64,000 nt of DNA, from assembly GCA_965243595.1 (NCBI GenBank), contig OZ251569.1:1025177-1089176 (forward strand), given 5' to 3'. The translations under genes were made by a program, and so were the position numbers. The DNA is from Thermodesulfobacteriota bacterium. GTDB taxonomy: Bacteria; Desulfobacterota_D; UBA1144; Nemesobacterales; Nemesobacteraceae. Shown piece by piece: positions 1 to 64,000 of the stretch (position 1 is its first letter; the number at the start of each line of letters is the position of its first letter). Under the pieces are notes generated by a model, which had not been told where the DNA came from, searched no databases, and saw only the letters and a list, made by a program, of their open reading frames with translations.

Positions 1-14
1 TCACCGCGCTCACG

Positions 15-3000
15 GTGGCCGAGGCGGGCGGGACGAACACCTACACGCTGGTCCTCGACACCCGGCCCACGGGAACCGTTACGGTGACTCCCGCGACGGG
101 CGACTCGTCTGTGGCTACGGTGAGCGGCGCGCTTACTTTCACGACGCAGAACTGGAGCACGCCGCAGTCCGTGACGGTTACGGGAGTGGACAACGCCGTG
201 GACGACGCCGGGGACGAGCGAAGCGTCACCGTGACGCATACCGCGTCAGGGGGGGATTACGGCGGGGCGGCGACTCCTTCGGTGACGGTGACCGTTACGG
301 ACGACGACACGAGGGGAGTGACGATATCGAAGACCTCCGAGACGATAGACGAGTCGGGGTCGGGCAATTCGTTCACGTACACGGTGAGGCTCGCGAGCGA
401 GCCGACGGCGACGGTTACGGTGGCCGTGACGGCTCCTTCGGGAGTGGCGACGGTGAATCCGTCTTCGCTCACTTTCGAGGCGGACAACGCCAACGGCAAG
501 ATATGGAGCGCGACGCAGCAGGTTACGGTGACGGCGGTTGACGACGAGGTGGACGGCGCTACGAACCGGACGGGGAACGTCGCTCACACCGTGACGGGAG
601 GGGACTACGAGGGATTCAGCGCGGGTTCGGTGAGCGTTACGCTTACCGACGACGACACGGCGTCGGTGGTGGTGAGTTCCGTTACGGGACAGGCGACGGA
701 GGCCGGGGGCACGGCGAGTTTCACCGTGAAGCTCGGAAGCGAGCCGACGGCGGACGTCGCGATGACGGTTACGAGCAAGGACACGACGGAGGGGACGGTG
801 TCTCCTTCATCGCTCACTTTCACGGCTTCGAACTGGAACAGCGCTCGGACCGTTACGGTTACGGGCCAGGACGACAGCGACGCGGACGGGACGGTGACGT
901 ACAACATAGAGCTCGGGGCGCCTACGGGTTCGGATTCGAAGTACACGGCTCTTGCGAAGACGAACGTGAGCGTGACGACGACCGACAACGACACTCCGGG
1001 AGTGACGGTATCGGAGAGCGCGGTGACGGTGACGGAAGCGAGCGGCTCCGGGCGGACGGCGACGTACACGGTGGTTCTCAACACCCGTCCTTCGGGGACC
1101 GTTACGGTGACTCCTGCGACGGGCTCCTCGTCGGTGGCTACGGTGAGCGGGGCGCTCACGTTCACAAACGCGACCTGGAGCACGGCGCAGACCGTGACGG
1201 TTACCGGAGTGGACAATGATGTGGACGACGCGGCGGACCGGACGACCAGCATAACGCACACGGTTGCGGGCTACGGGACGGTGACCAGCGCGAATTCGGT
1301 GAACGTTACGCTTACCGACGACGACACGAGGGGAGTGACGATATCGAAGACGGCCGAGACGATAGCGGAATCGGGAGCGGGCAATTCGTTCACGTACACG
1401 GTGAGGCTGGGAAGCGAGCCTACGGGGACGGTCACGGTTACGGTGAACGCTCCTTCGGGGGTGGCGACGGTGAACCCGTCTTCGCTTACGTTCACCACTT
1501 CGAACTGGGACCAGACGCAGACGGTGACGGTTACGGCGGTGGACGACAGGGTGGACGCCGCTACGAACCGGACGGGGAGCGTCACTCACACCGTGACGGG
1601 AGGGGACTACACGGGATTCAGCGCGGGTTCGGTGAGCGTGACGCTTACCGACGACGACACGGCGGGAGTGACGGTGAGCTCCGTTACGGGTCAGGCGACG
1701 GAGGCGGGGGGCACGGCGAGTTTCACGGTGAGGCTTGCGAGCAGGCCGACGGCGAACGTCGCGATGACGGTTACGAGCAAGGACACGGGGGAGGGGAGCG
1801 TGTCTCCTTCGTCGCTCACTTTCACGGCTTCGAACTGGAACAGCGCTCGGACCGTTACGGTGACGGGCCAGGACGACAACCTCGACGACGGGAACCAGAC
1901 GTACAACATAGAGCTCGGGGCTCCGACCAGCACGGATCCGAAGTACAGCGCTCTTTCGAAGACGGACGTGAGCGTGACGACCACAGACGACGACGGCAAG
2001 GGAGTGACGATATCGAAGACGGCCGAGACGATAGACGAGTCGGGGTCGGGCAATTCGTTCACCTACACGGTGAAGCTCGCCACCGAGCCGACGGCGACGG
2101 TTACGGTTACGGTTACGGCTCCTTCGGGGGTGGCGACGGTGAATCCGTCTTCGCTCACTTTCGAGGCGGACAACGCCAACAGCAAGATATGGAGCAGTAC
2201 GCAGACGGTGACGGTTACGGCGGTAGACGACGAGGTGGACAACGTGGCCAACCGGACGGGGAACGTGACGCACTCGGTGAGCGGGGGGGACTACGGGACG
2301 GGAGTGACTCCTGGTTCCGTAAGCGTGACGCTTACCGACGACGACACGGCGTCGGTGGATGTGAGTTCCGTTACGGGACAGGCGACGGAGGCCGGCGGAC
2401 AGGCGACGTTCACGGTGAGGCTCGGAAGCAAGCCCACGGCGGACGTCGCGATGACGGTTACGAGCAAGGACACGACGGAGGGGACGGTGTCTCCTTCATC
2501 GCTCACTTTCACGGCTTCGAACTGGAACAGCGCTCGGACCGTTACGGTTACGGGCCAGGACGACAGCGACGCGGACGGGACGGTGACGTACAACATAGAG
2601 CTCGGGGCGCCTACGGGTTCGGATTCGAAGTACACGGCTCTTGCGAAGACGAACGTGAGCGTGACGACGACCGACAACGACACTCCGGGAGTGACGGTAT
2701 CGGAGAGCGCGGTGACGGTGACGGAAGCGAGCGGCTCCGGGCGGACGGCGACGTACACGGTGGTTCTCAACACCCGTCCTTCGGGGACCGTTACGGTGAC
2801 TCCTGCGACGGGTTCCTCGTCGGTGGCTACGGTGAGCGGGGCGCTCACGTTCACAAACGCGACCTGGAGCACGGCGCAGACCGTGACGGTTACCGGAGTG
2901 GACAATGATGTGGACGACGCGGCGGACCGGACGACCAGCATAACGCACACGGTTGCGGGCTACGGGACGGTGACCAGCGCGAATTCGGTGAACGTTACGC

Positions 3001-6000
3001 TTACCGACGACGACACGAGGGGAGTGACGATATCGAAGACGGCCGAGACGATAGCGGAATCGGGAGCGGGCAATTCGTTCACGTACACGGTGAGGCTGGG
3101 AAGCGAGCCTACGGGGACGGTCACGGTTACGGTGAACGCTCCTTCGGGGGTGGCGACGGTGAACCCGTCTTCGCTTACGTTCACCACTTCGAACTGGGAC
3201 CAGACGCAGACGGTGACGGTTACGGCGGTGGACGACAGGGTGGACGCCGCTACGAACCGGACGGGGAGCGTCACTCACACCGTGACGGGAGGGGACTACA
3301 CGGGATTCAGCGCGGGTTCGGTGAGCGTGACGCTTACCGACGACGACACGGCGGGAGTGACGGTGAGCTCCGTTACGGGTCAGGCGACGGAGGCGGGGGG
3401 CACGGCGAGTTTCACGGTGAGGCTTGCGAGCAGGCCGACGGCGAACGTCGCGATGACGGTTACGAGCAAGGACACGGGGGAGGGGAGCGTGTCTCCTTCG
3501 TCGCTCACTTTCACGGCTTCGAACTGGAACAGCGCTCGGACCGTTACGGTTACGGGCCAGGACGACAACCTCGACGACGGGAACCAGACGTACAACATAG
3601 AGCTCGGGGCTCCGACCAGCACGGATCCGAAGTACAGTGCTCTTTCGAAGACGGACGTGAGCGTGACGACCACAGACGACGACGGCAAGGGAGTGGTGAT
3701 ATCGAGGACGGCCGCGACGATATCGGAATCGGGAGCGGGCAATTCGTTCACGTACACGGTGAAGCTCGCAACCGAGCCGACGGCGACGGTTACGGTTGCG
3801 GTGACGGCTCCTTCGGGGGTGGCGACGGTGAACCCGGCTTCGCTCACGTTCACCACTTCGAACTGGAACGACACCCAGACGGTTACCGTGACGGCGGTTG
3901 ACGACGAGCTCGACAACACGGCCAACCGGACGGGGAACGTGACGCACTCGGTGAGCGGGGGGGACTACGGGACGGGAGTGACTCCGGGTTCCGTAAGCGT
4001 GACGCTCACCGACGACGACACCGCGGGAGTCACGGTGAGCAAGAGCGTGGTGAGCCTGACGGAGGAAGGGACCAACGGCGAGTACACCGTGGTTCTCGAC
4101 GCGAAGCCCAGCGCCGACGTGACGGTTACGGTGACGAGCGTGGACGGAGCCAAGGTGAAGGTGAAGAAGGGTTCGGCGGCCAAGGCCAACAGCATCACTC
4201 TTACCTTCACTCCTTCGGGGGCGGGCATATGGAGCACGGCGCAGGCGGTGACGGTAGTGGCGGAGGACGATGCCGATTCCAGGAACGAGAGCGTGACGCT
4301 CACGCAGTCCATAGGAAGCGGCAGCGCTTCTGAATACACTTCGGTGAACGCGCCCGCCGTCACCGTGGAGGTGACGGACAACGACGCTCCGGGAGTGACG
4401 GTGAGCCAGGCGTCGTCGACGCCTCTGGCGATAGCCGAAGGTTCTAGCGGTTCCTATACCGTGAGGCTGGCCACGCAGCCCTCGGCCGCCGTCACGGTGG
4501 TGGCGTCGAGCAACAATTCCGACGTGACGGTGAGCAAGGACGGGGGGACGACGAAGAGTTCGAGCGTGACGCTCACTTTCGAGCGGGACAACACGAACAA
4601 CCTGATATGGAGCGCTACCCAGACGGTGACGGTGGACGTGGCCGGGGACTCCGATTCCCTGGACGAGACGGCGGAGATAACGCACAGGATGGGAAGCGGA
4701 AGCGCTTCCGAATACGCCTCGGTGAGCGTGGGAAGCGTCACGGTGAACGTGACCGACGACGATTACGCCGGACTTTCGATAGCGGACGCATCTGTGTCCG
4801 AGAGCGGCGGGACGCTTGCGTTCACGGTGACCAAGAGCATGGCGAGCAACCGCACGGTGACGGTGGACTGGACGCTCGCGGCGGGCACGGCGACGGCGGG
4901 CACTGGGACCACGGGGGACTACGACGCTACCACCGCGACGGGGACGCTCACCTTCTCTTCGGGAGGTTCCCTGACGCAGACGGTTTCCGTGCCGGTAAAC
5001 GACGATTTCGACGTGGAGGGAGACGAGACCGTGACGGTGACGCTCGGCAACCAGAGTCCGAGCCAGGTCACGATTTCCGACGCGAGCGCCACGGGGACGA
5101 TAGTGGACGACGACGCGGCGGGCGCGACGGTCTCGCCCGAGCGGTCGCTTCGCGCCACCACGGAAGACGGTCCCGGGACCGTGGAACTGCGCGTGGCGCT
5201 TTCAAGCAAACCGACGGCGGACGTGACGGTGACGGTGACCAGCGCCGACACGACGGAGGGGACGGTGAAGGCGGCGGAGGACGACCCCGACCCGACGCTT
5301 ACGTTCACCCCGACTAACTGGAACACCCCGCAGGCCGTGACGGTTACGGGAGTCGACGACGACGAACTCGACGGAGACGTCGAATACAATATAAGGCTCG
5401 CCTTTTCCACGGCCGCGTCTCCCGGAGGCGATGACAACTACAGGGGTCTCGACCCCGTGGACGTGCCGTTCACCAATCTCGACGACGATCTCTCCATACT
5501 CTCGTTAAGCGGCGGAGGAGAGGTGACGGAAGGAGACTCGGGGAGTTCCGCGCAGGCGGAGTTCACCGTGACCCTCGCTCCGGCGAGGAGGCAGGAAGTG
5601 TCGGTAAGCTACGCCACGGCGGACGGGACGGCGGAGGCTGGAAGCGACTACGTCGCGGCGTCGGGAACCGTGACCTTCTCCCCGGGAGAGACGACGAAGA
5701 CGGTGGCCGTGACGGTTACGGGAGACGACGAGGCGGAAGGAAACGAGACCTTCACGCTGAGTCTCACCGAAACCCCTAACGGACAGATAGACCCGCAGAA
5801 CTCCTCGGCCCGGGCCGTCATATTGAACGACGACGAGAAGATGGTGGACGCGAGCATGTCGGGAGAGTTCTCCGTGGGAGACACTACGGTGACGGTGGAT
5901 TCCACGCTTCCCGCCGACACGGGACTGGAGATCGTCCTGCCCTCCGAGCTTGAGAGCGGAGGCTCGATGATAGAGGAGCTGACCGTAACCCTCGAACCCT

Positions 6001-7718
6001 CGGACCAGGAGATAGACTCCGATCTTTTCGGATACACGGGAACCGACGACGATCACGTGCTGGTGGACATAGACGTCTCCCCCGTGCCCGACAGCGCCGT
6101 CAAGATATGCCTTCCGATAACGGAGGGACTGCGCCGCGCCGCCGGACAGCAGCGCCTCTACATCATAAGGTTCTCGAACGGCTCGTGGGAGGAGCTTTCC
6201 TCCGCCACCGAAGGAGAGAAGGTGTGCGCGGACGTGAGAGGTTTCTCTCCGTTCGCCCTGGTCTACCAGATAGACTACGTAAAGCGCCGTTTCGGAGAAG
6301 TGAACAGGGCGATACTGCCGGAGCTTTCGCGGGCGATGACTGCGAGCACTCTGGAAGCCGTGACGGCGCGCATGGAAGACGCCATGGCGGGAGGAGCGCC
6401 CGCAAACTCCCTAAACGCCGCCGCTCCCGCTGATGAGCCGCTCGGACGCGTGGAACCGGGACTCCGGCTGGGAGAATTCGAGGACGGGGAGACGATCTCG
6501 CTGCTGGACTCCATAGACGGCTCCCGCTTCTCCGTCTCCCTCGCCGGAGGCTACGACCCGCCGGGCTCCGATACGGACGAAGAGCCGACCGCCGAGTCCC
6601 GCCCCTCGGGAGGTCTGGGCGTGTGGGTTTCGGGAGACTACCGCAACCTCTCCGGCAAAAGCGGCTCCGCCGCCGACTGGGACGGGAAGCTCGTCTCCGG
6701 TCACCTGGGAGCCGACTACAGGTTCGGACGAGGCTTCCTCGCCGGAGTCGCCACTTCATGGTCCCAGGGATCGTTCGACTACACGGGCAGGGGGGAGAGC
6801 GGCAGGGTGAGCGGAGACTACGGAAGCAGGATGAACAGCTTCCATCCCTACCTCGCTCTCTCCCTCTCAAGGAGACTGGACGTGTGGGCCTCGGGAGGCT
6901 GGGGCTTCGGGGAAATCAGGATCGACGACGGGGGGGTTTCGGGACGGCAGACCGCCCCGACCAGACTCTCGAGCCTCGCGACCGGAGCATCCCTGAGGCT
7001 CTCCGGCGCCGGAGCCACGACGCTTTCCCTCAAGGGAGAGGCGTGGATTTCCCGCATGAAAGTCAGGGACAACGGAGGCCGCATAGAAGGACTCAAGGTC
7101 GGAACCGACAGGCTGCGCGCCGCCCTCGAAGGCTCCCACGCCCTTTCGTTGGGCTCCGGGTCTTCCCTCGTTCCTTCCCTCGAGTTCGGAATACGCCGCG
7201 ACGGCGGAGACGGAGAGACAGGAGTGGGAGGAGAACTCGGCGGAGGGATGACCTACGCGTCGTCCTTCGGTCTCTCTGTGGAGGCCAGGGGACGGACGCT
7301 TCTGTTCCACCAGGGAGACGCCAAGGAGTGGGGACTGGGAGGCTCGGTGCGCTTCGACCCGGGAGGAGACGGCAGGGGACTTTCCATGAGCGTGCTTCCC
7401 AGCTACGGCAACGGCTCGAGCGGAGTGCAGACCCTGTGGGACAGCGAGAGAGCGTCGGAACTCGGCTCCTCGAATTCCGAGCGCGAGTTCGGTCTGGAGA
7501 CGGAAGTGGGCTACGGGTTCCGCATGTTCGGAGACGGAGGACTGCTCACCCCCTACGGAGCCTTCGGACGACCCGACCCCGACAGCAGAAACTACAGGTT
7601 CGGAAGCCGCTTCAGCATGAACCGCACCCTCGACCTCACCCTCGAAGGGCAGCGCAGGGAAATCCGCACGGACAGCCCCGAACACGAACTCACCATCCAG
7701 GGAAGACTCAACTGGTAG
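15..7718 (+). CDS. Giant autotransporter-like adhesin, 5'-partial. More than 12 tandem Calx-beta/Ig-like domains of about 110 aa each, then a conserved two-Cys module, a helical linker and a C-terminal beta-barrel translocator.
   Basis: Single 2567-aa ORF open from the window start. Repeats of the form ...TVTVT..DDD...; classic Calx-beta motifs such as GTVTFSPGETTKTVAVTVTGDDEAEGNETF and TLTFSSGGSLTQTVSVPVNDDFDVEGDETV. The last ~300 aa are glycine/aromatic rich (GVWVSGDYRNLSG...ADYRFGRG...) and end in ...IQGRLNW, the aromatic C-terminus typical of autotransporter beta domains. Confidence 0.8.
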   Translation: MAEAGGTNTYTLVLDTRPTGTVTVTPATGDSSVATVSGALTFTTQNWSTPQSVTVTGVDNAVDDAGDERSVTVTHTASGGDYGGAATPSVTVTVTDDDTRGVTISKTSETIDESGSGNSFTYTVRLASEPTATVTVAVTAPSGVATVNPSSLTFEADNANGKIWSATQQVTVTAVDDEVDGATNRTGNVAHTVTGGDYEGFSAGSVSVTLTDDDTASVVVSSVTGQATEAGGTASFTVKLGSEPTADVAMTVTSKDTTEGTVSPSSLTFTASNWNSARTVTVTGQDDSDADGTVTYNIELGAPTGSDSKYTALAKTNVSVTTTDNDTPGVTVSESAVTVTEASGSGRTATYTVVLNTRPSGTVTVTPATGSSSVATVSGALTFTNATWSTAQTVTVTGVDNDVDDAADRTTSITHTVAGYGTVTSANSVNVTLTDDDTRGVTISKTAETIAESGAGNSFTYTVRLGSEPTGTVTVTVNAPSGVATVNPSSLTFTTSNWDQTQTVTVTAVDDRVDAATNRTGSVTHTVTGGDYTGFSAGSVSVTLTDDDTAGVTVSSVTGQATEAGGTASFTVRLASRPTANVAMTVTSKDTGEGSVSPSSLTFTASNWNSARTVTVTGQDDNLDDGNQTYNIELGAPTSTDPKYSALSKTDVSVTTTDDDGKGVTISKTAETIDESGSGNSFTYTVKLATEPTATVTVTVTAPSGVATVNPSSLTFEADNANSKIWSSTQTVTVTAVDDEVDNVANRTGNVTHSVSGGDYGTGVTPGSVSVTLTDDDTASVDVSSVTGQATEAGGQATFTVRLGSKPTADVAMTVTSKDTTEGTVSPSSLTFTASNWNSARTVTVTGQDDSDADGTVTYNIELGAPTGSDSKYTALAKTNVSVTTTDNDTPGVTVSESAVTVTEASGSGRTATYTVVLNTRPSGTVTVTPATGSSSVATVSGALTFTNATWSTAQTVTVTGVDNDVDDAADRTTSITHTVAGYGTVTSANSVNVTLTDDDTRGVTISKTAETIAESGAGNSFTYTVRLGSEPTGTVTVTVNAPSGVATVNPSSLTFTTSNWDQTQTVTVTAVDDRVDAATNRTGSVTHTVTGGDYTGFSAGSVSVTLTDDDTAGVTVSSVTGQATEAGGTASFTVRLASRPTANVAMTVTSKDTGEGSVSPSSLTFTASNWNSARTVTVTGQDDNLDDGNQTYNIELGAPTSTDPKYSALSKTDVSVTTTDDDGKGVVISRTAATISESGAGNSFTYTVKLATEPTATVTVAVTAPSGVATVNPASLTFTTSNWNDTQTVTVTAVDDELDNTANRTGNVTHSVSGGDYGTGVTPGSVSVTLTDDDTAGVTVSKSVVSLTEEGTNGEYTVVLDAKPSADVTVTVTSVDGAKVKVKKGSAAKANSITLTFTPSGAGIWSTAQAVTVVAEDDADSRNESVTLTQSIGSGSASEYTSVNAPAVTVEVTDNDAPGVTVSQASSTPLAIAEGSSGSYTVRLATQPSAAVTVVASSNNSDVTVSKDGGTTKSSSVTLTFERDNTNNLIWSATQTVTVDVAGDSDSLDETAEITHRMGSGSASEYASVSVGSVTVNVTDDDYAGLSIADASVSESGGTLAFTVTKSMASNRTVTVDWTLAAGTATAGTGTTGDYDATTATGTLTFSSGGSLTQTVSVPVNDDFDVEGDETVTVTLGNQSPSQVTISDASATGTIVDDDAAGATVSPERSLRATTEDGPGTVELRVALSSKPTADVTVTVTSADTTEGTVKAAEDDPDPTLTFTPTNWNTPQAVTVTGVDDDELDGDVEYNIRLAFSTAASPGGDDNYRGLDPVDVPFTNLDDDLSILSLSGGGEVTEGDSGSSAQAEFTVTLAPARRQEVSVSYATADGTAEAGSDYVAASGTVTFSPGETTKTVAVTVTGDDEAEGNETFTLSLTETPNGQIDPQNSSARAVILNDDEKMVDASMSGEFSVGDTTVTVDSTLPADTGLEIVLPSELESGGSMIEELTVTLEPSDQEIDSDLFGYTGTDDDHVLVDIDVSPVPDSAVKICLPITEGLRRAAGQQRLYIIRFSNGSWEELSSATEGEKVCADVRGFSPFALVYQIDYVKRRFGEVNRAILPELSRAMTASTLEAVTARMEDAMAGGAPANSLNAAAPADEPLGRVEPGLRLGEFEDGETISLLDSIDGSRFSVSLAGGYDPPGSDTDEEPTAESRPSGGLGVWVSGDYRNLSGKSGSAADWDGKLVSGHLGADYRFGRGFLAGVATSWSQGSFDYTGRGESGRVSGDYGSRMNSFHPYLALSLSRRLDVWASGGWGFGEIRIDDGGVSGRQTAPTRLSSLATGASLRLSGAGATTLSLKGEAWISRMKVRDNGGRIEGLKVGTDRLRAALEGSHALSLGSGSSLVPSLEFGIRRDGGDGETGVGGELGGGMTYASSFGLSVEARGRTLLFHQGDAKEWGLGGSVRFDPGGDGRGLSMSVLPSYGNGSSGVQTLWDSERASELGSSNSEREFGLETEVGYGFRMFGDGGLLTPYGAFGRPDPDSRNYRFGSRFSMNRTLDLTLEGQRREIRTDSPEHELTIQGRLNW
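655..4030 (+). repeat. Near-identical tandem duplication of a 1689-bp (563-aa, five-domain) unit inside the adhesin gene
   Basis: Reverse-frame ORFs 605..1261 vs 2291..2950, 1271..1585 vs 2960..3274 and 807..2273 vs 2496.. are identical at an offset of 1686-1689 bp. The protein blocks VSESAVTVTEASGSGRTATYTVVLNTRPSG...VSVTTTDDDGKG are identical in both copies. Confidence 0.85.
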
Positions 7719-7768
7719 TCTCGACGCCACGCGGCCGGCGACGGAACCGAAGATACCGGGATTGACCT

Positions 7769-7812
7769 GCCGGAAACGCTCCCGTTTCCGGCTATAACGG
7801 CTTTTGTTTGAT
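7769..7812 (+). terminator. Putative terminator hairpin followed by a T-run, downstream of the adhesin gene
   Basis: Perfect 10-bp stem GCCGGAAACG / CGTTTCCGGC with a 4-nt loop at 7769-7792, followed by CTTTTGTTTGATTT. The same element recurs at 9069-9113. Confidence 0.4.
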
Positions 7813-7895
7813 TTCAGGCGGTTGCGGTCCGTTCCGTCAAGACCGCCGGAAGTCGCCGGGCGCGGCGGCTTCACGCGAAGAATGCTCGTATTGCT

Positions 7896-8177
7896 TCACG
7901 ACAGGATTTTGGTAATAAGAGGGGGTATTCCACTGGCGACTATCACCGCGATCATGATAAGCCACGGCGGACGGTTTTCGGCTTTTTCGGCTTTCCGCTC
8001 CAGGCTGACGACTCTGTAGCCGACATTTTCCATGAGTGCTTCCACGCGGGCCATGCGCACGCTTATACTGTTGTCCATCCCGGCCATGCGCGTATCCATG
8101 GCCTTGACGTCGCGCCGGATGTCGTCAACGACCTCTTCAATACGTTCTACTCTGACTTCCAAGCTCGATCTTTCCAT
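7896..8177 (-). CDS. Small tail-anchored coiled-coil protein, XhlA-like (haemolysin XhlA family-like), paralog 1
   Basis: 93 aa. N-terminal heptad-like coiled coil (LEVRVERIEEVVDDIRRDVKAMDTRMAGMD...), C-terminal transmembrane anchor WLIMIAVIVASGIPPLITKILS. Two paralogs lie downstream. Confidence 0.45.
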   Translation of the reverse strand: MERSSLEVRVERIEEVVDDIRRDVKAMDTRMAGMDNSISVRMARVEALMENVGYRVVSLERKAEKAENRPPWLIMIAVIVASGIPPLITKILS

Positions 8178-8305
8178 TGCGCCAACGATTGTAACATGTT
8201 TGGCAGAGAAAAGCGAAGAAACCGCGGGTGGTTGCGGTCCGTTTCGTCAAGACCGCCGAAAGTCGCCGGGCGCGGCGGCTTCACGCGAAGAATGCTCGTA
8301 TTGCT

Positions 8306-8638
8306 TCACGACAGGATTTTGGTAATAAGAGGGGGTATTCCCCCGGCGACTATCACCGCGATTGCGATAAGCCACAGCCGGTTTTCGGTTTTTTCGGCTT
8401 TCTGCTCCGCGCTGACGACTCTTTGGCCGACACTTTCCATGAGCGCTTCCATGCGAGCCATGCGGGCATCTATCCCGGCTATGCGCGTATTTATGCTGTT
8501 GTTCATCTCGGCCATGCGCTCGCTCATGCCTTTGTCCATCTCGGCCATGCGCGTGTCCATGGCCTTGACGTCGCGCTGGATGCCGCCAACGACCTTTTCA
8601 ATATGTTCTACTCTGATTTCCAGATTCGATTTTTCCAT
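8306..8638 (-). CDS. XhlA-like tail-anchored coiled-coil protein, paralog 2
   Basis: 110 aa. MEKSNLEIRVEHIEKVVGGIQRDVKAMDTRMAEMDKGMSER... with C-terminal transmembrane anchor LWLIAIAVIVAGGIPPLITKILS. Confidence 0.45.
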   Translation of the reverse strand: MEKSNLEIRVEHIEKVVGGIQRDVKAMDTRMAEMDKGMSERMAEMNNSINTRIAGIDARMARMEALMESVGQRVVSAEQKAEKTENRLWLIAIAVIVAGGIPPLITKILS

Positions 8639-8730
8639 TGCGTCAACGATTATAACATGTTTGCTGAAGAAAAGCGAAGAAATCGCCGAGTGACGGCTGT
8701 GCGGACGATTTCGGCATAGCGGAGTCCCGG

Positions 8731-9018
8731 ACCCTGCGGGACAGCGAGAGAGCGTCGGAACTCGGCTCCTCGAATTCCCGACGCGAGTTCGGACTCGAAA
8801 CGGAAGCGGGCTACGGGTTCCGCATGTTCGGGGACGGAGGACCGCTCACCCCCTGCGGAGCCTTCGGACGACCCGACCCCGACGGCAGAAACTGCAGGCT
8901 CGGAAGCCGCTTCAGCATGAACCGCACCCTCGACCTCACCCTCGAAGGGCAGCGCAGGGAAATCCGCGCAGACAGCCCCGAACGCGAACTCACCATCCAG
9001 GGAAGACTCAACTGGTAG
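8731..9018 (+). pseudogene. Duplicated 3'-terminal fragment of the autotransporter beta-barrel gene, copy 2
   Basis: About 90% nucleotide identity to 7430-7718. Translates to WDSERASELGSSNS..MFGDGGPLTPCGAFGRPDPDGRN..EGQRREIRADSPERELTIQGRLNW. The downstream 100 bp, including the terminator hairpin, also match. Confidence 0.7.
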
Positions 9019-9195
9019 TCTCGACGCCACGCGGCCGGCGACGGAACCGAAGATACCGGGATTGACCTGCCGGAAACGCTCCCGTTTCCGGTTATAACGG
9101 CTTTTGTTTGATTTCAGACGGTTGCGGTCCGTTCCGTCAAGACCGCGTGAAGTCAAAGGGCGCGGCGGCTTCACGCGAAGAATGCTCGTATTGCT

Positions 9196-9627
9196 TCACG
9201 ACAGGATTTTGGTAATAAGAGGGGGTATTCCCCCGGCGACTATCACCGCGATTGCGATAAGCCACAGCCGGTTTTCGGTTTTTTCGGCTTTCTGCTCCGC
9301 GCTGACGACTCTTTGGCCGACACTTTCCATGAGCGCTTCCATGCGAGCCATGCGGGCATCTATCCCGGCTATGCGCGTATTTATGCTGTTGTTCATCTCG
9401 GCCATGCGCTCGCCCATGCTGTTGTCCATCTCGGCCATGCGCTCGCTCATGCCTTTGTCCATCTCGGCCATGCGCTCGCTCATGCCTTTGTCCATCTCGG
9501 CCATGCGCTCGCTCATGCCTTTGTCCATCTCGGCCATGCGCGTGTCCATGGCCTTGACGTCGCGCTGGATGCCGCCAACGACCTTTTCAATATGTTCTAC
9601 TCTGATTTCCAGATTCGATTTTTCCAT
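9196..9627 (-). CDS. XhlA-like tail-anchored coiled-coil protein, paralog 3, lengthened by in-frame 11-aa repeats
   Basis: 143 aa. Identical to paralog 2 except for about 3.5 extra copies of MAEMDKGMSER encoded by a 33-bp tandem repeat. Confidence 0.45.
   Translation of the reverse strand: MEKSNLEIRVEHIEKVVGGIQRDVKAMDTRMAEMDKGMSERMAEMDKGMSERMAEMDKGMSERMAEMDNSMGERMAEMNNSINTRIAGIDARMARMEALMESVGQRVVSAEQKAEKTENRLWLIAIAVIVAGGIPPLITKILS
9398..9545. repeat. 33-bp perfect tandem repeat, about 4.5 copies, in frame within the XhlA-like gene
   Basis: CTCGGCCATGCGCTCGCTCATGCCTTTGTCCAT repeated head to tail. No unique spacers between copies, so this is not a CRISPR array. Confidence 0.85.
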
Positions 9628-9719
9628 TGCGTCAACGATTATAACATGTTTGCTGAAGAAAAGCGAAGAAATCGCCGAGTGACGGCTGTGCGGACGATTT
9701 CGGCATAGCGGAGTCCCGG

Positions 9720-18761: not shown

Positions 18762-20069
18762 TTGCCGGACCGGGAAATGCCCGAACAGAGAATCATAAGA
18801 AACTACGCGGACAGGCCGGAGTCTCACTCCCTGGAGGACTACCTGTCCCGCGGGGGGTACGTCGCGGTCGGAAAGGCCCTCGGGGCGGCGCCGCGGGAGA
18901 TAACCGAGACGGTCAAGAAATCGGGTCTTCGCGGAAGGGGGGGCGCTGGCTTTCCCGCGGGGATAAAATGGAATTTCATTCCTCCCGATTCCCCCGGGCC
19001 GGTCTACCTGTGCTGCAACGCCGACGAGAGCGAGCCCGGAAGCTTCAAGGACAGGGAGATCATCGAAAAGGACCCCCACCAGATAATCGAGGGGATAATA
19101 ATCGCCTGCCGCGCCATACGTTCCCGCAGGGCCTACATATACATAAGGGGGGAGATGCCCTTCGGAGCCGGGCGGCTTCGGACGGCCGTGGGCGAGGCAT
19201 ACGAGAAGGGATACCTGGGCGGAAACATACTGGGCTCGGGATTCGACGTCGACGTGAGCGTCTACGTGGGAGCGGGGGCCTACATCTGCGGAGAGGAGAC
19301 GGGTCTTCTGGAGTCCATAGAGGGAAAGAAGGGGGAACCGCGGCCCAAGCCTCCCTTTCCCGCCCAGGTCGGCCTTTTCGGATGTCCCACCATAGTCAAC
19401 AACGTGGAGACTCTGGCGTGCGTTCCGCACATAATAAACAACGGGGCCGACTGGTTCGCCTCCATAGGCACTCCCAGGAACACGGGAACCAAGATTTACG
19501 GGCTGAGCGGGTGCGTGAACTCTCCGGGGCTTTACGAGCTTCCGCTCGGCGTGAACCTCGCGGAACTGATCGGGGAATACGGAGGCGGGGTTCTCGGGGG
19601 AAGAAAGGTGAAGGCCGTTTCCCCGGGCGGTTCTTCGGCTCCGGTTCTCACCGCGGAGGAGCTCGACGTTCCGATGGATTTCGATTCTCTGGCCGCCGCG
19701 GGCTCCATGCTCGGGACGGGAGGAGTCACCGTGATAGACGAAACCGTGAGCATGGTGAAGGTGGCTCACAATCTCGCCCATTTCTACAGGGACGAGTCGT
19801 GCGGACAGTGCGTTCAGTGCAGGGAAGGCACCTGGTGGCTCGAGAAGATGCTCAGGGACATAGACGAGGGAAAGGGGTCCGTCGAATATCTCGACATAAT
19901 GCTCGAAGCGTGTTCGCAGATGAGGGGGACTACCATCTGCGCTCTCGCCGACGCCTGCGCGATGCCGGTCGAGTCGATAGTGAGAAAGTTCAGGGACGAG
20001 TTCGAGGAGCACATAAGGACGGGCCGTTCTCCGGCCGAGAAAAAGCACTGCATGGGAGAGCTGGTCTAG
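18762..20069 (+). CDS. nuoF: NADH dehydrogenase 51-kDa subunit (NuoF-like; FMN, NAD(H) and 4Fe-4S binding)
   Basis: GRGGAGFPAGIKW (FMN site), the glycine-rich NADH loop, and ESCGQCVQCREGT (4Fe-4S ligands). No other nuo genes are adjacent. Confidence 0.85.
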   Translation: MPDREMPEQRIIRNYADRPESHSLEDYLSRGGYVAVGKALGAAPREITETVKKSGLRGRGGAGFPAGIKWNFIPPDSPGPVYLCCNADESEPGSFKDREIIEKDPHQIIEGIIIACRAIRSRRAYIYIRGEMPFGAGRLRTAVGEAYEKGYLGGNILGSGFDVDVSVYVGAGAYICGEETGLLESIEGKKGEPRPKPPFPAQVGLFGCPTIVNNVETLACVPHIINNGADWFASIGTPRNTGTKIYGLSGCVNSPGLYELPLGVNLAELIGEYGGGVLGGRKVKAVSPGGSSAPVLTAEELDVPMDFDSLAAAGSMLGTGGVTVIDETVSMVKVAHNLAHFYRDESCGQCVQCREGTWWLEKMLRDIDEGKGSVEYLDIMLEACSQMRGTTICALADACAMPVESIVRKFRDEFEEHIRTGRSPAEKKHCMGELV

Positions 20070-20428
20070 GCTTTTTCGGGAGAGTGAGCGAGCATCCGCT
20101 TCAGGTGTTCAGAAATTTCCGTCCGCTGGCGGCTTTCGCCTTCCGCCAGTGTTTCACTCTTTACCACAGCTCCGCTTCTCCCTCCCGCTTTACCGCTCAA
20201 AAGGACCGCGCAAAGAACCTTTTCAAGTCCCTGCAAAGAGCTTGCGTGCATGCCTTGAGTTGTTACTGCGCCCTGTCGGATACACGTGCGAATTGACCGA
20301 TATGTTCTGTATCTTGCCAATGGAGGACTCTCGTCTCCATGGTTTGACCCGTCAAAAACTGTTCGATAGTTTTTATATGTTGCGGTTTCAAGTATGAAGC
20401 GCCATCCCGTAGCCAGCGATGGAAAAGA

Positions 20429-21487
20429 ATGTACAGGGACGAAATAAAAACTCTTATACAGAACTTGCCTTTCAAGGTTGATACCGATATTGAAATTGCC
20501 GGAAGGCCTCCGAATATTGCCACTTCATCCTTTCTGACGAACAAGCAGCAGGGAGACTGGGCTGAAAAAATTGTATGTGCGGCGATTAACCAGAACTTTT
20601 CGGACTATTTCGCAGTTGGATACGGACATTCAGGCTCGATTTCCGCCGGAGATGAGCAGTTCGGCGACTTTTACAAACGATACCAGAACGAACTCAACGA
20701 AATTGGCAAGAAACCCGACTTGTTGATTTTCAGAAGACGGGATTTCGGGAATGCGCAGCCCGACCTGGAAGACGACGGTCACGTCAAAAAGGCGATTGCG
20801 GCACTGGAAGTCAGGTCCAGTTCGTTTCTGGTGGAGAAATACGACAGCTTTATGGGAGGAAGACGGGGAAACGCGATTTCGGAATGCACGCGCTTGCTGC
20901 AAAGCATTCTCTCCGAACCCTACAACTCCCTGCTTAGAAACAAAAATGAGAATATATACGGCATGCTGCGCGATGCCACCCCGAGCACTTTTCACGACTT
21001 GGATTTCAGGCTGCCGAGCTGGTCGGTCACCGAGGAACTTCGGGAACTGAAAAACCTGCTTCGCGAACTGAAGGAGAACATAAAGATTCTTCACGGGAGA
21101 GATTTTCTGAGCGTCACGCCCAAAATGGAGGACCTGGCATTGGTCAACAGGTGGATACAGAAGTACGGCGTCAAACACCACTATCTGCAGGTTTTTTTCG
21201 ACAAAGCGTACGTGATCCCTTTCAAGGAAATTCTGAAACTGGTCTCCAACCACCAGAATGAAGAAAGCTTCTTCTCAATCGAAAGAGACGTAAAGAACCA
21301 ACAGAAGACGACGATCAAGGTCAATGTGAAAATTGGCAGCGAGGTCCTCGGCAGAATCGACATGCCGGACCACGCTTCGGAGATGAAGGAACTGGACAGA
21401 GGCAGGCTGCTTTTCTACGTTAGATTTGAGGGCGGCAAGGGCTATCTGGACAAAAAAGTTTTTCTCGAGGACGTGATCAATGCATGA
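20429..21487 (+). CDS. Putative type II restriction endonuclease, partner of the downstream methyltransferase
   Basis: 352-aa ORF in an AT-rich segment (about 45% GC against about 65% in flanking DNA). Overlaps the methyltransferase by 8 bp. Possible PD...E-x-R/K motif (PDLLIF...ALEVRS). No homolog recognised by eye. Confidence 0.45.
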   Translation: MYRDEIKTLIQNLPFKVDTDIEIAGRPPNIATSSFLTNKQQGDWAEKIVCAAINQNFSDYFAVGYGHSGSISAGDEQFGDFYKRYQNELNEIGKKPDLLIFRRRDFGNAQPDLEDDGHVKKAIAALEVRSSSFLVEKYDSFMGGRRGNAISECTRLLQSILSEPYNSLLRNKNENIYGMLRDATPSTFHDLDFRLPSWSVTEELRELKNLLRELKENIKILHGRDFLSVTPKMEDLALVNRWIQKYGVKHHYLQVFFDKAYVIPFKEILKLVSNHQNEESFFSIERDVKNQQKTTIKVNVKIGSEVLGRIDMPDHASEMKELDRGRLLFYVRFEGGKGYLDKKVFLEDVINA

Positions 21488-23066
21488 AGCTTCATACTCA
21501 AGCGTGACGCCTATCGAACACCGCAAGAGATTCGGTCAGTTTTTTACCCCCGGCAATGTCGCGGACATTATGGTCTCATGGGTGCTTTCGGGACGGCCGA
21601 AATCCATCCTCGACCCGGCTTTCGGGCTCGGCGTCTTTTTCGATTCCTTCATGAAGAAGAAGGGGAGAGCGGAATGTTCATACCGCGCTTACGAAATAGA
21701 CGAAAACATCATTAAACACTTCCAGCGGCCCCGAAACGGTTCCCTTGATCTGGAGATTGCGGACTACTGCGAAATCGAACCTGGCGGTTTCGACGGCATC
21801 GTGTGCAATCCGCCCTACATGAGATTTCAGAACTTTCTCAACCGTCATGACGTTTTGTCTCTGATCGAGAAAACCTCCGGAGTAAAACTGACCGGTTATG
21901 CCAACTCCGCCTCGATTTTTCTCGTCAAATCCATCGAAGAGTTGAATGAAGGAGGAAGGCTTTCCTACATCATGCCGTTTGAATTTTTCAATACTGGTTA
22001 CGGAACGGAAGTAAAGAAAAAGCTGCTGGAAGACGGTCTCCTGAAGAAGGTGCTCTTTTTCTCGAACGAAAAAGACATATTTCCCGACGCCGTCACGACG
22101 GTCTGCGTTCTCTTCTGCCGCAAAGACGGCATCAAGAATCCGGTCAAGATAGCCAGGGTCAACAGCTTGGAGGAACTGGACGATTTCGGTAAATCATCCG
22201 ACTGCTTTCAACATGAGCTGTCTCACGAGAAACTGCCGCCGCACAGGAAATGGTTCCCGATAATTTCGGGTCTGTACGAAAGCGTCGACATCCCCGACGG
22301 AATGACGAAGATCCACGACTACGGAAAATTCTCCAGAGGAATAGCGACGGGAGCCAACGTCTTTTTCTCTCTTACGCGAAAAAAGATACAAACGCTGGGA
22401 CTCGGTGAAAATTACAAGAAGTGCATAACGAAAAGCTCGCAAATAAGAAAGCCGGTGTTTACGGAGACGGATTTCGACAGGCTTGCGAAAAAGGGAGCGG
22501 CGGTCTTCTGTCTGGACGCGGAAAACCTCAACAACAAAGAAGTCGCCGACTATATTCGGTATGGAGAAAGCAAAAACTTTCACGCAAGATACCTGACGAG
22601 AAACAGAACGCCTTGGTATAAGCTGGAATCTCGTTTTCCGGCTCCGATAATGGCCGGCGTGTTCAACAGAGGAAGACTTAAAGTGATCAGGAACTTCACT
22701 GACGCGATCAATCTGACGTGTTTCCATTCATTTTACCCCGACATGTTCGGTGAAATGTACGTCAACCGCTTGTTCGTCTACCTGATCAGCACGATCGGCC
22801 AGAAAATCGTCATGACCAACAAGCGAAGTTACGGAGGGGGGCTGGACAAGTTCGAACCGGGAGACCTGAATGACTGCCGTTGCCCGTCGATGACGCAGTT
22901 TAGCATGTGTAGCGAAAAAGACGCGGAAGAAATCATACGGACGGCTGTTGACGATGAGGACTTGGCCATAAGCCTGGCAGACGAACTGATGAAAAAGATT
23001 CTGCACGGCAGTGCCGCGGACAACTATTCCCTGGTGCCCGGCCTGTCCATGCGTTCAAGCGCGTAA
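21480..23066 (+). CDS. Gamma-class N6-adenine DNA methyltransferase (type II restriction-modification)
   Basis: GQFFTP near the N-terminus, motif I DPAFGLGVF, catalytic motif IV NPPY, and a large C-terminal target-recognition region. Confidence 0.8.
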   Translation: MHEASYSSVTPIEHRKRFGQFFTPGNVADIMVSWVLSGRPKSILDPAFGLGVFFDSFMKKKGRAECSYRAYEIDENIIKHFQRPRNGSLDLEIADYCEIEPGGFDGIVCNPPYMRFQNFLNRHDVLSLIEKTSGVKLTGYANSASIFLVKSIEELNEGGRLSYIMPFEFFNTGYGTEVKKKLLEDGLLKKVLFFSNEKDIFPDAVTTVCVLFCRKDGIKNPVKIARVNSLEELDDFGKSSDCFQHELSHEKLPPHRKWFPIISGLYESVDIPDGMTKIHDYGKFSRGIATGANVFFSLTRKKIQTLGLGENYKKCITKSSQIRKPVFTETDFDRLAKKGAAVFCLDAENLNNKEVADYIRYGESKNFHARYLTRNRTPWYKLESRFPAPIMAGVFNRGRLKVIRNFTDAINLTCFHSFYPDMFGEMYVNRLFVYLISTIGQKIVMTNKRSYGGGLDKFEPGDLNDCRCPSMTQFSMCSEKDAEEIIRTAVDDEDLAISLADELMKKILHGSAADNYSLVPGLSMRSSA

Positions 23067-23556
23067 CCGGTTTGTCCAGCCGCGTCTATTCATAATTTGG
23101 CAAACTTTTTAAATGGTTTAAGAACAAAAGGTGTCTTGTTACGGGGAGTTGCAACCGCGAAAAAACGCTGCGGCACTGCATTTTCCGCGACGGAACACTT
23201 CCAAACTCGCAACAGTTAAAAACCCCATGAGACTTGCCGTCCTTGCTCCACCCCTTGCGCCTCGGCTCCTCCTCCCGCTGGCTTGCGAAACTGATTACGG
23301 TCACGTCGAGAAATACAAAATCATTTGCGAAGTCATCCTCTATCTAATCCCCCGAACCCGTGAAAATTCGTCGCTAAAGTCCGACGGATTCAAATGCAAC
23401 GAATTCTACGGACATACTTCTCTCTCCCGTGATTCCGATACTCTTGCTTTACCTCGATTGAAATAAACGCTGAAGTCCGATAGACTCGCATACGGAGAGC
23501 TTCGGATGAAATCCTTGCCAAACAACTTGCTCTCATTCGGAACGCGATAAAGCATT

Positions 23557-23718
23557 TTGGAGAAGAAATTGCCAAAACCGAGTACCGTTGATACTGCACC
23601 GAGCATAGAAGACGAGATGAGAAAGATTGCCGCACGAATACCGGACGAAGAATGGGACGAACTTCCGTCCGACCTCATCGACAGGCTGGATTATTATCTG
23701 TACGGTGCGGAAGAGTAG
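23557..23718 (+). pseudogene. Short antitoxin-like ORF (type II toxin-antitoxin, VapB-like remnant)
   Basis: Encodes ...SIEDEMRKIAARIPDEEWDELPSDLIDRLDYYLYGAEE. No good start codon (TTG only), and it sits 8 nt upstream of a PIN-domain N-terminal fragment. Confidence 0.3.
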
Positions 23719-23726
23719 CGAGAACC

Positions 23727-23815
23727 GTTTTTGTTGATGCCGCGTGCTGGGTCGCGGTCGTAAAGAAGAGGGACCAGTGGCATGAGGTAGCGCAAGAGGC
23801 CGATGCGAACCCGGT
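23727..23815 (+). pseudogene. Truncated PIN-domain (VapC-like) toxin N-terminus
   Basis: VFVDAACWVAVVKKRDQWHEVAQEA resembles the VapC N-terminus (xLDTSxxIALL..D.HH..A). The frame has no start codon and runs into the 3' end of gatB on the opposite strand. Confidence 0.25.
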
Positions 23816-25246
23816 TCACCTTTCTTCAAGAAAACTTTTCAGCTTGCGGTTTACGACCGCCGGGTCGGCTTTTCCCTTCGTGGCCTTCATGACCTGACCG
23901 ACGAAAAAGGCCAGAAGCTTCGAGTCTCCTCCCCTGTATCTCTCGACCTCGCGCGGATTTTTTTCGATTATTTCTCTTATGAGAGATTCTATTTCCCCTT
24001 CGTCGGTTATCTGGGTCAGGCCCTTTTCGAGAATTATTTCCCCGGGACGCCCGCCTCCGGTCATCATCTCGGAAAACACCTCTCTGGCGGTCTTGCGGTT
24101 TATCTTTCCTTCCCCCAGAAGGTTCAGAAGTTCCGCCAGGCGCTCCGGTTCGACGGGAAATTCCCCCGCGTCGTCTTCGTTTTCGATTTCCCTCAGAAGC
24201 TCGTTCAGTATCCAGTTGGCGGCGGCTCTTTTGTCGTCCGCGAGTTCCGCGCATTTCTCGAAGTACTCCGCCAGGGGCCTCGAGGCCGAAAGCGCGGCCG
24301 CGTCGTTTCGCGGCAGGGAGAATTCGGCCGCGAACCTCTCGAGTTTCCGTTCGGGAAGCTCGGGAAGGGTGTCTCGGATCTTTTCCACGTACTCCCGCTC
24401 CACCGCCACGGGCAGAAGGTCGGGGTCCGGAAAGTACCTGTAGTCGTGCGCTTCTTCCTTCGACCTCATGGCGAAGGTGACCCCTTTCTGCGGGTCGAAG
24501 AGCCTCGTTTCCTGGACCACTTCGCCGCCGCTTCTAATAAGCGCCGTCTGCCTTTTGGCTTCGTATTCCAGCGCCCTCTGTATGAAGCGGAAGGAATTGA
24601 GGTTCTTGATCTCGGTTTTCGTTCCGAGTTCGCTTCGCCCCCTGGGGCGCACCGAGATGTTCGCGTCGCAGCGCAGGCTTCCTTCCTCCATGTTCCCGTC
24701 GCACACGCCTATGTATTTCAGGATGGTTCTCAGCTTCCTTACGTATTCCACCGCTTCCTCGGCGCTCGAGATGTCGGGTTCGCTCACGATCTCCACAAGC
24801 GGCACCCCGGCCCTGTTGAGGTCCACGTGGCTGCGGGAGTCGGAGCGGTCGTGCACGAGCTTTCCCGCGTCTTCTTCCAGGTGTATGCGGGTTATGCCGA
24901 TTTTCTTTCTCCCGCCCCCCGCGTCTATCTCCAGGTGTCCTCCGGCGCACAGCGGTTCTTCGTACTGGGAGATCTGGTAGCCCTTGGGCAGGTCGGGGTA
25001 GAAATAGTTTTTCCTCGCGAACCTCGATTTCGAGGCGATCCGGCAGCCGGTGGCCACTCCCGCCCTCACGGCGTACTCGAGAACCTTTTCGTTGAAGACC
25101 GGCAGCACTCCCGGCATGCCCAGGCAGACGGGATTCACCTGGGAGTTGGGGGGATTTCCGAACCTGGTCGATGAGGAGGAGAATATCTTGGATTCCGTGG
25201 CAAGCTGCGCGTGCACTTCGAGACCTATTACCGCTTCGTATTCCAT
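23816..25246 (-). CDS. gatB: Asp-tRNA(Asn)/Glu-tRNA(Gln) amidotransferase subunit B
   Basis: MEYEAVIGLEVHAQL...NPPNSQVNPVCLGMPGVLPVFNEK... is the canonical GatB N-terminus; 476 aa. Confidence 0.95.
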   Translation of the reverse strand: MEYEAVIGLEVHAQLATESKIFSSSSTRFGNPPNSQVNPVCLGMPGVLPVFNEKVLEYAVRAGVATGCRIASKSRFARKNYFYPDLPKGYQISQYEEPLCAGGHLEIDAGGGRKKIGITRIHLEEDAGKLVHDRSDSRSHVDLNRAGVPLVEIVSEPDISSAEEAVEYVRKLRTILKYIGVCDGNMEEGSLRCDANISVRPRGRSELGTKTEIKNLNSFRFIQRALEYEAKRQTALIRSGGEVVQETRLFDPQKGVTFAMRSKEEAHDYRYFPDPDLLPVAVEREYVEKIRDTLPELPERKLERFAAEFSLPRNDAAALSASRPLAEYFEKCAELADDKRAAANWILNELLREIENEDDAGEFPVEPERLAELLNLLGEGKINRKTAREVFSEMMTGGGRPGEIILEKGLTQITDEGEIESLIREIIEKNPREVERYRGGDSKLLAFFVGQVMKATKGKADPAVVNRKLKSFLEER

Positions 25247-25350
25247 GACCTCTCCTTTGGGGGAAACCGCAGGGGCGCCCGCGCGGAGAATTATATACGA
25301 GACCTGCGCGCGGACAAGACGGACGCTTCTTACGCCCGTTCGATTCGACC

Positions 25351-26061
25351 GTGTATTATAATGCCTTATCCGACGTCTTGACGAGGAGCGCGCACGTGCC
25401 GAGGAGAAAAGCCCTTGTGATCTCTCCCCATCCCGACGATCTCGAGATCGGCATGGGAGGAACCGTCCGCATCCTCGCGGAGGGGGGCGTCGAGGTGATC
25501 TCCGTCGTGGTCACCGACGGCGGACGCAGTGCCAACCCGGCGGGCCTGACCAGGGAAGAGCTTGTGCGGACGAGGAAGCGCGAGGCCGAAGAATCTTCTC
25601 GGATGCTGGGGGCGGAGGTTTCTTTCCTGGGTTTCCGCGACATGGAATCCCCCGGGAACAGGAGCGGATTCGAATCCGAAATGCGGAAAATCCTGGCCGG
25701 GAAGCGGCCGGACGAGCTCTACCTTCCCCATCCCGAAATCGACGGGCACGGGACCCACAGGGCGGTTTCCCGCGCGGCGCTCGACTGCCTGGGTCCGGCC
25801 GTCGCCGAAAGTTCCTTCGAATGCGAGTGCTGGTGCTACGAGGTCTGGACGCCCTTTCCCTCGTACAACCGCATCGAGGACATAACGCCTTTCGTGGAGG
25901 AGAAAAGCAGGGCGATAGAAGCGCACCGAAGCCAGACCGCCTATAAGGACTACACGGCCGGCATGCTGGGACTCAACAGGTACAGGGGGGCTTTTCACGA
26001 CACCCGCGACGGGTTCGCCCCGAAGTTCGCCGAGGTGTTCATAAGATACGTCGCGGGCTGA
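25351..26061 (+). CDS. PIG-L / LmbE-family N-acetylglucosaminyl deacetylase
   Basis: SPHPDDLEIGMGGT zinc-binding motif and HPDH. Confidence 0.8.
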   Translation: MYYNALSDVLTRSAHVPRRKALVISPHPDDLEIGMGGTVRILAEGGVEVISVVVTDGGRSANPAGLTREELVRTRKREAEESSRMLGAEVSFLGFRDMESPGNRSGFESEMRKILAGKRPDELYLPHPEIDGHGTHRAVSRAALDCLGPAVAESSFECECWCYEVWTPFPSYNRIEDITPFVEEKSRAIEAHRSQTAYKDYTAGMLGLNRYRGAFHDTRDGFAPKFAEVFIRYVAG

Positions 26062-26093
26062 CCCGCACGAGATCCGGGATCTCTCCGCCCGGC

Positions 26094-26738
26094 CTATTTG
26101 AGGATCTCTCCCGTCTTCTCGCTCCAAAGAAAAAGGTCCATTTCGTCTAGGTCGAATCCGTTTCTTTCCGAAAATTCCCTGAACCTGGCTTCCGTCTCCA
26201 CGTACAGGGCTCCCGAACGCGGGGCCCGCGGAGATTCGGTTACGCCGAGTTCGAAAAGGCACCGGAGTATGTGCTTGTCCAGTATCGCGTAGCCGCGAAA
26301 CCCGATGTTTCTCAGAAAATGACTCGCCTCCTTGAAGCCTATCCCCTTTACGTCCCCGTCCAGGGCGAGGAGCTCTCTTCTCTCGAGAGGATCCCGGAGG
26401 GAGAGAAGGGCGGATTTGAGCCGCATGCCGCGGCGGCGGGCGAGATGCTCTCTGGTGTGGACCACGTACCTCGCGCGCGCGTTCGGAAACCTGTACACGC
26501 CGCGAAGCCTCCGGGCGAGCCGCTCCTCGTCGGCGCGGGGCAGGATGTCCCTTACGGCTTCCAGGGCGTTCAGCCCCATTTTCGCGCTGGCCCCTGCGGT
26601 GAATATGCAGAAGACGAGTTCCTCGAAGATCCTTTCTTCCGAGGCGGTTTTCAGGACGCTTTCGAATTCCCCGAGCCTGCGGCGGATTTCGGGAGCCTTG
26701 GCGGGGAGTCCCTCCCTTATCGACCGGACCGTCAGCAC
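26094..26738 (-). CDS. ogg: Archaeal-type 8-oxoguanine DNA glycosylase / N-glycosylase-DNA lyase (Ogg2 family)
   Basis: HhH-GPD element DGDVKGIGFKEASHFLRNIGF and a length of about 210 aa fit the Ogg2 family. Confidence 0.65.
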   Translation of the reverse strand: MLTVRSIREGLPAKAPEIRRRLGEFESVLKTASEERIFEELVFCIFTAGASAKMGLNALEAVRDILPRADEERLARRLRGVYRFPNARARYVVHTREHLARRRGMRLKSALLSLRDPLERRELLALDGDVKGIGFKEASHFLRNIGFRGYAILDKHILRCLFELGVTESPRAPRSGALYVETEARFREFSERNGFDLDEMDLFLWSEKTGEILK

Positions 26739-26745
26739 GGGAGGC

Positions 26746-28233
26746 TTACTTGTAGATGAGGAGGTTTTTTCCGGCGACGAGCCTGGTCGACGACAGGTTG
26801 TTCCATTTCCTGATCTCGGAGACCGACACCCTGTAGCGAAGCGCGAGTTCGCTTAGCGTGTCGCCGGGCATTATCCTGTGGCTCGTCCTGACCGGCGCCC
26901 GCCGCGGGGCGTACGACGAGTAGACTCTCTGGGGAACCGTGATGATTTTTCCCGCCCTTATCATGGACCCCGTCATGCCGTTTGCCCTTTTGATGGCGGC
27001 GACCGAGGTTCCGTACCTCGCGGCCAGGCCGTAGAGGGTCTCGCCCGGGCGGACCCTGTGCTTCACGTACGCGACGCTGTCTCCCGGGGGTATCCTGAGT
27101 TTCTGTCCGGGGTGTATGATGGAGCTCGAGATATGGTTCGCCCGCTTGAGAGCGTCCACCGAAGTTCTGAATTTCCGGGCTATCTTCCAGAGACTGTCGT
27201 CGGTCCTCACCCTGTACCACACGGGTCTCTGCCTGAAGGGAAACTCCACGTCGACGAGTCCCGCCACCTCGTCCCGAAGCAGTTCCAGCTTCGCCGCGTA
27301 TCCCGCGGGCACCCTGAGTTCGTAGCGGCTTCCCGGGGGAGTGGAAAGTCCCACCAGGGAAGGGTTGAGCGCGTAGAGATCCTTGTGCCTTACGTCGAGC
27401 AGCTCGGCGATTTCCGCGAGACTCTTTCTCGGGGGCACTTCCGCGGTTTCGTGGGTTTTCCCCGCGGTCTCGTCGGGAGGCCTGAATCCGTAGCGTTGCG
27501 GATTTCCGGCTATCGCCAGGGCGGCGTAGAATTTCGGCAGGTAGTTTCTCGTTTCGCGGGGAAGCTTCCTCGACAGTTTCCAGAAATCCCTCGAGCCCGT
27601 TCTTCTGATGGCTCTCTCGACTCTTCCTTCGCCGCAGTTGTACCCGGCGAGCGCAAGCTCCCAGGACCCGAAATCGTCGAACATCTCGTTCATGTACCTG
27701 GCGGCGGCGAGAGTGGATTTCTCGACGTCCATTCTCTCGTCCACCCACCGGTCTATTCTCAGTCCGTATCTTTTTCCCGTCGGTTTTATGAACTGCCAGA
27801 GTCCCACGGCGTTTTTCCGCGAAACCGCCCTGACGTTGAAGCCGCTCTCTATCAGGGGCAGGTAGGCGATCTCGGCGGGAATTCCCTCGGAGACGAGCGT
27901 CCGCCTGAGATACGGAACATACGCGGGGGATCTTTCGAGAATCGTGGCGAAGGTCTTTTTGTCCTTTTTCGAGAACCGGCGGATGTAGTGCTCGACTCTG
28001 GCGTTCGTCCTGACTTCGAGCGAGGGGCGGGCGGGTTCCTGCGGCTGCGGCGCGACGGGGGCGGCCGCTTCGGTCGCGGGCTCCGGCTCCTGCGGGAGGT
28101 TCCGCGCCTGCGCGCTCGCCGTTTTTTCCGGTTCGGGACTTATCCCCGCGGTGTGCGCGCAGGACAGGGAGAGGATGCAGGCGAAGAGAGCCGCTATCGG
28201 CAAAGCCGCCTTTTTTTCCGGACAACCGTTCAT
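26746..28233 (-). CDS. mltD: Membrane-bound lytic murein transglycosylase D-like lipoprotein (SLT domain plus three LysM domains)
   Basis: Lipobox LSLSC. SLT catalytic region ...ESGFNVRAVSRKNAVGLWQF...AGYNCGEGRV. Three C-terminal LysM repeats (YRVRTDDSLWKIARKF..., HRVRPGETLYGLAARY..., HRIMPGDTLSELALRY...). Start set at the MNGCPEKK ATG. Confidence 0.85.
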   Translation of the reverse strand: MNGCPEKKAALPIAALFACILSLSCAHTAGISPEPEKTASAQARNLPQEPEPATEAAAPVAPQPQEPARPSLEVRTNARVEHYIRRFSKKDKKTFATILERSPAYVPYLRRTLVSEGIPAEIAYLPLIESGFNVRAVSRKNAVGLWQFIKPTGKRYGLRIDRWVDERMDVEKSTLAAARYMNEMFDDFGSWELALAGYNCGEGRVERAIRRTGSRDFWKLSRKLPRETRNYLPKFYAALAIAGNPQRYGFRPPDETAGKTHETAEVPPRKSLAEIAELLDVRHKDLYALNPSLVGLSTPPGSRYELRVPAGYAAKLELLRDEVAGLVDVEFPFRQRPVWYRVRTDDSLWKIARKFRTSVDALKRANHISSSIIHPGQKLRIPPGDSVAYVKHRVRPGETLYGLAARYGTSVAAIKRANGMTGSMIRAGKIITVPQRVYSSYAPRRAPVRTSHRIMPGDTLSELALRYRVSVSEIRKWNNLSSTRLVAGKNLLIYK

Positions 28234-28412
28234 TTTCGCCTGTGCCGGATCCGTAGTGGGAGAGGGTGTTTTCGTCCCGCGAGATCTTCCGGTCTTTCGT
28301 TCCAAAAACGATTTTACAGACTAACTGTAACCATATATTGTTTACAGTCAAGGAATTTTACGAAAAGTTTAATGCGGGACTTTAATTTGCTTTTCGTTCC
28401 GCCCCGCGTTTT

Positions 28413-29561
28413 TTGCGGAAATTTCCGGTCGCGCGTCCGGGAGGAGTCGAGTTGAGCAGAAAGAAAACCGTGGCGGTTCTTTTCGGAGGCATTTCGGTGG
28501 AGCACGAAGTGTCGCTCGTTTCCTCGAGATTCGTCGTCGAGAACCTGGATTCCTCGAAGTTCGACGTGCTTCCCGTCTTCATTTCCAAGGAAGGCGGGTG
28601 GCGGAGGGCTTCCGACGCCCGCGGGCCGGGGGACGAACCGCCCCCGCCGGCCCCGGATTCGCAGATCGTTCCCGTGCTTTCCTGCGACCCCCCGGGACGC
28701 TTCGCCGAGATAAGCGGGGGACGGGTGGGCGAAGTTTTCCGCGTGGACGTGATTTTTCCGGTTCTCCACGGAACCTTCGGCGAGGACGGAACCGTGCAGG
28801 GACTCGCCGACCTCATGGGCGTTCCGTGCGTGGGAGCGGACGTGCTGGGGTCGTCGCTCTGCATGGACAAGACGGTTTCGAAGATCATGCTCAGGCAAAG
28901 CGGCGTTCCCGTCGTCGATTTCCTGGGTTTCGAAAGGACCGAGTGGGAGAGGGACCCCGAACGGATGCTCTCCCGCGCGGAGGACGTCGCGGGGTTTCCG
29001 TGCTTCGTCAAGTCGGCCAACCTGGGATCGAGCGTCGGAGTCTCGAGGGCGGATTCGCCGGACGAGTTCGCGGGAGCCGTGCGGAGGGCCCTGGGCTTTT
29101 CGCGGAGGGTGATAGTCGAGCGCGCGGTCGCGAATCCGAGGGAGATAGAGGTGAGCGTCATCGGAAACCGCTACCCCAGGGCTTCGGTCGCCGGGGAACT
29201 CCTGCTCGGGGGAACCTTCTATGACTACGACACCAAGTACCGCAAGGGCTTTTCCGAGTTCGCCATTCCGTGCGAACTTGATCGCAAGACCCGGGAGCGG
29301 ATCGGGGAGCTTGCCCTGGCCTCGTATTCCGCCCTTCGCTGCAGCGGCATGGCCAGGGTGGATTTTCTCGTCGACGGGGACGCGGGCTCCGTCTTCGTGA
29401 GCGAGATAAACACCATTCCGGGCTTCACTCCGTCTAGCATGTACCCGAAGCTGTGGGAGGCGAGCGGACTCGGGGTCGCGCGGCTGCTCGAGACCCTGAT
29501 CTCGCTCGCCGAGGAGGAACACGGAGTCAGAAAAGGGCTTAGGACGGATTTTTCGGAATAG
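28413..29561 (+). CDS. ddl: D-alanine--D-alanine ligase
   Basis: KTVAVLFGGISVEHEVSL..., an ATP-grasp fold, and C-terminal EINTIPGFT. The true start may be the internal TTG or GTG near 28440. Confidence 0.9.
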   Translation: MRKFPVARPGGVELSRKKTVAVLFGGISVEHEVSLVSSRFVVENLDSSKFDVLPVFISKEGGWRRASDARGPGDEPPPPAPDSQIVPVLSCDPPGRFAEISGGRVGEVFRVDVIFPVLHGTFGEDGTVQGLADLMGVPCVGADVLGSSLCMDKTVSKIMLRQSGVPVVDFLGFERTEWERDPERMLSRAEDVAGFPCFVKSANLGSSVGVSRADSPDEFAGAVRRALGFSRRVIVERAVANPREIEVSVIGNRYPRASVAGELLLGGTFYDYDTKYRKGFSEFAIPCELDRKTRERIGELALASYSALRCSGMARVDFLVDGDAGSVFVSEINTIPGFTPSSMYPKLWEASGLGVARLLETLISLAEEEHGVRKGLRTDFSE

Positions 29562-29572
29562 CTCCCCCCGGA

Positions 29573-30511
29573 CTACTTGCCCAGGATGTCGTTTCTGCGT
29601 CCCCTGAAAAGCACCAGGAAGACCACTCCGGCAATTATCGACGCTCCTCCCAGCAGCTTGGTCGCCGACGGCAGGTCGTCGAAGAGGAAATGGGCGAAGA
29701 TCAGCACGAAGATCGATTCCATGGGCATGACGGCCGTGGTTCTCGAGACGTCGAGGAGCTTTATGGAATGGAACTGGCTCGCCTTGGCTATGTACGCCCC
29801 GCAGGCCCCTCCGCAGGCCATCGCCAGCGCCTGCCCGAGGCCGGGAGGCTCGAAGGTTCCCGTGACCGCCAGATAGACGAAAAGAACTATCGACACTCCC
29901 AGCGCCCTCAGGGTGGCCACCATGAGCATGTTGAGGTCCTGGGCTATCTTCTTCACCATGAAGGAGAGAAGGGAGTACAGCAGGGCCGAGAGAAGCGCCA
30001 TGGCGGTTCCGAATATCAGGTAGCCTTCCCTCTGGTAGGCGACGACCGCCCCGCCGGCTATCGTCATCGCTATTCCCGCGCTCTCCCACCTGTTCAGCCT
30101 CTCTCCCAGAAACGCCACGCCCAGCAGGAGGGCGAAAAGCGTCTGGGCCTTCATCAGAAAGGACGTGAGCGCGGGTCCTATGGTCCAAAGCGACACCATC
30201 CACAGCGCCGCTCCCGCCGAAGTCAACGCGGAGCTCCAGATGAATATGTCGCGGTACCTGCGGATCCTGCGGAGCTCCCTTCTCTGGGAGCGCAGGAAGG
30301 GAAACAGCGCGAGGGCCACCAGGAACGCCCCGAAGAACCAGAAGAACGTGGTCGTTTCGGGATGCAGGTCGCTTCGGTCCAGGGCCTTTCCTATCGCGTA
30401 GGAAAGCGCGGTGAAAAAGGCCGTGGCCACGAGAAACAGGTAGCCCCTCGCGGGAAGCCTCTCCTTTCCTCCCGATTCCTTCACGCCCGCCTCCGCGCGG
30501 CGTTTCCCCAT
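29573..30511 (-). CDS. EamA-family (DMT superfamily) transporter
   Basis: About 10 transmembrane helices with the two-EamA-domain pattern. The 507-aa ORF upstream is an Arg/Pro-rich extension, so the start is set at MGKRRAEAG and is uncertain. Confidence 0.7.
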   Translation of the reverse strand: MGKRRAEAGVKESGGKERLPARGYLFLVATAFFTALSYAIGKALDRSDLHPETTTFFWFFGAFLVALALFPFLRSQRRELRRIRRYRDIFIWSSALTSAGAALWMVSLWTIGPALTSFLMKAQTLFALLLGVAFLGERLNRWESAGIAMTIAGGAVVAYQREGYLIFGTAMALLSALLYSLLSFMVKKIAQDLNMLMVATLRALGVSIVLFVYLAVTGTFEPPGLGQALAMACGGACGAYIAKASQFHSIKLLDVSRTTAVMPMESIFVLIFAHFLFDDLPSATKLLGGASIIAGVVFLVLFRGRRNDILGK

Positions 30512-31494
30512 ATCCGCGCGAGCGCCGCTCCCGACACGTTGTGCCATACGCTGAAAATCGCCGCCGGAAGAGCCGAGAGGTGGCCGAAATGCAGAAGGGA
30601 GAGCGCGGCGGCGAGACCCGAGTTCTGCATTCCGACCTCTATCGATACGGTCCTGCAGGCGCTTTCCCCGAACCCCAGGACCCTGGCCAGGGCGTAGCCG
30701 CACCCGAGCCCGAGGAGGTTGTGGAGGACGACCGCGGCGAACAGGGACGTTCCCGCCGCGGCGAGCGACCCTGAGTTGAGCGCGACTATCGCGGCCACGA
30801 CCAGTATTATCGCCAGGGAGGAGAGGGAAGGAAGAAAGGGCAGCGCGGCCCGCGTTCTTTCGCCGAGCAGCGCTGCCGTGACGATTCCCAGGAAAACCGG
30901 CAGCAGCACTATCTGGAACGCCGAGACGAAAAGGGCCGCGACCGGAACGTCCACCCATCTGCCCGCGTAGGCGTACATCAGGGCCGGGAGGACGAGCGGA
31001 CACAGGAGGGTCGAAACCGCGGTCATGGTCACCGAAAGAGCCAGATCGCCCCTGGCCAGGTACGCGATCACGCTGGACGCCGTTCCCCCCGGGCACGAGC
31101 CCACCAGGATCACTCCCGCCGCCGCGAGCGGCTGCGCCCCGAAGGCCGAAGCGAGAACGAAGCCCAGAAGCGGCATGACGGCGTACTGCGCGGACACCCC
31201 GGCCAGGACCTTGGCCGGTTCGGACAGCACCCTCCTGAAATCGTCCGTTCCGAGAGTCGTTCCCATGGCGAACATTATCGCCGCCAGCATGGGCACTATG
31301 AGTCCGCCGAGCTTTTCGAAAGCCGCGGGACGCGCGTACGCCGCGGCGGAGAACAGGATTATCCAGAGGACGAAGAACCTGGTCACGAGACCCGCGAGAA
31401 AGGCCGCGGGGCCTCCCCGCCCGTCCGCCCCCGCGCTCCCGGCCCCCCGGTCCCCGGGACCGCCCGCCGCGGGAATCCTATCTCTTGGGCTCAA
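30481..31494 (-). CDS. Bile acid:sodium symporter (BASS/SBF) family transporter
   Basis: VMPLLGFVLA...GVILVGSCPGGTASSVIAYLARGDLALSVTMT matches the SBF signature region. Confidence 0.7.
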   Translation of the reverse strand: MSPRDRIPAAGGPGDRGAGSAGADGRGGPAAFLAGLVTRFFVLWIILFSAAAYARPAAFEKLGGLIVPMLAAIMFAMGTTLGTDDFRRVLSEPAKVLAGVSAQYAVMPLLGFVLASAFGAQPLAAAGVILVGSCPGGTASSVIAYLARGDLALSVTMTAVSTLLCPLVLPALMYAYAGRWVDVPVAALFVSAFQIVLLPVFLGIVTAALLGERTRAALPFLPSLSSLAIILVVAAIVALNSGSLAAAGTSLFAAVVLHNLLGLGCGYALARVLGFGESACRTVSIEVGMQNSGLAAALSLLHFGHLSALPAAIFSVWHNVSGAALARIWGNAARRRA

Positions 31495-31879
31495 CGCCTA
31501 TGGCTATTTTCGAGAAGCCGTTCGTTTTCGCGAGATCCATGGTCTTCACCACGGGACCGTGCATGGTCCGGGAATCCGCCCTGATTATTATCAGGGTGTC
31601 CTTGTTGGATATCTTCCTGAGCTCTCCCTCTATGGCTTCGGTGGAAGGCAGCATCCTGTCGTTGAAGTAGACCTTTCCGTCCCTGGAGATGTTTATGTTC
31701 ACGTCCTTCGCCTCCACTATCTCGCCGCTCGCCTTGGGGAGGTTCACCTTTATTCCGCTCGATATGGCGAAATTGAGGGTGAGGGCGAAGAAGATGAGGA
31801 GGTTGAAGACCACGTCCACCACGGGGGCCAGGTCTATTGCGGACTTCCTGTCGGAATCTGAGGGGTTTCTGAAATTCAT
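31478..31879 (-). CDS. exbD: ExbD/TolR-family biopolymer transport protein
   Basis: 133 aa. Single N-terminal transmembrane helix (IDLAPVVDVVFNLLIFF) and a periplasmic domain. The ATGA overlaps the upstream exbB/tolQ-like gene. Confidence 0.8.
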   Translation of the reverse strand: MNFRNPSDSDRKSAIDLAPVVDVVFNLLIFFALTLNFAISSGIKVNLPKASGEIVEAKDVNINISRDGKVYFNDRMLPSTEAIEGELRKISNKDTLIIIRADSRTMHGPVVKTMDLAKTNGFSKIAIGVEPKR

Positions 31880-32574
31880 CGGAATTTCTTTTCGGAAAAG
31901 ACTTCCAGGATCTTCTTTCCCTCGTTCTCGAGCGCGGTCACGAGTTCCCTGCACTTTCCTTCCGAATACTTGTAGGAGATGAGGGCCGGTATCGCCACGG
32001 TGAGTCCCAGGGCGGTCGTGTAGAGGGCCTCGGAAATGCCGCCCGCAAGCGACGGCGGATCCACTATGTCCTTTTCGGATATCACGGCGAACACCTTGAT
32101 CATGCCGGATATGGTGCCGAGAAGCCCGATCAGGGTGCTGATGCTGCTTATGGTCAGCAGGGTTTCGATGTACCTGCCCAGAACGTGCGCCTCGGCCTTG
32201 CCCGCGTCCTCTATCGCCTCCCTCATGCCGTCCCTGGACTTTCCCGAACTCGCGACGGCGGCCAGGGCTATTCTGGCCGCGGGGGAGTCGTGCGTCCGGC
32301 AGACCGATTCCGCCTCCCCGATGCCCTCGGTTTCCAGAGCCTCGTAGAAGCCCGAAACGAATTCGGGCGGAACGACTTTCCTGAGGCGCAGCGCGTGGAG
32401 CTTCTGCAGAAGGATCGCGAGACCCAGCACCGAACACAGGATCAGGGGATATATGTATATTCCGCCCTTGGCGAACAGATCGGCAATTGAGTCCACGGCA
32501 TCTCTCCTTGTTTCAGCGGTTTTCGTTTCCGGCCGCGCGTTCGGGGGTTTTCGGATTCCGAAGCGCAGAAGCAT
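31876..32574 (-). CDS. exbB: MotA/TolQ/ExbB-family proton-channel protein
   Basis: Three-transmembrane topology and GLLGTISGMIKVF...ISEALYTTALGLTVAIPA, typical of TolQ/ExbB. Confidence 0.8.
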   Translation of the reverse strand: MLLRFGIRKPPNARPETKTAETRRDAVDSIADLFAKGGIYIYPLILCSVLGLAILLQKLHALRLRKVVPPEFVSGFYEALETEGIGEAESVCRTHDSPAARIALAAVASSGKSRDGMREAIEDAGKAEAHVLGRYIETLLTISSISTLIGLLGTISGMIKVFAVISEKDIVDPPSLAGGISEALYTTALGLTVAIPALISYKYSEGKCRELVTALENEGKKILEVFSEKKFR

Positions 32575-32699
32575 TATAGAATAAATTTCGCCTTTGTCTA
32601 ATCGCGGGGAAGCCGCGGTTCCGCCGCCGTGGCCGCGCGATTGATTTACGGCCGCCTTTTCGGGTACATTTTCCCCGCGCCGGACCCGCGGAGCCCGAC

Positions 32700-33980
32700 A
32701 TGACGGAAGATTTTCACTATGCAGGGGGCGAACTTCACGTGGAGGGAGTGCCCGTAAGCGCCATATGCGAGCGGACGGGCACGCCCGTCTACGTCTACAG
32801 CCACGGTTCCATGCGGTCGAGCCTGCTCGACTACCGCGACGCCTTTTCGTCCCTCGACCCCCTGGTCTGCTATTCGGTCAAGGCCAACTCCAACGTCTCG
32901 GTGCTGAAGGTCTTCTCCGCCATGGGCTGCGGCTTCGACATCGTTTCGTCGGGAGAGCTCTCTAGGGTGCTCGCCGCGGGCGGAGACCCTTCGAAAACCG
33001 TGTTCTCCGGGGTCGGGAAGACCGAAAGGGAAATAGCGGACGCGATAGGCCGCGGGATACTGTTTTTCAACGTCGAGTCCGAGGCGGAGCTCGACAGGAT
33101 AAACGAAACGGCTCTCGCCATGGGGAAGAAGGCGCCCGTGGCCGTGAGGGTGAATCCCGACGTGAATCCCGACACCCATCCCTACATATCCACCGGCTTC
33201 GAGAAAAGCAAGTTCGGAATAGGCATCGAGAGAGCCGTGGAGGTCTACGAGAGGGCAGCCCGCATGAAGGGAATAGAGATAAGGGGAATCGACGCCCACA
33301 TAGGTTCCCAGATATTCGACCTCTCCTCCTTCTCCGAGTCCGTCTCCAAGCTCGTTTCCCTGGCCGACGGGCTTCGCGCCAGGGGAATGGATATCTCCCA
33401 CATAGACATGGGGGGAGGTCTCGCCATAAGCTACGAGGGCGGACAGGAGCCGCCTTCGAAGTCCGAGTACGCGGCCGTGTTCGAGCGCCACCTCCGGGGC
33501 ACGGGCTACGGGCTGGTGCTAGAGCCGGGAAGATCGATGGTGGGCAACGCGGGAATAATGGTCGCCAGGGTTCTTTACGTAAAGGAAGGGAGTTCGAAGA
33601 GGTTCGTGATAGTGGACGCGGCCATGAACGATCTTCTGAGGCCCGCGTTCTACGACTCCTACCACCGCATAGAGCCCGTGACCAGGGCGGATTCCCGGAC
33701 GTCGAGGACGGTGGACATAGTGGGTCCCGTGTGCGAATCCGGGGATTTTCTGGCCAGGGACAGGGATTTTCCCGAGGTCTCTTCGGGCGACCTGCTGGCG
33801 GTCTTCAGCGCGGGCGCCTACGGCTTCGTCATGTCTTCGAACTACAACGCGAGACCGAGGGCGGCGGAGGTGCTGGTAAGCGGGGAGAAGTACGCCGAGA
33901 TAAGAAGGAGGGAAAGTCTCGAGGACATGATGAGGGGGGAGAGCGTCGCGGAATTTCTCGCGGGCGCCGCGCCGACATGA
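32700..33980 (+). CDS. lysA: Diaminopimelate decarboxylase
   Basis: PLP-dependent fold-III decarboxylase with CYSVKANSNVSVLKVF and C-terminal CESGD. Confidence 0.9.
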   Translation: MTEDFHYAGGELHVEGVPVSAICERTGTPVYVYSHGSMRSSLLDYRDAFSSLDPLVCYSVKANSNVSVLKVFSAMGCGFDIVSSGELSRVLAAGGDPSKTVFSGVGKTEREIADAIGRGILFFNVESEAELDRINETALAMGKKAPVAVRVNPDVNPDTHPYISTGFEKSKFGIGIERAVEVYERAARMKGIEIRGIDAHIGSQIFDLSSFSESVSKLVSLADGLRARGMDISHIDMGGGLAISYEGGQEPPSKSEYAAVFERHLRGTGYGLVLEPGRSMVGNAGIMVARVLYVKEGSSKRFVIVDAAMNDLLRPAFYDSYHRIEPVTRADSRTSRTVDIVGPVCESGDFLARDRDFPEVSSGDLLAVFSAGAYGFVMSSNYNARPRAAEVLVSGEKYAEIRRRESLEDMMRGESVAEFLAGAAPT

Positions 33981-35935
33981 GCCGGGATTTCGGGGGAATC
34001 AGGGTGACGTCGTTTGAGAGCCGCCGCCGCGGGGAGATGGAAAAGCTCATTTCCTACCACGGCGGAATTCCCACCGTCGCTCCCTCCATGAGGGAGCTTC
34101 CCGATGCCGAAAGCCCCGGGGTCGGAGAGTTCGCCGAAAGCCTTTTCTCGGGCGCCGTGGACATGCTCGTTCTCATGACGGGGGTCGGCACCCGGATTCT
34201 CTCCGACGCGGTCGCCGCGAGCGCGGGAGATGAAAGATACGCGCAAGCACTGCGCTCCACGACGGTTCTGGCCAGGGGTCCGAAGCCCGTCGCCGCGCTC
34301 CGCCTCCTCGACCTGGAGCCGGACGTAACCGTCCCCGAACCCAACACGTGGAGAGACGTGCTCTCCACCCTGGACCGGAGGGAGACATCCCTCGAAGGCA
34401 AGGTCGTGTACGTGCAGGAATACGGGGTTCCCAACGACAGGTTTCTCGCGGAGCTCGAAAGACGGGGAGCCGACGCGAGAAGAATACCCGTCTACAGGTG
34501 GGGGCTGCCCGAGGACCTCGCCCCGCTTCGCCGCGCCATCGGGTCCATATCCGGCGACGGCCAGGACTGCCTTCTGTTCACAAGCTCCCGGCAGGTGCTC
34601 AATCTCATGAGCGTGGCCGAGGGAGAGGGGCTCGGCGGCAGGCTGCGGGAGGGAATGAAGAGGACTCTCATAGGCTCGATAGGTCCGACCACCACGGAAA
34701 CTCTGGGGGAGAACGGAATCTCCGTCGACTACGAGCCCGACAGTCCGAAGATGGGAAACCTGGTGAGGGAGACCGCGAGGAGGTCCGCGGCGCTTCTCGC
34801 GAAAAAGAGAACCGCTCTTCGGGCGGGGGTCGACACCTCCTCCTGGAGGCGCGCGGAGATGGTCTGGCCGGGGACGGGAGAGGAGGAGAGGAAGAGGAAA
34901 ACCGCCGCGGGCGCGTTCATGAAGGCATGTCGCCTCGAGAAGACCGACCACACTCCCGTCTGGCTCATGCGCCAGGCGGGAAGGTTTCTCAGGGAATACA
35001 GGGAGATTCGCTCCCGCGTCTCCTTCATGGAGCTTTGCAGGGACCCCGACGCGGCGGCGGAAGTCACGCTCATGGCGGTCGACCGCCTGGGCACCGACGC
35101 CGCCATCATCTTCTCGGACATACTTCTCATTTTCGAGCCCCTGGGAATTCCGCTCGAGTATTCGAGGATGGAAGGTCCGGTGATAAGCGGTCCCGTAAGG
35201 AGCAGAAAGCGCGTGGAGTCTCTCGGGGAATTTCATCCCGAGAGCATGGAGTTCGTCTACAGCGCCGTGCGCGCGACGAGAGCCGCGCTGGACCCCGAGG
35301 TCGCTCTCATAGGTTTTGCGGGAGGACCCTTCACCGTGGCTTCCTACGCGGTCGAGGGAGGGGCGTCGAAAAACTACGCGAACACCAAGAAGATCATGTA
35401 CGGCGACCCTTCCCTCTGGGCGGCGCTCATGGAGATTTTCTCGGACGCCGTATCGCGACATCTCCGCTCCCAGGTGGAGGCGGGGGCCGACGCCGTGCAG
35501 ATTTTCGACAGCTGGGCGGGGTGTCTCTGTCCGGCGGATTACGAAAGGTTCGTCTTTCCCCACGTGAAGAAGATAGTCTCGTCGCTTCCGCCCGGCGTTC
35601 CCGTCATACTGTTCGCCACCGCCGCCTCGTCCCTTCTGGAACTCATGGGCAGAACGGGGGCGGGAGTCATGGGCGTCGACTGGAGAACCGACATTCCCGC
35701 CGCCTGGCGGCTGGCGGGCGAGGGGCTCGCCGTCCAGGGAAACCTAGACCCCGTTTCGCTGCTCGCGGGCTCTTCCCACGTGGTCGCCCGGACAAGGGAG
35801 ATACTGGACGGCGTGGGCGGAAGACCGGGACACGTATTCAACCTGGGTCACGGGGTGCTGCCCCAGACTCCCGTCGACAACGTGCTTAGGCTGGTGGACG
35901 AGGTTCACGAGTACTCCGCGGGGAGAAGGAGGTAG
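33977..35935 (+). CDS. hemE: Bifunctional uroporphyrinogen-III synthase / uroporphyrinogen decarboxylase (HemD-HemE fusion)
   Basis: N-terminal ~250 aa are HemD-like (IRVTSFESRRRGEMEKLISYHGGIP...TLIGSIGPTTTETL). The C-terminal ~350 aa are HemE, with the PVWLMRQAGRFLREY signature. One continuous frame; the ATG overlaps the lysA stop. Confidence 0.8.
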   Translation: MSRDFGGIRVTSFESRRRGEMEKLISYHGGIPTVAPSMRELPDAESPGVGEFAESLFSGAVDMLVLMTGVGTRILSDAVAASAGDERYAQALRSTTVLARGPKPVAALRLLDLEPDVTVPEPNTWRDVLSTLDRRETSLEGKVVYVQEYGVPNDRFLAELERRGADARRIPVYRWGLPEDLAPLRRAIGSISGDGQDCLLFTSSRQVLNLMSVAEGEGLGGRLREGMKRTLIGSIGPTTTETLGENGISVDYEPDSPKMGNLVRETARRSAALLAKKRTALRAGVDTSSWRRAEMVWPGTGEEERKRKTAAGAFMKACRLEKTDHTPVWLMRQAGRFLREYREIRSRVSFMELCRDPDAAAEVTLMAVDRLGTDAAIIFSDILLIFEPLGIPLEYSRMEGPVISGPVRSRKRVESLGEFHPESMEFVYSAVRATRAALDPEVALIGFAGGPFTVASYAVEGGASKNYANTKKIMYGDPSLWAALMEIFSDAVSRHLRSQVEAGADAVQIFDSWAGCLCPADYERFVFPHVKKIVSSLPPGVPVILFATAASSLLELMGRTGAGVMGVDWRTDIPAAWRLAGEGLAVQGNLDPVSLLAGSSHVVARTREILDGVGGRPGHVFNLGHGVLPQTPVDNVLRLVDEVHEYSAGRRR

Positions 35936-35943
35936 GGCAGGGG

Positions 35944-36885
35944 ATGTCCGGAAAGTTCGACGCTGTGCTCATGATCGGATACGGCGCCCCGGAAAGAAGG
36001 GAGGATGTGGTTCCCTTTCTCCGCAGGGTCGCGGGACCGAGGCCCATACCCGAGGAGCGGCTCCGCGAAGTGGCTTCGCACTACGAGATGTTCGACGGAA
36101 AATCTCCGCTCAACGAATTTACCCGCAGGCAGGCCGCGAAGCTCGGGAAGTTCCTGGCGCGGAGGGGACGCGACCTTCCGGTCTACATAGGAATGAGAAA
36201 CTGGCGCCCGTTCATAAGGGACGAGCTCGAGCGCATGCGCCGGGACGGCGTGAGCAGGGCGGTCGGTCTCATAATGGCCATATACCGCTGCGACGCGAGC
36301 TGGGAGAGATACATGAGGGACGTGGCCGAGGCCCGCGACGACCTGGGAATGGAGCTTCGGGTCGAGTACGTCCCCCCGCTTTTCGACCATCCGCTTTTCG
36401 TGAAGACGTCGGCCGACAGGGTGAGGGAGAGCATGCGCAGGGTTCCTGCCCGGAATCTCGCCACCACCATGCTGGTCTTCACCGCTCACAGCATTCCGCG
36501 GGAAATGTCGGATTCGTCTCCCTACATGTCCCAGTTCGAGACCTCCGCGCGGCTCGTGGCGCGAAGCGCCGGATGCGAAAAATGGATGACGGCCTACCAG
36601 AGCGCGAGCGGCTCCGCGGGCGAGCGGTGGCTCGGGCCCGACATATGCGACGTCGTGAGGAAACTGGCGTCCGAGGGATTTACCGACGTGGTGGTTCAGC
36701 CGATCGGGTTTCTCTGCGATCATATCGAGGTGCTTTTCGACATAGGAGTCGAGGCGAGCGAGGCCGCGGGCGAAGCCGGAATCAGGCTTCACAGGGCGGA
36801 GACGGTGAACGACTCCGACGGCTACGTCGAGGCTCTCTGCGACGGCGTGCTCGGGATTGTGGATTCGCGAGGCTCCGGGCGGTGA
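35944..36885 (+). CDS. hemH: Ferrochelatase
   Basis: DAVLMIGYGAPE...FLRRV... N-terminus, 313 aa. It follows hemE and precedes hemY. Confidence 0.9.
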   Translation: MSGKFDAVLMIGYGAPERREDVVPFLRRVAGPRPIPEERLREVASHYEMFDGKSPLNEFTRRQAAKLGKFLARRGRDLPVYIGMRNWRPFIRDELERMRRDGVSRAVGLIMAIYRCDASWERYMRDVAEARDDLGMELRVEYVPPLFDHPLFVKTSADRVRESMRRVPARNLATTMLVFTAHSIPREMSDSSPYMSQFETSARLVARSAGCEKWMTAYQSASGSAGERWLGPDICDVVRKLASEGFTDVVVQPIGFLCDHIEVLFDIGVEASEAAGEAGIRLHRAETVNDSDGYVEALCDGVLGIVDSRGSGR

Positions 36886-37021
36886 CGGGACGGACCCGGA
36901 GCGGACAATGCTTCTGGAATTCAACCGCGAAGGCTCGCTTGTGAAAATCCGGTCGGATGAGTCTTGACGGGCTTCTTACGGCCCGAGGCGCAACGTTGAA
37001 GGGAAAGGCGGACGACCCGGT

Positions 37022-38452
37022 ATGAAAGTCGCGATTGTCGGAGCTGGCGTTTCGGGTCTGTCCTGCGCCCACTACATGAGGAAGTTTTTCAGAGATTCCT
37101 CCACTCCTCTCGAGCTGGTTCTTTTCGAATCCTCTGGGCGTGCGGGCGGAGTCTTCGATACCGTGAAGACGGGGGGCACGGTTCTCGAGCTGGGTCCCGA
37201 TTCCTTCATAACGTCCAAGCCCTGGGCCCTGGATCTCGCGAGGGATCTCGGTCTCGGGAATTCGCTTCTGGGGGTGGGAGACGGCCCCAGGACCACCTTC
37301 GTCTACAAGGGAGGGCGTCTCCGGCGGCTTCCCGAAGGTTTTTTCATCATGTCCCCTTCGAAACTTTTTCCCTTTCTGCGTTCCGGGCTTTTCAGCGTAC
37401 GGGCGAAACTCAGGGTTCTTCTCGAGCCCCTCGTCCCGCGCGGAGGCGGAGAAGACGAAAGCGTTTCCGGCTTTGTGACCAGAAGATTCGGAAAGGAAAT
37501 GTTCGACACCGTCGCCCAGCCCGTTCTGGGCGGAATCTACATGACCGACGCGGAAAAACTGAGCCTTGGCGCCACCATGCCGCAGTTTCTGGAGATGGAG
37601 AGGGACAAAGGAAGCGTTCTTACGAGTCTTCTTCGCAATCCTCCCACGTCCCGCGGGGAAAGCGGGGCCAGGTACGGACTTTTCCTGACGCCCGCCGGAG
37701 GAATGTCGGTCATTACGGAAAAACTTCTCGAGAGCGCCGCGTTCGCCAAGTGCCACTTCGGAACCCGGGTGTCGGCGGTCGCGGAATCGGAGGGAAAATG
37801 GCTGGTGGTCTCCGGCACGGGAACGCGGGAGGAGTTCGACGCCGTCGCGCTGGCCGTCCCGGCCGCCGCGGCCTCTTCGCTCCTCTCGGATGTCGCCCCG
37901 GACATCTCGCAGGGACTCTCCCGCATCGAATACTCCTCTTCGGTCGTCGCCAGTCTCGTTTTCGACGAGAGGGATTTTTCGGGTCTTCCCGACGGTTTCG
38001 GAATCATAGTTCCCTCGACCGAGGGAATGAACCTCGCGGCCTGTTCGCTCTACAGCAACAAGTTCCCCGCCAAGTGCGAAAGCGGCAAGGTGGTGGTGAG
38101 GGGTTTTCTCGGGGGCGAGGGCAATTCCGGCGTCGCGGACTGGAGCGACGAGAAAGTAGAGACCGTTCTGGGAGAGGAACTTCGCGGGATTTTCGGCGAC
38201 ACCAGGGCGGAGAAAATTATCGTGAAGAGGTATCCGGAATCGATGCCGCTTTTTCGCGTCGGCCACGCCCGCATCATGAGGGACATCATGGACGGATTCT
38301 CTCGGCGCGGGGGACTTTCTCTCTGCGGGGCGGCATGCCTCGGGGTCGGGATACCGGACTGCGTGCGGTCGGGAGAGTTGTCCGCCCGAAAGATTCACGC
38401 GGATTTGACCGGAGGCGGCGAGAGCGTCCATCCTTCGGGAAAATCATCATGA
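37022..38452 (+). CDS. hemY: FAD-dependent protoporphyrinogen/coproporphyrinogen oxidase (HemY/CgoX family)
   Basis: KVAIVGAGVSGLSCAHYM dinucleotide-binding motif; 476 aa. Confidence 0.85.
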   Translation: MKVAIVGAGVSGLSCAHYMRKFFRDSSTPLELVLFESSGRAGGVFDTVKTGGTVLELGPDSFITSKPWALDLARDLGLGNSLLGVGDGPRTTFVYKGGRLRRLPEGFFIMSPSKLFPFLRSGLFSVRAKLRVLLEPLVPRGGGEDESVSGFVTRRFGKEMFDTVAQPVLGGIYMTDAEKLSLGATMPQFLEMERDKGSVLTSLLRNPPTSRGESGARYGLFLTPAGGMSVITEKLLESAAFAKCHFGTRVSAVAESEGKWLVVSGTGTREEFDAVALAVPAAAASSLLSDVAPDISQGLSRIEYSSSVVASLVFDERDFSGLPDGFGIIVPSTEGMNLAACSLYSNKFPAKCESGKVVVRGFLGGEGNSGVADWSDEKVETVLGEELRGIFGDTRAEKIIVKRYPESMPLFRVGHARIMRDIMDGFSRRGGLSLCGAACLGVGIPDCVRSGELSARKIHADLTGGGESVHPSGKSS

Positions 38453-38700
38453 TTCTTAATCTTTGGCCGCTTTCGGAAGAGAGGCAACCGGTTTCCGCCG
38501 GGGAAATGAGTTTTTTCCTCCTTCGGACGCTCCGGCGGAGAGGGTCGGAACTACAGGGCCGGAAGTCGTTTGAACATGGGTATGGCGATTGAATGCTGGC
38601 GACGGGAACTTCGGGACAGCACCCCGAACACGAACTCCCGCTAGAGAACTCACCCGGCAGGATTTGAGCCGGTCCGTCCGGTTACGCTTTCGGCATTGCA
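38440..38700 (+). pseudogene. Remnant of a cassette 3' end (tail-coding region plus the conserved downstream sequence) directly after hemY
   Basis: 38450-38500 (CTTTGGCCGCTTTCGGAAGAGAGGCAACCGGTTTCCGCCGG) aligns to the FFGRFRKRGRRFPP-coding ends of the cassettes. 38500-38660 aligns to the conserved post-cassette sequence, including the degenerate autotransporter 3'-end remnant. Confidence 0.5.
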
Positions 38701-38788
38701 GAAACGGGTTTTTCTGCATCTTCGCGGGATGTTACACGCGGAATTTCTCTCGACGCCAAGGTTAAAATACGTTTGCGATTCCGCAAAT

Positions 38789-38798
38789 GGGGGGGGGG
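38789..38798. repeat. Poly-G homopolymer tract, 10 nt, 19 bp upstream of the cassette A -35
   Basis: GCAAATGGGGGGGGGGTAAACTCC. The same arrangement recurs at 41333-41343 (11 G), 43970-43979 (10 G) and 46566-46575 (10 G). Confidence 0.9.
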
Positions 38799-38816
38799 TA
38801 AACTCCTAATAAATTC

Positions 38817-38846
38817 TTGACAGCGCGCCTGGAAACATATTATAGT
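38817..38846 (+). promoter_or_regulatory. Sigma70-type promoter of cassette A (TTGACA-N18-TATAGT)
   Basis: Perfect -35 TTGACA at 38817-38822 and -10 TATAGT at 38841-38846. An SD GGGAGA and an ATG at 38882 follow. Confidence 0.6.
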
Positions 38847-38881
38847 TTTCCTGCATTGCAGACAGTGACGGGAGAATAGAA

Positions 38882-39205
38882 ATGGAATACGAAGCGAAGT
38901 CATACGCGGAGAGACCGTTCTCGGAGATTGAGAAGCGAACTGCGGTTTCGGTTCGGAAAGACTTTTGCGAAGCGAGGCGCTCGGGTTCTTTATCGTTTTC
39001 CGGAGCCGTCGGGTCGGAGTCGTTCGTTCCGAACGCCCTCCGTTTCGAAGAAGTTGCGGACATGAGAGTCGAAGCGCGGACTTCCCGCGTAATACCCCCC
39101 CCCCCTGTTCCAATCTGGAACACGCTTAGGATTTCCCGGGTTTCCTGTTCGGGCTTTTCTTCTCGTTCTGGCCTTGGCCGCGGGAGTTTCCTCTTTCCCG
39201 TCTGA
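38882..39205 (+). other. Cassette A 5' leader ORF (conserved N-terminal extension MEYEAKS...VIPPPP), out of frame with the gene body at the poly-C tract
   Basis: Strong SD plus ATG. About 90% identical to the in-frame N-termini of cassettes C and D. After the 11-C tract it reads in the wrong frame and stops at 39205. Confidence 0.5.
39095..39105. repeat. Poly-C tract, 11 nt, in the cassette A 5' coding region (encodes PPP; frame-determining)
   Basis: AATACCCCCCCCCCCTGTTCC. The paralogs carry 9 C (41640-41648), 13 C (44237-44249) and 10 C (46872-46881). The 10-C and 13-C copies are in frame; the 11-C and 9-C copies are not. Confidence 0.9.
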
Positions 39206-40931
39206 TGTTTCCGCGCAGAACCGAAATTTGTTTCAGACTCCAGGTGCTGGGCAGCAGATAAGCGGTGTTTCCAATAGCGCCATAATCCTAGCCATATTGG
39301 GTTCGAAGAGCATCACCCTCGGGGCTACGCATAATTTTACCTGGCAAGTGTATGAAATTTACGCCTGTGCCAAAACCGAGACGCCGACAAGCAACGCCGT
39401 CTCCTACGTGTCGTCGGGATGTACATCACTTGGTTCACCTACTACCGTAACCAATGCCAATGTGAGCTTCACCGTGACCCAAACCATGATTGACAACGGA
39501 GGGGTTGTCATCGTGGCGATACGAAAAACTGTTAACGAACTTCGTTTCGGCCAGTGGGTTCCGCTTACCCCGCCCATAACTGTGAGTCAGAGCGGGACGC
39601 TCTCGCTTGTGGAGGGCGGAAGCGGGACGTACACGGTGAGGCTCAATGTGCAGCCCACGGCCGCCGTCACCATACGCGTGGCGAGCAACAACGCGGGCGT
39701 TGCGGTCAAGGCGGGTTCGAATCCGGCCGGGGCAAGCCAGGACCTTACGTTCGAGGCGAACGACGATAACGGCAAGATATGGAGCACGGCGCAGACGGTG
39801 ACGGTCGTGGCGCTTTCCGACGACAATCTGCTCGACGAGAGGGCGATTCTGTCGCACGATGCGTCAAGCGGCAGCGCGCCGGAGTACTCCGGCACCACAG
39901 GCAGGGTGAACGTGAACGTTACGGACGACGACTATCCCGGTCTCACGATAACCGGGGCGACGGCGTCGGAGAGCGAGGAGACGCTTGATTTCACGGTGAG
40001 GCTGAGCATGGCGAGCAGTCGCCGCGTGACGGTGCCCTGGACGGTGATTGCGGCCGGTCCGGACGCGGGGACGGCGACTCCCGGGACGGCTGGCAGCGGG
40101 GACTACGACCATTCGAGCGCGAGGAGCGGGACGCTTGTTTTCTACGAGGGGTCGCCTCTGACGCGGGTCATATCGGTGCCGATAAACGACGATTCGGTGT
40201 TGGAAGGAGACGAGACGGTGAAGGTGTCTCTGGGAACTCCTGTTCCCGGCGACGTGCGCGTTTCGGGTTCGGGGGTAGCCACGGGCACCATAGTGGACGA
40301 CGACGAGAGGACGGTGGTCGGCGCGACGTCGGGAGAGTTTTCGCAGGGAGGCACTATGGTGACGGTGGATTCGAGGCTTCCCGAGAACACTGGTCTCGAG
40401 GTGGTACTGCCTACGGAGCTTGAGAGCGGAGGGGAGGCGATAGAGGAGTTGGTCGTCACCCTGCGGGAGGCTGACGAGGACGTGGAGATAGACCCTGATC
40501 TTTTCGGATACACTGGAGACGCCGCGGACCACGTGCTGGTGGACGTGGACGTTTCCCCTGCGCCGGATGCCGCCGTGAGGATATGTCTTCCGGTGACGGA
40601 GGAGCTTCGCACGGCGGCGGGAGAGCGGAGGAGGCTTTACCTGATAAGGTTCTCCGGGGGGACATGGGAGGAGCTCTCTTCGACTGTAAGGAGAGAAAAG
40701 GTGTGCGCGGACACGAGCGGATTTTCTCCATTCGCGGTGGTGTACGAGCTGATGAACATGGGCTCGGGCAATGGAAGTTCTGGAAGCGGTGGTGGCGGGT
40801 GCGCGATTTCGGGTGAGAATCGGTTTGCCTCGCCGGGGGCATGGTTTTCCTCGCCGGTGCTGCCGGCTGTGCTACTGATGCCTCTTCTGTTTTTCGGACG
40901 CTTTCGGAAGAAAGGCAGACAGTTTCTGTAG
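39174..40931 (+). CDS. Surface protein cassette A (body): signal peptide, variable N-terminal domain, two Calx-beta domains, conserved two-Cys module, C-terminal sorting tail. Apparently phase-OFF relative to its ATG leader.
   Basis: The frame continues upstream to the poly-C tract and encodes a signal peptide (RAFLLVLALAAGVSSFPSDVSA|Q). Calx-beta DETVKVSLGT... and LDFTVRLS.... The tail is SGGGGCAISGENRFASPGAW-[hydrophobic helix]-FFGRFRKKGRQFL. Confidence 0.75.
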   Translation: MAAGVSSFPSDVSAQNRNLFQTPGAGQQISGVSNSAIILAILGSKSITLGATHNFTWQVYEIYACAKTETPTSNAVSYVSSGCTSLGSPTTVTNANVSFTVTQTMIDNGGVVIVAIRKTVNELRFGQWVPLTPPITVSQSGTLSLVEGGSGTYTVRLNVQPTAAVTIRVASNNAGVAVKAGSNPAGASQDLTFEANDDNGKIWSTAQTVTVVALSDDNLLDERAILSHDASSGSAPEYSGTTGRVNVNVTDDDYPGLTITGATASESEETLDFTVRLSMASSRRVTVPWTVIAAGPDAGTATPGTAGSGDYDHSSARSGTLVFYEGSPLTRVISVPINDDSVLEGDETVKVSLGTPVPGDVRVSGSGVATGTIVDDDERTVVGATSGEFSQGGTMVTVDSRLPENTGLEVVLPTELESGGEAIEELVVTLREADEDVEIDPDLFGYTGDAADHVLVDVDVSPAPDAAVRICLPVTEELRTAAGERRRLYLIRFSGGTWEELSSTVRREKVCADTSGFSPFAVVYELMNMGSGNGSSGSGGGGCAISGENRFASPGAWFSSPVLPAVLLMPLLFFGRFRKKGRQFL

Positions 40932-41361
40932 CGTAGGTGGAAAGGAGTCTTTTCCCCCTTTGACTGACGCTCCGGCGGAGACAGTTGGAACTACAGGGGC
41001 AGGGAGCCGTTTGAGCGTGGACGGGATGTTCGATGTGTCTCTCAAAGCCCGGCGTGAGGTCAGCGCGGGCGAACCCGAGCACTAACTCATCCCTTCAGGG
41101 CGGGCTCAACTGGCAGAATTTGAGCTGGCTGCAACCCATTATTCTCTCTGGCTTGCGCGACGCCTGTGTATCGGGCGGGAATGTTCCTTGACCGTCGGGT
41201 CTTTGAGATTTCCGCTCTGTCCGCGTCGGCTCTCGACATTGCGAAAACGGGGTCTTCATGTATCTTCGGGTGACGTGGCGCACGGAGGTTCTCTCGACGT
41301 CAAGATTAAGATACTCCTGCAATTTCGCAAATGGGGGGGGGGGTAAACTCCTAATAAATTC

Positions 41362-41391
41362 TTGACAGCGCACCTGGAAACATATTATAGT
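41362..41391 (+). promoter_or_regulatory. Sigma70-type promoter of cassette B (TTGACA-N18-TATAGT)
   Basis: Same architecture as cassette A. Leader ATG at 41427. Confidence 0.6.
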
Positions 41392-41426
41392 TTTCCTATA
41401 TTGCAGACAACGACGGGAGGATAGAA

Positions 41427-41663
41427 ATGGAATACGAAGCGAAGTCATCGGCGGAGAAACCGTCCTCGGAGCTTGAGAAGCAAATTGCGGTTTCGGTTCG
41501 GAAAGACTTTTGCGAAGCGAGGCGCTCGGGCTCTTTGTCGTTCTCCGGTGCCGGCGGGTCGGAGTCGTCCGGTCCGAACGCCCTCCACGGCGAAGAAGTT
41601 GCGGACGTGAAAGTCGAAGCGCAGAGCGCCCGCGTAATACCCCCCCCCTCTATTCCAATCTAG
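41427..41663 (+). other. Cassette B leader ORF, frameshifted at the 9-C tract
   Basis: MEYEAKSSAEKPSSELEKQIAVSVRKDFCEARRSGS... ends shortly after the poly-C tract. The signal-peptide segment (41694-41760) is in a third frame relative to the body. Confidence 0.5.
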
Positions 41664-41853
41664 AACACGATTAGGGTTTCCCGGGTTTCCGGCATGGGCT
41701 TTTATTCTCGTCCTGGTCCTGGCCGCGGGAGTTTCCTCTTTCCCGTCCGACGCTTCCGCGCAGAACAGAAATGTTTACTTATTACCGGGGGTCTTCAGTT
41801 GGAGTCCTCTATCCGTTCCCGGTGCCCTTCGAGCCGAGACGGGCCGACAGAGG

Positions 41854-43566
41854 GTGGCGATAGAGTATGCTTCAGAGGGTGGGGGTCAATACTATACCTA
41901 TGGCACACATGGCCTTTACGCCTGTTCCTGGAGCGGGACGCCGACAACCGACGGCCAGACTCCGAACTGCGAGTCTCTTGGAAATGCAAACAACAACAGG
42001 TGGAGGCGGCTTCAGCCCAAGGACTTTGAAGTGACCCAGACCATGGTCGACAACGGAGGATTCGTTCTCTTGATGAGGGAGCATGGCCCCCAATTTTATC
42101 GAAGGGTCATTGCCTTCTGGGTTCCGCTGTACGGTCTGGACGTGAGTCCTGGCGGGGGGCTTTCGCTTGAGGAGGGAGAAAGCGGGACGTACATGGTGAA
42201 GCTCAGAAGCTGGCCCGCGCGCAACTACCATACCGCTTCGGGTCCTGAGCTGACCAAGACGGACGAAGCCGTCACGATACGCGTGGTGAGCAACAACCCG
42301 GGCGTCGTGGTCAAGGAGGGAGAAGAACTTAGGTTCGAGGCGAACGACGATGACGGCAAGATATGGAGCACGGCGCAGACGGTGACGGTGGAGTCCGTTT
42401 CCGACGACAATTCGCTCGACGAGAGGGCGGCTCTGTCGTTCGAGGTGTCAAGCGACAGCCCTTCGGAGTATTCCTGGATTGCCGGCGACGACAGGTTGAA
42501 TGTGAACGCGAACGTTATGGACGACGACTATCCCGGTCTCACGATAACCGGGGCGACGGCGTCGGAGAGCGATGAGACGCTCGATTTCACGGTGAAGCTG
42601 AGCACGACCAGCAGTCGCCGTGTGACGGTGGACTGGACGGTGATTACTGACGGAGCGGACGCGGGGACGGCGACGCCCGGGACGGCTGACAGCGGGGATT
42701 ACGACTACTGGAGCACGGTGGGAGGGACGCTTGTCTTTTCCGAGGGGTCGCCTCTGACGCGTGTCATATCGGTGCCGATAAACGACGATTCGGTGTTGGA
42801 AGGAGACGAGACGGTGAAGGTGTCTTTGGGAACTCCGAGTCCGGGCGACGTGCGCGTTTCGGGTTCTGGGGTGGCCACGGGCACCATAGTGGACGACGAC
42901 GAGAGGACTGTGGTCGGAGCGGCGTCGGGAGAGTTTTCGCAGGGAGACACCAGGGTGACTGTGGATTCGAGGCTTCCGGAGGACACGGGGCTCGAGGTGG
43001 TTCTGCCTGCGGAGCTTGAGCGGGGCGGGGAGGCGATAGGAGGTCTGGTCGTCACCCTGCGGGAGGCGGACGCGGACGTGGAGATAGACGAAGGTCTTTT
43101 CGGATACACTGGAGACGACGCGGACCACGTGCTGGTGGACGTGGACGTTTCCCCGGTGCCGGACGCCGCCGTGAGGATATGCCTTCCGGTGACGGAGGGA
43201 CTTCGCATGGCGGCGGGAGAGCGGAGGCTTTACCTGATAAGGTTCTCCGGAGGGTCGTGGGAGAGGCTTTCCTCGACCGTGGAAGGGGAGATGGTGTGCG
43301 CGGACTCAGGCGGATTTTCTCCTTTCGCCGTGGTGTACGAGCGGATGAACTCGGTCTCGGGAAGCGACGGCCGGACTCCGTCTTCCCCGAATGAGATGAA
43401 CTCGGGCCCGGGGAGCGGTGGCGGCGGATGCGCGATTTCGGGTGAGAATCGGTTCGCCTCGCCTGCGGCATGGTCTTCCTCGCCGGCGCTCTTGGCAATG
43501 CTGCTGATACCTCTTTTGTTTTTCGGACGCTTTCGGAAGAGGAGGCAGACAGCTTCTGTAGCGTAG
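41854..43566 (+). CDS. Surface protein cassette B (body), possibly a phase-OFF or decaying copy
   Basis: Same domain order and the same tail ...GSGGGGCAISGENRFASPAAW...LLFFGRFRKRRQTASVA. The leader, signal peptide and body are in three different frames, which means at least two frameshifts. Confidence 0.65.
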   Translation: MAIEYASEGGGQYYTYGTHGLYACSWSGTPTTDGQTPNCESLGNANNNRWRRLQPKDFEVTQTMVDNGGFVLLMREHGPQFYRRVIAFWVPLYGLDVSPGGGLSLEEGESGTYMVKLRSWPARNYHTASGPELTKTDEAVTIRVVSNNPGVVVKEGEELRFEANDDDGKIWSTAQTVTVESVSDDNSLDERAALSFEVSSDSPSEYSWIAGDDRLNVNANVMDDDYPGLTITGATASESDETLDFTVKLSTTSSRRVTVDWTVITDGADAGTATPGTADSGDYDYWSTVGGTLVFSEGSPLTRVISVPINDDSVLEGDETVKVSLGTPSPGDVRVSGSGVATGTIVDDDERTVVGAASGEFSQGDTRVTVDSRLPEDTGLEVVLPAELERGGEAIGGLVVTLREADADVEIDEGLFGYTGDDADHVLVDVDVSPVPDAAVRICLPVTEGLRMAAGERRLYLIRFSGGSWERLSSTVEGEMVCADSGGFSPFAVVYERMNSVSGSDGRTPSSPNEMNSGPGSGGGGCAISGENRFASPAAWSSSPALLAMLLIPLLFFGRFRKRRQTASVA

Positions 43567-43997
43567 GTGGAAAGGAGTTTTTTCCTCCTTTGACTGACAC
43601 TCCGGCGGGGACGGTCGGTCGGAACTACAGGGGCAGGGAGCCGTTTGAGCATGGACGGGATGTTCAACGTGTCTCTCAAAGCCCGGCGCACTGAGGTCAG
43701 CACGGGCGACCCGAGCGCTAATTCATCCCTCCAAGGTGGGCTCAACTCAACTGGCAGGATTTGAGCTGGCTGCGACCCATTCTCTCTGACTTGCGCAACC
43801 CCTGCTTATAGGGCGGGAATGTTCCTTGACCGTCGGGTCTTTGAGACTTATGCTCTGTCCGCGTCGGCTCTCGACATTGCGAAAACGGGGTCTTCTGTAT
43901 CTTCGGGTGATGTGGCGCGCGGAGTTTCTCTCGACGTCAAGATTAAAATACTCCCGCAATTCCGCAAATGGGGGGGGGGTAAACTCCTAATAAATTC

Positions 43998-44027
43998 TTG
44001 ACAGCGCACCTGGAAACATATTATAGT
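43998..44027 (+). promoter_or_regulatory. Sigma70-type promoter of cassette C (TTGACA-N18-TATAGT)
   Basis: -35 at 43998-44003, -10 at 44022-44027, SD GGGAGGA, ATG at 44063. Confidence 0.6.
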
Positions 44028-44062
44028 TTTCCTATATTGCAGACAACGACGGGAGGATAGAA

Positions 44063-46078
44063 ATGGAATACGGAGCGAAGTCATCGGCGGAGAAACCGTC
44101 CTCGGAGCTTGAGAAGCGAGGCTCTCGGGCTCTTTATCGTTTTCCAGAGGTCGGGTCGGAGTCGTCCGGTCCGAACGCCCTCCGCGGCGAAGAAGTTTCG
44201 GACATGAAAGTCGAAGCGCTGACCGCCTGCGTAATACCCCCCCCCCCCCTGTTTCAACTTAGAACATGTGCTGGGACTCTCCGCGTACTGACGTCGGCTT
44301 TTCTTTTTGTTCTGACCCTTGCCGTGGGAGTCTTGTTTCTTTCGCTGCAGTCTTTTGCCCAAGAGGTGCAGACATGGAAAAGACCCGGCGACGGCCGGGC
44401 CAATAACTGGTCAACACTAACAACAAAGCTCTTACCTGTGACAGGAACACAGACCGTTAGGTTGCGAAACAACACTTTTGGTCAGTATAGGGCTCACGCA
44501 ATTTACGCGTGCGCATGGGTCAGTTTGGAGCCACCACACGCCACCAACGCTCCATCGTCCGGCTGTACGAAAATTTATAATGCCATAACTGCAGGCTCAA
44601 ACACCTTTGAAGTCAATCATTCCGTCTCCATAACCCAAGCCATGATCAACAACGGGAAAGTCGTCTTGGTGGCACGATATGAGTATTCGCCGATGGTAAA
44701 TATGTGGGCGGTGGGAATTCCATTGGTGCCTAGGGCCATAATAGTGAGTCAGTCGACGGCGATTGGTCTTACGGAGGGGAGCACTTCTACCTACACTGTG
44801 AAGCTTGAGGCGCAGCCTGCGGACGATGTCACGATACGCGTGGCGAGCAACAACGCGGGCGTCGCGGTCAAGGCGGGTTCGAATCCGGCCGGGGCGAGAC
44901 AGGACATTACGTTCAACTCCACCACATGGAATACGCCGCAGACGGTGACGGTGGAGGCGCTTTCCGACGACAATCTGCTCGATGAGAGGGCGATTCTGTC
45001 GCACGAGGTGTTAAGCGGCAGCGCACCGGAGTACTCCGGTGCCGCTGGCAGGGTAAACGTAAACGTTATGGATGACGACTATCCCGGTCTCATGATAACC
45101 GGCGCATCGGCGTCGGAGAGCGATGAGACGCTTGATTTCACGGTGAAGCTGAGTGCGGCGAGCAGTCGCCGCGTGGCAGTGGACTGGACGGTGATTGCGG
45201 CCGGTCCGGACGCGGGGACGGCGACGCCCGGGACGGCGGGCAGCGGGGACTACGACCATTCGAGCGCGAGGAGCGGGACGCTTGTTTTCTACGAAGGGTC
45301 GCCGCTGACGCGAACCATACCGGTGCCGATAAACGACGATTCGGTGTTGGAAGGAGACGAGACGGTGAAGGTGTCTTTGGGAACTCCCAGTCCCGGGGAC
45401 GTGCGCGTTTCGGGTTCTGGGGTGGCCACGGGCACCATAGTGGACGACGACGAGAGGACGGTGGTTGGCGTGACGTCGGGAGAGTTTTCGCAGGGAGACA
45501 CCAAGGTGACGGTGGATTCCAGGCTTCCCGAGGACACGGGGCTTGAGGTGGTTCTGCCTACGGAGCTTGAGAGCGGCGGGGAGGCGATAGAGGAGCTCAC
45601 GGTGACTCTGGGGCCTTCGGACGTGGAGATAGACGCTGACCTTTTCGGATACACGGGAGACGCCGCGGACCACATGCTGGTGGACGTGGATGTTTCCCCC
45701 GTGCCGGACGCCGCCGTGAGGATATGCCTTCCGGTGACGGAGGGGCTTCGCATGGAGGCGGGAGAGCGGAGGCTTTACCTGATAAGATTCTCCGGGGGGA
45801 CATGGGAGGAGCTTTCCTCGACCGTGGAGGGGGAGATGGTGTGCGCGGACACGAGCGGATTTTCTCCATTCGCGGTGGTGTACGAGCGGATGACGAACAT
45901 GGGCTCGGGCAGTGGAAGCTCTGGAAGCGGTGGCGACGGCGGATGTGCTATTTCGGGTGAGAATCGGTTCGCGTCGCCTACGGCATGGTTTTCCTCGCCG
46001 ATGTTCTTGGTACTGCTGCCTCTTTTGTTTTTCGGCCGCTTTCGGAAGAGATGCAGACGGTTTCCGCACGGGGAATGA
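44063..46078 (+). CDS. Surface protein cassette C, intact and in frame through the 13-C tract (phase-ON)
   Basis: 671 aa. Leader, PPPP, signal peptide (LTSAFLFVLTLAVGVLFLSLQSFA|QE), variable domain, Calx-beta domains, conserved module, and tail GGDGGCAISGENRFASPTAW...LLFFGRFRKRCRRFPHGE. Confidence 0.8.
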   Translation: MEYGAKSSAEKPSSELEKRGSRALYRFPEVGSESSGPNALRGEEVSDMKVEALTACVIPPPPLFQLRTCAGTLRVLTSAFLFVLTLAVGVLFLSLQSFAQEVQTWKRPGDGRANNWSTLTTKLLPVTGTQTVRLRNNTFGQYRAHAIYACAWVSLEPPHATNAPSSGCTKIYNAITAGSNTFEVNHSVSITQAMINNGKVVLVARYEYSPMVNMWAVGIPLVPRAIIVSQSTAIGLTEGSTSTYTVKLEAQPADDVTIRVASNNAGVAVKAGSNPAGARQDITFNSTTWNTPQTVTVEALSDDNLLDERAILSHEVLSGSAPEYSGAAGRVNVNVMDDDYPGLMITGASASESDETLDFTVKLSAASSRRVAVDWTVIAAGPDAGTATPGTAGSGDYDHSSARSGTLVFYEGSPLTRTIPVPINDDSVLEGDETVKVSLGTPSPGDVRVSGSGVATGTIVDDDERTVVGVTSGEFSQGDTKVTVDSRLPEDTGLEVVLPTELESGGEAIEELTVTLGPSDVEIDADLFGYTGDAADHMLVDVDVSPVPDAAVRICLPVTEGLRMEAGERRLYLIRFSGGTWEELSSTVEGEMVCADTSGFSPFAVVYERMTNMGSGSGSSGSGGDGGCAISGENRFASPTAWFSSPMFLVLLPLLFFGRFRKRCRRFPHGE

Positions 46079-46593
46079 GCTTTTTTCTCTATAGGATTAG
46101 ACTTTCCGGCCGAAAACAACGAGATGCAACGGCAATGCCCGTTGCTGCCAAGAGCAACCAGATTCGGCGTTTTCCGTATGGCGCCGTAGGAGTGAAACTT
46201 TGCGGAGAGGTCGTTCCCTTGTTTTTTTCCGCCGATATGCAACTGACCGAAAAACACGAAAACGGCATTTTGCGGTGTTTCGCGAAAAATGAAACCGCCG
46301 AACTCGGGAAGGAATGCACGGAATCGGCACCCATGTCGTCGGAAAACGGCCCGGGGCGGGGCGACGCACAAAGTAAGTCGTAGGGGATTCCGTTCGGAGA
46401 AAAAGGGCGTTTGACAGCGCGGCCTGAAAGGGCGGGCCAACTGGTATAGGAGTAGCGGTGTCGCTGGCCGGTTCTCTCGCGCAACGCCTGCGTAATCTTC
46501 GCGGGACGTTGCGCGCGGAATTTCTCTCGACATCAAGATTAAAGTACGCTTGCGATTTCGCAAACGGGGGGGGGGTAAATTCCTAACAAATTC

Positions 46594-46623
46594 TTGACAG
46601 CGCGCCTGGAAACGTATTATAAT
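46594..46623 (+). promoter_or_regulatory. Sigma70-type promoter of cassette D (perfect TTGACA-N18-TATAAT)
   Basis: -35 at 46594-46599, -10 at 46618-46623, ATG at 46659. Confidence 0.65.
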
Positions 46624-46658
46624 CTTCCCATCTTGAAGACAGTGACGGGAGGGTAAAA

Positions 46659-48797
46659 ATGGAATACGGAACGAAGTCATCGGCGGAGAAACCGTCCTCG
46701 GAGCTTGAGAAGCGAATTGCGGTTTCGGTTCGGAAAGATTTTTGCGAAGCGAGTCTCCCGGGCTCTTTATCGTTTTCCGGCGCCGGCGGGTCGGAGTTGT
46801 CCGGTCCGAACGCCCTTCGCGGCGAGGAAGTCGCGGACATGAAAGTCGAAGCGCGGACCGCCCGCGTAATACCCCCCCCCCTCTATTTTAATCTAGAACA
46901 TGCGCGGGCTTTCCCGGGGTTCCTGGCGCGGGTTTTCCTTCTCGTTGTGGTCCTGGCCGCGGGAGTTTCGTATTTCCCGTCCGATGCTTCCGCACAGGAC
47001 AGAGGTGATTATTTACAGGCTCGAGGCGGGGCGGGATTTTACAACAATGTTTTAGGAACTTGGGGGACCTATCGAGCCCGTCCGGGCAGACAGGCCTTCA
47101 GGATGGCATGCGAGGTCCTCGAAGGTTATCAGTTATACACCTTTTACGCCTGTCCCTGGAACGCAAAACCTACAAGTAAAGCCGCCGCCGACAACGTGTC
47201 GGGATGCTCATTTATTGCTTCGGGAATTCGCGGACGAGACTGGTCGCGAGACTTTGACCTGACCCAGGCCATGGTCGACAACGGAGGATTCTATGCAGTG
47301 ATGTATAGACCGTTCTCATTTTTGACCGACATTGCCTTCTGGGTTCCGTTGCATGGTCTGGATGTGAGTCCGAGCGGGGGGCTTTCGCTTGTGGAGGGAG
47401 GAAGCGGGACGTACGAGGTGAAACTCATGAGTTGGCCCTTGCGCTGGAGATGGTCTCCGCATTATGATACTCAGCTGACCAAGACGGACGAGGCCGTCAC
47501 GATACGCGTGGCGAGCAACAACCCGAGCGTCGTGGTCAAGGAGGGAGGGGAACTTAGGTTCGAGGCGAACGACGATAACGACAGGATATGGAGCACGGCG
47601 CAGACGGTGAGGGTGGAGGCTCTTTCCGACGACAACCTGCTTGACGAGAGGGCGACTCTGTCGTTCGAGGTGTCAAGCGACAGCCTTTCGGAGTATTCCT
47701 GGATTGCCGGCGACGACAGGTGGAATGTGAAAGCGAACGTTATGGACGACGACTATCCCGGTCTCGCGATAACCGGGGCGACGGCGTCGGAGAGCGATGA
47801 GGCTCTCGATTTCACGGTGAAGCTGAGCACGACCAGCAGTCGCCGGGTGACGGTGGACTGGACGGTGATTGCGGAGGGAGCGGACGCGGGGACGGCGACG
47901 CCCGGGACGGCTGACAGCGGGGATTACGACTACTGGAGCACGGTGGGAGGGACGCTTGTCTTTTCCGAGGGGTCGCCTCTGACGCGTGTCATATCGGTGC
48001 CGATAAACGACGATTCGGTGTTGGAAGGAGACGAGACGGTGAAGGTGTCTTTGGGAACTCCCAGTCCTGGCGACGTGCGCGTTTCGGGTTCCGGGGTGGC
48101 CACGGGCACCATAGTGGACGACGACGAGAGGACGGTGGTAGGCGCGGCGTCGGGAGAGTTTTCGCAGGGAGAGACCAGGGTGACGGTGGATTCGAGGCTT
48201 CCCGAGGACACGGGGCTCGAGGTGGTTCTGCCTACGGAGCTTGAGCGTGGCGGGGAAGCGATAGGGGGTCTGGTCGTCACCCTGCGGGAGGCTGACGCGG
48301 ACGTGGAGATAGACGATGACCTTTTCGGATACACGGGAGACGACGCGGACCACGTGCTGGTGGATGTGGACGTTTCCCCGGTGCCGGATGCGGCCGTGAG
48401 GATATGCCTTCCGGTGACGGAGGAGCTTCGCATGGCGGCGGGAGAGCGGAGGCTTTACCTGATAAGGTTCTCCGGCGGGACGTGGGAGAGGCTTTCCTCG
48501 ACCGTGGAAGGGGAGATGGTGTGCGCGTCCACGAGCGGATTTTCTCCTTTCGCGGTGGTGTACGAGCGGATGAGCTCGGGAAGCGACGGCCGGACTCCGT
48601 CTTCCCCGAATGAGATGAACTCGGGTACGGGAAGCGGTGGTGGCGGATGCGCGATTTCGGGTGAGAATCGGTTCTCATCGCCGGTGCTGCTGGCGATGCT
48701 GCTGGGGATGTTGCTTATGCCTCTTTTGTTCTTCGGACGCTTTCGAAAGAGAGGTAGACGGTTTCCGCCGGAGAAGCAGGTTGTTCCTCCTCGATAA
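46659..48797 (+). CDS. Surface protein cassette D, intact and in frame through the 10-C tract (phase-ON)
   Basis: 712 aa with the same architecture. Tail GSGGGGCAISGENRFSSPVLLAMLLGMLLMPLLFFGRFRKRGRRFPPEKQVVPPR. Confidence 0.8.
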   Translation: MEYGTKSSAEKPSSELEKRIAVSVRKDFCEASLPGSLSFSGAGGSELSGPNALRGEEVADMKVEARTARVIPPPLYFNLEHARAFPGFLARVFLLVVVLAAGVSYFPSDASAQDRGDYLQARGGAGFYNNVLGTWGTYRARPGRQAFRMACEVLEGYQLYTFYACPWNAKPTSKAAADNVSGCSFIASGIRGRDWSRDFDLTQAMVDNGGFYAVMYRPFSFLTDIAFWVPLHGLDVSPSGGLSLVEGGSGTYEVKLMSWPLRWRWSPHYDTQLTKTDEAVTIRVASNNPSVVVKEGGELRFEANDDNDRIWSTAQTVRVEALSDDNLLDERATLSFEVSSDSLSEYSWIAGDDRWNVKANVMDDDYPGLAITGATASESDEALDFTVKLSTTSSRRVTVDWTVIAEGADAGTATPGTADSGDYDYWSTVGGTLVFSEGSPLTRVISVPINDDSVLEGDETVKVSLGTPSPGDVRVSGSGVATGTIVDDDERTVVGAASGEFSQGETRVTVDSRLPEDTGLEVVLPTELERGGEAIGGLVVTLREADADVEIDDDLFGYTGDDADHVLVDVDVSPVPDAAVRICLPVTEELRMAAGERRLYLIRFSGGTWERLSSTVEGEMVCASTSGFSPFAVVYERMSSGSDGRTPSSPNEMNSGTGSGGGGCAISGENRFSSPVLLAMLLGMLLMPLLFFGRFRKRGRRFPPEKQVVPPR

Positions 48798-48966
48798 GGT
48801 CTTCTCTCTGCGGTAAATCACGTTTTCGGACCTCCGAAGCCGGGAATTTGCGCGGGTGCCCCTGGATAACGGCTTTGCCTAATGCTTTGCGGAAAAAACC
48901 TGACCTTCACGGTTCCGGGATTCAAAAAATTTTTTCCTGTGGCATAATTGTAAGCTGAACGTTACT

Positions 48967-49038
48967 GCCGATGTAGCTCAGCGGTAGAGCAGCTCACTCG
49001 TAATGAGCAGGTCAGGGGTTCAAATCCCCTCGTCGGCT
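48967..49038 (+). tRNA. tRNA-Thr (anticodon CGU)
   Basis: Manual fold: acceptor GCCGATG/CGTCGGC, D arm GCTC-AGCGGTA-GAGC, anticodon stem GCTCA/TGAGC with loop CTCGTAA, T arm AGGGG-TTCAAAT-CCCCT. No encoded CCA. Confidence 0.85.
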
Positions 49039-49049
49039 GTAATGTTTCC

Positions 49050-50291
49050 TTACCGGAAGATTTTCGAGAAGTATTCCCTGAATTTTCCGCTCGTCAGGCT
49101 GGTGTGTCTCGAGAGGTTTCTCAGGTTCCTGGCGTTTTCCAGGTCCTCGGGAGTTATCTTGATCATGTATTTCTGCGAAACCTCGTAGGCCTCGGTGTTC
49201 GTGTCGACGTACCTTACCTTCATGCTGTTCGTTTTCCTGTCGACGAGTCTCGAGAAAGGAGTCGCCTGCATTTTTCCCCTCTTCAGGTACACGAGCGCCC
49301 CGTCGCCTCCGCCGAGCAGGTACTTGACCGCGCAGTAGCCGAGCTTGCGCGTGTAGTCCACGTCGAACGGAATTGGGTCGGCCGAGCGAAGCTCGTAGCC
49401 TATCCTCTTGTGCACGATTTCCGCGCCCACGCCTTTTTCCGAGAGCTTCTCGCCGAGGGTCTCCTTGAGAAGGTGTCCGAAGTTCGTGTCCAGATACCTT
49501 ATTCTTCCCATGTTGTCCCTGTCCATGATTCCGAGATCCCCGGGGTTTATCTTGTCGAGCATCCCCTCGGCCATTACGGCCACTCCGTATTCCCTTCCCA
49601 TGCTCATTCTCTTGATTACCGAGCCCTCGAGAATCGCTATGACCTTCGCGAGAGACACCTTCTTCTCCCGAAACTCCTCGGGTATCACCGTGATGGTGGC
49701 TCCGGAGGACTGCCCGATTCCCAGGGCCAGATGCCCCGTTCTCCTGCCCATGGTTATGACCACGAACCACCTGCCGGTCGTCTTCGCCTCTTCCATTATG
49801 TGGTTTATTATCTTCGCCCCCACGTCCCTGGCGGTCTCGAAGCCGAAGGTGGGTATGTAGTCGGGAAGGGCTATGTTGTTGTCTATGGTTTTCGGGACGT
49901 GCGCTATCTTCACTTTTCCCCCGAAATGCTCGTGAAGGGTTCTGGCCAGGAACATCGTTCCGTCTCCCCCTATGGTTATCAGTCCCCCTATGCCGAGTTT
50001 CCCGATCGAGGAAACGGTGTTGGCGAAGCTCTCCTCGTCCGCGAGGGGGCTTTTTCTGGATATTCCGATAACGGAACCGCCGTCGGTGTGAATCCTGGAG
50101 GTGTTCTGAATGTCGAGGTCGACCGTTTTCGACGTGTCTCCGGCGGAAATCCACTTGAAGCCGTCGAGAATGCCCACCACCTTTCTGCCCCTGTTTCTGG
50201 CCTCTATGGTGGCCGAGCTTATGACCCCGTTTATTCCCGGCGCCGGTCCTCCGGCCGCTATGATTCCGATCTTGTCGGCTTTTTCAGCCAT
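49050..50291 (-). CDS. 6-phosphofructokinase; its length suggests the PPi-dependent type
   Basis: GIIAAGGPAPGINGVI and TIGGDGT motifs; 413 aa from the MAEKADK ATG. Confidence 0.85.
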   Translation of the reverse strand: MAEKADKIGIIAAGGPAPGINGVISSATIEARNRGRKVVGILDGFKWISAGDTSKTVDLDIQNTSRIHTDGGSVIGISRKSPLADEESFANTVSSIGKLGIGGLITIGGDGTMFLARTLHEHFGGKVKIAHVPKTIDNNIALPDYIPTFGFETARDVGAKIINHIMEEAKTTGRWFVVITMGRRTGHLALGIGQSSGATITVIPEEFREKKVSLAKVIAILEGSVIKRMSMGREYGVAVMAEGMLDKINPGDLGIMDRDNMGRIRYLDTNFGHLLKETLGEKLSEKGVGAEIVHKRIGYELRSADPIPFDVDYTRKLGYCAVKYLLGGGDGALVYLKRGKMQATPFSRLVDRKTNSMKVRYVDTNTEAYEVSQKYMIKITPEDLENARNLRNLSRHTSLTSGKFREYFSKIFR

Positions 50292-50982
50292 TCTGCCTCT
50301 CCGCCCTGTATTTTCTGCGGCGGTAGGCTTCGGTGCGCACGTAGCTGCCCGCGAAAGCGAGACCGCCCGCCAGCCCCCCGATATGAGCCCAGAACGCCAC
50401 TCCTCCCGTGCCGCCAATATAACCGATTCCGCCGAGGAACTGAAAGACGAACCAGACCATTACGAACAGGTATGCCTTTATGCGGACGAACTGCAAGACG
50501 ATCAGGACCACGAGAAGCGTGAGTATGTTCGACCTCGGGAAAAAGAGCATGTACGCCCCCAGCACTCCGGAGATCGCCCCGCTCGCGCCTATCGTCGGGA
50601 TTTCGGAGTGAATGTTGAGAAGCGTGTGCAGAAAAGCCGTGGCGAGCCCGCAGGTCAGGTAGAAAAGCAGGTATCCGAAATGGCCCAGCCTGTCCTCGAC
50701 GCCCCTTCCGAATATGTGCAGAAAGATCATGTTTCCGCCCGCGTGCAGCCAGCCTCCGTGAACGAACATCGAGGCGAAAAACACCGACGTTCTCTCAAGC
50801 GTCCCGTAGGCGTCCGGGGGAAACACCCTGCGGGGGACTAGACCGTACTTGCCGTGGAAGACCTCGAGCGCCGCTCCGTCGAGAGAAAGCGCGTAGGCGA
50901 ACGCTAGCAGGTTCGCGGCGATGAGCGCGTAGTTCACGTAAGGGGCGGTGGCGGTTTTTATTGTGCTTCTAATCGGTATCAT
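50284..50982 (-). CDS. Rhomboid-family intramembrane serine protease (candidate rhombosortase-like processing enzyme)
   Basis: About six transmembrane helices. Catalytic Ser in GASGAISGVLGAY and catalytic His in FWAHIGGLAGG. Conserved FVHGGWLHAGGNMIFL loop-1/TM2 region. The ORF maximum extends to 51090; the start is set at MIPIRS. Confidence 0.75.
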   Translation of the reverse strand: MIPIRSTIKTATAPYVNYALIAANLLAFAYALSLDGAALEVFHGKYGLVPRRVFPPDAYGTLERTSVFFASMFVHGGWLHAGGNMIFLHIFGRGVEDRLGHFGYLLFYLTCGLATAFLHTLLNIHSEIPTIGASGAISGVLGAYMLFFPRSNILTLLVVLIVLQFVRIKAYLFVMVWFVFQFLGGIGYIGGTGGVAFWAHIGGLAGGLAFAGSYVRTEAYRRRKYRAERQNG

Positions 50983-51540
50983 TATCCCGCCAATTATACT
51001 TGAGCCGCGGAAGCGGAAGTACCCGCCCGGGAGTCGAAGAGAGTTGAAAAAGCCCTTGCAGGACGACCTGACCAGGATAAGAACGGACATGAGGAGAAGC
51101 TTCGCGAAAGTTTCTCTCCTCGCGGTGAACGCCGGGCTGTTTGCCGAACCCTGCGCCGAAACGCTCGAAATCCCGGGGAATCTTTCCCCCGAAGAACTTC
51201 TCCGCGAGCTTTCCCGGCTGGGCGTCGGGGTCGTCTTCTACGGCCGGGAGGCTTCCGCCCGCGGGTTTCTTCGCGGGCTTCGGGGAGCGGTAGAGGAAAA
51301 CCGCCATACGGTTCTCGACGAGCCGCGCCCCGGGCGGGACGTCCGGGGAGATGGACCCTGCGCGCTGGTCGGCTGCGAGAAGTCCGACGTCGGTCTTCTC
51401 CGTCCCGGGATCTTTTCCGTCGCTTCCCGAAGCGCGGACCTGTCCCTGAAAATGGTTTCCGACTACGTGTCCAATTTCGACGGGGAGTCCGTCTTCGTGG
51501 AAGTGGGAAACCTGGTGGTCGACTCCAGGAGGGAAGCGCG

Positions 51541-52695
51541 GTGAGCGGTCCCGCGAATACGCCCGCGGAGCTTTCCGCTCTCGTCAGAAACTACGCGCTC
51601 GGGCTGGGCTTCGACCTTGTGGGCATAGGTCCCGCGACGGGCGGTGGAGAAGAGAGCGAACTTTTCGAAAAGTGGATAGACCGCGGTTACGCGGGGGAGA
51701 TGAAGTACCTGGAAAGAGGTCTGCCTTCCAGAAAGGAGATGGGCAGGATACTTCGGGGCGCGAGGTCGATCGTGTCGTGCGCCCTTAACTACAACACCGA
51801 GAATCCCCGTTCCACCGAGGTCCGCGGGGACGGGCGGGGCTGGATATCCAGGTACGCGTGGGGGGACGACTACCACGACGTGATGGACGCGATGCTCGGC
51901 GAGCTCGCCCGCTACATAAAGGATGTTTCCCCGAAAGACGCGGCCGCCAGAACGTACGTCGACACGGGGCCGGTTCTGGAAAAGGCCCACGCCGGCCGCT
52001 CGGGAGTGGGCTGGCTCGGCAAAAACACCTGCCTCATAAACCAGCGGGCGGGTTCCTGGCTTTTCCTGGGCGAGGTGATAACCGACGTCGAGCTTGAATT
52101 CGACGCTCCCGCGGCGGACCGCTGCGGCACCTGCACGAGATGCATCGACGCCTGCCCCACCGGGGCCATAGTGGAGCCCTACATGCTCGACGCCAGAAAA
52201 TGCGTTTCCTATCTCACCATAGAGCTCAAGGGAAACATCCCGCGCGAACTCAGGGAGGGGATGGAGAACAACGTTTTCGGCTGCGACGTGTGCCAGGACG
52301 TCTGTCCCTGGAACCGCGACGCCCTTTTCACGCCGAAGGAGAGCTTCCTGCCCCGCCGGGGGCTCGTGGCCCCGGAACTCGGGAGGCTCATGGAGCTTTC
52401 CCAGGAGGATTTCTCGGAGGTTTTCAGAAAAAGTCCTGTAAAGAGGGCGAAGAGAAGGGGATTTATCAGAAATGTTCTCGTGGCTGTTGGAAATTCGGGA
52501 AATAGAAAGTATATAGAATACGTGCGCGCCTTGCTGGAAGACGAGGAGCCGCTTGTGAGGGCTCACGCGGTCTGGGCGCTTCGGAAGCTGGAAGGCCGGG
52601 AATGTCTCGGCGAACTCGCCGAGCTTCTCGAGACCGAGACCGACTCCGGGGTGGCCGAGGAGATTCGTCTCGCCATGGACGGCGCGCAGGACTGA
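51541..52695 (+). CDS. queG: Epoxyqueuosine reductase
   Basis: CGTCTRCIDACPTGAI ferredoxin-type cluster motif, CDVCQDVCPWN, and C-terminal HEAT-like repeats. Confidence 0.9.
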   Translation: MSGPANTPAELSALVRNYALGLGFDLVGIGPATGGGEESELFEKWIDRGYAGEMKYLERGLPSRKEMGRILRGARSIVSCALNYNTENPRSTEVRGDGRGWISRYAWGDDYHDVMDAMLGELARYIKDVSPKDAAARTYVDTGPVLEKAHAGRSGVGWLGKNTCLINQRAGSWLFLGEVITDVELEFDAPAADRCGTCTRCIDACPTGAIVEPYMLDARKCVSYLTIELKGNIPRELREGMENNVFGCDVCQDVCPWNRDALFTPKESFLPRRGLVAPELGRLMELSQEDFSEVFRKSPVKRAKRRGFIRNVLVAVGNSGNRKYIEYVRALLEDEEPLVRAHAVWALRKLEGRECLGELAELLETETDSGVAEEIRLAMDGAQD

Positions 52696-52707
52696 GGACG
52701 GTTTCTT

Positions 52708-53139
52708 ATGAGCGACGACGCGAAGGTGAAAGAGCAGGTGATGAAGGCCAACAGGAAGTTCTACGAAGCCCGCAACCGTTACGACGTCGACCTCATAGAG
52801 GGAATCTGGCTCAACGACGGACGCGCGAAGTGCGTGCACGCCGGCTGGCCCATCATTCAGGGGTGGGAGGCCATAAAGGAGAGCTGGAGGACCATCTTCG
52901 AGGCGAGCGGGTTCAGCCGCGTCGACGTTTCGGATTTCTTCGTCGACGCGAGGGAGGATTCCGCCTGGCTCAACTGCATCGAAAGGTCCACTTACGCGAT
53001 GGACGACCGCAGGGTCGTGGTGCTCGCCCAGGCGACCAACATATTCGAGCTCGCCGACGGAAAATGGCGCGTGGCGCTCCACCACGCTTCCCTCATGCCT
53101 ATTCCGAGAAAGGAGATCGACTACGAGAGTCTTCAGTGA
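52708..53139 (+). CDS. NTF2-like / SnoaL-like small protein
   Basis: 143 aa. The alpha+beta cone pattern (W..D....C.H.G...I.GW.AI..SW) is typical of NTF2-like/DUF4440 proteins. Confidence 0.5.
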   Translation: MSDDAKVKEQVMKANRKFYEARNRYDVDLIEGIWLNDGRAKCVHAGWPIIQGWEAIKESWRTIFEASGFSRVDVSDFFVDAREDSAWLNCIERSTYAMDDRRVVVLAQATNIFELADGKWRVALHHASLMPIPRKEIDYESLQ

Positions 53140-54133
53140 GAAGCCCGAGCCTTCGGGCGATCTCGCCGACGAGCTCCCGCAGGCCTTCTCCGGTGAGGGC
53201 CGATACGGCTAGGGTCTCCACGTTTCTTTCTCCGAGCCGCCTCGCGGTTTCCTCGGCTCTTCGCTCCCCCCGCCCGACGTCGGTTTTGTTGAGCGCCACG
53301 AGCTGGGGTTTTTCGGCCAGAAGTTCCGAGTGCGCCGCAAGCTCCGAATTCATCCTCTCGTAGTCTTCCACCGGGTCCCGCCCCGGCGGGGAGTCGAGGT
53401 CGAGCACGTGAACCAGAATACGGGTCCGCTCTACGTGTCTTAGAAACCGCAGTCCCAACCCCGCTCCCCCGTGCGCCCCCTCGATTATTCCCGGGATGTC
53501 CGCCACCACGAACGGCTCGTCGTCTCCGCGGTTCACGACCCCCAGGTTGGGAGAGAGGGTGGTGAACGGGTAGGGGGCGATTTTCGGCCTGGCCGCGGAG
53601 ATTTTCGATACGAGGGTCGATTTTCCCGCGTTCGGAAATCCTAGGATTCCGACGTCGGCCAGGATCTTGAGTTCGAGGTTCACTTCCAGCGTCTCTCCCT
53701 CCTCGCCGCTCTCGGCCCTCCTGGGCGCCCGGTCGGTCGGCGAGACGAACCGCGAATTTCCCCGCCCGCCCCGCCCGCCCCTCGCGACCGTGAAGCGTTG
53801 CCCGGGTTCCGTCAGGTCGGCCGCATCCCCGTCCCCGCCCGTTCTTATCACCGTCCCGGGGGGAACTGGTATGACCAGGGTTCCGCCCGCTTTTCCGTGC
53901 CGGTTCTTTCCCCTTCCGGGTTCCCCGTTTTTCGCGCGGTAGAGCTTTCTGTACCTGTAGTCCAGAAGGGAGGACATGCCGGCGCGGGCCTCTATCGCCA
54001 CGTCGCCCCCGTCGCCCCCGTCGCCCCCGTTCGGACCTCCCTTGGGAACGAACTTCTCCCTTCTGAAGCTCGCGCATCCGTCGCCGCCGTTTCCCGCCGC
54101 GACGGTTATTGTGGCCTCGTCTATGAATTGCAT
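53099..54133 (-). CDS. obg: GTPase Obg/CgtA
   Basis: Glycine-rich Obg fold domain (GGDGGDGGDV), G1 GFPNAGKSTL, and G4 NKTD. Confidence 0.95.
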   Translation of the reverse strand: MQFIDEATITVAAGNGGDGCASFRREKFVPKGGPNGGDGGDGGDVAIEARAGMSSLLDYRYRKLYRAKNGEPGRGKNRHGKAGGTLVIPVPPGTVIRTGGDGDAADLTEPGQRFTVARGGRGGRGNSRFVSPTDRAPRRAESGEEGETLEVNLELKILADVGILGFPNAGKSTLVSKISAARPKIAPYPFTTLSPNLGVVNRGDDEPFVVADIPGIIEGAHGGAGLGLRFLRHVERTRILVHVLDLDSPPGRDPVEDYERMNSELAAHSELLAEKPQLVALNKTDVGRGERRAEETARRLGERNVETLAVSALTGEGLRELVGEIARRLGLLTEDSRSRSPFSE

Positions 54134-54203
54134 CTCGGTGCGGACGGGCGGACGGAGAGCGTCGGCGGAGGGCCCGGCGGACGGCCCTCGGGTTTTTCCG
54201 AAG

Positions 54204-54626
54204 CTACGACCGCAGCTGCTTCTGGTGTTCGGCCATGTCCTCTTTCACGTTCCCCGTTATTCCTTCCCAGTATCTCCACCAGTAGGATTGCGGTTCGTGG
54301 TTGGCCTTCTGCTGCTCCGCCCAGACGAGGGCCTGCAGGTGGTCTCCGTGATAGAGAACGAGCTTTTTCGCCGCGTCGGCCACTTCCTTGTCGTCTACGG
54401 GAATCTTGTCGAGCTCCGCGTCGAAAACCGCCTTTATCTCCTTTACGAAGGGAGCGGCTTCGGAGCAGATGTCCCTTATTCTTTCCGCGGGAGTCACGAC
54501 GTCTCCCGGAAACGATTCCTTGATGTTCTTCATCAGGTCCACGAAGTCCATGAGGTTGTCGAGGGAGTTCTGGACCTTCTTCACTTCCTTGAGACATCCC
54601 GAGAGTTCCTTTGGGTCTAAAGACAC
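54204..54626 (-). CDS. Hypothetical helical protein
   Basis: 140-aa ORF with protein-like composition. No recognisable motif. Confidence 0.4.
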   Translation of the reverse strand: MSLDPKELSGCLKEVKKVQNSLDNLMDFVDLMKNIKESFPGDVVTPAERIRDICSEAAPFVKEIKAVFDAELDKIPVDDKEVADAAKKLVLYHGDHLQALVWAEQQKANHEPQSYWWRYWEGITGNVKEDMAEHQKQLRS

Positions 54627-54698
54627 CGGTGCGTCCTCCTTGCTTGCGCTTGCGCCCGCGCCCCGCGCGCGGCCGTCCGTAACCGTGATTCTACCATA

Positions 54699-55526
54699 TC
54701 AGGGCCCGTTTGACCTGTAGACGACGAGTCCGGGTCTTTTCTTCACGTAGACCGCGAGGTCCTCGTCGAGCACCCTGCGGTGTCTAGAAGAGGCGTGGCG
54801 CAGGTAGAGCTTTCCGTTTTTCCTGACCGCGATTCCCGTGTGGGAAACGTCCAGTCCGTCCTCCTCCGAGTAGATTCCGAGGTAGTCTCCTGTGCGCACC
54901 GCGTCCAGCGTCTCCGGCCCGAGACGTTCCGACGGAATGTAGCTCACATCCCTCTCGACGACGTCTATTCCCGCAAGCCAGAGCGAACCGTCCGCCTTCC
55001 TGTTGAGTTTCTTTTTCTCCGTAACCGCGAGCTTCCCCCCGATTTCCACGGTGGCGTCGCGGGCGTTTTTCCCTTCTCCGCTCGCCCAGTCCGAAAAGAA
55101 ATGCCTTCTCCTCTCCCACCGCACCGCCGCGTCCTTGTATCTCACCGCGGCGAGATTCCCGAGGAATTCCGCGAAACCGCGCGACCGTCTCATCGATTCC
55201 ACGTAGTCGATGTAGGTGAAGCAGTCGAGACCCGAGAGATTCACGGTCAGGACCTCCCTTGTCTCCGCGGATCCCCCGAGGGTGTTCTCCGCGTAGGGAG
55301 TCCCGAGAAACTTCTCCGAGAGAAATTCGATCTTCGCCCCGGGGTCCCGTATCTCGCCCGCTCTCTCCATCGCGGCTTCCGCCCGCTGCCGGGTCCAGTC
55401 GCCGAGGATGATTTCCTCCTCGTACGCCGCCGGGGTGTCCGCGTGGAGGACCGAGAGGAGAAGCTTCGCCGAAACGACCGCGACCGCGGCCAGAAACAGA
55501 ATTCTTGCGACCCTATTCGTCTTCAT
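54699..55526 (-). CDS. Secreted hypothetical protein (DUF1460 / amidase-like)
   Basis: N-terminal signal peptide MKTNRVARILFLAAVAVVSA. A weak resemblance to DUF1460 is my impression only. Confidence 0.35.
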   Translation of the reverse strand: MKTNRVARILFLAAVAVVSAKLLLSVLHADTPAAYEEEIILGDWTRQRAEAAMERAGEIRDPGAKIEFLSEKFLGTPYAENTLGGSAETREVLTVNLSGLDCFTYIDYVESMRRSRGFAEFLGNLAAVRYKDAAVRWERRRHFFSDWASGEGKNARDATVEIGGKLAVTEKKKLNRKADGSLWLAGIDVVERDVSYIPSERLGPETLDAVRTGDYLGIYSEEDGLDVSHTGIAVRKNGKLYLRHASSRHRRVLDEDLAVYVKKRPGLVVYRSNGP

Positions 55527-55527
55527 T

Positions 55528-56391
55528 TCACAAACCCCCGCGGCCGAGAACCGAAAAAAGCGGAAACCCGTCCCACAGCAGGTACGCCAGGGCCGAGACC
55601 GAGAGGAACGGGCCGTACGGAATGGCCCGGCGGACGCTCTCCCCGCGCAGCGCTATTATAGCGAGACCGGCGGCGGTTCCCAGCAGGGAGCTTGCGAATA
55701 CGACCATTACGACTCCCTCGATCCCGAGAAACGCCCCCAGCATGGAAACGAGCTTCACGTCTCCCATTCCGAGACCTTCGGTCTTTCTGACCTCCCTGTA
55801 GACCCGCGCTATGAGAAAGAAGACTCCTCCTCCGAGAAGGGCGCCCGCTAGGGAATCGAGAATTCCGGCGTTCGGAACCGCGTGGAGGAAGCTTTGCGCC
55901 GCTGGCGAGAAAAGCGCCTCGCCGAGAGCCCCCCAGTCGGTCCTCGCGGCCCCGAGAGCGAGTCCCGCGGCGGTTCCCGGAATCGTCACGGCGTCGGGTA
56001 TCACCATGTGCCTCGAGTCTACGAGGGTCACCACCACCAGGGACGCCGAGAACGCGAGGTAGAAGGCGAACTCGACCGAGGGGCCGAATTTTCCGTAGAG
56101 AGCGAGCGCGAGGACGCCGCAGAGAATTTCCGCGAGCGGGTGCTCCGCCGGTATCCCGGCCCCGCAGTGGGCGCACTTGCCCCGGAGGAGAACGAAGCTT
56201 GCGACCGGAATGTTGTGAAAGGCCCGCAGGGGCGTTTCGCAGGACTCGCAGCGCGACGGCGGGAAGACGACGGAGACCCCCGCGGGGATTCTCCTGGCGC
56301 ACACGCAGGCGAAGCTTCCGAGCGCCGTTCCCAGGGCGAAAAGAAGCGCCCAGACGGCGACGCTTTCGGGGTGGGCGGAAAGGCTCTCCAA
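55528..56391 (-). CDS. pilD: Prepilin peptidase (A24 family, PilD-like)
   Basis: N-terminal tetracysteine CESCETP...CAHCGAGIP, catalytic Asp regions (VDSRHMVIPD... and GMGDVKL), and eight transmembrane helices. Confidence 0.85.
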   Translation of the reverse strand: MESLSAHPESVAVWALLFALGTALGSFACVCARRIPAGVSVVFPPSRCESCETPLRAFHNIPVASFVLLRGKCAHCGAGIPAEHPLAEILCGVLALALYGKFGPSVEFAFYLAFSASLVVVTLVDSRHMVIPDAVTIPGTAAGLALGAARTDWGALGEALFSPAAQSFLHAVPNAGILDSLAGALLGGGVFFLIARVYREVRKTEGLGMGDVKLVSMLGAFLGIEGVVMVVFASSLLGTAAGLAIIALRGESVRRAIPYGPFLSVSALAYLLWDGFPLFSVLGRGGL

Positions 56392-56406
56392 GACGGCCCC
56401 GGCCCG

Positions 56407-58533
56407 CTACCGCGTCTTCCCGACGCTTCTTTCGGCGAGTTCGCCCAGCGCCCTGTCGAAATGTCTCGCGCAGAGCTTGAGGACTTTCCTGTTCTTCCGC
56501 AGGTGTTCCCTGACCGCGTGCAGGGACGCCCTGTCGCACGCGAGCCGTATCTCCGCCCCCGTTCTGCCCTCGAGCGCGGCGGCGATTTCGCGGATTCTCA
56601 CGTCGCTTGCCAGGGGCTTTTTGCGCGTGTGGATCTTTACTATCTCCAGTATCTCCTTTCCGGAAGGAGGAGGAATTTCGAGCACCAGGTCGAACCTTCC
56701 GGGCCTGAGAAGCGCGGGGTCGATCATGTCGGGCCTGTTCGTCGCCGCCAGCACGCAGACGTCGGGAAGCTCCTCCACGCCGTCTATCTCGGAGAGCATC
56801 TGGCTTACGACCCTCTCGCTCACCCGCGTCGTATTTCCCTCCGAGCGCCTGGGGCAGAGCGCGTCGATCTCGTCGAAAAACACCATGCACGGGGAGACCT
56901 GCTTGGCCTTTCCGAAAACCTCCCTGACCGCCCGCTCGGATTCTCCCACGTACTTCGAGAGAAGCTCGGCCCCCTTCACGGAAATGAAGTTCACCTCGAT
57001 CTTGTTCGCAAGCGCCCTGGCCAGAAGGGTCTTTCCCGTTCCGGGAGGGCCGTGGAGCAGTATTCCCTTCGGGGACTTCGCGTCCATCGCCTCGTAGAAG
57101 TTCCTGTGCTTCATCGGCCATATGACCGATTCCACCAGCTCGCTCTTGACTTCCCCGAGACCTCCGACCTCCTCCCACGACGTTCGGGGAATCTCGGCGA
57201 CTATTTCCCTTATGGCGCTCGGGGGGACGTTTCGAAGAGCCTCGAGAAAATCTTCCATGCGGACGGAGACGGCGAAGGGACGCTCCGCGTCCGAGGCGGC
57301 GTCTTCCTCCATGTCCGGCAGCACGTCGGCAAGCGAATTCATCGCGGCCTCCCTGCACAGGTTCTCTATGTCGGCTCCCGTGCAGCCGCTTGAAAGTTCG
57401 CACAGCCTGTGCAGGTCGACGTCTTTCGAAAGGGGCATGTCGGCCGAGTGAACCTGGAATATCTCCAGCCGCGCCTTCATGTCCGGCACGGGAAGGCGGA
57501 TTTCCCGGTCGAAGCGCCCCGGGCGCCTAAGGGCGGGGTCGAGCGCTTCGGGACGGCTGGTCGCCCCGATCACCGCGACGTCTTCCCTGGCGCCCAGGCC
57601 GTCCATGAGGGAGAGAAGCTGGGCCACCACTCTTTTCTCGACGTCCCCGGTCGCCTTGTCCCGCCTGGGAGCCACGGCGTCGATTTCGTCGAGGAATATC
57701 ACGGCCGGCCGGTTTTTCGCCGCGTCTTCGAATATCCCGCGAAGCTTGGCCTCGCTCTCCCCGTAGAACCTGTGAATTATCTCGGGACCGGTTACCGCGT
57801 AAAAATTCGAATTCGTTTCGTGCGCCGCGGCCCTGGCCAGCAGGGTCTTTCCCGTTCCCGACGGACCGGTAAGCAGGATCCCTCTCGGCGGCTTGACTCC
57901 CAGCTTCTCGAAAAGCGCGGGGAACCGCGCCGGAAACTCGAGCATCTCCCGTATCCTCTCTATCTGGCCGGAGAGCCCTCCCACGTCCCCGTAGGAGACT
58001 CTCTCGGAGCCGGTCTTCGCTCTCGGTCTCGCCACCACGTCCATGCGGGTTTTCCGGCTCACCACCACCGACGCCCCGGGCGTGGTGTCGAGCACGTCGA
58101 AATCCTCGGTCGAGGCCCCGGACATCTTAACCGAGAGCCTGTCTCCCGCGGTCACCGCTATGCCCTCGAGCCTGTCCGAAAGACGCCTGCTCCTGGCGGG
58201 GTCGTAGAGAAACGCCTTGTTCCTGGGGCACAGGGTCACCCTGCTCGCCTTTTCCGCGTCCGTCTTCTTCACTATCACGATGTCGTCGAGCTCGACTCCC
58301 GCGTTCTCCCTGGTCACCAGGTCTATCTCTATGACGGGCTCAGCGTCTCCGTTCTCCGCCTCTATGGGAAGCGCCCTCACCACGGTCTTTCTTCTTCCGT
58401 CTATCTGTACGAGGTCCCAGGAGCTTACGCCCAGGTTCCTCATGTCGGAACCGCTTATCCGGGCGTAGCCCTTGTTGCAGTCCCTGGAGTGGATTTCGGA
58501 GATTCTGAGAGATATCATCGCGCCGCCTTTCAA
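56407..58533 (-). CDS. Cdc48/VCP-like AAA+ ATPase with two AAA domains
   Basis: Cdc48 N-domain-like start, then two Walker A motifs (GILLTGPSGTGKTLLARA and GILLHGPPGTGKTLLARA) with Walker B DEID. Confidence 0.85.
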   Translation of the reverse strand: MKGGAMISLRISEIHSRDCNKGYARISGSDMRNLGVSSWDLVQIDGRRKTVVRALPIEAENGDAEPVIEIDLVTRENAGVELDDIVIVKKTDAEKASRVTLCPRNKAFLYDPARSRRLSDRLEGIAVTAGDRLSVKMSGASTEDFDVLDTTPGASVVVSRKTRMDVVARPRAKTGSERVSYGDVGGLSGQIERIREMLEFPARFPALFEKLGVKPPRGILLTGPSGTGKTLLARAAAHETNSNFYAVTGPEIIHRFYGESEAKLRGIFEDAAKNRPAVIFLDEIDAVAPRRDKATGDVEKRVVAQLLSLMDGLGAREDVAVIGATSRPEALDPALRRPGRFDREIRLPVPDMKARLEIFQVHSADMPLSKDVDLHRLCELSSGCTGADIENLCREAAMNSLADVLPDMEEDAASDAERPFAVSVRMEDFLEALRNVPPSAIREIVAEIPRTSWEEVGGLGEVKSELVESVIWPMKHRNFYEAMDAKSPKGILLHGPPGTGKTLLARALANKIEVNFISVKGAELLSKYVGESERAVREVFGKAKQVSPCMVFFDEIDALCPRRSEGNTTRVSERVVSQMLSEIDGVEELPDVCVLAATNRPDMIDPALLRPGRFDLVLEIPPPSGKEILEIVKIHTRKKPLASDVRIREIAAALEGRTGAEIRLACDRASLHAVREHLRKNRKVLKLCARHFDRALGELAERSVGKTR

Positions 58534-58624
58534 AAAAGATATTAACGCTTAAAATCTTACGGTCAAGAACTCCCGGACGGCCGGGAAACGGGCCGTTTTC
58601 CGCGGGCGAAGCGGGGCGCATCGA

Positions 58625-59716
58625 GTGGAATTAAGACACCTGACGCTTAGAAACTACAGAAACTACGAAAGCCTGTCCCTGTCCTTCGGCCCGGGACTGA
58701 ACGTCGTTCACGGCAGAAACGCCCAGGGCAAGACCAACCTGCTCGAGGCCGTGCACCTGGTCTGCGCGCTCCGGCCGTTTTCCGGCGCCAGGAATCGCGA
58801 ACTCGTCCGTTTCGGATCGCCGGCCGCCGTGGCCAAGGGAGAGATTTTCGCCGGAAGCGGTCTGAACGAGATGCACGTGACGGTGAGCGGGGAGGGCAGG
58901 CGCGCGCGTCTCAACGGAAAGGCCGTCCGGAGCACGAGCCAGCACTTCGGCAGGTTCAAGGTGGTCGTGTTTCTTCCCTCCGACGTGGAGATAGTCAAGG
59001 GAGGACTCCAGTCCAGGAGAAACTACGTGGATTCCGTCATAAGCGCCATGCATCCCGCCCACATAAAACAGCTTCGGGACTACCAGAGGGCCCTGGGGCA
59101 GAGAAACCGCATGCTCGCTTCGGGAGAGAAGGCGTCTTCGCTCTCGATGGAGCCGTGGGACGCCCAGATCGCCCGAAACGGCGCGGCGGTGGTTGCGAGG
59201 CGGATAGAGACGATAAGGAGGCTCAACCGCAGGCTCGGGGAGATTTACGGCGAGCGCGGGGAATCGGACGGCGCGGCGGCCGTAAGCTACGGGACTTCCT
59301 TCGAACGGGGCGAAGACGCGGAGGGAAGCCTTCGCGAAGCTCTTTCGCGAAGCTTCGCGTCGGACAGGAAAAGGGGCCATACGACCGTGGGTCCCCACAG
59401 GGACCGCGTCGGCTTTCTGATCGACGGAAAGGACGCCTCGCGCTTCGCCTCCCAGGGACAGTCGAAGAACCTGGTTCTGGCCCTCAAGTCCTGCGAGATA
59501 AGGCTTTTCAACGAGCAGGCGGGAGTGAACCCCATACTTCTGCTCGACGACATAACGAGCGAGCTCGACGTGAAGAGGAAAAGCTTTCTTTTCAGAACTC
59601 TCTCGGAATTTCCGGGGCAGGTCTTCGTCACTTCGACCGACAGAAGCGAGATACCGGTCCGCAGGGAGTTCCGGTCGTTTCTGATCGACTCGGGCCGCGC
59701 GCGGGCGGATTCCTGA
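58625..59716 (+). CDS. recF: DNA replication and repair protein RecF
   Basis: GTG start. LTLRNYRNY...LNVVHGRNAQGKTNLLEAV Walker A and a C-terminal ABC-type signature with DD. Confidence 0.9.
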   Translation: MELRHLTLRNYRNYESLSLSFGPGLNVVHGRNAQGKTNLLEAVHLVCALRPFSGARNRELVRFGSPAAVAKGEIFAGSGLNEMHVTVSGEGRRARLNGKAVRSTSQHFGRFKVVVFLPSDVEIVKGGLQSRRNYVDSVISAMHPAHIKQLRDYQRALGQRNRMLASGEKASSLSMEPWDAQIARNGAAVVARRIETIRRLNRRLGEIYGERGESDGAAAVSYGTSFERGEDAEGSLREALSRSFASDRKRGHTTVGPHRDRVGFLIDGKDASRFASQGQSKNLVLALKSCEIRLFNEQAGVNPILLLDDITSELDVKRKSFLFRTLSEFPGQVFVTSTDRSEIPVRREFRSFLIDSGRARADS

Positions 59717-59805
59717 CCGGTCGGCCGCCGCGGCTGATTGGTTTTTGCGGACCGCGGCGTGTAGATTAAGCGGCATACGGCGCTTCCAAAGGAGAAAAGG
59801 CTCAC

Positions 59806-60699
59806 ATGGACATAAAGACGATAGACCTCAATTTCTTTTCGCCCGAAACGATAGCTTCCTACCTGATCGAGACGGCCGAGGGTCCCGTGCTGATGGAGAC
59901 CGGTCCCGACACCACCTTCGGAAACCTGGAAAGAGGGCTCTCGGAACTCGGCTACGCTCCCGCCGACGTCCGGCACGTGTTCGTCACCCACATCCACCTC
60001 GATCATTCGGGAGGAGCCTGGCGTTTCGCCGAGGCGGGTTCCACCGTGTACGTTCACCCGAGGGGAGCGCCGCATCTCGTCGACCCGGAGAAGCTCGTGA
60101 AGTCGGCGACAATGATATACGGAGACAGGATGGACGAGCTGTGGGGGCGGGTCCGCGGAATGGACGGGGACAGGGTGGTCGCCCTGGGCGACGCGGAGAG
60201 CGTGAGCATAGGCGGTCTCGAGATAAGGGCTTTCGACACTCCCGGGCACGCCGGACATCACAACGCCTACCTCGTCCGGGGAGTTCTCTTCACGGGCGAC
60301 GTGGCCGGATGCAGGATTTCCTCGGGACCCGTCATTCCCCCCACGCCGCCGCCCGAGATAAACGTCGAAAAATGGCACGCGTCCATAGACAGGATAAGGG
60401 AGATATCTCCCGACATGCTCTACCCGACCCATTTCGGCGGATTCTCCGACGTGGACGCCCAGCTCGACGCGCTTTCCGACAGACTGGACGAGTGGACGCG
60501 GTGGGTGGGAGAGCGGATTTCGGCCGGAAGGACAGAAGAAGACGTGAAGGAGGAGTTTCGCGCCTACAGCAGGGAAATCTTCGACGCGGAAGGCGCGGGC
60601 GAGGAACTGTACGCCAAGTACGAGCTTTCCGACCCTTACTGGATGAACCTGGGCGGGCTTGCCAGGTACTGGAGAAAGTACAGGACCTCCGACTCCTGA
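59806..60699 (+). CDS. MBL-fold metallo-hydrolase
   Basis: HVFVTHIHLDHSGG zinc-binding motif. Confidence 0.8.
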   Translation: MDIKTIDLNFFSPETIASYLIETAEGPVLMETGPDTTFGNLERGLSELGYAPADVRHVFVTHIHLDHSGGAWRFAEAGSTVYVHPRGAPHLVDPEKLVKSATMIYGDRMDELWGRVRGMDGDRVVALGDAESVSIGGLEIRAFDTPGHAGHHNAYLVRGVLFTGDVAGCRISSGPVIPPTPPPEINVEKWHASIDRIREISPDMLYPTHFGGFSDVDAQLDALSDRLDEWTRWVGERISAGRTEEDVKEEFRAYSREIFDAEGAGEELYAKYELSDPYWMNLGGLARYWRKYRTSDS

Positions 60700-60756
60700 C
60701 GGCCTCTCCCCGCTTTGTCTTCTTCGCGGACTGTCGTTATAATACGAAATTCGGGT

Positions 60757-60829
60757 CGGGGTGTGGCGCAGCTGGAAGCGCGCAGCATTTGGGATGCTGA
60801 GGTCGGAGGTTCGAGCCCTCTCACCCCGA
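60757..60829 (+). tRNA. tRNA-Pro (anticodon UGG), followed by an encoded CCA
   Basis: Acceptor CGGGGTG/CACCCCG, anticodon stem CAGCA/TGCTG with loop TTTGGGA, T arm GGAGG-TTCGAGC-CCTCT. Confidence 0.85.
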
Positions 60830-60873
60830 CCAGTTTTCCCGAGTTCGCAAAGGTTTTCCGTGTGGATTTTCCC

Positions 60874-60947
<74 letters not shown>

Positions 60948-61138
60948 CTCCACCTCCGGGACAGAAAGCCGAAGCTTCGCGCTCCCGTCCGAAGCCGCGC
61001 GACGAGGCGGTTTTTCGCCGTCCGGCGAGACGGGTCGGCCGAACCGGCAGGGCCCGGCGCGTTGCCGGACTCTTTGATTCGCATTGTCCCATGTAGTATC
61101 TTTTCCATACTCGGTATCTTCGGTCGAGTCGGAGTCTC

Positions 61139-63040
61139 ATGCGGAGAGAAAGCTTGATGAGGGCCCTGCCCGTTGTAGGAATCTTTTGTCTGTTCGGGTT
61201 GTTCGGCTGCGGGGGAGGCGGTGGAAACGGGCCGAGCCAACCTTCCGACGCGGGCGGCGCCCGGAGCGCCGAGGAAGCTTCCGCCGTCCGGGCGGAAGCG
61301 GAAGTGGAGAGCCTTTGCTCCGGCGTCCGGTCCGATTTCTGCGAGAGGGCTTTGCAGATAATGGACGACTGGAGGTCGGGGAGAATCACCGACGGGGAAT
61401 TTGTCGACCGGATAGACGACTTGAGGAGAAGTCGGGAGAGCCCGGACGAAGCCGACGGCGGGGGGAGTGCCGGGGGCGGCTCCGGCCCCCCGGGCCGGGA
61501 ACCGTCCGGCGGAAGCGGCGACGAAACCGCCCCCCGGCGGGAAGCGGAAACCTCGGGCATCTCGTCGGCTTACGCCCCCGGTCCTTACGCCGTCGGCGTG
61601 AAGAGGAACTTCGTCAAGGATTTTTCCAGGCCGTTCGACTCCTGGGGCGCGACGTACAAAAGTGCCGCTTATCGGGAATTGCTGACGAGAATCGCCGCCA
61701 GCGGCGAACCCAGCACGACGGCGACGAACATCTATTATCCGTCTCCGTCCGGCGGTACGCGCGTACGGCGTAGGGAAAACATCTACCCCGGGGCGCTGTG
61801 GGCTGCGGCGAGCGGTACGCGCGGGGGGTCCCAAAGCTACGCGGACGCCCCGTTGCAGGAAGGGAGTTTCCCGCTGGTCGTCATGATACACGGTCTCGGC
61901 GGCGGCTTTTCGACCTGGAGCCGCGCGGCCGAGTATCTCGCCAGCCACGGCTACATAGTGGTCAATCTGGCCCATACGTCCGACAGCGGGAGCACGCCCG
62001 TTTTTGAAGATCCCAATTCCTTTTTTGCGAAAGCGGTCAGCGACGATGAACTTGCGGCCGCGGCCCGGCTTCGCGCCTCCCAGGCGTCGGCGCCCGTTTT
62101 CAGCGGCTTCTTCGAGTACCTCTACGGTCGGGAAGGGAGCGTATCCAACCCTTCCGGGTTCGTGGCGCGCCCGGGCGGCGGACTGGTGGCCGCGCAAATG
62201 ATGTCGTCTCTGTTCGAGCAGCGCACCGAAGACGTCAAGGCGATCATTCGGGAAATGAAGAATTTGGGCGCTTCGGAGTCCGACTGCCGCACGGCTCTGG
62301 AAAGAACCGGCGTCCGCAAGGACATCTGCGGTTTCTTCGAAGGGGCGGTGGACGGCGCGCAGGTCGGCGTCATGGGTCACTCCCTAGGGGCGATCACCTC
62401 GCAGTCGGCCCTGACCTTCCTGCCGGACGTCGACACGGCCGTCGCCTTCAATAACGGTCTGCCCAGGCGGTGGGAGCCCTACGACGGTTTTCCCAACAGC
62501 TCCGCGACCGGATTGCCCGACGGCGTGCCGAAGGACTTTCTGATCGTGATCGGGTCGGATGACTACTTCGTGCACAGGGTGTTCCGCGAAATCCATCTGA
62601 AATGGTTCGAAGACGCCGGCGGAGACGTCAGCGAGAACTATCCGCTCGCCGTCGAGCGGGTCTGGCCCACGGCGGACAACCCGCAGCCCATCGCCCGCGC
62701 AGCCTACGAACGCGCGCAGAGAGCGAAGGCGTTGATCATGTTCCGCGACCAGGGCCACGACACGGCGACGGATTACGATTTCAACCCCGAGAGCCCCGGC
62801 GCGACGAAGACGGGGCGGCGCGTTCCTCTCGACCGCGACGCTACGGGAACCGAGAGCTATACAATCGACCCGTGGGTCAGGGACGGGGGAGGAGATGTGT
62901 TCTTGCCGCACCAGATGCGCAACTATTTCATCACCGCGTGGTTCGACTGGCAGCTCAAAGGCTCCGAAGCCGCCAGAACAAGGTTTCTCAATCACCCGTT
63001 CGGAAGACATGTGCGACAGTTTCTGCACGAAAAGATCTGA
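61139..63040 (+). CDS. Lipoprotein with an alpha/beta-hydrolase (lipase/esterase-like) domain
   Basis: Lipobox LFGC plus a Gly/Ser/Ala-rich linker. Nucleophile elbow VMGHSLGA. Confidence 0.6.
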   Translation: MRRESLMRALPVVGIFCLFGLFGCGGGGGNGPSQPSDAGGARSAEEASAVRAEAEVESLCSGVRSDFCERALQIMDDWRSGRITDGEFVDRIDDLRRSRESPDEADGGGSAGGGSGPPGREPSGGSGDETAPRREAETSGISSAYAPGPYAVGVKRNFVKDFSRPFDSWGATYKSAAYRELLTRIAASGEPSTTATNIYYPSPSGGTRVRRRENIYPGALWAAASGTRGGSQSYADAPLQEGSFPLVVMIHGLGGGFSTWSRAAEYLASHGYIVVNLAHTSDSGSTPVFEDPNSFFAKAVSDDELAAAARLRASQASAPVFSGFFEYLYGREGSVSNPSGFVARPGGGLVAAQMMSSLFEQRTEDVKAIIREMKNLGASESDCRTALERTGVRKDICGFFEGAVDGAQVGVMGHSLGAITSQSALTFLPDVDTAVAFNNGLPRRWEPYDGFPNSSATGLPDGVPKDFLIVIGSDDYFVHRVFREIHLKWFEDAGGDVSENYPLAVERVWPTADNPQPIARAAYERAQRAKALIMFRDQGHDTATDYDFNPESPGATKTGRRVPLDRDATGTESYTIDPWVRDGGGDVFLPHQMRNYFITAWFDWQLKGSEAARTRFLNHPFGRHVRQFLHEKI

Positions 63041-63212
63041 AGAGAGGTTCGAAGCGGTATCTTTACGAACGGAAGCTCGACCCGCTTGCGAAAATCCGCT
63101 GTCGTCCGCAGTCCGGGCGACTGGCCGCGGGAAAATTCTTCCGGTCTGGAATTCCTTCCGGCTTTGTGAATAATATGGATAATGATTTTGGAAAGCGGGG
63201 TTGAGTTCCGAA

Positions 63213-64000
63213 ATGCCTAAGGTAGACAACAGAATACTGTCCTGGGCCCGGGAGACGATCGGGCTGTCCGTTGCAGAAGCCGCGAAAAAGCTGGGCATCG
63301 GGGACGGAAAAACCGCAAGCGTCGAGGAAAAGCTGCTCGCCTACGAAGACGGAACGAAGGATCCGTCGGAAAGCATGCTGGTGAGAATGTCCAGGGTATA
63401 CCGCCGGCCGCTTTTGACGTTTTACCTGAACAATCCGCCGAGAAAAGGAGACAGGGGACAGGATTTCCGGACTCTTCCTCACCGTGGTTTCTTGACAAGG
63501 GAAAACTTTTACGTGGACGTGATCATCAGAGACGTGAGAGCGAGACAAAGTGCCCTGAAGGAATTTCTGGTTGACGAGGACGAAGCCGAACCTCTTGCGT
63601 TTATAGGCAAAAGCACCGTGAACCACGGTCTGAAGAAAGTGGTTCGGACGATTCGGGAAATTATCGACATCGATCTTGGGGAATATCGCCGGCAGAGCAG
63701 TCACAGGGAAGCCTTCAAGGTCTTGCGCGAGAAGGCGGAAGCCTCGGGAATTTTCATCCTACTCAAAGGCAACCTGGGTTCCTATCACACCGACATCGAC
63801 ACGACCGTCTTCAGGGGTTTTTCCCTGTCCGATGAGATAGCTCCCTTTATCGTGATCAACGATCTGGACAACGTCGCCGCATGGAGTTTCACCCTGTTGC
63901 ACGAGATTGTCCATCTCGTGCTGGGACAGACCGGCGTAAGCGGTTCATATGAGGAAGGCGCGGGAGGAACGGAGAAGTTCTGCAACGATGTCGCGAGCGA
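63213..64000 (+). CDS. XRE-family HTH protein fused to an ImmA/IrrE-type metallopeptidase domain (3'-partial at the window end)
   Basis: N-terminal HTH (ILSWARETIGLSVAEAAKKLGI) and a downstream HEXXH (TLLHEIVHLVLG). No stop codon before the window ends. Confidence 0.65.
   Translation, partial: MPKVDNRILSWARETIGLSVAEAAKKLGIGDGKTASVEEKLLAYEDGTKDPSESMLVRMSRVYRRPLLTFYLNNPPRKGDRGQDFRTLPHRGFLTRENFYVDVIIRDVRARQSALKEFLVDEDEAEPLAFIGKSTVNHGLKKVVRTIREIIDIDLGEYRRQSSHREAFKVLREKAEASGIFILLKGNLGSYHTDIDTTVFRGFSLSDEIAPFIVINDLDNVAAWSFTLLHEIVHLVLGQTGVSGSYEEGAGGTEKFCNDVAS

Follow-up and report, generated by a model that had tools for sequence, protein, structure and literature searches.

A candidate contingency locus of surface-protein cassettes with a putative Cys-type sorting tail in an uncultured Thermodesulfobacteriota bacterium

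Surface genes switched by homopolymer tracts are known from pathogens, and the tracts occupy different positions. In Neisseria, the G tract of pilC lies in the signal-peptide coding region, while porA has a promoter poly-G as well as a coding tract. The tpr genes of Treponema pallidum carry a poly-G upstream of the promoter, and in Bordetella fim a C tract separates the activator site from the −10 hexamer. Our literature search found no report of homopolymer-switched surface loci in Thermodesulfobacteriota.

C-terminal sorting signals of the Cys type (MYXO-CTERM and JDVT-CTERM) have been linked to known or proposed CPBP/Rce1-like myxosortases, not to rhomboids. Cleavage by MrtX is Cys dependent, and surface localisation is predicted to proceed via the type II secretion system. 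The helices of MYXO-CTERM tails were described by Haft as free of Pro and of charged residues. At 16 of 17 JDVT-CTERM loci a CPBP protease gene is adjacent.

The DNA analysed here is a stretch of 64,000 nucleotides (the window) from an uncultured, Dadabacteria-like Thermodesulfobacteriota diderm. The source assembly is a single 2.27-Mb contig, which suggests long reads. The interval from hemY to tRNA-Thr(CGT) (48967..49038, +) contains four paralogous genes and a 3′ remnant of 18 codons, an arrangement given in a first-pass annotation, every described element of which was recovered. The remnant of a former cassette (38453..38585, +) consists of the last 18 tail codons and a conserved 3′ flank; its coding part, 38453–38509, begins directly 3′ of the hemY stop codon and encodes FLIFGRFRKRGNRFPPGK followed by a stop. 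The main reading frames of cassettes 1 and 2 occupy 39093..40931 and 41638..43566, and the genes of cassettes 3 and 4, both in frame, occupy 44063..46078 (671 aa) and 46659..48797 (712 aa), all on the + strand. The tRNA gene, present in all relatives examined except one (L017), is a backbone marker of this variable slot, whose content differs among relatives. With moderate confidence, we read the array as a contingency locus of surface proteins with a lineage variant of the Cys-type sorting signal, served by a CPBP/Rce1-type protease encoded outside the window.

Each cassette starts with the same unit, as had been claimed: a G10–11 tract, a TTGACA-N18-TATA(G/A)T promoter, an ATG leader with a Shine–Dalgarno sequence (SD), a C9–13 tract and the core of a signal peptide. 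The poly-G tracts of cassettes 1 to 4 are at 38789..38798 (10 nt), 41333..41343 (11), 43970..43979 (10) and 46566..46575 (10), all +, the first of them 18 nt upstream of the −35 hexamer. Directly 5′ of that tract, a conserved upstream region (38690..38788, +) ends in the dyad TTGCGAttCCGCAA, and homologous regions stand upstream of cassettes 2–4 and of the family gene in relative L013. The promoters follow at 38817..38846 and 41362..41391 (both TTGACA-N18-TATAGT), 43998..44027 and 46594..46623 (TTGACA-N18-TATAAT, 12 of 12 positions), all +. These homologous sites, one per cassette, are the four best sigma-70 matches of the region (11–12 of 12 positions), and each gene would be driven by its own strong promoter. 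The SD-preceded leader of cassette 1 (38882..39094, +) runs for 71 codons up to the C tract, and that of cassette 2 lies at 41427..41639 (+). Substitutions in the leader (70 codons) fall 9/16/12 by codon position, without bias, so the start codon actually used is uncertain; both candidate start codons are upstream of the C tract. The poly-C tracts themselves are at 39095..39105 (11 nt), 41640..41648 (9), 44237..44249 (13) and 46872..46881 (10), all +. Besides these eight tracts, which occupy two homologous positions in each cassette, the 64-kb window has no homopolymer run of at least 9 nt.

As a correction to the earlier reading, only cassettes 3 and 4 are in frame with their leaders; in cassettes 1 and 2 the frame is shifted at the C tract. 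When the tracts were resized in silico, the loss of one C made cassettes 1 and 2 full length (682 and 712 aa); more generally, the OFF lengths of 11 and 9 C become open at 10 or 13 C (682–683 aa) and at 8 or 11 C (712–713 aa), respectively. Similar mixtures were seen elsewhere in the family. Of 12 family genes, five are in frame and seven are out of frame, and in the source genome about half of 13 called tail-type paralogues are N-terminally truncated. In the MAG OZ242012.1, the unit of G tract, promoter, leader and C tract precedes autotransporter-type relatives, with G10–14 and C9–16, while the gene of L013, an Illumina-assembled relative, is in frame with G10/C13. Some genes have one tract only: family genes of L012 have the C tract, and another tail gene, in L014, has a G tract within its promoter spacer.

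These frames are consistent with a contingency-type array of variable, exported and surface-directed proteins, as first proposed, in which each gene is apparently ON or OFF by the length of its C run. Placed downstream of the start codon but ahead of the hydrophobic signal-peptide core, the C tract would act as a gate. If slipped-strand mispairing added or removed one C, the frame of the exported protein would open or close, and the population would display shifting subsets of paralogues. The G tract, between the conserved dyad and the −35 hexamer, is probably a second, transcriptional gate acting via spacing.

The same frames could arise without any real switching, as long-read homopolymer miscalls or because cassettes 1 and 2 are decaying pseudogenes. 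Runs of 9–13 nt are a classic error site in reads of the kind that the single source contig suggests. However, the tracts are conserved in position across paralogues, species and Illumina scaffolds (L012 and L013), the OFF copies carry no second lesion in the 612–642 codons downstream, and two independent genomes have a mixture of ON and OFF copies. Tracts of such length are intrinsically hypermutable through slipped-strand mispairing, so the tracts at these positions would be hypermutable even if individual lengths were miscalled. We therefore regard the absence of switching as unlikely.

A small probability of about the same size is given to slippage by RNA polymerase, for which runs of nine or more identical bases are known sites, as in the poly(A) tracts of endosymbionts. 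Slippage on the C tract would yield a constant low fraction of in-frame mRNA from every copy, making the tract a leaky attenuator and not an ON/OFF switch. This reading is compatible with all of the sequence data here, and switching at the DNA level may coexist with it. Against it, tract lengths vary in the DNA between paralogues and orthologues, indicating that DNA slippage occurs over evolutionary time.

Under the contingency-locus reading, the switched products would be stalk-like surface proteins. Cassette 1 encodes a signal peptide, a variable domain, Calx-beta, a conserved module and a tail. Calx-beta domains had been proposed in the plural; the domain is present, but Pfam finds one significant match per protein, not several. 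The modelled N-terminal region, which ends before Calx-beta, folds as tandem Ig-like beta-sandwiches. Over the first ~600 nt that follow the signal peptide, copies are 38–58% identical to one another; most of the rest is 80–98% identical, with mosaic relationships. The products are stalk-like, built of Ig-like and Calx-beta domains, and hypervariable in their N-terminal domain.

The tails are encoded at 40794–40931, 43423–43566, 45938–46078 and 48642–48797 (+) in cassettes 1 to 4, and have the consensus that the first-pass annotation gave. A GGCAIS motif is followed, after 10–19 residues, by a hydrophobic helix of 14–20 residues broken by Pro and then by an RFRK cluster; across the 18 tails compared, neither the Cys nor the GGCAIS motif varies. 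The proposed tripartite layout was confirmed, and no curated model captures the tail. All thresholds were missed in HMM searches against curated models, the sole similarities being sub-threshold ones to JDVT-CTERM, the best-scoring model (16.4 bits for cassette 4 and 25.8 for a paralogue; cutoff 27), and to MYXO-CTERM (TIGR03901, cutoff 20; at most 15.2 bits for family tails and 19.9 for the tail of one relative). With TIGR03901 itself, the tested tails of the four window cassettes gave no match. The invariant Cys places the tail in the MYXO-CTERM/JDVT-CTERM class, and we accordingly see a lineage variant of a described type of signal in what had been suggested to be a possibly undescribed system. 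Beyond this family, similar tails terminate at least four unrelated protein families of the lineage, with GGCA[IV][SA] or GCAV tails on a pair of FG-GAP proteins, a pair of HExxH metalloprotease-like proteins and one Cache-like protein.

By analogy with this class, the tail would hold the protein in the inner membrane after Sec export, be recognised and probably modified, by lipidation, at the invariant Cys, and be cut by an intramembrane protease, and the mature protein would then reach the cell surface in the manner of MYXO-CTERM proteins. For the protease, the likeliest candidate is a myxosortase homologue of the CPBP/Rce1 type whose gene lies outside the window. A search for CPBP proteases in the window and in ~370 kb of fetched related loci found none.

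An alternative, suggested at first, is that the neighbouring rhomboid is a dedicated rhombosortase-like sortase that cleaves the tail within the membrane. The gene (50284..51090, −; true start probably M37 at 50982) was found 1.49 kb past the array, in agreement with the 1.5 kb first noted, and upstream of PFK, as in relatives. Its translation contains GASGAISG, HxxxxHxxxN and AHIGG, so the enzyme appears catalytically intact, and the tail, a type-I helix with a helix-breaking Pro, is typical of rhomboid substrates. A tail-bearing gene of one of three different cargo families adjoins rhomboid-PFK, within ~2 kb of the rhomboid, in five genomes (L010, L014, L015, L020 and the window). There is also a precedent in Vibrio cholerae, where, according to PMC11389362, a second, non-rhombosortase rhomboid also cleaves VesB. 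However, the claim of rhombosortase-type machinery was not supported. With the rhombosortase model TIGR03902 (cutoff 84) the rhomboid reaches 11.6 bits and with the GlpG model (cutoff 250) 10.3, and the cassette tails have no match to GlyGly-CTERM (TIGR03501). The type is widespread: 7483 homologues reach E<1e-10, and they come from Dadabacteria, Desulfobacteria and other lineages. Furthermore, rhomboid-PFK-queG-Obg synteny persists where the tail gene is missing: L017 and L018 have none nearby, in L022 the PFK-hemY slot has no gene apart from the tRNA-Thr of the backbone, and in L021 it holds an MFS transporter. The invariant Cys, a hallmark of CPBP-processed signals, also counts against a rhomboid. 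The gene looks like an ordinary housekeeping gene and not the sorting enzyme of the tail; we treat it as context of the system and consider a sorting role improbable.

It is similarly doubtful that the tail is an uncleaved membrane anchor which leaves the proteins tethered on the periplasmic side of the inner membrane. Stop-transfer anchors likewise have a hydrophobic helix and then a basic cluster, and such an anchor fits with the failure to find a sortase in the regions searched. However, the conservation of the tail, with its invariant GGCAIS common to unrelated cargo proteins, exceeds the needs of an anchor, and Pro interrupts a hydrophobic stretch that is already short. The hypervariable N-terminal domain and apparently phase-variable expression point to surface exposure. 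The paralogues are also informative. One in the window (3..7715, +) and those of OZ242012.1 have a long leader, a signal peptide, an Ig/Calx-beta passenger and the shared pre-anchor module, and then end in a PF03797 beta-barrel. In the four cassettes a Gly/Ser linker and the Cys tail stand directly after ...GFSPFAVVY in place of the barrel and its helical linker. A barrel at the tail position suggests a surface destination for the tail-bearing proteins too.

It is very improbable that the G and C runs are the inverted repeats of a recombinase-flipped promoter segment, since, despite a 14-nt imperfect inverted repeat (AAATG10/C9TGTTT) bracketing promoter and leader, all 10 promoter segments with both tracts that were examined point forward (four in the window, five in OZ242012.1 and one in L013), some genes have one tract only, the reading frame continues through the C tract and the window holds no recombinase gene.

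Several known sorting systems come close to the one proposed here. GlyGly-CTERM/rhombosortase (V. cholerae VesB) shares the tripartite layout with Gly residues in a run ahead of the helix, and a rhomboid-family gene is nearby, but both models fail, as above, and the invariant Cys is foreign to GlyGly-CTERM. With JDVT-CTERM/MrtJ of Pseudomonadota the tail shares a single Cys and a Leu-rich helix after a Pro-containing dipeptide. It differs in having SP at +10/+11 in place of DP 9 residues after the Cys, in the number of clients per genome (at least 13, against about one) and in lacking the adjacent CPBP gene of most JDVT-CTERM loci. MYXO-CTERM/MrtX, with TraA of Myxococcus xanthus and dozens of further clients, offers the same order of invariant Cys in a Gly-rich motif, helix and basic cluster, as well as many unrelated clients per genome that are diderm surface proteins, and the source lineage was formerly grouped with Myxococcota in Deltaproteobacteria. 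In contrast to MYXO-CTERM, the tail scores under the TIGR03901 cutoff, has a single Cys where GCGC is frequent, a charged spacer (GENRF) between Cys and helix and a near-invariant Pro in the helix; the lineage lies outside Myxococcota and Bradymonadales, and its myxosortase is a presumed one.

The array resembles the homopolymer-switched surface genes of pathogens in having a 5′ coding tract ahead of the signal-peptide core that would set the frame, a second tract at the promoter that would set spacing, and a multigene family in mixed ON and OFF states. It differs in its host, an environmental or symbiotic bacterium, in the poly-G of the window lying 18 nt upstream of the −35 hexamer and outside the promoter spacer, and in that switching is here read from sequence. 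Finally, the paralogues are like classical (type Va) autotransporter adhesins with extended signal peptides, sharing leader, passenger and pre-anchor module with the cassettes, which differ from them in carrying the linker and Cys tail instead of the barrel.

The array lies between hemY and the tRNA-Thr(CGT) gene (48967–49038), and the content reported there by the first-pass annotation, four paralogues and a short remnant, is present as described. The main frames of cassettes 1 and 2 run from 39093 to 40931 and from 41638 to 43566, and cassettes 3 and 4 occupy 44063–46078 and 46659–48797. The remnant (38453–38509), directly 3′ of the hemY stop codon, encodes FLIFGRFRKRGNRFPPGK followed by a stop, the final 18 codons of a tail, and its 3′ flank is the same as that behind cassettes 1 and 2. 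Each cassette carries a common upstream unit, consisting of a G10–11 tract, 18 nt of A/T-rich sequence, a TTGACA-N18-TATA(G/A)T promoter, a GGGAG(G) Shine–Dalgarno sequence, an ATG, about 70 leader codons and a C9–13 tract, behind which lies a hydrophobic signal-peptide core with an ASA-Q cleavage motif. Among sigma-70 matches in the 13-kb region these four promoters rank highest (11–12 of 12 positions), and no homopolymer of 9 nt or longer occurs in the 64-kb window outside the eight cassette tracts. Comparison of the leader and intergenic regions with Rfam gave no known RNA, the sole match being tRNA-Thr.

The C tract is positioned 3′ of both candidate starts, a far ATG preceded by the Shine–Dalgarno sequence and a nearer ATG or GTG, and 5′ of the signal-peptide core. 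Read from the leader ATG, cassette 3 (C13) is open to its end (671 aa), as is cassette 4 (C10; 712 aa); cassette 1 (C11) meets a stop after 107 codons and cassette 2 (C9) after 78. When the tracts were resized in silico, cassette 1 became full length at C10 or C13 and cassette 2 at C8 or C11, loss of one C being enough to rescue either gene. Both out-of-frame genes are intact for 612–642 codons 3′ of the tract, and neither has a usable internal start that would retain the signal peptide. The same control unit stands upstream of the autotransporter-type relatives in OZ242012.1, a related metagenome-assembled genome (MAG), with tracts of G10–14 and C9–16. Across 12 family genes compared, five were in frame and seven out of frame, and about half of the called paralogues in the source genome are N-terminally truncated products. 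Tract length can set the frame, and the copies differ in tract length but are otherwise intact, as in slipped-strand contingency loci. We regard this pattern as a sequence signature of slipped-strand phase variation, and we infer that switching occurs in real time in the array.

Long-read assemblies may miscall homopolymers, a caveat that applies to the tract lengths given here, and the frame differences could on that account be assembly artefacts, or the out-of-frame genes pseudogenes. This is unlikely, given the long intact frames downstream of both tracts and a related locus on an Illumina scaffold (L013) that carries both tracts (G10/C13) and is in frame. Transcriptional slippage, either replacing DNA switching or acting on top of it, is to our mind equally unlikely. 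Frame also differs within the coding region: the DNA between a poly-Pro and an FPGF motif is near-identical among paralogues, yet it is read in two frames, as LFQSRTRLG or YFNLEHARA (39106–39160, 41649–41700 and 46882–46930, compared with paralogues P0003 and P0010–P0012), with a compensating 1-nt indel further downstream. A second leader type (MEKK...) was seen at another related locus (L012, 9819–10020), where an extended −10 promoter is found without a G tract. An additional ATG stands there right before a C9 tract; C9 puts this short ATG in frame and C8 would put the long leader in frame, so that expression may be possible at two of three tract lengths.

The passengers are mosaic. Over the first ~600 nt past the signal peptide the copies share 38–58% identity, and over most of the rest 80–98%, which suggests gene conversion. 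Pfam assigned one Calx-beta domain to each cassette protein (PF03160; 29.8–35.2 bits, cutoff 27). AlphaFold modelled the whole protein poorly (mean pLDDT 57, and below 50 in the tail and in the pre-anchor module, the conserved part ahead of it). The N-terminal 271 residues gave two Ig-like sandwiches (pLDDT 76), but these matched only generic folds (Ig-like, Calx-beta CBD, PapD-like and S-layer domains) and thus do not point to a ligand for this region. A PDB sequence search with the mature protein returned no relatives, and for the ~150-residue pre-anchor module neither Pfam nor the PDB gave a relative; its sole match, to the archaeal PGF-pre-PGF domain, is weak. The PF03797 beta-barrel by which type Va autotransporters are recognised is not in the four cassettes. 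It is present in the OZ242012.1 relatives and in a giant autotransporter-type paralogue at window 3–7715 (+), whose 5′ end, with any homopolymer switch, falls outside the window; the C-terminal 2571 aa encoded here comprise Calx-beta repeats, a cassette-type pre-anchor module and a barrel ending in QGRLNW. Barrel-ending paralogues share leader, passenger and pre-anchor module with the cassettes and diverge from them right after ...GFSPFA(V/L)VY.

The tail that takes the place of the barrel was compared in 18 proteins. G-G-C-A-I-S is invariant and is followed by GENRF[AS]SP, sometimes with a short insert, then by a hydrophobic stretch of 14–20 residues, usually containing Pro, and by RFRK. The cassette protein is known from one 2,268,554-bp contig (the source genome), which has 13 tail-type paralogues; exact-sequence queries with the hemY, rhomboid and cassette 4 proteins of the window gave no records. 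Exhaustive profile search and six-frame scans of related loci also found tails of the same kind on unrelated proteins: FG-GAP proteins (P0064 at L010, and another at L005), a Cache-like protein (L015), and the products of two tandem HExxH metalloprotease-like genes (L013, 10011–13354) with a weak NF038122 match, which end in GGCAVASDGDF, a helix and a basic tail. P0064 came from the exhaustive profile search; a word-index search with the tail only gave two matches and was flooded by low-complexity words. One high-GC locus (L019) from a tail-pattern scan of JGI metagenome data proved spurious. This modular use on unrelated proteins, together with the swap with an autotransporter barrel, argues for a surface-sorting signal rather than a simple anchor. 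That the tail serves as an uncleaved anchor is distinctly unlikely on the same two grounds. The joining of one passenger to either a barrel or a Cys tail within a single family speaks for a cell-surface destination of the tail proteins, and supplies matched constructs for testing this.

A rhomboid intramembrane protease gene (50284–51090, − strand) lies past tRNA-Thr, and rhombosortase-type processing by its product had been proposed. Its catalytic motifs are present, but it scored 11.6 bits against a cutoff of 84 for the rhombosortase equivalog (TIGR03902). The GlpG model gave 10.3 bits (cutoff 250) and Pfam only the generic Rhomboid domain (93.7 bits); homologues at ~50% identity number in the thousands. 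Relatives keep a backbone of recF-CDC48-pilD-amiA-obg-queG-rhomboid-PFK ... tRNA-Thr ... hemY-hemH-hemDE, with variation only in the slot around tRNA-Thr. Between PFK and hemY, locus L022 has the backbone tRNA-Thr and no other gene, L021 an MFS transporter, L015 an MFS gene and the Cache-like tail gene, L014 and L010 one FG-GAP tail gene each, and L020 and the window cassette-type genes. A tail gene thus adjoins the rhomboid in five genomes (the window, L020, L014, L010 and L015); in L022, L021 and L017/L018 the same rhomboid-PFK backbone occurs and its slot lacks a tail gene. Since the backbone is kept while the slot content varies, the rhomboid appears to be part of a housekeeping backbone bordering a hot spot, and its nearness to the array is no sign of a dedicated role. 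With the rhombosortase model also missed, we doubt that the rhomboid is the sortase for the tail, though its proximity to tail genes in five genomes leaves this a small probability. With M at 50291 as the likely start of PFK, that gene and the end of the rhomboid gene seem to share 8 nt (50284–50291), as they do in L015, which suggests a translationally coupled operon of oddly paired functions.

The G tract is placed between a conserved ~130-nt upstream region, whose 3′ end is the dyad TTGCGAttTCGCAA, and the A/T-rich stretch 5′ of the −35 hexamer. In OZ242012.1 only 5 nt separate it from the hexamer. The FG-GAP gene of L014 (1648–3297), the sole tail-bearing gene in that close relative's hemY/tRNA-Thr slot, has a G9 run within the promoter spacer itself (1560–1600, TTGACA-aGAGAT-G9-TAGTAT) and lacks a coding tract. 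These two arrangements make it plausible that the G tract is a spacing-dependent transcriptional gate, and the second would extend homopolymer control to unrelated tail proteins. The idea that the G and C runs are the inverted repeats of an inverton was rejected as extremely improbable, since each of the ten promoter segments that carry both tracts reads in the forward direction. A coding-constraint test on the leader found no third-position excess, and substitutions without codon-position bias; in cassette 3 the frame is kept across a 39-nt deletion. The amino-acid sequence of the leader seems to be unimportant and unconstrained.

The remainder of the window is ordinary chromosome (60% GC), with priA, glnE, gatB, ddl, hemD/E, hemH, hemY, PPi-type PFK, queG, obg, prepilin peptidase, recF and other housekeeping genes. 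Of the species-representative genomes, OZ242012.1, labelled "Thermodesulfobacteriota bacterium", is the nearest. Named rhomboid homologues come from Candidatus Dadabacteria and Thermodesulfobacteriota; Dadabacteria are a class within the latter. Searching the literature for the sample accessions returned nothing, and sponge association of the source organism, from Dadabacteria ecology, is only a guess. Three tandem paralogous small ORFs at ~7800–9830 (−) are built of 33-nt (11-residue) repeats, of which eight copies were detected; they look coiled-coil-like and match only DUF1664, weakly. An AccI-type restriction endonuclease and an Eco57I-like N6-adenine methylase (20348–23063, +) have a GC3 of 0.62–0.64, below that of neighbouring genes, so this restriction–modification pair was probably acquired horizontally.

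None of the curated CTERM models matched the tail at cutoff, and similarities were only to JDVT-CTERM and MYXO-CTERM; the form found here is missed by every one of them. The first-pass annotation had likened its layout to the PEP-CTERM, GlyGly-CTERM and MYXO-CTERM class and also named Synerg-CTERM as a model to search. GlyGly-CTERM (TIGR03501, cutoff 15.5 bits) gave no match in eight cassette-family tails, even at E ≤ 10, and reached 13.2 bits with the unrelated L005 tail, where the match spans just the helix and the basic part. Scores for MYXO-CTERM (TIGR03901.2, cutoff 20 bits) were at most 15.2 for the cassette family, 15.1 for P0064 and 19.9 for L005. The cassette tails matched neither PEP-CTERM nor Synerg-CTERM (TIGR04564, cutoff 22.5 bits), to which P0064 gave 7.7 bits. 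With JDVT-CTERM (NF033191, cutoff 27 bits), window tails reached at most 16.4 bits (cassette 4), and the best paralogue, P0016, 25.8.

Haft's analysis and experiments on MrtX assign tripartite signals with an invariant Cys to CPBP/Rce1-like myxosortases, whose core model is NF040914. Cleavage of such signals depends on the Cys; lipidation and type II secretion are predicted for them. Multi-pass membrane ORFs were screened for the EExxxR, FxxxH and HxxxN motifs and with Pfam, in the window (64 kb of the 2.27-Mb source genome) and in related loci totalling ~370 kb, and no CPBP/Rce1 protease was found. We consider it reasonably probable that this family of surface proteins is phase-variable and is displayed by way of a Cys-type sorting signal specific to the lineage; its protease is probably a myxosortase homologue encoded elsewhere. 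A bolder reading, which we think doubtful, makes the GGCA[IV][SA] tail a fifth, undescribed Cys-type sorting system specific to Dadabacteria-like Thermodesulfobacteriota, with the syntenic non-rhombosortase rhomboid or another protease as its enzyme instead of a myxosortase, and functionally interchangeable with type V (autotransporter) secretion for phase-variable adhesin display. A prepilin peptidase gene (Peptidase A24; 55531–56406, −) is conserved in the backbone and adjoins a CDC48-like AAA ATPase, which indicates production of type IV pilin-like proteins or type II secretion pseudopilins in this organism. This is relevant if tail proteins reach the surface via type II secretion.

Both kinds of system, contingency loci based on homopolymers and C-terminal sorting signals of the Cys type, are already known. 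New are this form of the tail with the lineage in which it occurs, the exchange of tail and autotransporter barrel inside one gene family, and, on a large gene family of an uncultured Thermodesulfobacteriota, a dual-tract switch in the style of pathogens, of which a literature search found no report. Here promoter and coding homopolymers are found on a family of at least 13 genes in an uncultured, small-genome bacterium that may be host-associated, and such loci imply strong, fluctuating selection on its surface. Annotation pipelines mis-call such genes as truncated or hypothetical proteins.

Among the described Cys-type signals, the tail resembles MYXO-CTERM in being a tripartite domain with an invariant Cys in its signature motif and in having many clients, with 13 paralogues in the source genome and, across the lineage, unrelated proteins that share only the tail. 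It differs in its single Cys and in a helix that mostly contains Pro (LLMPLLFF), whereas Haft describes the MYXO-CTERM helix as free of Pro and charged residues. JDVT-CTERM has a nearly invariant DP 9 residues past the Cys, about one client per genome and an adjacent MrtJ gene; the tail instead has SP at +10/+11, at least 13 clients in the source genome and no CPBP gene nearby. An invariant-like Pro within a Leu-rich helix is the sole resemblance to Synerg-CTERM/MrtS. The lineage, too, is unlike that of every described Cys-type signal: these are known from Myxococcota, Bradymonadales, some Pseudomonadota, Synergistetes and Thermococcales, and the tail would carry them into a new phylum-level lineage.

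Follow-up and report, generated by a model that had tools for sequence, protein, structure and literature searches.

Length-variable poly-C tracts as likely frame-setting switches in a family of adhesin-like Calx-beta genes of a sponge-associated bacterium

The 64,000-nt stretch of DNA analysed here (the window) contains four tandem gene cassettes, A to D, each of which carries a run of cytosines within its coding region, raising the question of whether the length of that run decides if the protein encoded behind it is made. The first-pass annotation had proposed that it does, via phase variation by slipped-strand mispairing, and every point of this reading that could be checked on the sequence was found to fit a frame-setting tract of variable length. 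We therefore consider it likely (with a probability of roughly 0.75) that the cassettes are contingency loci of a single large family, in a sponge-associated host, whose products are secreted Calx-beta proteins resembling adhesins; slippage at the poly-C tract most likely turns the genes on and off individually, a behaviour familiar from well-studied pathogens. The mechanism is already known; the host and the gene family are new. The host is an uncultivated sponge-associated bacterium, probably of Candidatus Dadabacteria; its 2.27 Mb genome encodes at least 13 paralogs of the family, and further relatives occur in sponge metagenomes.

When the poly-C tracts were re-examined, their positions and lengths (11, 9, 13 and 10 nt in cassettes A to D) were exactly those annotated before (Table 1). 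The window contained only eight homopolymers of at least 8 nt, all of them within the four cassettes; the related loci, ∼98 kb in total, likewise had G/C runs of this size only in family cassettes. Matches to C9/G9 numbered 20, compared with 2.46 ± 1.99 in shuffled sequences (none of 100 shuffles reached 20), and a chance origin of these tracts in the window is excluded. The spectrum of run lengths in the window was gapped: C-runs extended up to 6 nt and then reappeared at 9, 10, 11 and 13 nt, G-runs extended up to 7 nt and then reappeared at 10, 10, 10 and 11 nt, and no A or T run was longer than 7 nt. The four poly-C tracts occupy the same alignment columns, which makes them positionally homologous, and all reach the hypermutability threshold of nine G/C, used operationally to define phase-variable genes in Neisseria (PMC5953494).

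Table 1. Features of cassettes A to D, in window coordinates. ON and OFF indicate whether or not the leader is joined in frame to the body at the tract length sequenced or specified.
Cassette	Feature	Position	Strand	Details
A	Poly-G (10)	38789–38798	+	18 nt upstream of -35 box
A	Promoter TTGACA-18-TATAGT	38817–38846	+	11/12 consensus positions
A	Leader ORF, 107 aa, OFF	38882–39205	+	SD GGGAGA 38869–38874, ATG 38882; protein P0202
A	Poly-C (11)	39095–39105	+	ON predicted at 10 or 13 C
A	Signal peptide and body	39147–40931	+	Signal peptide 39147–39215, VRAFLLVLALAAGVSSFPSDVSA
B	Poly-G (11)	41333–41343	+	18 nt upstream of -35 box
B	Promoter TTGACA-18-TATAGT	41362–41391	+	
B	Leader ORF, 78 aa, OFF	41427–41663	+	Protein P0189
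B	Poly-C (9), then T, C	41640–41648	+	ON predicted at 8 or 11 C
B	Signal peptide and body	41692–43566	+	Signal peptide 41692–41760
C	Poly-G (10)	43970–43979	+	
C	Promoter TTGACA-18-TATAGT	43998–44027	+	
C	Single ORF, 671 aa, ON	44063–46078	+	Leader, PPPP, signal peptide 44279–44359, body; protein P0009
C	Poly-C (13)	44237–44249	+	
D	Poly-G (10)	46566–46575	+	
D	Promoter TTGACA-18-TATAAT	46594–46623	+	12/12 consensus positions
D	Single ORF, 712 aa, ON	46659–48797	+	Leader, PPP, signal peptide 46926–46994, body; protein P0001
D	Poly-C (10), then T, C	46872–46881	+	

Reading frames were checked by three-frame translation and by editing the tracts in silico (±1 or 2 C). As annotated, the 13 C of cassette C and the 10 C of cassette D join leader, signal peptide and body into single ORFs starting at the upstream ATG, whereas the 11 C of cassette A and the 9 C of cassette B end the leader early, after 107 and 78 codons, respectively. 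In cassette A, the leader ran through C11 to a stop at 39205, and the body frame was open for ∼607 codons; in cassette B, the stop lay 15 nt past the poly-C, and the body frame was open from 41641 for ∼642 codons. The bodies of A and B were also confirmed to be devoid of a start codon of their own, the earliest ATG, GTG or TTG being located inside or past the signal peptide (TTG 39174 in A, GTG 41854 in B). In all four cassettes, the only route from start codon to signal peptide crosses the tract, as had been claimed, and, with the tract lying between the start codon and the body, non-triplet changes in its length would truncate the product. Two details had to be corrected. The ATG and the Shine-Dalgarno (SD) sequence do lie upstream, but the ∼215 nt given as their distance to the signal peptide is the distance to the tract (213 nt in A, B and D; 174 nt in C, whose leader carries deletions of 37 nt and 2 nt relative to the others); the signal peptide begins ∼45 nt downstream of the poly-C. 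Similarly, 10 or 13 C hold as ON lengths for C and D as sequenced, but the productive length is cassette-specific, B requiring 8 or 11 C and not 10. The call of two genes ON (C and D) and two OFF (A and B) agrees with the frames as sequenced; it is the weakest part of the reading since counts of 9–13 identical bases can each be off by one, whatever the sequencing technology, and single ON/OFF calls may err.

The tract would be irrelevant to translation if the true start were downstream of it, or if the poly-C belonged to a second promoter or to a 5′ UTR. There is a precedent in Treponema pallidum, where the poly-G of TP0126 proved to be in the promoter (PMC7864442). In addition, the signal peptide of paralog P0016, located elsewhere in the genome, begins with an in-frame Met that could allow the tract to be bypassed, an ATG follows closely on the tract in cassettes C and D (44268 and 46900, respectively), and the leader shows no coding signature. 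However, in cassettes A to D no ATG, GTG or TTG was present in the body frame ahead of the signal peptide's hydrophobic core, the stretch covered in A and B being that from the upstream in-frame stop onwards; the post-tract ATGs of C and D are out of frame, and by different offsets; a promoter scan of the cassettes found no promoter-like site around the poly-C; and the strong SD and ATG upstream are kept despite a different 5′ UTR. This explanation is thus hardly credible.

The leader itself has some particular properties. Its pN/pS was 0.77, a value lying between those of the two alternative frames (0.96 and 0.70); its amino-acid sequence is free of selection, a point that the earlier annotation missed. 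The case that it is translated is made by the SD and ATG, the open frame and the lack of an alternative start, and by these only. The SD and the ATG are kept in all type-1 copies, and in L011, the ortholog of cassette B from another sample, which has an unrelated 5′ UTR, a different SD (GAGGAGGA) precedes the same ATG. Three unrelated leaders occur in the family (MEYxAK.., MEKKxETK.. and MESRASF..), with PPP(P) found directly before the signal peptide behind each of them. The presence of ∼85 residues ahead of a signal peptide is unusual.

Tract lengths were then compared across relatives, a check that had been suggested together with the phase-variation reading, using 11 cassettes for which DNA was available (nine of type 1 and two of type 2) and one length deduced from protein. 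The poly-C ranged from 8 to 13 C and differed by non-multiples of three, the remainder of the ORF being intact. Type-1 cassettes carried 9, 9, 10, 10, 11, 11, 12, 13 and 13 C, and both type-2 cassettes carried 9. Four of the nine type-1 cassettes were ON and five OFF, with both wrong frames represented; leader-only ORFs, found in 28 protein clusters, also ended in either wrong frame. The orthologs P0011 (8 C, from its HDTPPYFNLEH) and L003 (9 C) were one C apart. The tract was kept before the signal peptide behind the three leader types, in other samples and in other species, and in an autotransporter relative, encoded on a contig of PacBio HiFi style, PPP(P) likewise preceded the signal peptide, with a 9-C tract.

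This comparison bears on whether the 9/10/11/13 series could be an artefact of sequencing or assembly, i.e. homopolymer miscalls of tracts that are in reality all in-frame. Illumina, ONT and even HiFi reads all have difficulty with C or G runs of 9–13 nt, and short-read contigs do break at the tracts or beside them (L005 begins inside the poly-G and L006 right after the poly-C), although the ∼300-nt leader, being a multi-copy repeat, would explain these breaks equally well. Assemblies made independently from at least eight samples contain copies that are out of frame, with both wrong frames represented, and the HiFi-style contig has its 9-C tract at the same position. Furthermore, neighbouring genes containing C6/G7 runs showed no frameshifts and had lengths identical to those of their orthologs, indicating that the assembly is not riddled with frameshifts. 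Miscalling is therefore quite unlikely to account for the series.

A different possibility is that the tract is merely fragile, a mutational hotspot without adaptive switching, in a family that expanded recently and whose OFF members are young pseudogenes. Cassette B is OFF in the same frame as its ortholog L011, and the tract of B is interrupted; the leader is unconstrained; and the dN/dS of the variable domain is only modestly lower than 1 (0.5–0.75 for B versus L011, the 33 substitutions without a stop being not significant). Nevertheless, the OFF bodies, of ∼600 codons, are intact, free of stops and of other frameshifts, and the conserved half of the body is under purifying selection, as deduced from the excess of variable sites at third codon positions (e.g. 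3/3/13 and 4/4/14 at positions 1/2/3). Retention of the tract behind three unrelated leaders and across species also argues against a mere hotspot, as does the finding that none of the four window cassettes has dispensed with the tract by the easy step of acquiring an initiation codon at the signal peptide, and that about half of the copies are ON. We regard it as unlikely. Cassette B itself may be an allele locked in the OFF state and no longer switching, since its OFF frame is common with L011 and its tract reads C9-T-C; as L011 carries C11 at that place, the tract of B looks like a longer run broken by a C-to-T change.

Out-of-frame copies might instead be expressed by recoding, through +1 ribosomal frameshifting at CCC-C during a polyproline stall or through RNA polymerase slippage on the tract, in which case tract length would adjust the level of expression instead of acting as a gate. 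CCC-C is known to be prone to +1 shifts and is kept in frame by EF-P and m1G37, and PPP motifs stall ribosomes. The ribosomal shift that cassettes A and B and L011 would need is precisely +1, which corresponds to the deletion of one nucleotide; L005 and L010, however, would need a -1 or +2 shift instead. Such frameshifting normally does not exceed ∼1%, most documented cases of transcriptional slippage involve A/T runs, and no stimulatory structure was detected in the leader RNA, which folded no better than shuffled sequences (z = +1.19). Recoding is accordingly a very improbable explanation.

The observations are most consistent with switching by the poly-C tract. Each gene would be transcribed from its own near-consensus sigma-70 promoter and translated from the ATG preceded by a strong SD; the ribosome would read the ∼70-codon leader, then the poly-C as PPP or PPPP, and then a Sec-type signal peptide and the body. 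With no initiation codon belonging to the signal peptide, tract length would decide between entry into the body frame (ON) and a stop within 5–35 codons (OFF). Runs of 9–13 C are prone to slipped-strand mispairing at replication, so that each gene should switch at random and in both directions, and differing subsets of the at least 13 proteins, with their variable N-terminal domains, would be displayed within a population. In the type-2 cassettes L003 and L008, two ATGs in different frames lie upstream of the tract, so two of the three length classes would give a product.

A second tract, overlooked in the first-pass annotation, is present in every cassette: a poly-G located 18 nt upstream of a near-consensus TTGACA promoter. 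It ended 17–19 nt upstream of TTGACA in eight type-1 copies, including L011, in which the flanking promoter sequence is unrelated. Between copies and strains its length was G9, G10 (four copies), G11 (two copies), G13 or at least G14, and in one relative the run was interrupted (GGGGTGGGGGGCGGG). The tract shows two features of promoter-tract phase variation, adjoining the core promoter and being polymorphic in length between copies; it would probably add control at the level of transcription, either on/off or graded in the manner of a rheostat. An invertible-promoter switch was considered and rejected: the only inverted repeat was the G-run/C-run pair itself, and all type-1 copies with promoter DNA share one orientation.

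The poly-C arrangement resembles that of Neisseria pilC1/pilC2, lgtA and pglA, in which a G/C homopolymer near the 5′ coding end of a surface-related gene gives frame-dependent ON/OFF expression. In pilC the tract is in the signal-peptide region, whereas here an unconstrained leader of ∼70 codons comes first, then the tract and only then the signal peptide; moreover, at least 13 paralogs are involved, the bacterium is an uncultivated sponge associate and not a pathogen, and switching is a prediction. Genic poly-G/C tracts of Neisseria contingency genes are 9–20 nt long and turn expression ON or OFF by slipped-strand mispairing (PMC5953494). The pairing of a repeat close upstream of the -35 box with another in the 5′ coding region of the same gene is reminiscent of Helicobacter pylori sabA. 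In sabA, a promoter T-tract modulates RNA-polymerase/UP-element geometry and 5′ coding CT repeats turn the adhesin ON or OFF (PMC4081817); here the promoter tract is a poly-G at about -54 to -63, separated from the -35 box by an AT-rich 18-nt stretch, and the coding repeat is a mononucleotide. In T. pallidum, poly-G tracts are found within or beside the promoters of a paralogous outer-membrane protein family (tprE/G/J, tprL and tp0126), where they vary from 7 to 11 nt and control transcription (PMC7864442). Those tracts act on transcription only and adjoin the transcription start or lie between the -35 and -10 boxes, while the poly-G described here is upstream of -35 and combined with a coding tract. 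The two ATGs of L003 and L008 recall Haemophilus influenzae lic1/lic2A; in lic1, alternative ATGs let two of three length classes give a product, although the repeat there is a tetranucleotide (CAAT), and the type-1 cassettes of the window have a single productive frame. Campylobacter jejuni has poly-G contingency tracts at many loci of its small genome, including adhesin and autotransporter genes (capA, capB), which differ from the present cassettes in protein family and tract position.

As to the proteins, the body of cassette A consists of a variable N-terminal domain, a Calx-beta domain and a conserved C-terminal module ending in a GCAISGENRF...LLFFGRFRKK tail. All four bodies matched Calx-beta (Pfam PF03160) with 29.8–35.2 bits, above the gathering threshold of 27 bits, and the best Foldseek matches were the CBD12 calcium-binding domains of NCX1/CALX, with low TM-scores and a model of mean pLDDT 54.5. 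Calx-beta also occurs in the factor that serves aggregation and allorecognition in the sponge itself (PMC5400394). Tentatively, a beneficial or commensal symbiont of a candidate phylum might possess, in the style of a pathogen, two tiers of stochastic surface variation, a poly-G rheostat and a poly-C switch, across at least 13 adhesin genes which share a Calx-beta core with the sponge aggregation factor and have hypervariable N-terminal domains. If this were true, sponge cells or phages would impose an immune-like, frequency-dependent selection on symbiont surfaces, and contingency loci would be general to host association and not restricted to pathogenesis.

The C-terminal tail (Gly-rich, with a Cys, a transmembrane helix and RFRKR) merely resembles sorting signals of the JDVT-CTERM class; an assignment to JDVT-CTERM (NCBIfam NF033191) was rejected at 16.4–17.6 bits, below the curated 27-bit cut-off. 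A type Va autotransporter was rejected as well, as cassettes A to D gave no match to the C-terminal beta-barrel translocator (PF03797). This barrel was found in the relative P0019, and in a giant paralog at 15–7718 of the window its presence is implied by the ...QGRLNW end, as in P0019.

Homopolymers of at least 8 nt were found exactly eight times in the window, always inside the four tandem units of ~2.6 kb (cassettes A to D, at 38.7-48.8 kb). The distribution of run lengths shows a gap, C runs reaching at most 6 nt and G runs at most 7 nt before a jump to 9-13 nt, and nine-mer matches numbered 20, compared with 2.46 ± 1.99 in shuffled sequences. Across the ~98 kb of loci compared, G or C runs of ≥8 nt were confined to cassettes of this family. 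A recount in the window returned the same coordinates and lengths for the poly-C tracts (11, 9, 13 and 10 C) as the first-pass annotation, from which the second homopolymer of each cassette, a poly-G tract, was absent.

At its 5' end each cassette has ~100 nt of conserved upstream sequence followed by the poly-G tract, an AT-rich stretch of 18 nt (TAAACTCCTAATAAATTC) and a promoter (TTGACA-18-TATAGT or TATAAT) that matches the consensus at 11-12 of 12 positions. The 5' UTR is ~30 nt long, and its Shine-Dalgarno (SD) sequence, GGGAGG or GGGAGA, is separated from the ATG by 7 nt. The ATG opens a leader of 58-71 codons (MEYxAKS...); the poly-C tract, directly preceded by GTA ATA, is followed by a linker of ~45 nt and then by a typical Sec-type signal peptide (e.g. 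ARVFLLVVVLAAGVSYFPSDASA followed by QD). The first-pass annotation had proposed that the tract is the only route from start codon to body, that C13 (cassette C) and C10 (cassette D) give one ORF, and that C11 (A) and C9 (B) end the leader early; translation, together with in-silico editing of tract length, bore this out. From the upstream ATG, cassettes C and D form single ORFs of 671 and 712 aa, while the leader stops after 107 codons in A and after 78 in B. In their body frames, A and B stay open for ~607 and ~642 codons, respectively, with an in-frame TAA just upstream of each tract. By this editing, A would be ON at 10 or 13 C and B at 8 or 11 C, the difference arising because indels in the linker shift the register. 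A start codon past the tract is excluded for cassettes A to D: the first ATG, GTG or TTG in the body frame lies within or past the signal peptide (TTG at 39174 in A, GTG at 41854 in B), and in C and D the ATGs that directly follow the tract are not in the body frame, being offset from it by different amounts. The paralog P0016, whose signal peptide begins with a Met, is a case that would fit such a start. Given the translations, the tract editing and the lack of a usable downstream start, the tract is the sole path from start codon to body in the four cassettes.

Tract lengths were compared using DNA for seven further cassettes, from related loci in other samples, plus the four of the window (see table).

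Tracts and conserved segments of the cassettes compared (lengths in nt; positions in the window; types 1 and 2 are kinds of leader; states are those of the sequence as assembled: ON, leader, signal peptide and body in one ORF; OFF, leader stopping early and body without a start codon)
Cassette	Leader type	Poly-G length	Poly-G position	Poly-C length	Poly-C position	State	Aligned body	C-terminal tail
A (window)	1	10	38789-38798	11	39095-39105	OFF	39900-40931	40797-40931
B (window)	1	11	41333-41343	9	41640-41648	OFF	42500-43566	43426-43566
C (window)	1	10	43970-43979	13	44237-44249	ON	45050-46078	45941-46078
D (window)	1	10	46566-46575	10	46872-46881	ON	47700-48797	48645-48797
L002	1	10		13		ON		
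L004	1	9		10		ON		
L005	1	≥14		12		OFF		
L010	1	11		9		OFF		
L011	1	13		11		OFF		
L003	2	none		9		long leader out of frame; two upstream ATGs		
L008 (HiFi-style contig)	2	interrupted G run		9		ON		

Homopolymer miscalls would make individual C or G counts wrong, and those counts are indeed uncertain; however, out-of-frame copies recur across many independent assemblies, and the flanking genes are unshifted, with lengths equal to those of their orthologs. A search with the leader returned 28 protein clusters of leader-only ORFs (77-107 aa) ending a few codons past the prolines in either wrong frame (...PPPSILI, ...PPPPLF or ...PPPPYFNLEHD, then a stop), a set biased to OFF copies since an ON copy on a short contig is truncated where the contig ends and in most cases goes unrecorded. 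Contig breaks at the tracts of L005 and L006 were rejected as a sign of length heterogeneity, because the leader is a multi-copy repeat, at which short-read assemblies would break anyway. A difference of one C was seen between two orthologs with the same variable domain, P0011 of the source genome, whose HDTPPYFNLEH implies 8 C, and L003 of another sample, with 9 C; this single nucleotide puts the long leader out of frame.

On its contig of 2,268,554 bp, cassette D is accompanied by at least 13 paralogs, those outside the window being known as proteins alone. Six were called as N-terminally truncated proteins without a signal peptide, including A (P0013) and B (P0005), and seven with an N-terminal extension containing PPP(P). 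Three unrelated kinds of extension occur (MEYxAK..., MEKKxETKLQ... and MESRASF...), and in every one the proline run stands immediately before the signal peptide. Gene callers thus render OFF copies as truncated proteins plus orphan ORFs of ~80 aa, a split annotation that conceals the family from secretome analyses.

The OFF copies might instead be decaying without any adaptive switching. The conservation of the tract behind unrelated leaders argues against this, as do the intact OFF bodies and the purifying selection on bodies, although one pair of orthologs is compatible with it: L011 matches B at 217 of 233 aa and shares its OFF frame, the same variable domain occurring at different chromosomal loci in the two samples. 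Where L011 has C11, the tract of B reads C9-T-C, interrupted by a point mutation. B may be a stabilised OFF allele. The dN/dS of this pair (0.5-0.75 over 233 codons of the variable domain) gave no information on whether an OFF gene is under selection and was set aside. Recoding, either by +1 frameshifting on CCC-C at a polyproline stall or by transcriptional slippage, could make some OFF copies leaky but cannot serve those needing the opposite shift, and no stimulatory structure for it was found.

Control of the cassette reading frame by the poly-C tract is thus well supported, and the sequence-level defining features of a translational contingency locus are present in the cassettes. Phase variation by homopolymers is a textbook phenomenon in mucosal pathogens of the genera Neisseria, Haemophilus, Campylobacter, Helicobacter and Treponema. 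A search of the literature turned up no description of it in sponge symbionts or Dadabacteria. At the sequence level the mechanism matches that of Neisseria pilC and other genic G/C tracts of ≥9 nt (PMC5953494).

The type-2 leaders (L003 9886-10015; L008 16855-16970, minus strand) differ in that their poly-C tract is preceded by two ATGs that are not in the same frame. One opens a long leader; the other is part of an ATG-ATA that adjoins the tract. L008 also has an upstream ORF of 27 codons, and the ATGA in which this ORF ends overlaps the start that follows. With two ATG frames, a product would be obtained from two of the three length classes, an arrangement that recalls the lic1 locus of H. 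influenzae.

Several features favour translation of the leader. Its SD and ATG are conserved, and L011, with an unrelated promoter and 5' UTR, has its own SD (GAGGAGGA) yet the same ATG. No alternative start codon exists, and none of the nine type-1 copies has lost the open leader frame, even with the indels in C (-37 and -2 nt) and in L010 (+1 nt). The two deletions in C were not conclusive as a sign of frame maintenance, since the tract could offset any frame change. A function for the leader as a peptide was rejected: its variable sites are evenly spread over codon positions 1, 2 and 3 (16, 24 and 20), unlike those of the conserved half of the body, which show a clear third-position excess; its pN/pS is 0.77, compared with 0.96 and 0.70 in the other two frames; residues 1-87 have an AlphaFold2 pLDDT of ~25-30; and no match was found in NCBIfam. 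The leader would therefore seem to be a translated spacer whose sequence is immaterial. As RNA, it had no match in Rfam and a minimum free energy no better than that of shuffled sequences (z = +1.19). A consensus RNA fold (window 46630-46905) pairs the SD GGGAGG with the poly-C tract ~230 nt downstream, a pairing beyond the reach of covariation analysis because both elements are invariant.

In eight type-1 copies the -35 box follows the end of the poly-G tract after 17-19 nt. L011 keeps the tract at that distance though everything around it differs, and in L008 an interrupted G run replaces it at the same distance. Its length ranges from 9 to at least 14 nt (mode 10), and its position, about -54 to -63, is the distal edge of a would-be UP element. 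In adding a promoter tract the cassettes recall H. pylori sabA and T. pallidum tpr, whose tracts the poly-G resembles and which modulate transcription (PMC4081817, PMC7864442). The poly-G may be a transcriptional phase-variation or rheostat tract; any effect would more likely be intrinsic (DNA geometry or structure) than dependent on spacing to a specific activator site, since L011 lacks conservation upstream of the tract. A model in which the G and C runs delimit an invertible promoter was not supported: orientation is identical in all copies, and no extended inverted repeats were found, the G-run/C-run pair being the only inverted repeat.

The mature protein, of ~600 aa, opens with a hypervariable domain of roughly 150-200 aa, continues with beta-sandwich and Calx-beta domains (PF03160, 30-35 bits) and carries a conserved module towards its C terminus. 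The model from AlphaFold2 is of poor overall quality (mean pLDDT 54.5), with a disordered leader and beta-sandwiches at residues 140-490; a fold search with this low-confidence body returned only generic tandem beta-sandwich and Calx-beta matches, the best in the PDB being the Calx-beta domains of NCX1/CALX. The C-terminal tail, conserved in the cassettes, comprises a Gly-rich, Cys-containing motif, GCAISGENRF(A/S)SP, a hydrophobic helix and LLFFGRFRK(R/K), and looks like an unclassified sorting or anchor signal. It scored 16.4-17.6 bits against JDVT-CTERM, under the cut-off of 27, and a rhomboid gene (50284-51090) beside the PPi-phosphofructokinase (PFK) gene was rejected as its rhombosortase partner (NCBIfam 11.6 bits; cut-off 84). 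When aligned, the bodies are mosaic: the N-terminal domains differ in all four, whereas the middle and C-terminal segments come in two variants, one in B and D (LTKTDEAVTIRV, WIAGDDR, SGSDGRTPSSPNEMNSG) and the other in A and C (SNNAGVAVKAGSNPAGA, NMGSG), which suggests recombination or gene conversion among paralogs.

A giant ORF with Calx-beta and fn3 repeats (15-7718, plus strand; at least 2567 aa) extends past the left end of the window. It shares the conserved modules of the cassettes, including the C-terminal one, at 41-45% identity, and ends in ...QGRLNW, like the autotransporter relative P0019. The giant ORF probably represents the ancestral adhesin type of the family, and these shared traits suggest that the cassettes derive from an autotransporter-type adhesin by shortening, with a C-terminal anchor in place of the barrel. 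The four-cassette array adjoins a tRNA-Thr(CGT) gene (48967-49038). When L008 11387-18130, on a contig of 1.19 Mb from a related genome, was compared with window 35944-50417, hemY was found to adjoin PFK, with no cassette array and a single autotransporter-type family member between hemH and hemY; the array is therefore lineage-specific.

The family was found only in ENA sponge assemblies; scans of JGI metagenomes by protein alignment and with the promoter DNA pattern were both empty. A scan of GTDB representatives yielded nothing but an unrelated Stappiaceae locus, and exact look-ups with the proteins P0001, P0003 and P0014 gave no match. Likewise, PFK relatives at 93-99% identity occur only in ENA sponge-metagenome assemblies, the nearest named ones being Candidatus Dadabacteria MAGs (77-79% identity). 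The aggregation and allorecognition factors of sponges also belong to the Calx-beta proteins (PMC5400394), so that a variable surface repertoire of such proteins is biologically suggestive in a sponge symbiont. If switching is real, a symbiont genome of 2.27 Mb gives at least 13 genes to a stochastically displayed Calx-beta repertoire, and host recognition or phagocytosis, or else phage predation, would be a strong selective force in sponges. The cassettes would then provide concrete loci at which this idea could be tested with existing metagenomic reads.

Elsewhere in the window, a low-GC island (20429-23066, plus strand; ~49.5% versus ~61% around it) encodes an AccI-type restriction endonuclease and an Eco57I/N6 DNA methyltransferase, and is probably a horizontally acquired restriction-modification system. 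At 33731-35935 (plus strand), hemD (uroporphyrinogen-III synthase) and hemE (uroporphyrinogen decarboxylase) are fused in one ORF; in L008 they are likewise fused, in a product of 652 aa that has HEM4 and URO-D domains.
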